32,479 nucleotides of DNA. Source: Actinomycetota bacterium. Its GTDB lineage: Bacteria > Actinomycetota > UBA4738. Position numbers and translations under genes: made by a program. The notes beneath the pieces are model-generated. The model was given only the letters and a program-made list of their open reading frames with translations. It had not been told where the DNA came from and searched no databases. Every line of letters begins with the position of its first letter. Position 1 is the stretch's first letter. Shown one piece after another: positions 1 to 32,479 of the stretch. Location of the stretch: NCBI GenBank assembly GCA_035623615.1, contig DASPTB010000132.1:1-32479 (forward strand), read 5' to 3'.

Positions 1-624
1 GCGATGCCGATCTGCATCGGCGGCGACCACTCGCTGCCGATCCCGATCGGCCAGGCGCTCTCCAACCATCTCGGGCCGGACAAGAAGTTCGGCTACATCC
101 ACTTCGACGCACACATCGACTGCCAGCCCGACGTCGACGGCGAGAAGTTCACCAACTGGTCGCACATGGCGCGGATGGTGGAGCTGCCGAACGCCGACCC
201 GAACAACATGGCGGTCGTGGGAGTGCGCGGCGCGACCAACCCGCCCGAGCAGTGGAAGTTCGTCGAGGAGAACGGAATCCACATGTACCGCATGCGCGAC
301 GTGGCGCGCGATGGCATCGAGGCCGTCGTGGCCGACGCGCTGGACAAGGTCACCGACGGCGTGGACGCGTTCTACGTCAGTTGGGACTCGGACGTCGTCG
401 ACGCGGCGTTCCTGCCGGGAACCGACGGGCCGGAGGTGGGCGGCCTGACTTCCCTCGAGATCCTGAAGGCCTGCGAGATGGTCGGCGCCCGCAAGCCCGC
501 CCTCATGGACATCGTCGAGCTGATTCCGGCCTACGATCAACCTGCGCTGATCTCCCACCGGCTGGCGTGCTACTTCATCTTCCACCTGCTGGGCGGTTGG
601 GCGATCGGGGGGAGTCCGACGTAA
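1..624 (+). CDS. Ureohydrolase (arginase/agmatinase/guanidino-acid hydrolase family), 5' end cut by window edge
   Basis: Frame is open to nt 1. Translated motifs GGDHS, HFDAHID, SWDSDVVD..LPGT and DIVELIP match the metal-ligand motifs of binuclear ureohydrolases. TAA stop at 622-624. Confidence 0.85.
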   Translation, partial: AMPICIGGDHSLPIPIGQALSNHLGPDKKFGYIHFDAHIDCQPDVDGEKFTNWSHMARMVELPNADPNNMAVVGVRGATNPPEQWKFVEENGIHMYRMRDVARDGIEAVVADALDKVTDGVDAFYVSWDSDVVDAAFLPGTDGPEVGGLTSLEILKACEMVGARKPALMDIVELIPAYDQPALISHRLACYFIFHLLGGWAIGGSPT

Positions 625-667
625 GCGGGCCGGCGCGAGCCTGGCCGGCCGAAGGGAGTGATCGGCC

Positions 668-2158
668 GTGAGCGTGACCGAGGTGCAGGCGCTGATCGGA
701 GGCCAGTTCCGTCCCTCCACGTCGGGGGAGGTCGACGCGATCCCCGACCCGGCCACTGGCGAGACCATCGCCACCCTGCCGTACTCGACCGATGAGGAGA
801 TCGACCAGGCGGTCGCGGCGGCGCGGGAGGCGGCGGCCGGCTGGGGCGAGACCCCGGCGCCCGACCGCGCACAGGTGCTGTTTCGCCTGAAGCAGTTGCT
901 GGACGAGCACTTCGAGGAACTCTCGCTGCTCGTCACCCGTGAGAACGGGAAGACGCTCCCCGAGGCGCGCGGCGAGGTCCGCCGCGGCATCGAGGTCGTC
1001 GACCTCGCGTGCGGCGCGCCGACGTTGCTGATGGGGTCGTCGCTCGACCAGATCGCGTCGGGCATCGACGAGGAAACGGTCCGGTTCCCGGTCGGGGTGG
1101 TCGCGGGAATCACCCCGTTCAACTTCCCGAACATGGTGCCCATGTGGATGATCCCGATGGCGCTCGCGTGCGGGAACGCCTTTGTGCTGAAGCCCTCGCA
1201 GCGGACGCCGCTGTCGGCGCAGCGGCTGGGCGAGCTGATCGTCGAGGCGGGGTTCCCGAGTGGCGTGTTCAACCTCGTGCACGGCGCGAAGCGCTCGGTC
1301 GACAAGCTGCTGACGCATCCCGGGGTCGACGCCGTGTCGTTCGTCGGGTCTGCCGGCGTGGCGGCGTACATCTACGCGACGGCGGCCGGCGCGGGCAAGC
1401 GCGTGCAGGCGCTCGGCGGTGCGAAGAATCACATGGTGGTCATGGACGACGCCGAGCTCGAACCATCGGTGACGGGCTTGATCTCGTCGGCGTTCGGCAA
1501 CGCCGGACAGCGATGCCTGGCGGGGAGCGTCGCGGTCGGCGTCGGAAAGGTCGGCGACGCGCTGGTCGGCGAGATCGTGGAGCAGGCCGAGCGACTGCGG
1601 CTCGGACCCGGGGACGACCCCGACACCGACATGGGCCCGGTGATTCGCGACGAGCGCCGCAAGGAGCTGATCGGGTACGTGGACGAGGGCGTCGAGGCCG
1701 GCGCGCGACTCGTCGCCGACGGCCGCGACGCCGCGAAGGACCACGGCTACTTTCTGGGGCCCACCGTCTTCGACAACGTCACGCCGGGCATGCGGTTGTG
1801 GCAGGAGGAGCTGTTCGGACCGGTGCTGTCGGTCGTGCGCGCGAGCGACCTCGACGACGCGCTGAAGATCGTGAACGCGAGCCCCTACGGCAACGCCGCC
1901 TCGATCTTCACGTCGTCGGGGGCGTCGGCGCGCGAGTTCCGCAGGCGCGCCGACGCCGGCATGATCGGCGTGAACATCGGCGTGCCCGCGCCGATGGCCT
2001 TCTTTCCGTTCGTCGGGTGGAAGCGCTCGTTCCTCGGCGACCTGCACGCGACCGGCGCCGACGGCGCGCGCTTCTACACCAAGCCGAAGGTGATCACGTC
2101 GCGCTGGTTCCTCCCGCCCAAGCTCGACCACTCGCTCCCCGAGGGACGGGGTCACTGA
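668..2158 (+). CDS. mmsA: CoA-acylating methylmalonate/malonate-semialdehyde dehydrogenase (ALDH superfamily)
   Basis: 496-aa ORF with a GTG start 9 nt after GGGAG. ITPFNFPNMVPMWM, VLKPSQRTP, GGAKNH and the catalytic-Cys context NAGQRCLA are typical of MmsA/IolA-type ALDHs. Confidence 0.85.
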   Translation: MSVTEVQALIGGQFRPSTSGEVDAIPDPATGETIATLPYSTDEEIDQAVAAAREAAAGWGETPAPDRAQVLFRLKQLLDEHFEELSLLVTRENGKTLPEARGEVRRGIEVVDLACGAPTLLMGSSLDQIASGIDEETVRFPVGVVAGITPFNFPNMVPMWMIPMALACGNAFVLKPSQRTPLSAQRLGELIVEAGFPSGVFNLVHGAKRSVDKLLTHPGVDAVSFVGSAGVAAYIYATAAGAGKRVQALGGAKNHMVVMDDAELEPSVTGLISSAFGNAGQRCLAGSVAVGVGKVGDALVGEIVEQAERLRLGPGDDPDTDMGPVIRDERRKELIGYVDEGVEAGARLVADGRDAAKDHGYFLGPTVFDNVTPGMRLWQEELFGPVLSVVRASDLDDALKIVNASPYGNAASIFTSSGASAREFRRRADAGMIGVNIGVPAPMAFFPFVGWKRSFLGDLHATGADGARFYTKPKVITSRWFLPPKLDHSLPEGRGH

Positions 2159-2160
2159 GG

Positions 2161-2952
2161 GTGCCGCACTTCTCGGCGAACCTGTCCTGGCTCTTCGACG
2201 ACGTGCCGTTCCCCGAGCGGTTCGCCCGGGCGGCCGCTGCGGGGTTCGACGCCGTCGAGTTCCTGTTCCCCTACGACCACGACCCCGCGGACCTCCGGCG
2301 CCTGCTGGACGACAACGGGCTGCGGCAGGACCTGTTCAACCTGCCGGCCGGCGACTGGGAACGGGGCGAGCGCGGCATCGCGGTCGATCCGGCGCGTCGT
2401 GACGAGTTCGCCGACGGCGTCGAGCGGGCTCTGCGGTACGCCGACGCGCTGGGGTGCCGGAAGCTCAACTGCATCGTCGGGTTGCGACTCGCCGACCTGG
2501 ACCGGGGCGATCAGTACACGTGCATGCTGCAGAACCTCGGGGCAGCCGCGGCGCGACTTGGTGAGAGCGGGATCACATTGCTGACGGAGCTGCTCAACCC
2601 CATCGAGACGCCGGGGTTCTTCCTCGACTCCATGGACGTCGTCCGGCAGCTGCTGGACGACGTCGGGCCGGGGCTATCGTTCCAGTGCGACGTGTACCAC
2701 CTGCAGCGGACACAGGGAAACCTGGTACCCACGATCCGGTCGGTGGCCGGTCGCATCGGACACGTGCAGATCGCCGACGCGCCCGACCGCCACGAGCCGG
2801 GCACAGGCGAGATCGACTACAGGTACGTGCTGGGCGAGCTCGCGGCGGCCGGGTACGACGGTTCCATCGGATTGGAGTACCGGCCGCGTGGCCGCACGGA
2901 GGATTCGCTCGGCTGGATCGCCGAGTACGGCTTTCAGCTTTCGAGGAGGTAA
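2161..2952 (+). CDS. hyi: Hydroxypyruvate isomerase
   Basis: GTG start 2 nt after the mmsA stop, in frame with the C-terminal part of ORF 1009..2952. FSANLSWLF, GFDAVEFLFPYD, NLPAGDWERGERGIA, CDVYHLQ and HVQIADAPDRHEPGTGEIDY closely parallel E. coli Hyi as I recall it. Confidence 0.88.
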   Translation: MPHFSANLSWLFDDVPFPERFARAAAAGFDAVEFLFPYDHDPADLRRLLDDNGLRQDLFNLPAGDWERGERGIAVDPARRDEFADGVERALRYADALGCRKLNCIVGLRLADLDRGDQYTCMLQNLGAAAARLGESGITLLTELLNPIETPGFFLDSMDVVRQLLDDVGPGLSFQCDVYHLQRTQGNLVPTIRSVAGRIGHVQIADAPDRHEPGTGEIDYRYVLGELAAAGYDGSIGLEYRPRGRTEDSLGWIAEYGFQLSRR

Positions 2953-2957
2953 CCACC

Positions 2958-3851
2958 GTGGCTGACGAAACCGTCGGGTTCATCGGGCTCGGGATCATGG
3001 GGAAGCCCATGGCCCTGAACCTCGCTGCCGCAGGGTTCGACCTCGTCGTGCACTCGCGTTCGCCGGGGCCGGTCGACGAGCTCGTGCAGGCCGGCGCTCG
3101 GCGCGCGGCCTCGCCCGCGCAGGTGGCCGCCGTGTGCGACACGCTGATCACCATGCTGCCCGACACGCCCGACGTGCAGCACGTGCTCTTCGACGAACCC
3201 GACGGAGCCGCGGCGGCGCTTCGGCCGGGATCGCTCGTGGTCGACATGAGCACCATCAGCCCGATCGCGTCGCGCGAGTTCGGCGACCAGCTCCGCGCGC
3301 GAGCGGTCGGGTTCGTGGACGCGCCCGTCTCCGGCGGAGAGCGCGGCGCCATCGACGCGACGCTCTCCATCATGATCGGCGGCTCCGCCGGCGACGTCGC
3401 CCGCGCCATGCCGTTGTTCGAAGCGATGGGGAAGACCATCGTGCACGTCGGCGACGGCGGCGCCGGGCAGGTCGCAAAGGCGTGCAACCAGCTGGTCGTC
3501 GCCTCGACGATCGAGGCCGTCGCCGAGGCACTCGCCCTCGCCGCGCGGGCGGGCGTCGACCCGGCCCGCGTCCGCGAGGCGCTTCTCGGCGGGTTCGCAG
3601 GGAGCAAGATCATGGAGATCCACGGTCAGCGCATGCTCGACGAGAACTTCCAGCCGGGGTTCCGTGCGCGCCTGCACCTCAAGGACGCCCGCATCGTGCT
3701 GGACACGGCCCGCGGCGTCGGTTCACCCACACCGGGGTTCGAACCGGTGGCCGCTGCGCTGACGACGCTCGTCGAGGGCGGCGGCGGCGAGCTGGATCAC
3801 GCGGCGCTGTTCACTCTGTTGAAGGATGGGAAGGGCAACGGGGACGCGTGA
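2958..3851 (+). CDS. glxR: 2-hydroxy-3-oxopropionate (tartronate semialdehyde) reductase, beta-hydroxyacid dehydrogenase family
   Basis: GTG start 7 nt after GAGGAGG. GFIGLGIMGKPMA Rossmann motif, DAPVSGGE, GAGQVAKACNQ and GGFAGSKIMEIHGQRM..FQPGF..LHLKD parallel GlxR/GarR. Position directly after hyi matches gcl-hyi-glxR modules. MmsB-type 3-hydroxyisobutyrate DH cannot be excluded. Confidence 0.75.
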   Translation: MADETVGFIGLGIMGKPMALNLAAAGFDLVVHSRSPGPVDELVQAGARRAASPAQVAAVCDTLITMLPDTPDVQHVLFDEPDGAAAALRPGSLVVDMSTISPIASREFGDQLRARAVGFVDAPVSGGERGAIDATLSIMIGGSAGDVARAMPLFEAMGKTIVHVGDGGAGQVAKACNQLVVASTIEAVAEALALAARAGVDPARVREALLGGFAGSKIMEIHGQRMLDENFQPGFRARLHLKDARIVLDTARGVGSPTPGFEPVAAALTTLVEGGGGELDHAALFTLLKDGKGNGDA

Positions 3852-3876
3852 GCCCGCGCCGCGATCGGAGCGACCC

Positions 3877-4893
3877 ATGGACCTGAGCCTCTACACCGAC
3901 TTCCGTCCCGCGCCGGGCACGCCCTTCCGCCAGCACTACGAGCAGGTGATCGACGAGCTGCGGCTCGCCGACGGGCTCGGGTTCCACGGCGTGTGGACGA
4001 CCGAGCAGCACGGCGTGGACGACGGCTACCTGCCGGCGCAGCTCCCGGCGCTCGCCGCGGTCGCGCGCGAGACGACGCGGCTGCGGCTGGGGACGGGCGT
4101 GATCCTGCTGCCGCTGACGCATCCACGCCGCGTGGTCGAGGAGGCGTGCGTCGTCGACGTTCTCTCCGGCGGACGGCTGACGCTCGGCGTCGCGGCCGGC
4201 AACTACGCGAACGAGTTCCGCATCTACGGCGTCCCGCGCGAGCAGCGCGGGAGGATCCTCGAGAAGGGGATCCTGTTCATGAAGCCCGGGCTCGACGGCA
4301 GCCCGCTCCCCGACGGCTTCCCGGTGAACGTGCCGCCGGTGCAGCGCCCGATCCCGCTGGTCGTCGGAGGCCTGGCCGAGCCGGCGATCGATCGGGCGGT
4401 GCGCCTGGCCGACGGGCATTTCGCGTACTCGTTCACGGATCCGGTCGACGAGCTCGGCGAGATGTGGGAGCGGCGGCTCGGCCCGGCGCTGGAGCGGCAC
4501 GGCCGGGACCGCGCGAGCTTTCGGCTGGTCGCGGCCGTCGTCCTGTGGGTCGGCGACGACTCCGACCGCGAATGGCGCGAGATCGTCGGCCCGGCGTTCC
4601 TGTACCAGCAGCGGAAGTACGCGGAGTGGGACGCGGGCGAGGACCGCGCCGAGGGCTACCTGTCGGAGTCGCCCGACGACACCGATCTCGTCAAGCTCAT
4701 GCCGCGGATGCTCGTGGGCGAGAGCCCGGAAGAGGTGATCGACCGCCTGCGCGAGCTTCGGGCCCGCATTCCGCTCGACGAGCTGGTCTTCTGGGCGCGG
4801 CTCCCCGGCGTCCCCCACGAGCTCGCACGGGAGCACCTGGAGCGCCTGGCCGAGACGGTGCTCCCCGCCATGCGCGATCCGGAGGCGCCGTGA
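3877..4893 (+). CDS. Luciferase-like (LLM class) flavin/F420-dependent oxidoreductase
   Basis: ATG start 6 nt after GGAG. GFHGVWTTEQHG, LRLGTGVILLP and LSGGRLTLGVAAG are typical LLM TIM-barrel strings. Confidence 0.8.
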   Translation: MDLSLYTDFRPAPGTPFRQHYEQVIDELRLADGLGFHGVWTTEQHGVDDGYLPAQLPALAAVARETTRLRLGTGVILLPLTHPRRVVEEACVVDVLSGGRLTLGVAAGNYANEFRIYGVPREQRGRILEKGILFMKPGLDGSPLPDGFPVNVPPVQRPIPLVVGGLAEPAIDRAVRLADGHFAYSFTDPVDELGEMWERRLGPALERHGRDRASFRLVAAVVLWVGDDSDREWREIVGPAFLYQQRKYAEWDAGEDRAEGYLSESPDDTDLVKLMPRMLVGESPEEVIDRLRELRARIPLDELVFWARLPGVPHELAREHLERLAETVLPAMRDPEAP

Positions 4894-4904
4894 ATCGCCG
4901 GCGC

Positions 4905-5489
4905 TCAGGCGGAAAGGATCTCGACCCCGAGGTCGGTGACCGCGCCCCCGTTGGTCGGGTTCAGGTCCTGCGGGCACGCCGACAGCGCCACGACGCAGTC
5001 CTCCAGCAGCCGGACGTCCAGGTGGTCGCCGGCTGTCGAGGGCGACTCGAGGATCGCGACCTCGCCCGACGGCGCGACGTCCATGGCCATGAAGACGTTC
5101 ATCGGATCGGGGATCCCGGGCTCCTCGATGCCGTGCGGCGCGAGCGCCTCGACGAGGTTGGCGAGGCAGCTCCGGTGTCCCTCCACGCCGAAGCGGAGCG
5201 GGTAGTCGTACCACGAGCACGCCGAGGCCATCAGGTCGTGGCGGCCCACCGTGTCCTCCTCCAGCGTCGCGATCCGATCGAAGTGCGAGGTCCAGAGCGT
5301 CGCGCCGGTCGTGACGAAGATGTTCGCGTTCATCTTCCGCGTGTTGGCGGCGGAGAACCGATTGGTGTGGTCGTCCGCACGGAACAGCACGAGGTCGCCC
5401 ACCTGTTGCCCCGCGATGTCGGTGATCCGCAGCAGCGATCCCGCCGGCGCCGTTCCCGCCCAGCCGGTGCCCCCCGCAACGACGGTCAT
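4905..5489 (-). CDS. DUF1989 protein (urea-carboxylase-associated / carboxyguanidine-deiminase family)
   Basis: Protein-like C-terminal 194 aa of ORF 4905..5948. Starts at the ATG of MTVVAGG. ITDIAGQQVGDLVLF, GRHDLMASACS and VALSACPQDLNP match DUF1989 hallmarks as I recall them. Confidence 0.7.
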   Translation of the reverse strand: MTVVAGGTGWAGTAPAGSLLRITDIAGQQVGDLVLFRADDHTNRFSAANTRKMNANIFVTTGATLWTSHFDRIATLEEDTVGRHDLMASACSWYDYPLRFGVEGHRSCLANLVEALAPHGIEEPGIPDPMNVFMAMDVAPSGEVAILESPSTAGDHLDVRLLEDCVVALSACPQDLNPTNGGAVTDLGVEILSA

Positions 5490-5560
5490 GGAACCGATCG
5501 CACTCACCCCCCGTGTCGACGTCGCGGCGAACGCTATCACCGTGTGGGAAGGAGCGGCCC

Positions 5561-6331
5561 GTGAGCTTCGAGGGGAGGTCGGTACTCGTGACGGGCGGAT
5601 CGCGCGGCATCGGCCTTGCCACCGCGCGGCGATTCCTCGACCTCGGCGCGAACGTGACGATCGGTGGGCGCGACGACGCGCGGCTCGCGCGCGCCGCGAC
5701 CGACCTCGACGGTGGCGCACGTATAGCGACGGTCGCAGCCGACGTGTCGACGGTCGAGGGATGCCGCGCCACGGTGACGGCCGCGGTCGTGGCGTTCGGC
5801 GGTGTCGACGTCCTCGTGACGAACGCCGGCGGCTACGAGAGCGCTCCGGCCGAACAGGTGACCGAGGAGCAGTGGGACCGGATGATCGACGCCCACCTGA
5901 AGGGAACGTTCTTCTGCATCCAGTCGGCGCTGCCGTCGCTGCGCGCATCGCACGGATGCGTCGTCGCGATGGTGTCCGACGCCGGGCTCGCGGGGCTGCC
6001 CGGCGGGTGGGCCGCGTACTGCGCCGCCAAGGGCGGCATCGTGAACCTGATCCGTCAGCTCGCGACGGATCTGGCGCCAGACATCAGACTCAACTGCGTG
6101 GCGCCCGGACCGGTCGGGACCAAGCACGTCTTCGAGGAGCTCGCCGCCGGCCGCTACGGCGGCGTGGCACCCGGCGACGATCCCCAGAAAGCCCTCGCCG
6201 AAACCGTCCCCCTCAAGCGGCTGATCACGCCGGAAGAGGTGGCCGACGCGGTCGTGTACGTCGCCGGCGCCGAATCGATGACGGGCTCGGTGCTCGGTCT
6301 CGACGGCGGCTCGACCGCGGGCCTCCCCTAG
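5561..6331 (+). CDS. Short-chain dehydrogenase/reductase (SDR)
   Basis: GTG start 6 nt after GGAAGGAG. TGGSRGIG cofactor motif, NAGG and catalytic YCAAK. Confidence 0.85.
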   Translation: MSFEGRSVLVTGGSRGIGLATARRFLDLGANVTIGGRDDARLARAATDLDGGARIATVAADVSTVEGCRATVTAAVVAFGGVDVLVTNAGGYESAPAEQVTEEQWDRMIDAHLKGTFFCIQSALPSLRASHGCVVAMVSDAGLAGLPGGWAAYCAAKGGIVNLIRQLATDLAPDIRLNCVAPGPVGTKHVFEELAAGRYGGVAPGDDPQKALAETVPLKRLITPEEVADAVVYVAGAESMTGSVLGLDGGSTAGLP

Positions 6332-6837
6332 TTCTCGCGGGAAGAAGCGGCGTTCTCGACGTCTTTCAAGACGATGCGGCCGCCGGGACCGGAGCCGCGG
6401 ACCGTCGCGAGGTCGATACCGAGCTCGGCCGCGCGCTTGCGGGCGACGGGCGACACGCGCTCGCGGCCCGATGCCCCCTTGGGCTCGTCGACGGACGCGG
6501 CGGGCGAACGGGTGATCGGCGCGGCGACCGACGAGTCGTCCGCTGCCGCGAGTTCACCTCCCTCTCCGTGCAGCGCGCCTGCGAGGTCGTCGCCGGGATC
6601 GCCGGGATCGCCGATCACGGCGATCCCGGCGCCCACGGGAACGAGCGTGTCCGCCTCAGTCCTGCGCAGCAGGGTTCCCGAACCAGGCGCTTCCACCTCG
6701 GTGGTGATCTTGTCGGTCTCCACCTCGCAGATCGGCTGCCCCTCCCGTACCTCCTCGCCGACCTCCACCAGCCACCGCGCGACGGTCCCCTCGGTCATGG
6801 TGAGCCCGAGCTTCGGCATCACGAGGACGACGGCCAC
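6328..6837 (-). CDS. Lipoyl-domain plus E3-binding-domain protein (E2 lacking the acyltransferase core)
   Basis: 169 aa with a GTG start. Lipoyl-lysine motif CEVETDKITTEVEAP, a flexible G/D/P/A linker, then the peripheral-subunit-binding string SPVARKRAAELGIDLATVRGSGPGGRIVLKDV followed by a stop. No DHRxxDG core. Confidence 0.8.
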   Translation of the reverse strand: MAVVLVMPKLGLTMTEGTVARWLVEVGEEVREGQPICEVETDKITTEVEAPGSGTLLRRTEADTLVPVGAGIAVIGDPGDPGDDLAGALHGEGGELAAADDSSVAAPITRSPAASVDEPKGASGRERVSPVARKRAAELGIDLATVRGSGPGGRIVLKDVENAASSREN

Positions 6838-6854
6838 TCAGCGTTTCCCGCAGC

Positions 6855-7823
6855 TCATGCCATCGCCCGCACCGCGGCGGCGACGCGCTCGGCCGTCGGC
6901 AGTACGTACTCCTCGAGCGGCGGGCTGAAGGGCACCGGAACGTCGAGGCTGCCGACCCTTCCCACGGGGGCGTCGAGCTGATCGAAGGCACGCTCGGCGA
7001 TCGTTGCGGCGATCTCCGCACCGAACCCGCCGTGCCGGTAGGCCTGATGAACGACCAGCGCGCGGTTGGTGCGCGACACCGACGCCAGCACGGCATCCGC
7101 GTCCCACGGCCGAAGGGTGAGCAGGTCGATCACGTCGGCGCCGACCCCCTCGCCGTGCAGGACATCGGCGGCCTCGAGGACGCGCGGCACCATCGCGCCC
7201 CATGTCACGATGGTCACGTCGTCCCCGCGCCGCTTCAGGTCCGCCGTGCCGAGCCGGTACGGCGGCGGCGCGTCGGGGACCTCGTCCTGCCGCTCGTACA
7301 GCGACAGGGACTCGATCACCAGGACGGGGTTCTCGTCGGCGACGGCCGCGAGCAGAAGCCCCCTCGCGTCGGCCGGCGTTCCCCCGGTCACGACTTTGAT
7401 GCCGGGGATGTGCGTGAACCACGCCTCGAGCGACTGCGAGTGTTGCGCGGCGGCCGAAAGCCATCCGCCCGTCCCGGCCCGGATCACGAGCGGTGCGCTC
7501 GCCTTGCCGCCCGACATGTACCGCACCTTCGCGGCCTGGTTCACGACCTGGTCCATCGCGCACGCGATGAAGTCCATGTGCATGATCTCCGCGACGGGCC
7601 GCATGCCGGCGAGCGAGGCTCCGACCGAGTAGCCGACGATCGCCGCCTCCGAGATCGGCGTGTCGCGCACGCGAGACGGGCCGAAGCGGTCGAGCAGTCC
7701 CACCGTCGCGCCGTACGCGCCGCCGTGCGCGACGTCCTCGCCGAGGACGAACACGCGGTCGTCCGCCTCCATCGCCTCGGCGAGCGCCAGCGAGACCGCG
7801 CGCGCGTACGAGAGCCTGGTCAC
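6855..7823 (-). CDS. 2-oxoacid (pyruvate/acetoin-type) dehydrogenase E1 component, beta subunit
   Basis: 322 aa. GTG start overlaps the E1alpha stop (GTGA, 7820-7823). LSYARAVSLALAEAMEADDRVFVLGEDV and RVRDTPISEAAIVG are typical of E1beta. Confidence 0.88.
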   Translation of the reverse strand: MTRLSYARAVSLALAEAMEADDRVFVLGEDVAHGGAYGATVGLLDRFGPSRVRDTPISEAAIVGYSVGASLAGMRPVAEIMHMDFIACAMDQVVNQAAKVRYMSGGKASAPLVIRAGTGGWLSAAAQHSQSLEAWFTHIPGIKVVTGGTPADARGLLLAAVADENPVLVIESLSLYERQDEVPDAPPPYRLGTADLKRRGDDVTIVTWGAMVPRVLEAADVLHGEGVGADVIDLLTLRPWDADAVLASVSRTNRALVVHQAYRHGGFGAEIAATIAERAFDQLDAPVGRVGSLDVPVPFSPPLEEYVLPTAERVAAAVRAMA

Positions 7824-8803
7824 GACCAGCCCACCTCGACGATGCCGACGTACACGTCCTCGAGGGCCTCCTCGGGCGACGGCATCGGCGCCGCCTCGGC
7901 CGCCGCGACCGCGCGGTCGATCTCGGCGAGCGCACCGGCCCGGACGCCGTCCCGCGACGCGTCGTCCAACGCGCCTGCCGCCCTGAGCCGCGCCTCCGTC
8001 GTCGAGATCGGGTCGCGCCGCTTCCACTCCTCCACTTCGTCGGAGGTGCGGTACGGCTGCGGGTCGCCCTCGTAGTGTCCCCGCCATCGGTACGTCACGC
8101 ACTCCAGGAGGGTGGGCCCTCCGCCGCCCCGCGCACGCCCGACCGCTTCCGTCGCGGCGTCGCGCACCGCCTCGACGTCGTTCCCGTCCACCGTGACGCC
8201 GGGCATCGAGTACGACGCCGCGCGGTCCGACACGCGCTCGATCCTCTGGTGGGCAGCGCGCGACATGAAGTCGGCGTACCCGTTGTTCTCGCAGACGAAG
8301 ACGGCGGGAACCTCCCACAGCGACGCCATGTTGAGCGCCTCGTGGAACACGCCGATGTCGGTCGCGCCGTCGCCGAGGAACGCGACCGCGACCCGATCCA
8401 GCCCTCGCATCCTGCAGGCGAGCGCGGCGCCCGCGGCGATCGGAATGCCGGCGCCGACGATCCCGTTCGCGCCGAGGATGCCGAGGTCCATGTCGGTGAC
8501 GTGCATCGAACCGCCCTTGCCACGGCAGTACCCGGTGGCCTTGCCGTAGAGCTCCGCGAAGAACAGGCCGAGATCGCCACCTTTCGCGATGATGTGGCCG
8601 TGCCCCCGGTGCGTCGAGGTGATGTAGTCGTCCTGGCGAAGCGCGCCGCAGACGCCGACCGCCGTCGCCTCCTCGCCGATATAGGAGTGGATGAAGCCCG
8701 GCATCTCCCCGGCGGCGAACAGCTGCACGAGACGCTCCTCAGCCAGGCGGATCAGCACCATGGTTCGGTACATCCGAAGGAGCTCGTCGGTGGTCGCGGG
8801 CAC
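7820..8803 (-). CDS. 2-oxoacid dehydrogenase E1 component, alpha subunit (TPP-dependent)
   Basis: 327 aa. GTG start 6 nt after AGGAG. TPP motif GDGATDIGVFHEALNMASLWEVPAVFVCENNGYA and YRWRGHYEGD. Confidence 0.85.
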   Translation of the reverse strand: MPATTDELLRMYRTMVLIRLAEERLVQLFAAGEMPGFIHSYIGEEATAVGVCGALRQDDYITSTHRGHGHIIAKGGDLGLFFAELYGKATGYCRGKGGSMHVTDMDLGILGANGIVGAGIPIAAGAALACRMRGLDRVAVAFLGDGATDIGVFHEALNMASLWEVPAVFVCENNGYADFMSRAAHQRIERVSDRAASYSMPGVTVDGNDVEAVRDAATEAVGRARGGGGPTLLECVTYRWRGHYEGDPQPYRTSDEVEEWKRRDPISTTEARLRAAGALDDASRDGVRAGALAEIDRAVAAAEAAPMPSPEEALEDVYVGIVEVGWS

Positions 8804-8878
8804 GGTGGCTCCTGACCCGGCGCGGCGCCGGTCGTCGATCGAACCATAGCCGAGGCGCGCGGCGCGCGACACCGCGTC

Positions 8879-8906
8879 TTGACAGCCACGCGCCGCGAGG
8901 TACCCT
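8879..8906 (+). promoter_or_regulatory. Sigma-70/HrdB-like promoter giving a probably leaderless transcript
   Basis: TTGACA (8879-8884), a 16-nt spacer and TACCCT (8901-8906). The ATG at 8913 lies 7 nt after the -10 hexamer, and there is no Shine-Dalgarno. Confidence 0.5.
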
Positions 8907-8912
8907 CGCCCG

Positions 8913-9716
8913 ATGATCGGGCCCGCACCCGCCGGCAGCGACGACGCCGCGGCGTTCGCGCGGGCGGTGGCCGACGAGGCGGAGCAACTGTTGCGTCTCG
9001 CGGAGGGGCAGCGCCTGGTGTTGCGGCTCACCGGCTCGCTCGCCGTCCGGTCCCATTGCGCGGCATCGGTCGGCGTCCTCGAGAGCCTGGGGAGACGCCC
9101 GGCACGCGACATCGACTTCATGGGGATCTGGAAGCAGCAGCGCGACGTCTCGCGCATGTTCGAAGCGCGCGGATATCTCGCCGATCCCGACATCAAGCAG
9201 GCACAGGAATTCGGGGTCAAGCGGCTCATCTATCAGCATCCCGACACGACCATCAAGACGGACGTGTTCATGGACGACCTCGTGATGGCCCACGTCGTCC
9301 CATTCGGCGGCAGGCTCGAGCTCGACTCGCCCACGGTGTCGGTCACCGACCTGCTGCTGTCGAAGCTGCAGATCCACGAGATCACCGAGAACGACCTGAT
9401 CGACAGCATCGTGATCCTCGGCGACCACGACGTCGGGCAGGGCGACCGGGAGGCCGTCGACGCGGGCTACATCGCGTCGATCATGAGCAAGGACTGGGGC
9501 TTCTGGTACACGACCCTTTCGAACCTCGAGAAGATCGAGTCGGCGCTCGAACGGTTCCCGTCGGTCCCCGCGCCCATGGGCGACGCCGTCCGGACGCGGA
9601 TCGGCGCGCTCCGCTCGCGGATCGACGAGACGCCGAAGACCGCGAAATGGAAGATCCGCGCGCGGATGGGCACCCGCGTCCGCTGGTACGAAGAGGTCGC
9701 AGAGGTCCACGGGTGA
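8913..9716 (+). CDS. Hypothetical protein, possible Pol-beta-fold nucleotidyltransferase (AbiEii/DUF1814-like)
   Basis: 267-aa ORF with protein-like composition. LTGSLAVRS..RPARDIDFMG and SKLQIHEITENDLID are reminiscent of NTase motifs. GC is lower than in its neighbours. Confidence 0.45.
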   Translation: MIGPAPAGSDDAAAFARAVADEAEQLLRLAEGQRLVLRLTGSLAVRSHCAASVGVLESLGRRPARDIDFMGIWKQQRDVSRMFEARGYLADPDIKQAQEFGVKRLIYQHPDTTIKTDVFMDDLVMAHVVPFGGRLELDSPTVSVTDLLLSKLQIHEITENDLIDSIVILGDHDVGQGDREAVDAGYIASIMSKDWGFWYTTLSNLEKIESALERFPSVPAPMGDAVRTRIGALRSRIDETPKTAKWKIRARMGTRVRWYEEVAEVHG

Positions 9717-10846
9717 CCGAGCGGGGGGTCTCGACCGTGCGCGCCGCGGTGCTCGACGCTCCGGGAAAGCCACTGCGCATCGAGACCTTGCACCTCGATC
9801 CCCCCGGCGCCGGCGAGGTGCTCGTCCGGCTCGAGGCAAGCGGCGTCTGCCATTCGGACCTCCATCAGGCGGACGGCGACTGGGGCGACGACGCGCCGCT
9901 CGTGCTCGGGCACGAGGGGGCGGGCGTCGTCGACGCCGTCGGCCACGGCGTCGATGACGCCCTCGTCGGCCGGCGGGTCGTCCTGAACTGGATGGGCCCG
10001 TGCGGAACGTGCGATGCCTGCGCCGTCGGCCGTGAGTGGGAGTGCGCCGACTCGAAGGCCCTCGGCAACCGGCTGCCGGACGGGACGACGCGCCTGCGTC
10101 GCGAGGACGGCTCCGAGGTGTTCCCGCTCCTTGGTCTCGGAACGTTCGCGGAAGCGGCGGTCGTCCCCGCGAAGGTGGCCGTGCCGGTTCGGGACGACAT
10201 CGACCCTGCGGTCGCGGCACTGATCGGGTGCTGCGTGTCGACCGGCGTCGGCGCGGCTCTGAAGACCGCCCGCGTCGTGCCGCACTCGAGCGTCGTCGTC
10301 ATCGGCCTCGGAGGAGTCGGGCTGTCGATCGTGATGGGCGCCGCGTTCGCCGAGGCGGACCCCATCGTGGCGGTCGACCGGTCGGAGGAGAAGCTGGAGC
10401 GCGCGCGGGCCGCCGGCGCGACCGCCGGCGTCCTCGCGGAGGACGACGACGAGCGGACGCTGTCGGCGATCCGCGAGGCGGCCGGCGGGGGCGCGGAGTT
10501 CGCGTTCGAGGCGATCGGCCTGCCGCGGACGATCGAGCTCGCGATCCGGTGCGTCGCGACCGGCGCCACGGCGGTCCTCGTCGGGATGACCGCGCACGCC
10601 GTCCCCGCCTCGTTCGACGCGTTCGACGTCGTCGATCGGAGCCTGCGCATCCTCGGGTCGAACTACGGCTTCACCGTGGGGAACGTCGACTTCCCCCGGT
10701 ACGCCGACCTGCACGCGGGCGGCCGGCTGCCGCTCGACGTCCTGGTCGAGCGGCGCATCGAGCTCGCCGACGTGGAGGACGCCTTCGAGGCGATGCGGCG
10801 CGGCGAGGGAGCGCGGCGCGTCGTCGTGTACCCGGGCACGGCCTGA
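9713..10846 (+). CDS. Zinc-dependent alcohol dehydrogenase (MDR family)
   Basis: GVCHSDLH, GHEGAG, structural-Zn cysteines CGTCDACAVGREWEC and VIGLGGVG. I chose the GTG at 9713 (GTGA overlap with the upstream stop). An alternative GTG lies at 9737. Confidence 0.85.
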   Translation: MTERGVSTVRAAVLDAPGKPLRIETLHLDPPGAGEVLVRLEASGVCHSDLHQADGDWGDDAPLVLGHEGAGVVDAVGHGVDDALVGRRVVLNWMGPCGTCDACAVGREWECADSKALGNRLPDGTTRLRREDGSEVFPLLGLGTFAEAAVVPAKVAVPVRDDIDPAVAALIGCCVSTGVGAALKTARVVPHSSVVVIGLGGVGLSIVMGAAFAEADPIVAVDRSEEKLERARAAGATAGVLAEDDDERTLSAIREAAGGGAEFAFEAIGLPRTIELAIRCVATGATAVLVGMTAHAVPASFDAFDVVDRSLRILGSNYGFTVGNVDFPRYADLHAGGRLPLDVLVERRIELADVEDAFEAMRRGEGARRVVVYPGTA

Positions 10847-10856
10847 GAGGAGCGGG

Positions 10857-11855
10857 ATGGGAGATCGGGGGTCGGACGAGGGCCGGCTCGATCTGCCGTT
10901 CGTGGGGATCCCGTCGTTCCTGCGCGCTCCCGTCGTCACCGACCTGGAGCGGGTCGATGCCGACGTCGTGGTCGTCGGCGCCCCGTTCGACGAAGGCTCG
11001 CCGTTCGCGCCCGGTTCCCGCTTCGGGCCGAGGTCGATCCGGGAGCACTCGGTGCGCTTCGTCACCGGGGAGCCCGGCTACTACGACCCGGCGAGCAGGC
11101 GGCGGTTCCTCGTGCGCGAGATGCGAGACCGCCGAATCGTCGACGCCGGTGACGCCGACGTCCTTCCCACCAACCCTGCGGGGACCTTCCGGAACATCAC
11201 CGAGACGGTGCGTGCCGTCCTGCGCCAGGGCGCGATGCCGCTCGTCCTCGGCGGCGACCACAGCGTCACGTATCCGGTCGTCCGCGCCTTCGACAGACCG
11301 CTGCACGTCATGCACTTCGACGCCCACTTGGACTACATGCCGTTCGTCCACGGGCTCGAGATGACCAACCAGCACGCGTTCCGCCACATCGCGCACATGG
11401 ACCACGTGCAGAGCCTGACGCAGGTGGGCATCCGGAGCCTGCGCAACACCGAGACCATGCACCGCGACTCCACAAACGACGGCAATGCGGTGCTCACGAT
11501 GGACGACGTTCGCTCCCAGGGACCGAGCGGGATCGCCGGGCGCCTGCCGGAGGGTGCGGCCTGCTACGTGAGCCTCGACATCGACACGCTCGACCTGCCG
11601 CTCGTGCCCGGGTGCGTCTCCGCCGAGCCCAACGGGATGCAGTACGCCGAGCTGCGGGACATCCTGCGGGCGCTCGCCGAGCGGAATCTGATCGTCGGGT
11701 TCGACGTCGTCGAGGTGAACCCGCAGCTGGACGTCGGGACCGGCGTCACCTCGTACCTGGCGGCGCACCTCGCGATCGAGTTCCTCGGCGCCGTATGCGC
11801 GGGATCGCGGTGGCGCGACGCGCACAGCGCGGAAGCGCCAAAGGACGACGGGTGA
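10857..11855 (+). CDS. Agmatinase-family ureohydrolase (guanidino-compound amidinohydrolase)
   Basis: 332 aa. ATG start after GAGGAG. GSRFGPRSIRE, GGDHSVT, HFDAHLD, SLDIDTLD and FDVVEVNP. Confidence 0.88.
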   Translation: MGDRGSDEGRLDLPFVGIPSFLRAPVVTDLERVDADVVVVGAPFDEGSPFAPGSRFGPRSIREHSVRFVTGEPGYYDPASRRRFLVREMRDRRIVDAGDADVLPTNPAGTFRNITETVRAVLRQGAMPLVLGGDHSVTYPVVRAFDRPLHVMHFDAHLDYMPFVHGLEMTNQHAFRHIAHMDHVQSLTQVGIRSLRNTETMHRDSTNDGNAVLTMDDVRSQGPSGIAGRLPEGAACYVSLDIDTLDLPLVPGCVSAEPNGMQYAELRDILRALAERNLIVGFDVVEVNPQLDVGTGVTSYLAAHLAIEFLGAVCAGSRWRDAHSAEAPKDDG

Positions 11856-12808
11856 GCCGGCCGCTGCTGATCGATGTGCACGTCCACGTCATGCCCTCGC
11901 CGGAGGACCCGATCCGCGACGGCTACGAGATCTGGGAGTACGGGGCGCGGGGCGCCGACGTGGTCTTCTGCGACGATCGCGGGACCCTCGAGGACGCGCT
12001 GGCGGCGATGGACGCCGCGGGGTTCTCGCGCGTGGTCGCAGCGAACATGTTCGCTGCGGACGTCGTGCGCGACGAGGCGATCGCCGAGCTCCCCGTCGAC
12101 CTGCCGGGGCCGGAGCGGGATCGGCGGATCGCCGAGATCGAGGCGTCGATGCCGGACCGGCTTCGCGACTTCAACCGTTGGATCTGCGACGTCGCCCGCG
12201 ACCATCCGTCGATCACGCCGTTCGTCGCCGCCGATCCCCACATCCTCGGCGGCGAGGCAGGTGCCGCACACCTGCGCGAGATGGCGGAGGACCACGGCGC
12301 GCGAGGCATCAAGATCCATCCCATCGTCCAGCGCTTCTTCCCATCCGAACCGAAAATGGCGCCCGTGTTCCGCGTCTGCGAAGACCTCGGCCTGACGGTG
12401 CTCTCCCACTCCGGCTTGGCCCGGGGCGACGACCAGTGGGCCGAGCCGAACGCGTTCGCTTCTCTGCTGCAGACGTTCCCGCGTCTCATTCTGCTGATGG
12501 CGCACCTCGGCGGCGGGAGCTGGACGCAGACGCGCGCGTTCGCGCAAGCCTTCCCCACCGCGACCTTCGACCTGTGCGAGATCATCGAGTGGACGGGCGC
12601 CGCGAACGCGCCCACCGACGACGAACTCGGGCAGCTGATCGCCGCCATCGGGCCCGAGCGCGTGATGATGGGAAGCGACTACCCGTGGTACGACCTGAGC
12701 CACACGGTCGAGCGCGTGCAGTCGATCCCGGGACTGTCGGACGAGCAGCGCGAGGGGATCCTCGGAACGAACGCCGGGCGCCTCCTCGAACTGCCTCCGG
12801 GATGGTGA
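11852..12808 (+). CDS. Metal-dependent TIM-barrel amidohydrolase (amidohydrolase_2-like)
   Basis: GTG start overlaps the upstream stop (GTGA, 11852-11855). LIDVHVHV at the N-terminus, GIKIHP, SHSG and MGSDYPW. Confidence 0.75.
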   Translation: MSRPLLIDVHVHVMPSPEDPIRDGYEIWEYGARGADVVFCDDRGTLEDALAAMDAAGFSRVVAANMFAADVVRDEAIAELPVDLPGPERDRRIAEIEASMPDRLRDFNRWICDVARDHPSITPFVAADPHILGGEAGAAHLREMAEDHGARGIKIHPIVQRFFPSEPKMAPVFRVCEDLGLTVLSHSGLARGDDQWAEPNAFASLLQTFPRLILLMAHLGGGSWTQTRAFAQAFPTATFDLCEIIEWTGAANAPTDDELGQLIAAIGPERVMMGSDYPWYDLSHTVERVQSIPGLSDEQREGILGTNAGRLLELPPGW

Positions 12809-12817
12809 AGCGCCGCC

Positions 12818-13813
12818 ATGACTGACCCGGGCGCGGCGCCGCCGCTGCTGATCGTGACGAGCGACGAAGACGACGTGCCTGTGGGCCTGACGAAGGATGT
12901 GCCCCCGATCCCGTTCACGATGGCGTGGGACGCAGCCGGTGTCGGCGACGCACTGCCGGACACGGAGATCGTCTTCCTGTGGACGATGCGCTCGCCGGCG
13001 TTCGACGCGCTCCGGGACATGTGGTCCTCCGCCGGGGGGCTGCGATGGGTTCACTCGTGCTCCGCGGGGGTCGAGCGGCTGCTGTTCCCGCAGCTGGTCG
13101 AGAGCGACGTCGTGCTGACGAACTCCCGCGGGGTGTACGACCTGCCCATGGCCGAGTACGCGATCGCGCTGATGCTGGCCGCGGCGAAGGGACTTCCCGA
13201 GACGCTTGCGCGCCAACGCGACCACGACTGGCGGTTCCGGTACACCGAGACCCTCGCGGGCAAGCAGCTCGTGGTGGTCGGACCCGGGTCGATCGGCCGC
13301 ACGGTCGCGCGGGCCGCCGCCGGCCTCGGGATGCGCGTGTCGGCGGTCGGGCGGTCGGCACGGACGGACGACGCCGACTTCGACGCCGTCGCCGGGGGAG
13401 ACGGACTGGACGCTGCGCTCGCAGGGGCCGATTACGTCGTCGTCACGGCGCCCCTCACCGACGAGACTCGCGGGATGATCGGCCGGAGCGCGATCGCCGC
13501 GATGCGGCCGACCGCGCGGCTGATCAACCTGGCCCGGGGCGCCGTCGTCGACCAGGACGCCCTCGTGGACGCGCTGCGCGGCGGCAGGGTCGCGGGGGCA
13601 GGGCTCGACGTCTTCGCCGAGGAACCCCTCGACCCCTCGAGCCCGCTGTGGGACATGCCCAACGTGATCGTGTCCCCCCACATCTCCGGCGACACCGACA
13701 CCTCCGAGCGCGACGTCGTGGATCTGTTCCTCGACAACCTCCGCCGTTGGCTCGCCGGCGAGCCGCTGCGCAACGTGGTGGACAAGCGGCTCGGCTTCGT
13801 CACGGGCCAGTAG
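12818..13813 (+). CDS. D-isomer-specific 2-hydroxyacid dehydrogenase (NAD-binding)
   Basis: 331 aa. VVGPGSIGRTVA, LINLARG, GAGLDVFAEEPL and SPHISG. Confidence 0.85.
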   Translation: MTDPGAAPPLLIVTSDEDDVPVGLTKDVPPIPFTMAWDAAGVGDALPDTEIVFLWTMRSPAFDALRDMWSSAGGLRWVHSCSAGVERLLFPQLVESDVVLTNSRGVYDLPMAEYAIALMLAAAKGLPETLARQRDHDWRFRYTETLAGKQLVVVGPGSIGRTVARAAAGLGMRVSAVGRSARTDDADFDAVAGGDGLDAALAGADYVVVTAPLTDETRGMIGRSAIAAMRPTARLINLARGAVVDQDALVDALRGGRVAGAGLDVFAEEPLDPSSPLWDMPNVIVSPHISGDTDTSERDVVDLFLDNLRRWLAGEPLRNVVDKRLGFVTGQ

Positions 13814-13841
13814 TTCCCGCGGTTCCCGGTAGCATGCCGGG

Positions 13842-15041
13842 GTGCCGAAGGATGCCACGGTCGAGCGCGCGAGAGAGGTCCTTCGCGGCGCGCCGTTGAT
13901 CGACGGCCACAACGACCTGCTGTTCCAGCTCCGGGACCGCGTGCGATACGAGCTGTCCGAGCTCGATCCCGGCGAGCCGCAGCCAACGCTCGACACCGAC
14001 GTCCCTCGCCTTCGTGCGGGTGGCGTCGGCGGGCAGTTCTGGTCGGTGTTCGTCCCGTCGGACCTTCCCGGCTCGACGGCGGTCACGGCCACCCTCGAGC
14101 AGATCGACGCGCTCCGGGTCCTCGTGAACGCGCACCCCGACGCGTTCGAGCCCGCTCGGACGGCCGACGATGTCGTCAGGATCGCGGCGGCCGGACGCGT
14201 CGCGTCGATGATCGGCGTCGAGGGCGGCCACTCGATCGACTGCTCGCTCGGCGCCCTTCGGGCGCTCGCGGAGCTCGGCGCCGGCTACATGACGCTGACG
14301 CATTTCGACAACACGCCCTGGGCCGACTCCGCGACCGACGATCCGGTGCACGGCGGCCTCACGCGCTTCGGCGAGGAGGTCGTCCGGGAGATGAACCGCG
14401 CAGGGGTGATGGTCGATCTCAGTCACGTCTCCCCCGACACCATGCGGCACGCCATGCGGGTCTCGGAGGTTCCGCCGCTCTTCTCGCATTCGTCTGCCCG
14501 GGCGCTCTGCGACGTCACGCGCAACGTTCCGGACGACGTCCTTCACGACGTCGGACGAGTGGGCGGCGTGGTCATGGTGACGTTCGTTCCCGCGTTCGTC
14601 GCGCCGGAAGGCAAGGAGTCGATGGCGGCCTACCTCGCCGAGCTGGCGCGCCTGCGGATCGAACACGCCGGCGACGCCGACGCGATCACGGCGGGGATGC
14701 GCGCGTTCGAGGAGCACCATCCCGAACCAGAGTCGACGGTGGGCCAGGTGGCCGACCACATCGACCACGTCCGCGACGTCGCCGGTGTGGACTGCATCGG
14801 GGTGGGGAGCGACTTCGACGGGGCGGGCGCGATGCCGCAGGGGCTCGAGGACGTCTCCTGTTACCCCAATCTCTTCGCTGAGCTCCTGGATCGCGGCTAC
14901 TCGGACGAGGAGTGCGCGAAGATCGCCGGCCGGAACGTCCTGCGCCTTATGCGCCGAACCGAGGAGACGGCCGCCCGGCTCCGCTCCGAGCGTCCCCCCT
15001 CGGTCGCCACGATCGAGGCCCTGGACGGCCGGGGCGAATAG
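13842..15041 (+). CDS. Membrane-type dipeptidase, peptidase family M19
   Basis: 399 aa with a GTG start. LIDGHNDL, MTLTHFDNTPWADS, MVDLSHVS, FSHSSA and GVGSDFDG. Confidence 0.85.
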   Translation: MPKDATVERAREVLRGAPLIDGHNDLLFQLRDRVRYELSELDPGEPQPTLDTDVPRLRAGGVGGQFWSVFVPSDLPGSTAVTATLEQIDALRVLVNAHPDAFEPARTADDVVRIAAAGRVASMIGVEGGHSIDCSLGALRALAELGAGYMTLTHFDNTPWADSATDDPVHGGLTRFGEEVVREMNRAGVMVDLSHVSPDTMRHAMRVSEVPPLFSHSSARALCDVTRNVPDDVLHDVGRVGGVVMVTFVPAFVAPEGKESMAAYLAELARLRIEHAGDADAITAGMRAFEEHHPEPESTVGQVADHIDHVRDVAGVDCIGVGSDFDGAGAMPQGLEDVSCYPNLFAELLDRGYSDEECAKIAGRNVLRLMRRTEETAARLRSERPPSVATIEALDGRGE

Positions 15042-15100
15042 GACCGAAATCAACCCCCGATTGCCGCACGCCCGCCCCTCCAAGAAGGGATGATTGGGGC

Positions 15101-15709
15101 GTGCGACGTGCACCGGCCTTGTGGGGGGTTGTTCTCGCCGCGGCGCTGCTCAGCGCCTGCGGCGGTACGGCCCAACCCTCGAGCTCGCCGAGCGTGCCGT
15201 CGAGCCCGACGACGCCTCCGCCGAGCCCGACCACCCCGGCTCCGAGCCCGACCCCGACCCTTCCCACGGGATTCACGTGCGCGAACGCGTCGGGCGGCGC
15301 CTCCCGCGCCTCCGATTGGGGCCCGGCCGGCCCGACGGTCACGGCCGTGCGGGTTGCGGGCCACTCGGGCTTCGACCGGTTCGTGCTGCAGTTCGACGGC
15401 ACGGTGCCCTCCTACACCGTCAAGCGGCAATCGACCCCGACGTTCACACTGGATCCCAAAGGGAGCAAGGTGACGCTGCGGGGGACGCGCGGCGTGCTGA
15501 TCACGGTCAAGCCCGAGAACTGGACCGCGTACACCGGACCGAGCCGCTTCGTGCCACTGCTCGCCGTCATCCGCGAGGCGCGACTGGTGCAGAACTTCGA
15601 GGGAACCATGCAGTGGGGTCTGGGGACTCTCGGGACCCCGTGCCTGCGGGTCACCACATTGAAGGGCCCGGCTCGGCTGGTGGTCGACGTGGCTGCGAAG
15701 CCGTCGTAG
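15101..15709 (+). CDS. Putative lipoprotein with Pro/Thr/Ser-rich linker
   Basis: GTG start about 10 nt after AAGAAGGGA. Signal peptide with lipobox LLSAC, then the low-complexity stretch SPSVPSSPTTPPPSPTTPAPSPTPT and a beta-rich domain. Confidence 0.65.
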   Translation: MRRAPALWGVVLAAALLSACGGTAQPSSSPSVPSSPTTPPPSPTTPAPSPTPTLPTGFTCANASGGASRASDWGPAGPTVTAVRVAGHSGFDRFVLQFDGTVPSYTVKRQSTPTFTLDPKGSKVTLRGTRGVLITVKPENWTAYTGPSRFVPLLAVIREARLVQNFEGTMQWGLGTLGTPCLRVTTLKGPARLVVDVAAKPS

Positions 15710-15764
15710 CTCGTCCACCGAGCGCCTCACGTCGTCACCGCACACCCACCCGCACACGAGAAGA

Positions 15765-15790
15765 GAGAGGGGCGCTGGTGCGCCCCTCTC
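15765..15790. terminator. Intrinsic terminator hairpin between convergent genes
   Basis: Perfect 11-bp stem GAGAGGGGCGC/GCGCCCCTCTC with a 4-nt loop TGGT. T-containing tails on both strands. Confidence 0.7.
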
Positions 15791-15820
15791 GTTCTCCCAA
15801 CCGGGTGCTGGGGGTGGGTA

Positions 15821-16960
15821 CTACCCGGTGGCCTCGATCACGCCGAACAGCCCGTGGCTCTCGTCCCCGGGTCCGGCGGTGAAGAACAGCTGGTTGGCGG
15901 CTCCAGACGGACCGCCGTTGGCAAACTCGATCGCCCACAGACCGGGGATCTTGATGATCCTTCCGCTGCGCCGGCGGAGCTTGCCGGCGTGCTTCCACGA
16001 TCCGCCCGACCACGAGTAGGCGTTGATCACTCCGTTGCCGAAGTTGCCGACCAGGAGGTCGTTGCTGAAGCGCCCAAAGTCGCTGGGAGCCATCGCGAGA
16101 CCCCAGGGCGCGTTCAGGACGCCGCGGCTCGCGACGCGGGCGACGAACATGCCGCTCGTGTCGTACTCGTCGACGAACCCGAGCGTGGCGCCGTCCGCTT
16201 CGTCGCCGGAGCCGGGGACCTGCTTGGCATACGTGACGAACACGTCGTCACCGATCGCCTGGATGCCGAACGGCGCGTAGCCCTTCGGCAGGTTCGGGTC
16301 GGTGAACCGACCGGGCGTCGTGATCTGGGTGAAGTTGCCATCGAAGACGTCCACGGTGCCGTTGTGGAAGTCGGTGGCATACAGGCGGTCGCCGCCCGGC
16401 GTCGACGCGATGGCGAGTCCTTTGAAGATCGCTCCCACGTCCGTCTTGTCGACGACCACGAACGCCTGCGTCGACGGCGCGGGCGGCGGGACGTTCGGGT
16501 TCCAGCCGAGGATCTGGCCGGCCTCGGTGTCGAACAGGAACAGCGACGGTCCCGAGTGCATCCCGTCGGTGACGGCGAAGTCGGAGCCACCATTGAAGAC
16601 GACGCCCGTCGGGTCCTCGGGCACGCTGACGACGAACGAACCTTTCGTCCCGTCGCTCCCGTAGATGGTGGACAGGCTCGTCCCGTTGTCGCCGACCCAC
16701 CAGGGTGTCTCCGGTCCCGCCGCAAGGCCCCACGCGTTCACGAGATCGGTGTCCTGATGCGCGGCCACCCCCGCTTTGTCCGATACGAGCCTCATGAGGC
16801 TGTACCCGGCCATCGCGGGGTGGAGGCCCGCGGGGCGCGCCGTGGACACCGGCCGCGTGTTGGCAGACGCCGGTGAGCCGGAGGCCCCGAACAACGCCGC
16901 CACGGTGGCGAGCGTCACCGCCCCGGCGAGCACGAACGATCTGAGCCGAAACCCAGTCAT
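15821..16960 (-). CDS. Secreted beta-propeller protein, TIGR03118-like
   Basis: ATG directly preceded by GGGAGGG. Sec signal ending ASA. Repeated strands of NAWGLA, ATDFHNGTVDVFD, NAPWGLAMAP and GLWAIEF type. Confidence 0.7.
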   Translation of the reverse strand: MTGFRLRSFVLAGAVTLATVAALFGASGSPASANTRPVSTARPAGLHPAMAGYSLMRLVSDKAGVAAHQDTDLVNAWGLAAGPETPWWVGDNGTSLSTIYGSDGTKGSFVVSVPEDPTGVVFNGGSDFAVTDGMHSGPSLFLFDTEAGQILGWNPNVPPPAPSTQAFVVVDKTDVGAIFKGLAIASTPGGDRLYATDFHNGTVDVFDGNFTQITTPGRFTDPNLPKGYAPFGIQAIGDDVFVTYAKQVPGSGDEADGATLGFVDEYDTSGMFVARVASRGVLNAPWGLAMAPSDFGRFSNDLLVGNFGNGVINAYSWSGGSWKHAGKLRRRSGRIIKIPGLWAIEFANGGPSGAANQLFFTAGPGDESHGLFGVIEATG

Positions 16961-17200
16961 GCACCCTCCCTTCGCCCTGGACCCCAGACCCGGGGTCTGC
17001 CTTCCCCGCGCCCAGCGCGCACTCACGAAGCCGCACTGCGGCCGGTGAGCGCAGGTACTACGGGCGACCCTGGGGAGGGGTTTGGGAAAGGGAGGTGAAC
17101 ACACCGAGTCGGGCGAGCAACTCCCGGACGGATGGCGGGCCCGGTTCTGGGTCGACGCGGAGGGTAGCGACGCGCGCGATCCGCGAGGTCGCCGGCGGGC

Positions 17201-18352
17201 TCAGCCCTGGAGCAGCGGCCTGCCCATGTGCCGGCGGTACTGCTCGTTGAACCAGAACAGGAACCGGTCCTGGCGCGGGTAGACACCCGTCGTGTACGCG
17301 CGAGAGCCGACGCCCGTTTGCGCCCGCGAGCAGACGCCCCAGTCCTGCTTGCTGATCAGGTCCCAGAACTCGACAACCGGCTCCGGCTTGAAGTTCGGGC
17401 TCTCGATCGTCTCCGGCCGGAAGAGATACTCGGACACGACCTGTGTGTGGCCGGGCCCCTTCGGGTAGGCAACGTAGTACATCGCTGCGTCCGGGTGCAG
17501 GTTCAGCATCAGGTTCGGGAACGAGAACATCCCGTAGTACATGCGGTAGTCGTCGGGGTCCAGGTCCGGGAACTTCGGCAGCTCGGACTGCCCGGTCATC
17601 GTGAAGCTCGTAGCGCCCTCGACCATCCCGTTGCCGTCGTCGGGAACCTGCTCGTCCCACACCTCACCGAACCGGTACAAGGGAACGACCTTGACCAGCT
17701 CGGGGTGGATGGTCGGGCAGTGCAGACACTCGTTGAAGTTCTCGACGATGATCTTCCAGTTGGCGGCCACCTCGTAGACGATGCGCACCCCGACCCGCAG
17801 CTCGTCCATCTTGTAGCGGCCGAACGCCGTGATGGTCTCCGCTCCGTCGTTGAGCGCTTCGAGCAACGGCCGGGGCTCGGCCGACATATTGACGAACAGG
17901 AAGCCGGCATAGTCCTCGACGGCGATCCCGTGCAGCGGGAACTGCGACCGCTCGAAGTGCTCGTCCTCCTGCACGTTCGGGGTCCCGATGAGGCAGCCGT
18001 TCAGATCGTACGTCCACGCGTGGTACGGGCACCGGAAAGCCTTGCGTACGTTTCCCATGCCGTCGTCGAGGAACTTCGTTCCCCGGTGGCTGCAGACGTT
18101 GTAGAAGGCGTGGATCTCGCCTTCCTCGTTGCGGGTCAGGAAGATCGACTCGCCCGCCACGTCCTTGACGACGTAATCGCCCCGGTTTGGGATCTCCTCG
18201 GCACGTCCCACGCAGATCCAGTCCCCGAACCAGACGCGTTGGCGCTCGTCCTCGTAGACTTCGTCGCTCACGTAGTCCGTCCCCGACAGCGTCGGCTGCG
18301 GGGTCCAATTGGGCGCGCGGTTGCGCAGGTCGGCGACGTCTTCCTTCTGCAT
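17201..18352 (-). CDS. Rieske [2Fe-2S] non-haem-iron oxygenase, alpha (catalytic) subunit
   Basis: 383 aa from the ATG of MQKEDV. Rieske motif CSHRG...CPYHAW. Mononuclear-iron motif ENFNECLHCPTIHP. Confidence 0.85.
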   Translation of the reverse strand: MQKEDVADLRNRAPNWTPQPTLSGTDYVSDEVYEDERQRVWFGDWICVGRAEEIPNRGDYVVKDVAGESIFLTRNEEGEIHAFYNVCSHRGTKFLDDGMGNVRKAFRCPYHAWTYDLNGCLIGTPNVQEDEHFERSQFPLHGIAVEDYAGFLFVNMSAEPRPLLEALNDGAETITAFGRYKMDELRVGVRIVYEVAANWKIIVENFNECLHCPTIHPELVKVVPLYRFGEVWDEQVPDDGNGMVEGATSFTMTGQSELPKFPDLDPDDYRMYYGMFSFPNLMLNLHPDAAMYYVAYPKGPGHTQVVSEYLFRPETIESPNFKPEPVVEFWDLISKQDWGVCSRAQTGVGSRAYTTGVYPRQDRFLFWFNEQYRRHMGRPLLQG

Positions 18353-18424
18353 GCGAAGCTCACTCTCCTGGGGACGGGGTCGCTTACAAGGATACCAGCG
18401 GGGTCTGGGGCGTAAGCTCCGGCC

Positions 18425-18733
18425 GTGCACCTCGACCCGACCGAGGAAGACCGGCTGCGGGTGTTTGCGGCCGCGGAGCTCGCACGCCGGTCGCTCGCCG
18501 ACGGCCTCGCGCTGAGCGCGCCGGAGGCCGCGGCGTTGGTGGCCGACGAGATGCACCGGGCAGCGCGACGCGGAGGCTCGCTCGACGACGTGATCGACGC
18601 GGGGCGGCGGGCGGTTCCACGCGAGCGCGTGATGGACGGCGTGCCCGCGATCGTCGGCGACGTGAAGGTCGAGGTGCTGCTCGGCGACGGCCGGCGGCTC
18701 GCGGTCGTCCGTCCCTGGGAGGGGACCCCGTGA
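18425..18733 (+). CDS. ureA: Urease gamma-subunit homologue
   Basis: 102 aa with a GTG start. HLDPTEEDRL..FAAAELARR and VMDGVPAIVGDVKVE parallel UreA. Confidence 0.8.
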   Translation: MHLDPTEEDRLRVFAAAELARRSLADGLALSAPEAAALVADEMHRAARRGGSLDDVIDAGRRAVPRERVMDGVPAIVGDVKVEVLLGDGRRLAVVRPWEGTP

Positions 18734-19020
18734 GCAACCCGTCGCCGCCGGGTGCGATCGTGACGGGACAGGGCTCGATCCGCACGGCGGAAGGCCTCAA
18801 GCGCCGGACGCTGACCGTGACCAGCACGTCCGCGCGTCCCATCCGCGTGTCGTCGCACTACCCGTTCTGGCGGGCGAATCGCCGGCTGGAATTCGACCGC
18901 GTCGCGGCGCGAGGGTTCCGGCTCGACATCCCCGCCGGCGACTCGCTGCGCTGGGGGCCGGGTGAGAGCCGCGAGGTGACGCTCGTCGCGCTCGCCGGTT
19001 CGGACCGCGACGATGGCTGA
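18730..19020 (+). CDS. ureB: Urease beta-subunit homologue
   Basis: 96 aa. GTGA overlap with ureA. RPIRVSSHYPF, FDR..A.GFRLDIPAG and REVTLVALAG parallel UreB. Confidence 0.8.
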   Translation: MSNPSPPGAIVTGQGSIRTAEGLKRRTLTVTSTSARPIRVSSHYPFWRANRRLEFDRVAARGFRLDIPAGDSLRWGPGESREVTLVALAGSDRDDG

Positions 19021-20704
19021 GCTCTCTCGCGAGGAGTACGCGGCGCGGTACGGCCCGACGACGGGCGACCGCGTCCGGCTCGCGAACACCGACCTGTGGA
19101 TCCGGGTGCGGGACGACCACGTCGGCTACGGCGACGAACCCCTGTGGGGCTACGCGAAGAACATCCGCTCGCGAATGACGCAGTTCGACCGCGCGACCGC
19201 CGACAGCGAGCTCGACGTCCTGATCGCCGGCGTCGTGTTGATCGACCCTCTGCTCGGGGTCGTGAAGACGAACATCGGCGTGAAGGACGGCCGGGTCGTA
19301 GGGATCGGGCGGGCGGGCAACCCCGACATCACCGCGGGCGTCGACATGACGATCGGGCCGAGCACGCTCCCGATCATGGGATACGGACTCATCGCAACAC
19401 CGGGTGCCGTCGACAGCCACGTCCACCTGATCACGCCGGCGCTCGTGCCGCCGGCTCTGTCCGCGGGCGTCACCACCCTGATCACCGCGGGCTTCGAGGA
19501 GCCGCCACGGCATATGACGCGTCTGTACCAGGCGTTCGAAGCACTGCCGGTGAACCTCGGGCTGCAGTCGAGCGCCCGTTCGGAGGAGGCTCCGGCCACC
19601 GAACGGCTGATCGAGGCCGGCTCGATCGGGCTGAAGATCCACGAGGACTGGGGGGCGTACCCCGAGATCGTCGACGCGACGCTGCGCGTCGCCGATCAGC
19701 ACGACGTGGCCGTCTGCCTGCACACGGACGGGCTCAACGAATCGTGCGAGCTCGACGAGACCGTGTCGGCGATCGCGGGGCGCGCCGTGCACGCGTACCA
19801 CGTCGAGGGAGTGGGCGGGGGCCATGTTCCGGACCTGATCGGGCTCGTTCGGGAACCGAACGTCGTGTGCTCGTCGACGACGCCGACGATCCCGTACGGG
19901 GCCGCGACCGCGGCCGAGCACCTGCAGATGATCCTGCTCGTGCACGGCGGGTCGTTCGACTCGCCCGCCGACGTCGAGGCCGCGCGCGAGCGCATCCACG
20001 AGCGCACGATGGCCGCCGAGGGCCCGCTCCACGAACTCGGCGCGATCGGGATCGTGAACTCCGACTCCCAGGGGATGGGCCGGATCGGCGAGACGGTGCG
20101 CCGGACGTTCCAGCTGGCGGACAGGATGAAGACATGGCGGGCGAGCCCCGCGGCAGCGGCCTGGCAGGAGGATGCCGGGGAGGACGACAACGACCGTGTC
20201 CTACGCTACCTGGCCAAGGTCACTGCCGAGCCGGCGCGCGTCCACGGGATCGAGGACGAGGTGGGGAGCCTGGCACCCGGGCGGCTCGCCGATGTCGTGC
20301 TGTGGCGCTCCACCTCGTTCGGCGTCCGGCCCGAGCTCGTCCTGAAGGCGGGCTACCCGGTCTGGGGAGCGCTCGGCGAAGGCAACGCGAGCGTCGAAGG
20401 CGCCGAGCCGGTGCGCTACCGCCCGCACTGGGGAGCACTCGGCCACGCGGCCGCGTCCCTCGCGACCACCTTCGTTTCACGCGCCGCGGAGGAAGCGGGG
20501 TTCGCGGAGCGGCTCGGCACGCGGCGGCGCGTGGTCGCCGTTCACGGGACGCGCACGGTTCGGCGCGACGCGCTCGTCGCGAACACCGCCACCGCCGACG
20601 TGGAGGTCGATCCCGCGGACGGAACCGTGCGGCTCGACGGGCACATCCTGGCATCCGAGCCGGCGACGGAGCTTCCGCTGAACCGGACCTACCTGCTGGG
20701 TTGA
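19013..20704 (+). CDS. ureC: Urease alpha-subunit homologue (divergent)
   Basis: 563 aa with an 8-nt overlap with ureB. YGPTTGDRVRLANTDLWI, VDSHVH, GLKIHEDWG, CLHTDGLNES, HAYHVEGVGGGHVPD, SSTTPT and NSDSQGMGR. Confidence 0.85.
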   Translation: MAELSREEYAARYGPTTGDRVRLANTDLWIRVRDDHVGYGDEPLWGYAKNIRSRMTQFDRATADSELDVLIAGVVLIDPLLGVVKTNIGVKDGRVVGIGRAGNPDITAGVDMTIGPSTLPIMGYGLIATPGAVDSHVHLITPALVPPALSAGVTTLITAGFEEPPRHMTRLYQAFEALPVNLGLQSSARSEEAPATERLIEAGSIGLKIHEDWGAYPEIVDATLRVADQHDVAVCLHTDGLNESCELDETVSAIAGRAVHAYHVEGVGGGHVPDLIGLVREPNVVCSSTTPTIPYGAATAAEHLQMILLVHGGSFDSPADVEAARERIHERTMAAEGPLHELGAIGIVNSDSQGMGRIGETVRRTFQLADRMKTWRASPAAAAWQEDAGEDDNDRVLRYLAKVTAEPARVHGIEDEVGSLAPGRLADVVLWRSTSFGVRPELVLKAGYPVWGALGEGNASVEGAEPVRYRPHWGALGHAAASLATTFVSRAAEEAGFAERLGTRRRVVAVHGTRTVRRDALVANTATADVEVDPADGTVRLDGHILASEPATELPLNRTYLLG

Positions 20705-20729
20705 ACCACCGACGGAAAGGGGGCGGCGC

Positions 20730-21512
20730 ATGTTCGACCTGAAGGGGAAGGTTGCGGTCGTCACGGGCGGCGGGTCGGGGATCGGCCGCGCGACCGTCCG
20801 CCGGCTCGCGTCCGCGGGCGCTCGCGTGCTCGTCGCCGACCTGACGGACGAGACCGCGCTCGCGACGGAGGTCGACGGCGCCTCTGTCAGGACCGACGTC
20901 ACGAACGAGGACGAGGTCGCCACCGTGATGGCGTCCGCGGCCCGGGTGTACGGGGGACTCGACGTCGTCGTGAGTTGTGCGGGGATCGCCGAGGGGACCG
21001 AACCCGTCGTCGACGAGGACGACGATCTGTACGTGAAGCAGTTCAGGGTGAACACCCTCGGGGTGGTGCACTCGATCAAGCACGGCGCCCGGAACATGGC
21101 GGGGGGTGGGTCGATCGTGAACGTCGCGTCGATCACCGCGACGATGGCGTTGCCGCGCAGCGGCCCCTACGCGGTGTCGAAGTGGGGCGTGGTCGGCGCG
21201 ACGCGGCAGGCGGCGGTCGAGCTCGGCGGCCGAGGTATCCGCGTCAACTGCATCTGCCCGTCGGTCGTCGACACGCCGATGATCCGCGGCGACGACAGCG
21301 CGGCGGTCCGCGGCCTGGTGGCGTTCCAGCGGTCGGTTCCCATTCCCCGGATGCTGCGGCCGGAGGAGATCGCCGGCGTCGTGCACTTCCTCGCGAGCGA
21401 CGAGAGCGGGCTCATCACCGGGCAGGTCATCAACGTCGACGGCGGCTGGAGCGTCGGGCCGTCGATCGAGCACTTCGACTGGCTCGCGGCCGGGCGCCCG
21501 CCGACGCCATAG
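20730..21512 (+). CDS. Short-chain dehydrogenase/reductase (SDR)
   Basis: 260 aa, 25 nt after ureC with AAAGGGGG upstream. VTGGGSGIG and catalytic YAVSK. Confidence 0.85.
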   Translation: MFDLKGKVAVVTGGGSGIGRATVRRLASAGARVLVADLTDETALATEVDGASVRTDVTNEDEVATVMASAARVYGGLDVVVSCAGIAEGTEPVVDEDDDLYVKQFRVNTLGVVHSIKHGARNMAGGGSIVNVASITATMALPRSGPYAVSKWGVVGATRQAAVELGGRGIRVNCICPSVVDTPMIRGDDSAAVRGLVAFQRSVPIPRMLRPEEIAGVVHFLASDESGLITGQVINVDGGWSVGPSIEHFDWLAAGRPPTP

Positions 21513-21521
21513 GTCCCGGGT

Positions 21522-22622
21522 TCAAGCCGAGGCGGAGGACCCTCCGACCCGAACGGCCGCCCGCTCGGGTGACGCTCGCACCTCGTCCGTGAAATGGCAC
21601 GCGACGGCGTGCCCGCGGGCGACGGACGCGAGCGGCGGCGGCTCCGCCTCGCACCGCTCCGGGTTGCCGAGCTTCTGGCGGAGCCAGCACCGCGTGTGGA
21701 ATCGGCAGCCGGGCGGCGGCGCGGCCGGGCTGGGCGGGTCGCCCGTCAGCACGATGTGCGTCCGGCGAGCCTCGATCTCGGGGTCGGGGCGCGGGATGGC
21801 CGACAACAACGCGATCGTGTACGGGTGCAAGGGGTCGTCGTGCAGGACGTCGGTCGGCGCCGACTCGACGACCTGGCCCATGTACAGAACGGCGATGCGA
21901 TCGCTGATGTGGCGCACGACCGCCAGATCGTGTGCGATGAACAGGTACGTCAGGTCGAACTCGCGCTGGAGCCGCTGCAGCAGATTGATGATCTGCGCCT
22001 GGATCGAAACGTCGAGGGCGCTGACGGCTTCGTCGGCGACCACCAGGGACGGGCGCAGCGCCAGCGCGCGGGCCAAGCCCACGCGCTGGCGCTGCCCGCC
22101 GCTCAGCTCGTGCGGGTAGCGCGTGGCCATGCGGGCGGGAAGGCCGACGGTGCCGAGCAGCTCCTCGACGCGGGCGCGCCGCTCGGTCTTCTTTCCCAGC
22201 CGGTGGACTTTGAGCGGCTCGTCGATGCACTTGCCGACGCTCATCCTCGGGTCGAGCGAGCTGTACGGATCCTGGAACACCATCTGCAGGCGGGCAGTCA
22301 CCTGCTTCGCACCGGCGCCCTTCAGTGAGGCGAGATCGGTTCCCTCGAACACCACGCGGCCGGACGTCGGCGCATACAGGCGCACGATGGCCCGTCCGAT
22401 CGTCGTCTTCCCGCTTCCCGACTCGCCGACGAGCCCCACCGTCTCTCCGCGGCGAATGTCGAGCGTCACCCCGTCGACCGCGCGCACCGTTCCGATGGTC
22501 TTTCGGAACACCACCCCCCGCGTGATCGGGAAGTGGACGCGCAGGTCCTGCACCTCGAGGAGCGCGCCGTCGGTCGTCGGAGTGATTCCCCCATCGCCGC
22601 CCCGCTCCCCGGCGTCGCTCAC
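21522..22622 (-). CDS. Oligopeptide/dipeptide-type ABC transporter ATP-binding protein (OppF/DppF-like)
   Basis: Walker A GESGSGKTT, signature LSGGQRQR, Walker B LVVADEAVSALD and the C-terminal oligopeptide-type extension HPYT..CRFHTRC. Confidence 0.88.
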   Translation of the reverse strand: MSDAGERGGDGGITPTTDGALLEVQDLRVHFPITRGVVFRKTIGTVRAVDGVTLDIRRGETVGLVGESGSGKTTIGRAIVRLYAPTSGRVVFEGTDLASLKGAGAKQVTARLQMVFQDPYSSLDPRMSVGKCIDEPLKVHRLGKKTERRARVEELLGTVGLPARMATRYPHELSGGQRQRVGLARALALRPSLVVADEAVSALDVSIQAQIINLLQRLQREFDLTYLFIAHDLAVVRHISDRIAVLYMGQVVESAPTDVLHDDPLHPYTIALLSAIPRPDPEIEARRTHIVLTGDPPSPAAPPPGCRFHTRCWLRQKLGNPERCEAEPPPLASVARGHAVACHFTDEVRASPERAAVRVGGSSASA

Positions 22623-23713
22623 GCGGGCCCCTCCGGCGATGCGGTCGCGGCAGCCGCGGGAGGAGGCGCGGGAACGAACCCGGGCCGCAGCGGCGCCGCC
22701 CCACGCACCTCTTCAGCCGTCACGGGGTTGTGGCACGCAGCCTCGTGCTCGAGGCCGGACCCGTCCGCCGTCCCTTCCCCGATCGGCCGCAGCGGCGGCA
22801 TCTCGGTCCAGCACGACGACACCCGCCACGCGCACCGCGGCGCGAAGGGACAGCCCACGGGCGGCTCCTCCAGGTCGGGCGGCGCGCCCTCGATCGGCCG
22901 GAGCGCCTTCCCGCGGTCGTCGATGGCGGGAACCGAGTTCAGGAGCCCGACCGTGTACGGATGGCGCGGGTTGGCGAACAGCTCCACCGTTGAGGCCGTC
23001 TCCATCACGAAGCCCGCGTACATGACGGCGATGCGCCGGGCGACTCTCGCCATGATCCCGAGGTCGTGGCTGATCAACAGCAGCGCCGTCCCGAGATCGC
23101 GCGTCAGGCCGACGAGCAGCTCGAGCACCTGCGCCTGGATCGTCACGTCGAGCGCCGTCGTCGGCTCGTCGGCGATGAGCAGTCGCGGATGCAACGCCAG
23201 CGCCATCGCGATCATCACCCGCTGCCGCATCCCGCCGCTGAACTGGTGGGGGAAGCGAACGAGCTGGTCCTCCGCGTTCGGGATGCCGACCTGCCGGAGC
23301 AGGTCCGCCGCGCGGGCCCGGGCGTCGGCCTTTCCCACCTGCTCGTGGGCCCGAAGGATCTCGGTCACCTGTTCGCCGATCGTGATGACCGGGTTGAGGC
23401 TCGACATCGGATCCTGGAAGACCATCGAGATGTCCTTGCCGCGCAGCCGGCGCAAGTCGCGCTCGGGGCTGCCGATCAGGTCGGTGCCGTCGAACAGGAT
23501 CTGCCCGGACGCGACGCGGCCTGCCGGCGCCGGGAGAAGGCCCATCACGGCGAGGCTCGTCACGCTCTTGCCCGACCCCGACTCGCCGACGAGACCGACG
23601 GTCTCGCCCGCGCCGACGTCGAGGCTCACGCCGTTCACCGCGTGCACCTCGCCCTGCGGCGTGTCGAAGCGCACGACCAGGTCGCGCACCGACAAGAGCG
23701 CTTCGCCGGTCAC
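22619..23713 (-). CDS. Oligopeptide/dipeptide-type ABC transporter ATP-binding protein (OppD/DppD-like)
   Basis: GTG start overlaps the permease stop (GTGA, 23710-23713). GESGSGKSV, FSGGMRQRV, LLIADEPTTALD and HPYT..CPFAPRC. Confidence 0.88.
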   Translation of the reverse strand: MTGEALLSVRDLVVRFDTPQGEVHAVNGVSLDVGAGETVGLVGESGSGKSVTSLAVMGLLPAPAGRVASGQILFDGTDLIGSPERDLRRLRGKDISMVFQDPMSSLNPVITIGEQVTEILRAHEQVGKADARARAADLLRQVGIPNAEDQLVRFPHQFSGGMRQRVMIAMALALHPRLLIADEPTTALDVTIQAQVLELLVGLTRDLGTALLLISHDLGIMARVARRIAVMYAGFVMETASTVELFANPRHPYTVGLLNSVPAIDDRGKALRPIEGAPPDLEEPPVGCPFAPRCAWRVSSCWTEMPPLRPIGEGTADGSGLEHEAACHNPVTAEEVRGAAPLRPGFVPAPPPAAAATASPEGPA

Positions 23714-24618
23714 ACGCGCCCTCCCCGCAGCACCCCGCGCAGGCGCGGGTCGATCCAGTCGCGCAGCCCGTCGCCCAGCAGGTTGAACCCGAGCACCGTG
23801 AAGGTGAGCGTCAGCCCGGGGAACGTCAGGAACCACCACGCGGTCTGGAGGTAGTCCTGGGCTCCTGCCATCATCGTCCCCCACTCGGGTGTGGGCGGCT
23901 GGGCGCCGAGGCCGAGGAAGCTGAGCGCAGAGATCGACAGGATGGCGTTGCCGGCGTCCGCCGACATCTGGATCGCCACGATCGGCAAGACGTTGCGCAC
24001 CATGTGGCGAACGACGATCCCCCCGGTGCTCGATCCGGAGACGCGGGCGGCGAGCACGAACTCCCGTTCGCGAAGCGTCAGCACCTGGCTTCGCGCCAGA
24101 CGTGCGTACCACGGCCAGTACACGATCGCGACCGCGAGGATCGTGTGCTCGAGGCTCGGTCCGAGCGTCGCCGCGATGGCGGCGGCGAGCACGAACGCGG
24201 GGAACGCGAAGAACAGGTCGGTGAATCGCATGAGCACCTCGTCGACCCAACCGCCGACCATGCCGGCGAGGATTCCGAGCGCGCAGCCGAACGGCGCCGC
24301 GAGCAGGACGATAAGGGCGGCCGACGCGAGCGAGATGCGCGCGCCGGCGACGATGCGCGCGAGGAGGTCGCGACCCACGTTGTCGGTCCCCAGCCAGTGC
24401 GACGCCGACGGTCCCTGCAGGATCGCGCTGAAGTCGGCAGCGTTCGCCTTGTTCCCGAGGAGCAAGGGTCCCACGAGCGCCATGAGAACGACGATCGTCA
24501 CGATGGCGACCGCGAGCGCGTTCAGCCACGAGGCTCGCACGAACGCCCACACGCCGCGCCACCCGGACGCGGCCTTCGGCGGGGCGGCTGCGGCGCTGAC
24601 GACCGCTTCTTCCATCAT
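23710..24618 (-). CDS. ABC transporter permease (DppC/OppC-like)
   Basis: 302 aa, hydrophobic. HWLGTDNVGRDLLARI is a typical N-terminal string. Confidence 0.85.
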   Translation of the reverse strand: MMEEAVVSAAAAPPKAASGWRGVWAFVRASWLNALAVAIVTIVVLMALVGPLLLGNKANAADFSAILQGPSASHWLGTDNVGRDLLARIVAGARISLASAALIVLLAAPFGCALGILAGMVGGWVDEVLMRFTDLFFAFPAFVLAAAIAATLGPSLEHTILAVAIVYWPWYARLARSQVLTLREREFVLAARVSGSSTGGIVVRHMVRNVLPIVAIQMSADAGNAILSISALSFLGLGAQPPTPEWGTMMAGAQDYLQTAWWFLTFPGLTLTFTVLGFNLLGDGLRDWIDPRLRGVLRGGRV

Positions 24619-25622
24619 GCGTACCGGATCCTCGGGTCGAGGTACAGGTAGATGAGGTCGACGACCAGGTTGGTGAGCGTGTAGAGGATCGCGACCAGGA
24701 GCGTGACACCCATGATGGCGTTGTAGTCCGACGCGGCGAACGCGTTGAACGCGTACTGCCCGATGCCGGGGAACGCGAAGATGTACTCGACGACGAAGAC
24801 GCCGCCCGCGAGGACGCCGAACTCAAGGCCGAGGATGGTGACGGCGGGGAGCATGGCGTTGCGCAGGATGTGACGGAGCATCACGCGCCTGCGCGGCAGC
24901 CCCTTCGCCTCGGCCGTGCGCACGTAGTCCTCGCCGGTGACCTCGAGGAGGCTCGCGCGCACGATGCGCGTCATGAGCCCGTAGACGCCGGCCGCAAGCG
25001 CGATGGCGGGCAGCAACAGGTGCTCGAAGGCGCTCACCGAGGTGCCGATGTGCCCGCTGAGCAGACCGTCCACCGTGTACATACCGGTGATGTGCGGCGG
25101 CGGCGCCGCGCCGGCGGCGAGCCGTCCGGTGATCGGCAGCCACCCCAGCTTGACGCCCACGACGTATTGCAACAGCAGGGCCAGCCAGAACGCGGGGATC
25201 GACACGCCCGCGACCGCCGTGAGCTCGACCGTCTGGTCGACGCCCGAGGCGCGGCGCCTCGCGGCCAGCATCGCCGCGAGGATGGCGGGCACGACGCCGA
25301 GGATCAGCGCCAGGACCGTCAGCTCGATCGTCGCGGGGAAATACGTGCGCAGGTCCTGCGTCACAGGGCGTCGGGTCATGAACGAGATCCCGAGGTTCCC
25401 GTGCAACAGGTCGCTCATGTACCGCACGTACTGCTGCGCCAGCGGCTCGTTCAACCCGTAGATCGCGCGGATGTGCGCGAGAGCGGCGGCGCTCGCGCGC
25501 GGGCCGGCGATCAGCCGAGCCGGGTCCCCCGGCACAACCCTGGACAGGAAGAACGTGATGAGGGTGACGCCCCACACGACGAACAAGACGAACACCAAGC
25601 GGCGGAGGACTAGCCTTCCCAT
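24615..25622 (-). CDS. ABC transporter permease (DppB/OppB-like)
   Basis: 335 aa. LRRL..ITFFLSRVVPGDPA at the N-terminus and a conserved C-terminal DPRIR. Confidence 0.85.
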   Translation of the reverse strand: MGRLVLRRLVFVLFVVWGVTLITFFLSRVVPGDPARLIAGPRASAAALAHIRAIYGLNEPLAQQYVRYMSDLLHGNLGISFMTRRPVTQDLRTYFPATIELTVLALILGVVPAILAAMLAARRRASGVDQTVELTAVAGVSIPAFWLALLLQYVVGVKLGWLPITGRLAAGAAPPPHITGMYTVDGLLSGHIGTSVSAFEHLLLPAIALAAGVYGLMTRIVRASLLEVTGEDYVRTAEAKGLPRRRVMLRHILRNAMLPAVTILGLEFGVLAGGVFVVEYIFAFPGIGQYAFNAFAASDYNAIMGVTLLVAILYTLTNLVVDLIYLYLDPRIRYA

Positions 25623-25644
25623 CGCGTCCCCGTGGCCGCCATCT

Positions 25645-25679
25645 CGCGCGCCCGGCGCCGTCCCGTCACCGGGCGCGCG
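25645..25679 (-). promoter_or_regulatory. Intercistronic GC-rich stem-loop directly after the binding-protein stop codon
   Basis: Perfect 11-bp inverted repeat CGCGCGCCCGG (25645-25655) / CCGGGCGCGCG (25669-25679) with a 13-nt loop. Abuts the stop codon at 25680-25682. Confidence 0.55.
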
Positions 25680-27362
25680 TCACTGCACCCGATACAGCGG
25701 GTAGTAGTTGTAGACCCAGCCGGTGAGCGGGTTCGCGATGTAGCCCTTGACATCGGTGCGCAGCACCGTGTTGTCGAGGACCTGGTCGACGGGGACCCAC
25801 GGCGGGTCGGTCTGGTTGATGATGGTCTGGAGCTGGGTCATCATCGACTGCAGCTTCGTCGGGTCGAACTCCGTGTAGCCCTTGTTGATGATGTCGGTCA
25901 CCGTGGAGTTGATGTAGTACCCGCTGTTGAACGCGGCGTCTTTCGGCAGCGCGGCCGAGTTGAGGATCGGCCAGCAGTAGTCGGCCGCGAGGTCGTAGTC
26001 CGGATACCACGACCAGAAGTACATGTCGGCCCGCTGGTTCACGGGTCGCGGCGTCGTCAGGTCGGCGAGGAACGCAGAGTATGCCTTCTCCAGGAGCTTC
26101 AGCTTCATGCCTGCCTGCTCGAACTGCGCCTGCAGCACCGCGCCGGCCTGGTCGCCGTACCCGGTGTAGAACTCGTAGGTGAACTCGGTTCCCGGCGCAA
26201 CTCCGGCTTGCGCGAACAGCTGCTTGGCCTTGTCCACGTCGGTCGGGAACACGTACGAGTCGGGGTCGTGGTTCGCGAGAAGGTCGGGGAAGCACCCGTG
26301 CGCCGGCGCGACGGTGTTCAGCATGACGGACTTCACGTACGCGTCGTGGGGGAACAGGTAGTTCACCGCCTGCCGGGCCTCGGGCTTCTGCAGCGGCCCG
26401 TACTCCCCGAGGATGATGTACTCGAGGTACATGGCCTTCGCAGTGGACGTGAAGAAGCGAGGGTCGGCCTTGAGCGCCTGGACATCGTGCGCGCTGCTCG
26501 AGGGCGTGATCATGTCGACGGCGCCGGACTCGAGCGCCTCGCGCCGCGCCGAACCGTCCGGGATCTGCTGGATGATGACCTTCTTGAACTGCCCCTTCTT
26601 CCACCCGCCCCAGTAATGCGGGTTCTGGACCAGGACGGCCTGGCTTCCCGGATCGAAGCTCTCGAGCATGTAGGCGCCGGTTCCGGCGGCGTGCGACTGC
26701 AGCCACTGATGGCCCTGGTCCTTCGGACCCGTCGAGTGCTGCTTCGGCACCTCCGGCGAGATGACGCCGGTGCCCCAGATCGCGGCGGCCGCGTTCTGGA
26801 ACGGCGGGCTCGGTGCGCCGAGGTCGAACTTCAGCGTCCCCGGATCGACCACGACGATCTGCTTCTGCGGGTCGGTGACCCACGTTCCCAGGACGCTCCC
26901 GGCCCCGACGCCGAGCGTGATCGTGCGGATGTACGCGGACTTGATCGCGTCGGCCGTGACCGGCGTCCCGTCCCAGAACGTCACGCCCTTGCGAAGGTTG
27001 AACGTCCACACGCTCTTGTCGGAGTTCGACGACCACGACTCGGCCAGGGCGGGCTGGAACTGGTCGACCGTGCCGAGCTTCGTGCGGATCAGCCCTTCGT
27101 ACATCGAGAAGTCGATGATGGCCGGGCCGTTGACGAAGTAGCTGGCCGGGTCGAAGTCGGGCGACCAGGAAACGGTCGCGACGATCAAGGTCTCGGGGTC
27201 GCGGCTCAGCTTGGGCGGTGACGCGGTGCCCGTCTGCCCGGAGGTCGACGAGCTCCCGCCGCATGCCGCCAGCAGGTTGCCGCCGACGCCGAGCGCCGCC
27301 CCCGTGATCGCCGACCGCCGGAGAAACTCACGGCGAGTGAACGGCGTCGGCTCCTTCCCCAC
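25680..27362 (-). CDS. ABC transporter substrate-binding lipoprotein, family 5 (peptide/nickel/opine type), Tat signal
   Basis: GTG at 27362, 9 nt after GGGGGAGG (an alternative GTG lies at 27401). Twin-arginine motif TRREFLRR followed by lipobox LLAAC. Length and composition fit family-5 SBPs. Confidence 0.8.
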   Translation of the reverse strand: MGKEPTPFTRREFLRRSAITGAALGVGGNLLAACGGSSSTSGQTGTASPPKLSRDPETLIVATVSWSPDFDPASYFVNGPAIIDFSMYEGLIRTKLGTVDQFQPALAESWSSNSDKSVWTFNLRKGVTFWDGTPVTADAIKSAYIRTITLGVGAGSVLGTWVTDPQKQIVVVDPGTLKFDLGAPSPPFQNAAAAIWGTGVISPEVPKQHSTGPKDQGHQWLQSHAAGTGAYMLESFDPGSQAVLVQNPHYWGGWKKGQFKKVIIQQIPDGSARREALESGAVDMITPSSSAHDVQALKADPRFFTSTAKAMYLEYIILGEYGPLQKPEARQAVNYLFPHDAYVKSVMLNTVAPAHGCFPDLLANHDPDSYVFPTDVDKAKQLFAQAGVAPGTEFTYEFYTGYGDQAGAVLQAQFEQAGMKLKLLEKAYSAFLADLTTPRPVNQRADMYFWSWYPDYDLAADYCWPILNSAALPKDAAFNSGYYINSTVTDIINKGYTEFDPTKLQSMMTQLQTIINQTDPPWVPVDQVLDNTVLRTDVKGYIANPLTGWVYNYYPLYRVQ

Positions 27363-27456
27363 GGTGAACCACCTCCCCCTCTCGTCCTCGATGAGCGACA
27401 CTGGAACCTGACCTGATGGTTGTCAAGCCGGTTCGCCATCTCCCAACCAATGACTC

Positions 27457-27486
27457 TTGTTCACCCCGTTTTCCCCCTGATACGGT
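27457..27486 (+). promoter_or_regulatory. Candidate promoter for the amine-oxidase operon
   Basis: TTGTTC (27457-27462), an 18-nt spacer and TG-n-TACGGT (-10 at 27481-27486). GAGAGGAG lies 6 nt before the GTG at 27511. The region has lower GC than its surroundings. Confidence 0.3.
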
Positions 27487-27510
27487 GCTGCCTCGCGAGA
27501 GGAGCCCGCA

Positions 27511-29229
27511 GTGGTCAATCGACGCATCCGACGCAATCTCCGAACCCCCGGCGCACGAGCGACGCGGCGTCTGGTCGCCGCCATCGACGAGTCCGCCCGC
27601 AGCGGCGTGCCGGTCGAGGAGGTGCTCGGGACGTGGCGGCAGAGGGACGAGGCCGAGACGCGCCGCCGCGAGCTCCTGCGCGAGGAACGCGCCGAGCGCG
27701 CGACCGGCAGCCTGTCGCGGCGCCAGTTCCTGTCCGGGGCCGCGGCCGCCGGCGCCGTCGTCGCGCTCGGCCCCCTGGCCCGGGCGCCGGCGGCGGGGGC
27801 CGCGACGGGTTCCCGGACGGCCCCGCGCATCGTCATCGTCGGCGCCGGGCTCGCCGGAGTCCGCTGCGCCCACGACCTGTGGACCAAGTCGGGCGCGCGG
27901 GGTGCAGTGGCGTCGACGGTGTACGAGGCCGACACGACGCACGTCGGCGGCAGGTGCTGGAGCCTGCGCGGATACTTCACCGACGGGTTGATCGGCGAGC
28001 ACGGAGGAGCGTTCATCAACAGCGACCAGCGGGCGACGCGCAAGCTCGCCGACGAGCTGGGCCTCGAGCAGGAGCGTGTGTACGGCGGCGGGCTCCCCGG
28101 CCTCAAGGACATCTACTGGTTCGACGGCCGCCCCTACACGTACCACGACGCGAGCGAAGACTGGAAGTCGTTCGGCTATCAGGCCTTCCAGGACGCCTTT
28201 CGTCACGCGCCGTATCCGCAGCTGTACGACCAGCAGACGCCGGGCGGCGTTCGGATCGACCTCCAGTCCGTCCCTGAGTGGCTCGACCGCATCGGGATCG
28301 GCGCCGATTCGCGCTTCGGGCGCCTGATGCAGGCGAATTCAGTTTCCGAGTACGGCGGGAGCCCCGGCGAGCAGTCGGCGCTCAACCTCCTCTATCTCCT
28401 CGCGTGGAACCGACGCGACCAGCTCGACCCGCTTCCCGGATACGACGAGATGTTCCACGTCGTCGGCGGCAACGACCAGCTCGTGTCCCGCATGGTCGGA
28501 CAGCTTCCCGACGGGACGGTTCGCCAGGGCTACGAGCTCGTCGCCCTGCGCCGGAAAGGGACCGCCTACCGGCTGACGTTCCACAGGGACGGAGGCGGAT
28601 CGGTGGACGTCGACGCCGACCACGTCGTCCTCGCCCTCCCGTTCACCAAGCTGCGGGAGGTGGACCTGTCCGGTGCGGGCTTCTCGCCTCTCAAGATGAA
28701 CGCCATCCGCCACCTGCCGCTGGGGCAGAACGCCAAGATCCACGTCCAGGTCGAGCACAAGACGTGGCCGCAGCTCGGATACGACGGCTCGGCATACACC
28801 GACTGGAAGCGCTTCTGCGTGTGCTGGGACGACTCGGTCCCGCTCGGCCCGGACGGCGCGCCGGCCATCCTGCTGGGGTTCCCCGGCGGATCGACGGGCG
28901 AGGCGGTGCTCACCGGCCAGGCGCACGGACCCGCGCCGGCCGGGGACGTCTCGTGGTTCCTCGATCAGATCGAGCCGATCTTCCCGGGAACGACCGCCGC
29001 GTACTCGGGCATCGCGTGGGAGGACCACTGGGCGGTCGACCCCTGGCACCTCGGCGCGTATTCCTACTGGAAGGTCGGACAGACGACTTCGTTCGCGGGC
29101 TACGAGGGCGTGCAGGAGGGAAACGTCCACTTCGCCGGCGAGCACACCGAGTGGGACGACCAGGGCTTCCTCGACGGCGCGGTCGTCTCGGGCGAGCGCG
29201 TCGCCAAGGAGATCCGCAGCCAGACCTGA
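27511..29229 (+). CDS. FAD-dependent amine oxidase (flavin amine-oxidase fold) with internal twin-arginine signal
   Basis: 572 aa. SRRQFLSGAAAAG..AAGA Tat-type signal at residues 69-97. Dinucleotide motif IVIVGAGLAG, then EADTTHVGGRCWS and HFAGEHT near the C-terminus. Confidence 0.8.
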   Translation: MVNRRIRRNLRTPGARATRRLVAAIDESARSGVPVEEVLGTWRQRDEAETRRRELLREERAERATGSLSRRQFLSGAAAAGAVVALGPLARAPAAGAATGSRTAPRIVIVGAGLAGVRCAHDLWTKSGARGAVASTVYEADTTHVGGRCWSLRGYFTDGLIGEHGGAFINSDQRATRKLADELGLEQERVYGGGLPGLKDIYWFDGRPYTYHDASEDWKSFGYQAFQDAFRHAPYPQLYDQQTPGGVRIDLQSVPEWLDRIGIGADSRFGRLMQANSVSEYGGSPGEQSALNLLYLLAWNRRDQLDPLPGYDEMFHVVGGNDQLVSRMVGQLPDGTVRQGYELVALRRKGTAYRLTFHRDGGGSVDVDADHVVLALPFTKLREVDLSGAGFSPLKMNAIRHLPLGQNAKIHVQVEHKTWPQLGYDGSAYTDWKRFCVCWDDSVPLGPDGAPAILLGFPGGSTGEAVLTGQAHGPAPAGDVSWFLDQIEPIFPGTTAAYSGIAWEDHWAVDPWHLGAYSYWKVGQTTSFAGYEGVQEGNVHFAGEHTEWDDQGFLDGAVVSGERVAKEIRSQT

Positions 29230-29243
29230 AGGGAGCGAGAGGC

Positions 29244-30023
29244 ATGTGGCCGGAGGGGTTCACGAGCGCGGCGGCCTTCACCTTCGACTTCGACGCCGAG
29301 GAGGTCTGGCTGAGCGACCCGGCGACCGAGGACAGCCCGGGCGTCCTCTCCCAGGGAACGTACGGTGCGAAGGTCGGCGTTCCGCTCGTCCTCGAGCTGC
29401 TCAAGCGCCACGGCCTGACCGCCACCTTCTTCGTCCCGGGCCGCGTGGCCGAGCGTCACCCGGGCCGCGTGCGCGAGATCGTCGCCGCCGGGCACGAGCT
29501 TGCGCACCACGGGTACACGCACACCTCGCCCACCAAGCTCACGCGCGAGCAGGAAGAGGAGGAGCTGACGAAGGGCCTTGAGATCCTGCGCGGGTTCGGA
29601 GCGGACGTCACCGGGTACCGCTCGCCCGCCTGGGACTTCAGCGCCAACACGCTCGGGCTGCTCGAGCGGCTCGGGTTCGGCTACTCCTCGAACTTCATGG
29701 ACGACCTGTTGCCGTATCGTCACGACGGATCGCCGATCGTCGAGCTCCCCATCCAGTGGACGCTGGACGACGCGGCGCACTTCTGGTTCGACGCCGAGTC
29801 GTGGGTGAAGAAGATCGCGACGGCGAGCGAGGTACGGGAGATCTGGGAAGGCGAGTTCCTAGGCATCCGCCGCCTCGGCGGGTGCTGCATCTTCACCATG
29901 CACCCGCAGGTCATCGGACGGCCCTACCGCCTCGCCTTCCTGGACGAGTTCATGGGCTTCGTGAAGGGCCACGCCGACACCTGGATCGCCACCTGCGCCG
30001 AGATCGCCGCACGCGTGGAGTGA
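29244..30023 (+). CDS. Polysaccharide-deacetylase-fold (CE4-like) hydrolase
   Basis: ATG start 7 nt after GAAGGGAG. FTFDFDAEE, GHELAHHGYTH and YRSPAWD, the CE4 motif 1-3 equivalents. Confidence 0.75.
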   Translation: MWPEGFTSAAAFTFDFDAEEVWLSDPATEDSPGVLSQGTYGAKVGVPLVLELLKRHGLTATFFVPGRVAERHPGRVREIVAAGHELAHHGYTHTSPTKLTREQEEEELTKGLEILRGFGADVTGYRSPAWDFSANTLGLLERLGFGYSSNFMDDLLPYRHDGSPIVELPIQWTLDDAAHFWFDAESWVKKIATASEVREIWEGEFLGIRRLGGCCIFTMHPQVIGRPYRLAFLDEFMGFVKGHADTWIATCAEIAARVE

Positions 30024-30064
30024 AGCGGCGTATGGTACGGGAGTCGACCACAGGGGAGGGGGCG

Positions 30065-31234
30065 GTGAGCGAGTTTCCGCACGTCCGCGTAGAGGGCTCG
30101 GCCCGCGAGCGCGGCCGGCAGTACGGGGAGATCGCGCGGGACCGCGTTCGGGCATCCATCGACGCCTACCGGGACGTGTTCTCCCACTACGCGGGCCTGG
30201 GATGGATGACCGTGCAAGGACAGTCGCGCCGGTACCTGAGCGCGATCGAGGCGTTCGGTCATTCCTATGTCCTGGAGATGCGCGGCATCGCGGAGGGCGC
30301 CGACGTCGACTTCGAGGATGTCCTCGCGATCAACACCAGGACCGAGATCATGTTCGCCGCGAAGGCGCGGGCCGCGCAGGAGGCGGGGCGGATGCCCGCG
30401 GAGTGCACGTCGTTCGGCGTGCTCCCCGAGGCGAGCGCATCCGGGCACACGCTCGTGGGCCAGAACTGGGACTGGCTGCCGCACTCCTTCGACACGTGCA
30501 TCGTCCTCGAGGTGCGGCAGGACGAGGGACCCGACTTCGTGACCATCGTCGAGGCCGGACTACTCGCGAAGACCGGCATGAACTCGTCGGGAGTCGGCGT
30601 CTGCGCGAACGCCCTCGTCTCCGACGCCGATCTCGGGACGCCGGGGATCCCGTTCCATCTCGTGCTGCGCGGGCTCCTCGACGCGGAGAACCTCTCCGAC
30701 GCACTCACGGTGACGCAGCAAGGGTTCCGGTCGTCGTCGGGCAACTACGTGCTCGCCCACCAGGACGGGATCGCCGTATCGGTCGAGGCCGCGCCGGGCG
30801 ACTTCTCGCGCCTGTTCCTCCTGTTTCCTGAGAAGGGAATCCTGTTGCACACCAACCATTTTCTGGCCGGGGGCTACGACGGGAAGGACGTCGGGCTCTG
30901 GGTCATGCCGGACAGCCCCTTCCGTCTCGAGCGCATCCGGTCGGCGGTCGCGGACGTGGGAGGCCGAGTGTCGCTGGACACGTTCCGCGAGGCGCTCGCC
31001 GACCACGCAAACTACCCGTCCGGCGTCTGCTGTCACCCCGACGAGCGCTTCGACGTCTACGAGCAAGGCGCCACGGTGGCGTCGATCCTCATGGATCTCG
31101 ACGAACGACGCATGTGGCTCTCCGACGGGCAGCCCTGCACGTTCCCCTATCGGGAGCTGGACTATTCGGCGTTCCTCTCGAAGCCCTCACCCATCCGGCC
31201 CGCCGCCCAGCGGCCGAGCACGGTCCGCGTATGA
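30065..31234 (+). CDS. C45-family Ntn-hydrolase (acyl-CoA:6-aminopenicillanate acyltransferase-like)
   Basis: GTG start 5 nt after GGAGG (an alternative ATG lies at 30032). FPHVRVEGSARERGRQYG, candidate nucleophile ECTSFG and GQNWDW. Confidence 0.75.
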   Translation: MSEFPHVRVEGSARERGRQYGEIARDRVRASIDAYRDVFSHYAGLGWMTVQGQSRRYLSAIEAFGHSYVLEMRGIAEGADVDFEDVLAINTRTEIMFAAKARAAQEAGRMPAECTSFGVLPEASASGHTLVGQNWDWLPHSFDTCIVLEVRQDEGPDFVTIVEAGLLAKTGMNSSGVGVCANALVSDADLGTPGIPFHLVLRGLLDAENLSDALTVTQQGFRSSSGNYVLAHQDGIAVSVEAAPGDFSRLFLLFPEKGILLHTNHFLAGGYDGKDVGLWVMPDSPFRLERIRSAVADVGGRVSLDTFREALADHANYPSGVCCHPDERFDVYEQGATVASILMDLDERRMWLSDGQPCTFPYRELDYSAFLSKPSPIRPAAQRPSTVRV

Positions 31235-32277
31235 CGATCGAGGTCGGGTTCGGCCTCATCACCTGCCAGCGGTACCCGGGGGATTCCCGCACCGACGCGG
31301 AACTGTACGCCGAGGCGCTGGACCTGGCGGCTCTCGCGGAGGACCTCGGGTTCGATTCGGTGTGGGTCTCAGAGCATCACTTCGTCGACGACGCGTACAT
31401 GCCGTCGCTCCTTCCCGTGTGCGCGGCCATCGCGGCCAGAACCTCGGCGATTCGCATCGGAACGGCACTGCTGCTGGCGCCGCTGTACGAGCCGCTCCGA
31501 CTCGCCGAGGACGCCGCGACCGTCGACCTGCTCTCCGGGGGCCGGCTCACGCTCGGCCTCGGACTCGGCTGGCGCGAGGAGGAGTTCGAGGTGCTCGGCG
31601 TTCCACGGTCGGAGAGGGGCATCCGCCTCCAGGACACGGTCGCGATCCTTCGCGAGGCATGGTCGGGCGCTCTCGTGACCGGCGGGGACACGCTCTCGTA
31701 TCCGGGCGTCCGGGTGCGGCCCGATCCCCTGTCGCCGGGCGGACCTCCCATCTGGATCGGCGCGCTTCGCGAGCCCGCGGTGCGCCGCGCCGGTGCCGTC
31801 GGGGACGGCTTCATGTCCTCCTCGCCGACGCCCGAATCGTTCGGGCGGGAGGTGGCGTGGGCGCGGGAAGGACTCGAGAAGGCGGGCCGGGCGGAGGCCG
31901 GCTTCATGTTCAGCCTGCATGTGCCCACGGTCGCCTGGGAAGGCCGGGCCGAGGACGCCTGGCCGACGTTCGAGCCGCACCTGCGCTACGTGGACTGGAA
32001 GTACGACGACATGGACGACGCGCGGGCACGGACCGGCCCCCCACGCGAGCCGCCGCCCCCGACGCCCGAGGAGTCGAGCCGTCTGCGCGCCGAGACCGTC
32101 GCCGGCACGCCGGACGAGGTCGCCGACAGGATTCACGCGTTCGCGAAGATCGCCGGAGGGGATCTCCACTATATCGCCCGGATGTACTGGCCTGGAATGA
32201 GTCCCGAGCGCCAGCGCGAGACAATGCGCCTTTTCGCCGAGACTGTCGTTCCGGTGCTTCAGGGCTCCGGTATGTGA
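31231..32277 (+). CDS. Luciferase-like (LLM class) flavin/F420-dependent oxidoreductase
   Basis: ATGA overlap with the upstream stop. GFDSVWVSEHHF, IRIGTALLLAP and LSGGRLTLGLGLG. Confidence 0.8.
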   Translation: MTIEVGFGLITCQRYPGDSRTDAELYAEALDLAALAEDLGFDSVWVSEHHFVDDAYMPSLLPVCAAIAARTSAIRIGTALLLAPLYEPLRLAEDAATVDLLSGGRLTLGLGLGWREEEFEVLGVPRSERGIRLQDTVAILREAWSGALVTGGDTLSYPGVRVRPDPLSPGGPPIWIGALREPAVRRAGAVGDGFMSSSPTPESFGREVAWAREGLEKAGRAEAGFMFSLHVPTVAWEGRAEDAWPTFEPHLRYVDWKYDDMDDARARTGPPREPPPPTPEESSRLRAETVAGTPDEVADRIHAFAKIAGGDLHYIARMYWPGMSPERQRETMRLFAETVVPVLQGSGM

Positions 32278-32283
32278 AAAAGG

Positions 32284-32310
32284 CCCATTTCCTTTCTCGA
32301 AAGGAATGGG
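32284..32310. terminator. Low-GC intrinsic terminator hairpin (canonical on minus strand, possibly bidirectional)
   Basis: About 11-bp stem CCCAT(T)TCCTT / AAGGAATGGG with one bulge and loop CTCG. On the minus strand it is followed by CCTTTTT (32283-32277). On the plus strand it is preceded by AAAAA and followed by TTGCGTTTGC. Confidence 0.65.
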
Positions 32311-32479
32311 TTGCGTTTGCAGACTGTCGACGACGCCGGAGTCGCCGTGAGGGCGACCCGGCCCGGGCCCCCAAGCGCCGGGTACCCCCCGCCCGGGGAA
32401 GACCTCCCCACTTGGAGGTCCTCTTCAGGAGCGCGCGTCGGCGGCCGATGGCTCGTCGTATGGAGACCGCACACCGGCC

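Follow-up and report, generated by a model that had tools for sequence, protein, structure and literature searches.

A urease-related UreABC clade of soil actinobacteria with a remodelled pocket and no linked accessory genes

Urease is the textbook example of an enzyme with a single substrate and an obligatory nickel-chaperone system. The canonical Ni-urease UreABC, represented by the structures from K. aerogenes (1EJW/2KAU) and S. pasteurii (4UBP), consists of gamma, beta and alpha subunits. Its dinuclear metal site is bound by His134, His136, carbamylated Lys217, His246, His272 and Asp360, with His219, Asp221, His320 and Arg336 as catalytic residues (K. aerogenes numbering, used for canonical urease throughout). 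One pocket loop supplies the carbonyl of Ala167 (Ala170 in S. pasteurii) to bound urea, and a mobile flap carries the motif Cys319-His320-His/Asn321, in which the roles of Cys and His have been described (PMC6077230). The structural genes are commonly associated with the maturation genes ureD, ureF and ureG, with or without ureE. However, Bacillus subtilis makes some active urease from ureABC alone and the Helicobacter mustelae Fe-urease UreA2B2 (3QGA) is accessory-independent, which hints that a urease-fold site can be metallated without chaperones; both enzymes keep the canonical loop and flap and are true ureases.

We examined three urease-like genes in a 32,479-nt stretch of DNA from an Actinomycetota bacterium (contig DASPTB010000132.1, assembly GCA_035623615.1), referred to below in its entirety as the window. 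The genes belong to a conserved soil-actinobacterial offshoot of urease that has a rebuilt substrate pocket, was not found next to ureDEFG in any of 90 loci, and often shares an operon with agmatine-deiminase-like genes. It therefore probably hydrolyzes a urea derivative rather than acting as an ordinary urease, although substrate and metal were not examined. We found no paper describing this clade.

Gene layout and active-site residues

A first-pass annotation, made from the sequence alone, had described the locus as three tightly coupled ureABC-like cistrons with recognizable metal ligands, a shortened active-site segment, an altered flap, no ureDEFG and a short-chain dehydrogenase (SDR) gene in the position of the accessory genes. 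These sequence observations were confirmed, with the refinements given below (Table 1). The ureC-like gene overlaps the ureB-like gene by the 8 nt ATGGCTGA. A tblastn search of the entire 32 kb with 10 UreD/E/F/G queries from 3 phyla gave no match, and no UreG-type P-loop was present.

Table 1. Features of the urease-like locus and its surroundings, with positions in the window
Position	Strand	Feature	Observations
10857..11855	+	Agmatinase-like arginase-family gene	Pfam Arginase, 5e-65; TIGR01230 score 146, below the cut-off of 174; in relatives it lies immediately upstream of ureABC, separated only by an Amidohydro_2 gene and sometimes a 2-hydroxyacid dehydrogenase gene (synteny with L081 and the P0003 contig)
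17201..18355	-	Rieske oxygenase alpha subunit (GbcA-like), divergent	Pfam Rieske plus Ring_hydroxyl_A; GbcA score 194 bits, below the cut-off of 670; present in the 92%-identical relative L166, absent from L081 and the rest of the clade
18425..18733	+	ureA-like gene (urease gamma homolog, 102 aa, GTG start)	Pfam Urease_gamma (PF00547), 1.2e-24; NCBIfam NF009712 score 81 bits, below the equivalog cut-off of 123; dN/dS against L081 0.32
18730..19020	+	ureB-like gene (urease beta homolog, 96 aa); GTG start overlaps the ureA stop (GTGA)	Pfam Urease_beta (PF00699), 2.6e-28; NF009682 score 91.1 bits, below the equivalog cut-off of 129; dN/dS 0.21
19013..20704	+	ureC-like gene (urease alpha homolog, 563 aa); overlaps ureB by 8 nt	Pfam Urease_alpha (PF00449) plus Amidohydro_1 (PF01979, 1e-39, residues 127-439); TIGR01792 score 582.7, below the cut-off of 680; passes only the subfamily model NF009686 (672.8, cut-off 354); best solved-structure match K. 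aerogenes UreC, 1e-147; dN/dS 0.17
19418..19426	+	Codons for the metal ligands His136-Val-His138 (canonical His134/His136)	Aligned to K. aerogenes UreC; other ligands are Lys208 (19634-19636), His237, His263 and Asp351; invariant in 47 clade proteins and in all loci examined
19484..19513	+	Remodelled pocket segment T158-A-G-F-E-E-P-P-R-H167	Replaces the canonical loop; 11 residues shorter; Ala167 lost; AGFEEP invariant in the clade, the two residues after EEPP vary by subclade
19928..19954	+	Altered mobile-flap motif M306-I-L-L-V-H-G-G-S314 (canonical M-x-M-V-C-H-H-L)	Catalytic His311 kept; Cys, second His and Leu replaced; VH[GE]G in all 90 clade loci, CHH/CHN in canonical loci
20730..21512	+	Classical SDR gene, 25 nt downstream of ureC, probably co-transcribed	Pfam adh_short_C2, 8e-61; stretch 20707-21537 has no counterpart in L081; weak SDR hits elsewhere in only 10 of 90 clade loci
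21522..27401	-	Convergent Opp/Dpp/Nik-type ABC transporter: two ATPases, two permeases and a substrate-binding protein (25680-27401)	Assigned by Pfam; best NCBIfam hits of the binding protein are NikA-type but far below cut-off (120 against 393); conserved in loci L081 and L168 but not in L167

In the alignment to K. aerogenes UreC, all six metal ligands and all four catalytic residues are kept, the latter as His210, Asp212, His311 and Arg327, and the HxH...K...H...H...D pattern on an Amidohydro_1 TIM-barrel is that of binuclear amidohydrolases with a carboxylated lysine; carbamylation itself was not examined. This alignment confirmed the deletion, as an 11-residue gap replacing G158-C170 of the K. 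aerogenes protein (about 12 residues had been estimated). However, the GGGTGPAxGTxATTxTPG loop that had been taken as the textbook form is only one of two canonical forms. Many bona fide ureases that have ureG (Mycolicibacterium, Pseudomonas, cyanobacteria) carry a loop 3 residues shorter, GG[GS]LGP[VI]TVGI, and the deletion is therefore 11 residues against one form and 8 against the other. Both the canonical loop and the Cys-His-His/Asn flap are absent from the window protein, where the flap MVCHHLD reads LLVHGGS; only Cys319, His321 and Leu322 are replaced. The A363G change in NSDSQGMGR, a motif that had been listed among the recognizable ligand segments, is common in canonical ureases and is not diagnostic.

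The clade and its genomic neighborhoods

It had been stated beforehand that the reading of an unusual urease would fall if the segment proved normal for actinobacterial UreC, and this is not the case: Mycolicibacterium, Gordonia, Nocardia and Micromonospora have the canonical loop, the canonical flap and ureG. The canonical loop was present in all canonical loci examined, whereas the same indel and flap change occur in all 90 clade loci that we collected and in the 120 best database homologs, a pattern far beyond chance. The flap reads V-H-G-G, or V-H-E-G in one subclade. A phylogeny against canonical UreC, likewise suggested at the outset, placed these proteins in a monophyletic clade with 62-100% identity internally and at most 52% identity to canonical UreC. 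Clade proteins score 583-613 bits on TIGR01792, below its cut-off, compared to 813-962 for canonical controls; canonical actinobacterial UreC passes the urease equivalog cut-offs. The clade-defining substitutions (G156T, G157A, G173P, M180T, C319V, S335E) cluster on the pocket loop and the flap. The metal ligands and the catalytic His, Asp and His are invariant, and Arg336 is kept in all but one subclade.

With the same queries, ureG, ureD, ureF and ureE were found in 0, 0, 0 and 0 of 90 clade loci and in 60, 59, 54 and 30 of 76 canonical loci. These searches covered 10 kb on each side, and ureDEFG may exist elsewhere in these genomes, which were not searched beyond that. The SDR and Rieske genes are recent, lineage-specific insertions rather than partners, as they are absent from the 83%-identical relatives L081 and the P0003 contig and, apart from the exceptions in Table 1, from the rest of the clade. 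The suggestion that the SDR fills an accessory-gene slot is therefore not supported.

The recurrent partner is instead an agmatine-deiminase-like (PAD_porph) gene, which occurs in 31 of 90 clade loci, in 17 of the 40 loci with at least 1.2 kb on both flanks, and in 0 of 76 canonical loci. It is always co-directional when adjacent and occurs in three independent arrangements: PAD-ureA-B-C with a 4-5 nt spacer, ureAB-PAD-ureC with overlaps, and ureABC-PAD with a 0-3 nt spacer. Around these modules no other family recurs; the most frequent family appears in 4 of 131 non-redundant neighbors, and no CN-hydrolase, amidase or transcarbamylase is among the recurrent families. The PAD-like proteins score below the AguA equivalog cut-off (297 against 382), but they are about 40% identical to solved agmatine deiminases and keep the M. 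truncatula AIH residues that contact agmatine, including Asp220, which binds its terminal amine (PMC6447857). The window itself has no PAD gene and has the agmatinase-like gene instead, so that juxtaposition with an aguA homolog holds for part of the clade and leaves the place of the window locus in the agmatine deiminase pathway undecided. About half of the well-flanked loci also lack PAD, and their neighborhoods are heterogeneous (Amidohydro_3, amidase, permeases, chromate transporter).

Inferred function and competing readings

The interpretation of the first-pass annotation, a urease-derived amidohydrolase with a remodelled pocket rather than a housekeeping urease, and possibly metallated without accessory proteins, is supported in part. 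Our analysis establishes that the three cistrons encode a gamma/beta/alpha complex of the urease fold belonging to a separate, conserved clade, that at the sequence level this complex retains the carbamyl-lysine-bridged dinuclear site and the catalytic residues, and that the pocket wall is rebuilt, the loop carrying the Ala167 carbonyl being replaced by an invariant F-E-E-P turn. We are highly confident in a distinct clade not linked to accessory genes, and nearly as confident that the complex is an active hydrolase. With its metal site and catalytic residues kept, it should hydrolyze a carbamoyl C-N bond by urease chemistry, in which a metal-bridging hydroxide attacks a metal-bound carbonyl, NH3 leaves, and the remaining carbamate decarboxylates.

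What follows is inference. We propose that the enzyme completes nitrogen release from guanidino compounds by hydrolyzing the ureido product R-NH-CO-NH2 of a neighboring guanidino-modifying enzyme, a reading as a whole to which we give even weight. Action downstream of guanidino-group enzymes seems somewhat more likely than not, whereas a physiological substrate that is an N-substituted urea rather than urea is tentative. The best candidate is N-carbamoylputrescine, or a similar cationic N-alkylurea, formed by the PAD-like partner found in about a third to a half of clade loci; urea itself may also be accepted. In the window's own lineage the upstream partner is an agmatinase-like ureohydrolase, which would release urea. 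No biochemical data exist for any member, and neither Ni-dependent urea hydrolysis nor conversion of N-carbamoylputrescine to putrescine was assayed here. The two pocket residues after EEPP differ by subclade (YV, AA, WR, RH and others), which is what divergent substituent recognition would produce. However, the loop deletion could serve chaperone-free metal entry rather than a larger substrate, and the AlphaFold model was poor (mean pLDDT 64.9, flap below 50), so that no pocket geometry supports the claim. In this view the metal center, whose metal was not identified, would be loaded without dedicated UreDEFG, by self-assembly as in other carboxylated-lysine amidohydrolases.

It is still possible, though we consider it less likely, that this is a genuine urease (EC 3.5.1.5) of an unusual lineage, hydrolyzing urea released by the neighboring agmatinase/arginase-family enzymes or by a PAD-like enzyme acting on free guanidine, and matured by ureDEFG encoded elsewhere or without chaperones; the loop and flap changes would then relate to metal loading or regulation. 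All ligands and catalytic residues of the window protein are kept, it passes NF009686, a weakly NikA-like transporter lies next door, and the island holds two arginase-family genes. The nearest guanidino enzyme of the window is the agmatinase-like protein, encoded upstream in its lineage, whose product would be plain urea, which fits an ordinary urease activity. In contrast, the loop that supplies a carbonyl to urea is gone, the universally conserved flap is changed in every member, no clade locus is linked to ureDEFG, the clade scores below all urease equivalog cut-offs, the pocket residues vary by subclade, and the PAD-like partners keep the residues that bind the agmatine tail, so their product should be an N-alkylurea. 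More doubtful is a different small nitrogen-rich substrate that is not a ureido product of a deiminase, such as guanidine or guanylurea, biuret, a carbamate, or an amide supplied by the recurrent Amidohydro_3, amidase or Rieske neighbors, with the invariant Glu162-Glu163 pair binding a cationic group. Neighborhoods are indeed amidohydrolase-rich (Amidohydro_3 in 21 loci, including next to the sister Streptomyces variant L036, with amidase, PTE and Amidohydro_2 genes also occurring), and a DUF1989 gene lies in the window island. However, no alternative partner is as frequent or as tightly coupled as the PAD gene, no guanidine riboswitch or other Rfam element precedes the operons, and no direct evidence points to a specific compound. 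A decaying or non-catalytic paralog, for example with a structural or moonlighting role, would fit the missing accessory genes and lost pocket elements, but is very unlikely given purifying selection on all three subunits (dN/dS 0.17-0.32), the conserved active site across 62-100% identity, and intact, translationally coupled reading frames in 90 loci.

A bolder possibility, which we regard as more doubtful than not, is that the urease scaffold has been recruited in soil Actinomycetota as a chaperone-independent N-alkylurea (N-carbamoylputrescine-type) amidohydrolase, forming with an agmatine-deiminase-like enzyme a portable two-enzyme module that strips both terminal nitrogens from guanidino compounds. 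It would be the first urease-family enzyme with a physiological substrate other than urea, and the window copy would be a derivative that has moved into an agmatinase-containing catabolic island. A natural lineage that keeps the catalytic core but removes a pocket wall and dispenses with linked chaperones would directly test what sets urease's extreme substrate specificity and what makes UreDFG necessary. If the substrate is N-carbamoylputrescine or another ureido compound, polyamine and guanidino-nitrogen catabolism gains a new enzyme, the 'urease subunit alpha' annotation on well over a hundred sequence clusters (at least the 120 best hits, and 27 species-level genomes) is corrected, and 'ureC' counts in soil metagenomes need re-reading, because these genes would not report ureolysis.

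Comparison with known systems

The window complex shares with canonical UreABC its gene order, fold-level homology, metal ligands and catalytic residues, but identity is about 46%, and it differs in the loop, the flap, the lack of ureDEFG linkage and the sub-threshold scores. As in the accessory-independent ureases, the structural genes stand alone, yet the window protein is no closer to 3QGA (464 bits) than to other ureases. The sister branch in the neighbor-joining tree is a two-gene variant from Streptomyces sp. NPDC042319 (locus L036), which also lacks ureG, scores below the equivalog cut-off (576 bits), has an altered flap (TVHRGHH) and has an Amidohydro_3 gene immediately downstream. Its loop solution is different (GMGIGGVWDVG, 4 residues shorter), gamma and beta are fused, and identity to the clade is about 50%.

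The proposed role is that of the N-carbamoylputrescine amidohydrolases AguB (CN-hydrolase) and AguY (amidase signature) and of putrescine transcarbamylase, namely removal of the carbamoyl group made by agmatine deiminase. The genomic signature is also the same, as juxtaposition with aguA led to the discovery of AguY (PMC12283126), although that paper does not mention urease homologs. The folds are unrelated, and the urease-like clade, for which no activity has been shown, would be a fourth, non-homologous route for this last step. Finally, the binuclear carboxylated-lysine amidohydrolases (dihydroorotase, hydantoinase/dihydropyrimidinase, phosphotriesterase) have the same superfamily metal site and hydrolyze cyclic or substituted ureido and amide bonds. 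They are single-chain enzymes of only remote homology (E above 1e-7) without gamma or beta subunits, but they self-assemble their metal center without chaperones and so are a model for how the clade could be matured.

Active-site alignment and extent of the clade

The window is high-GC DNA (about 0.70), and ORF listing together with direct reading of the sequence confirmed three translationally coupled urease-like cistrons on the + strand, followed after 25 nt by a classical SDR gene (see table). Pfam assigned Urease_gamma, Urease_beta, and Urease_alpha plus Amidohydro_1 to the three products. We aligned the alpha chain to K. aerogenes UreC (KAU) with phmmer against PDB sequences (E = 1e-147) and in an 82-sequence MAFFT alignment. 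All six metal ligands are present (KAU H134, H136, K217, H246, H272 and D360, corresponding to window H136, H138, K208, H237, H263 and D351), as are His219, Asp221, the flap general acid His320, and Arg336. However, an 11-residue gap removes KAU G158-C170, including Ala167, so that what remains is T-A-G-F-E-E-P-P-R-H, and the flap M-V-C-H-H-L-D reads L-L-V-H-G-G-S. The first-pass annotation, which had described a shortened active-site segment and an altered flap in an otherwise recognizable ureABC set, was therefore correct in its observation, with three refinements. Canonical ureases come in two loop lengths, GGGTGPAxGTxATTxTPG and a form shorter by 3 residues, GG[GS]LGP[VI]TVGI, both of which occur with ureG (canonical loci L028-L080 and L142-L165, alignment columns KAU 156-176), and the textbook motif is therefore not universal. 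The second of these classes also has Gly at KAU 363, and A363G was rejected as a diagnostic change because it is common in canonical ureases that have ureG. Finally, His320 is retained. A structure-based analysis of the pocket was abandoned, as the AlphaFold2 model built from a 47-sequence clade alignment was of low confidence (mean pLDDT 64.9, with the flap below 50) and no fold comparison was made from it.

Features discussed in the text, with their coordinates (in the window unless another contig is named)
Feature	Location	Strand	Remarks
Arginase-family (agmatinase-like) gene	4-624	+	
CoA-acylating methylmalonate-semialdehyde dehydrogenase	668-2158	+	613 bits, cut-off 448.5
3-hydroxyisobutyrate-dehydrogenase-like gene	2685-3851	+	
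DUF1989 protein	4905-5948	-	N-terminal extension of about 150 residues
Protein of roughly 263 aa, no Pfam or NCBIfam hit	8913-9716	+	
Same protein, L081	L081:5485-6276		
Same protein, P0003 contig	1999-2790		
Arginase-family (agmatinase-like) gene	10857-11855	+	TIGR01230 score 146, below the cut-off of 174
Segment absent from L081	12795-18410		2-hydroxyacid dehydrogenase, M19 dipeptidase, two further genes, Rieske
ORF	15050-15757	-	no family hit at all
TIGR03118-family secreted protein	15821-17104	-	338 bits; signal peptide, no Pfam domain
Rieske oxygenase alpha subunit (GbcA-like)	17201-18355		divergently transcribed
ureA-like	18425-18733	+	GTG start
ureB-like	18730-19020	+	GTGA overlap with ureA
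ureC-like	19013-20704	+	ATGGCTGA overlap with ureB
Segment absent from L081	20707-21537		the SDR
Classical SDR	20730-21512		
Substrate-binding protein of the Opp/Dpp-type ABC importer	25680-27401	-	two best NCBIfam hits are nickel-binding NikA models, far below cut-off (120 against 393)
Segment absent from L081	27340-29245		an amine oxidase
Urease-like variant of Streptomyces sp. NPDC042319	L036:9426-13390		

These changes define a clade and are not confined to a single sequence. The 120 best hits among 5.8 billion proteins are 72-100% identical, and nearly all carry 'AGFEEP' and 'VHGGS'. A scan of one genome per species returned 27 loci at 64-75% identity, after which the next-best loci dropped abruptly to at most 49% and are canonical ureases, while a metagenome scan added about 57 more loci. 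The carriers are almost all uncultured soil Actinomycetota MAGs, Pseudonocardia acaciae DSM 45401 being the one cultured strain found. In an NJ tree the clade is monophyletic, with a mean identity of 71% within it and 46% to canonical UreC (maximum 52%), and its sister is a Streptomyces variant (locus L036, from Streptomyces sp. NPDC042319). The substitutions that are fixed in the clade but fixed differently in canonical ureases fall on the pocket loop and the flap (G156T, G157A, G160/P161 deleted, G173P, M180T, C319V and S335E), although G47Y and K522R also differ. Between the window and its 83% relative, dN/dS is 0.32, 0.21 and 0.17 for ureA, ureB and ureC, respectively, and all three genes are under purifying selection. 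It had been stipulated in advance that the proposal would fall if the segment proved normal for actinobacterial UreC; however, Mycolicibacterium, Gordonia, Nocardia, Micromonospora and Actinospica have the canonical loop, the canonical flap and ureG, and that reading was rejected. One subclade (loci L018-L024, L027 and L121-L123, reading EEPPWR in the loop and VHEGN in the flap) has replaced Arg336 by Leu. It has no PAD gene (PAD_porph, agmatine-deiminase family) and sits between a divergent chromate-transporter gene and PD40 beta-propeller and dodecin genes, which may be a further functional shift or just vertical synteny. In several loci of the VHEGN group (L119, L124 and L125), a Peptidase_S51 gene (cyanophycinase / dipeptidase E family) lies downstream of ureC and convergent to it; cyanophycin-derived Asp-Arg would be another source of guanidino nitrogen.

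Accessory genes and urease family thresholds

Linked accessory genes were sought with UreG, UreD, UreF and UreE from Mycolicibacterium, Proteus and Pseudomonas loci as tblastn queries. Within 10 kb, 60, 59, 54 and 30 of 76 canonical loci contain them, respectively, whereas none of the 90 clade loci does, the window being one of those 90. Whole genomes of clade carriers were not searched for distant ureDEFG or for a second canonical ureC, as the loci extend only 10 kb on each side. An independent search for the UreG P-loop pattern gave 0 true hits in 28 clade loci, compared to 45 of 53 canonical loci. Nor was a substitute metallochaperone recurrent among the neighbours of the clade genes.

On NCBIfam, the window proteins score below every urease equivalog cut-off (alpha 582.7 against 680, gamma 81 against 123, and beta 91 against 129) and pass only the permissive subfamily model. 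Three canonical controls score 813-962 on TIGR01792, whereas two further clade members and L036 score 576-613. This explains why annotation pipelines still name these proteins 'urease subunit alpha'.

Gene neighbourhoods of the clade and of the window

We also examined whether the SDR and Rieske genes could be functional partners of ureABC, and this was rejected. Both are absent from the 83%-identical L081 (ENA ERZ25039520 contig_55779) and P0003 contigs and from the wider clade, and the segments that hold them are insertions relative to L081, which is otherwise colinear with the window but also lacks the segment with the amine oxidase. Many genes in L081 are split into fragments (LLM, DUF1989, SDR, E1, ADH) although its nucleotide sequence is colinear with the window, which looks like frameshift errors of a long-read assembly rather than pseudogenes. 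Only L166, the 92% relative, shares the Rieske gene, and L167, the 80% relative, even lacks the ABC transporter. In L081 and the P0003 contig, ureABC sits at the end of a + strand gene string consisting of a 263-aa unknown, a Zn-ADH, an agmatinase-like arginase-family gene, an Amidohydro_2 gene and, in one of them, a 2-hydroxyacid dehydrogenase. The unknown protein is conserved at the head of this string in all three relatives. In the window, a 5.6-kb insertion separates ureABC from the upstream operon, and it is within this insertion that the TIGR03118-family protein lies, next to an ORF without any family hit.

Across the clade, the one strongly recurrent partner is a PAD_porph gene. It is present in 31 of 90 clade loci, in 17 of the 40 loci with at least 1.2 kb on both flanks, and in 0 of 76 canonical loci. 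It occurs in three different tightly coupled, co-directional arrangements: PAD-ureA-ureB-ureC with a 4-5 nt spacer, ureAB-PAD-ureC with overlapping ends, and ureABC-PAD with a 0-3 nt spacer. A Pfam census of 131 non-redundant genes within 6 kb of these modules found no family in more than 4 of them, and no CN-hydrolase, amidase or transcarbamylase was among the recurrent families. Therefore, PAD plus ureABC behaves as a self-contained unit. An Amidohydro_3 gene is the second most frequent neighbour (21 loci), and APC-type permeases and a polyamine-type ABC transporter occur in some loci. No Rfam family, including guanidine riboswitches, matched the window or five clade loci at gathering threshold, nor the leader regions upstream of ureA or of the PAD gene at E up to 1, so that no RNA clue to the ligand was found.

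The window itself has no PAD gene. Its island holds two arginase-family (agmatinase-like) genes within one 12-kb stretch, whose substrate specificity is not known, together with methylmalonate-semialdehyde dehydrogenase, a 3-hydroxyisobutyrate-dehydrogenase-like gene, luciferase-like oxidoreductases, DUF1989, E1/E2 dehydrogenase components, an M19 dipeptidase, an amine oxidase and an Opp/Dpp/Nik-type ABC importer. This looks like catabolism of a guanidino or amino compound. The methylmalonate-semialdehyde dehydrogenase and the neighbouring 3-hydroxyisobutyrate-dehydrogenase-like gene could take a C3 or C4 skeleton, such as beta-alanine or 3-aminoisobutyrate released from a guanidino acid, into central metabolism. 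The best NCBIfam hits of the DUF1989 protein are the urea-amidolyase-associated proteins UAAP2/UAAP1 and a TMAO demethylase, all below cut-off; DUF1989 proteins are carboxyguanidine deiminase subunits, which would add to the guanidino-nitrogen theme of the island. The substrate-binding protein of the importer, which is conserved in L081 and L168 but absent in L167, could import nickel or a metallophore, or the organic substrate.

Candidate function and relation to known enzymes

The PAD-like proteins are about 40% identical to crystallised agmatine deiminases from E. faecalis, S. mutans, Arabidopsis and Medicago. They keep the Medicago AIH residues that bind agmatine (PMC6447857), with Asp94, Asp218, His224, Asp226 and Cys366 in 28 of 28 complete sequences, Asp89 in 27 of 28, and the terminal-amine contact Asp220 in 24 of 28. 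Their product should therefore be an N-alkylurea such as N-carbamoylputrescine. A urease-fold enzyme that has lost a pocket wall and gained an invariant Glu-Glu pair is a chemically sensible candidate to hydrolyse such a cationic N-substituted urea by ordinary urease chemistry. While the remodelled pocket, the conserved clade, its lack of linked accessory genes and its recurrent operon partner are results of the analysis, this last step is inference, and substrate, metal and maturation route were not examined experimentally. In the window, however, the context differs, as an agmatinase-like enzyme would release urea, and the window copy may thus act on urea, on a ureido intermediate, or on both. 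For this reason an unusual but true urease, although we consider it less likely, is kept as a rival explanation.

The interpretation offered in the first-pass annotation, of a urease-derived amidohydrolase with a remodelled pocket and possibly accessory-independent metallation, is supported in part. The case is better than was then recognized in that the locus belongs to a conserved family, never linked to accessory genes in the loci searched, with a telling operon partner, but it is weaker in that the SDR in the accessory-gene slot, like the Rieske gene, is incidental. The complex is a urease-derived hydrolase, most probably a ureido/urea amidohydrolase serving guanidino-nitrogen catabolism.

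Full-text literature searches found no description of this clade. Its sister in the tree, the Streptomyces variant L036, is a second and different urease-like form, with a fused gamma-beta gene, the loop GMGIGGVWDVG (4 residues shorter), the flap TVHRGHH, no ureG within 10 kb, and a score (576 bits) below the urease equivalog cut-off. An Amidohydro_3 gene starts 16 nt after its ureC. Accessory-less, pocket-remodelled urease relatives may have arisen more than once. With respect to the step that would follow agmatine deimination, the known enzymes are AguB, putrescine transcarbamylase and the recently found AguY, described in a paper that does not mention urease homologues (PMC12283126). AguY was itself discovered through its juxtaposition with aguA.
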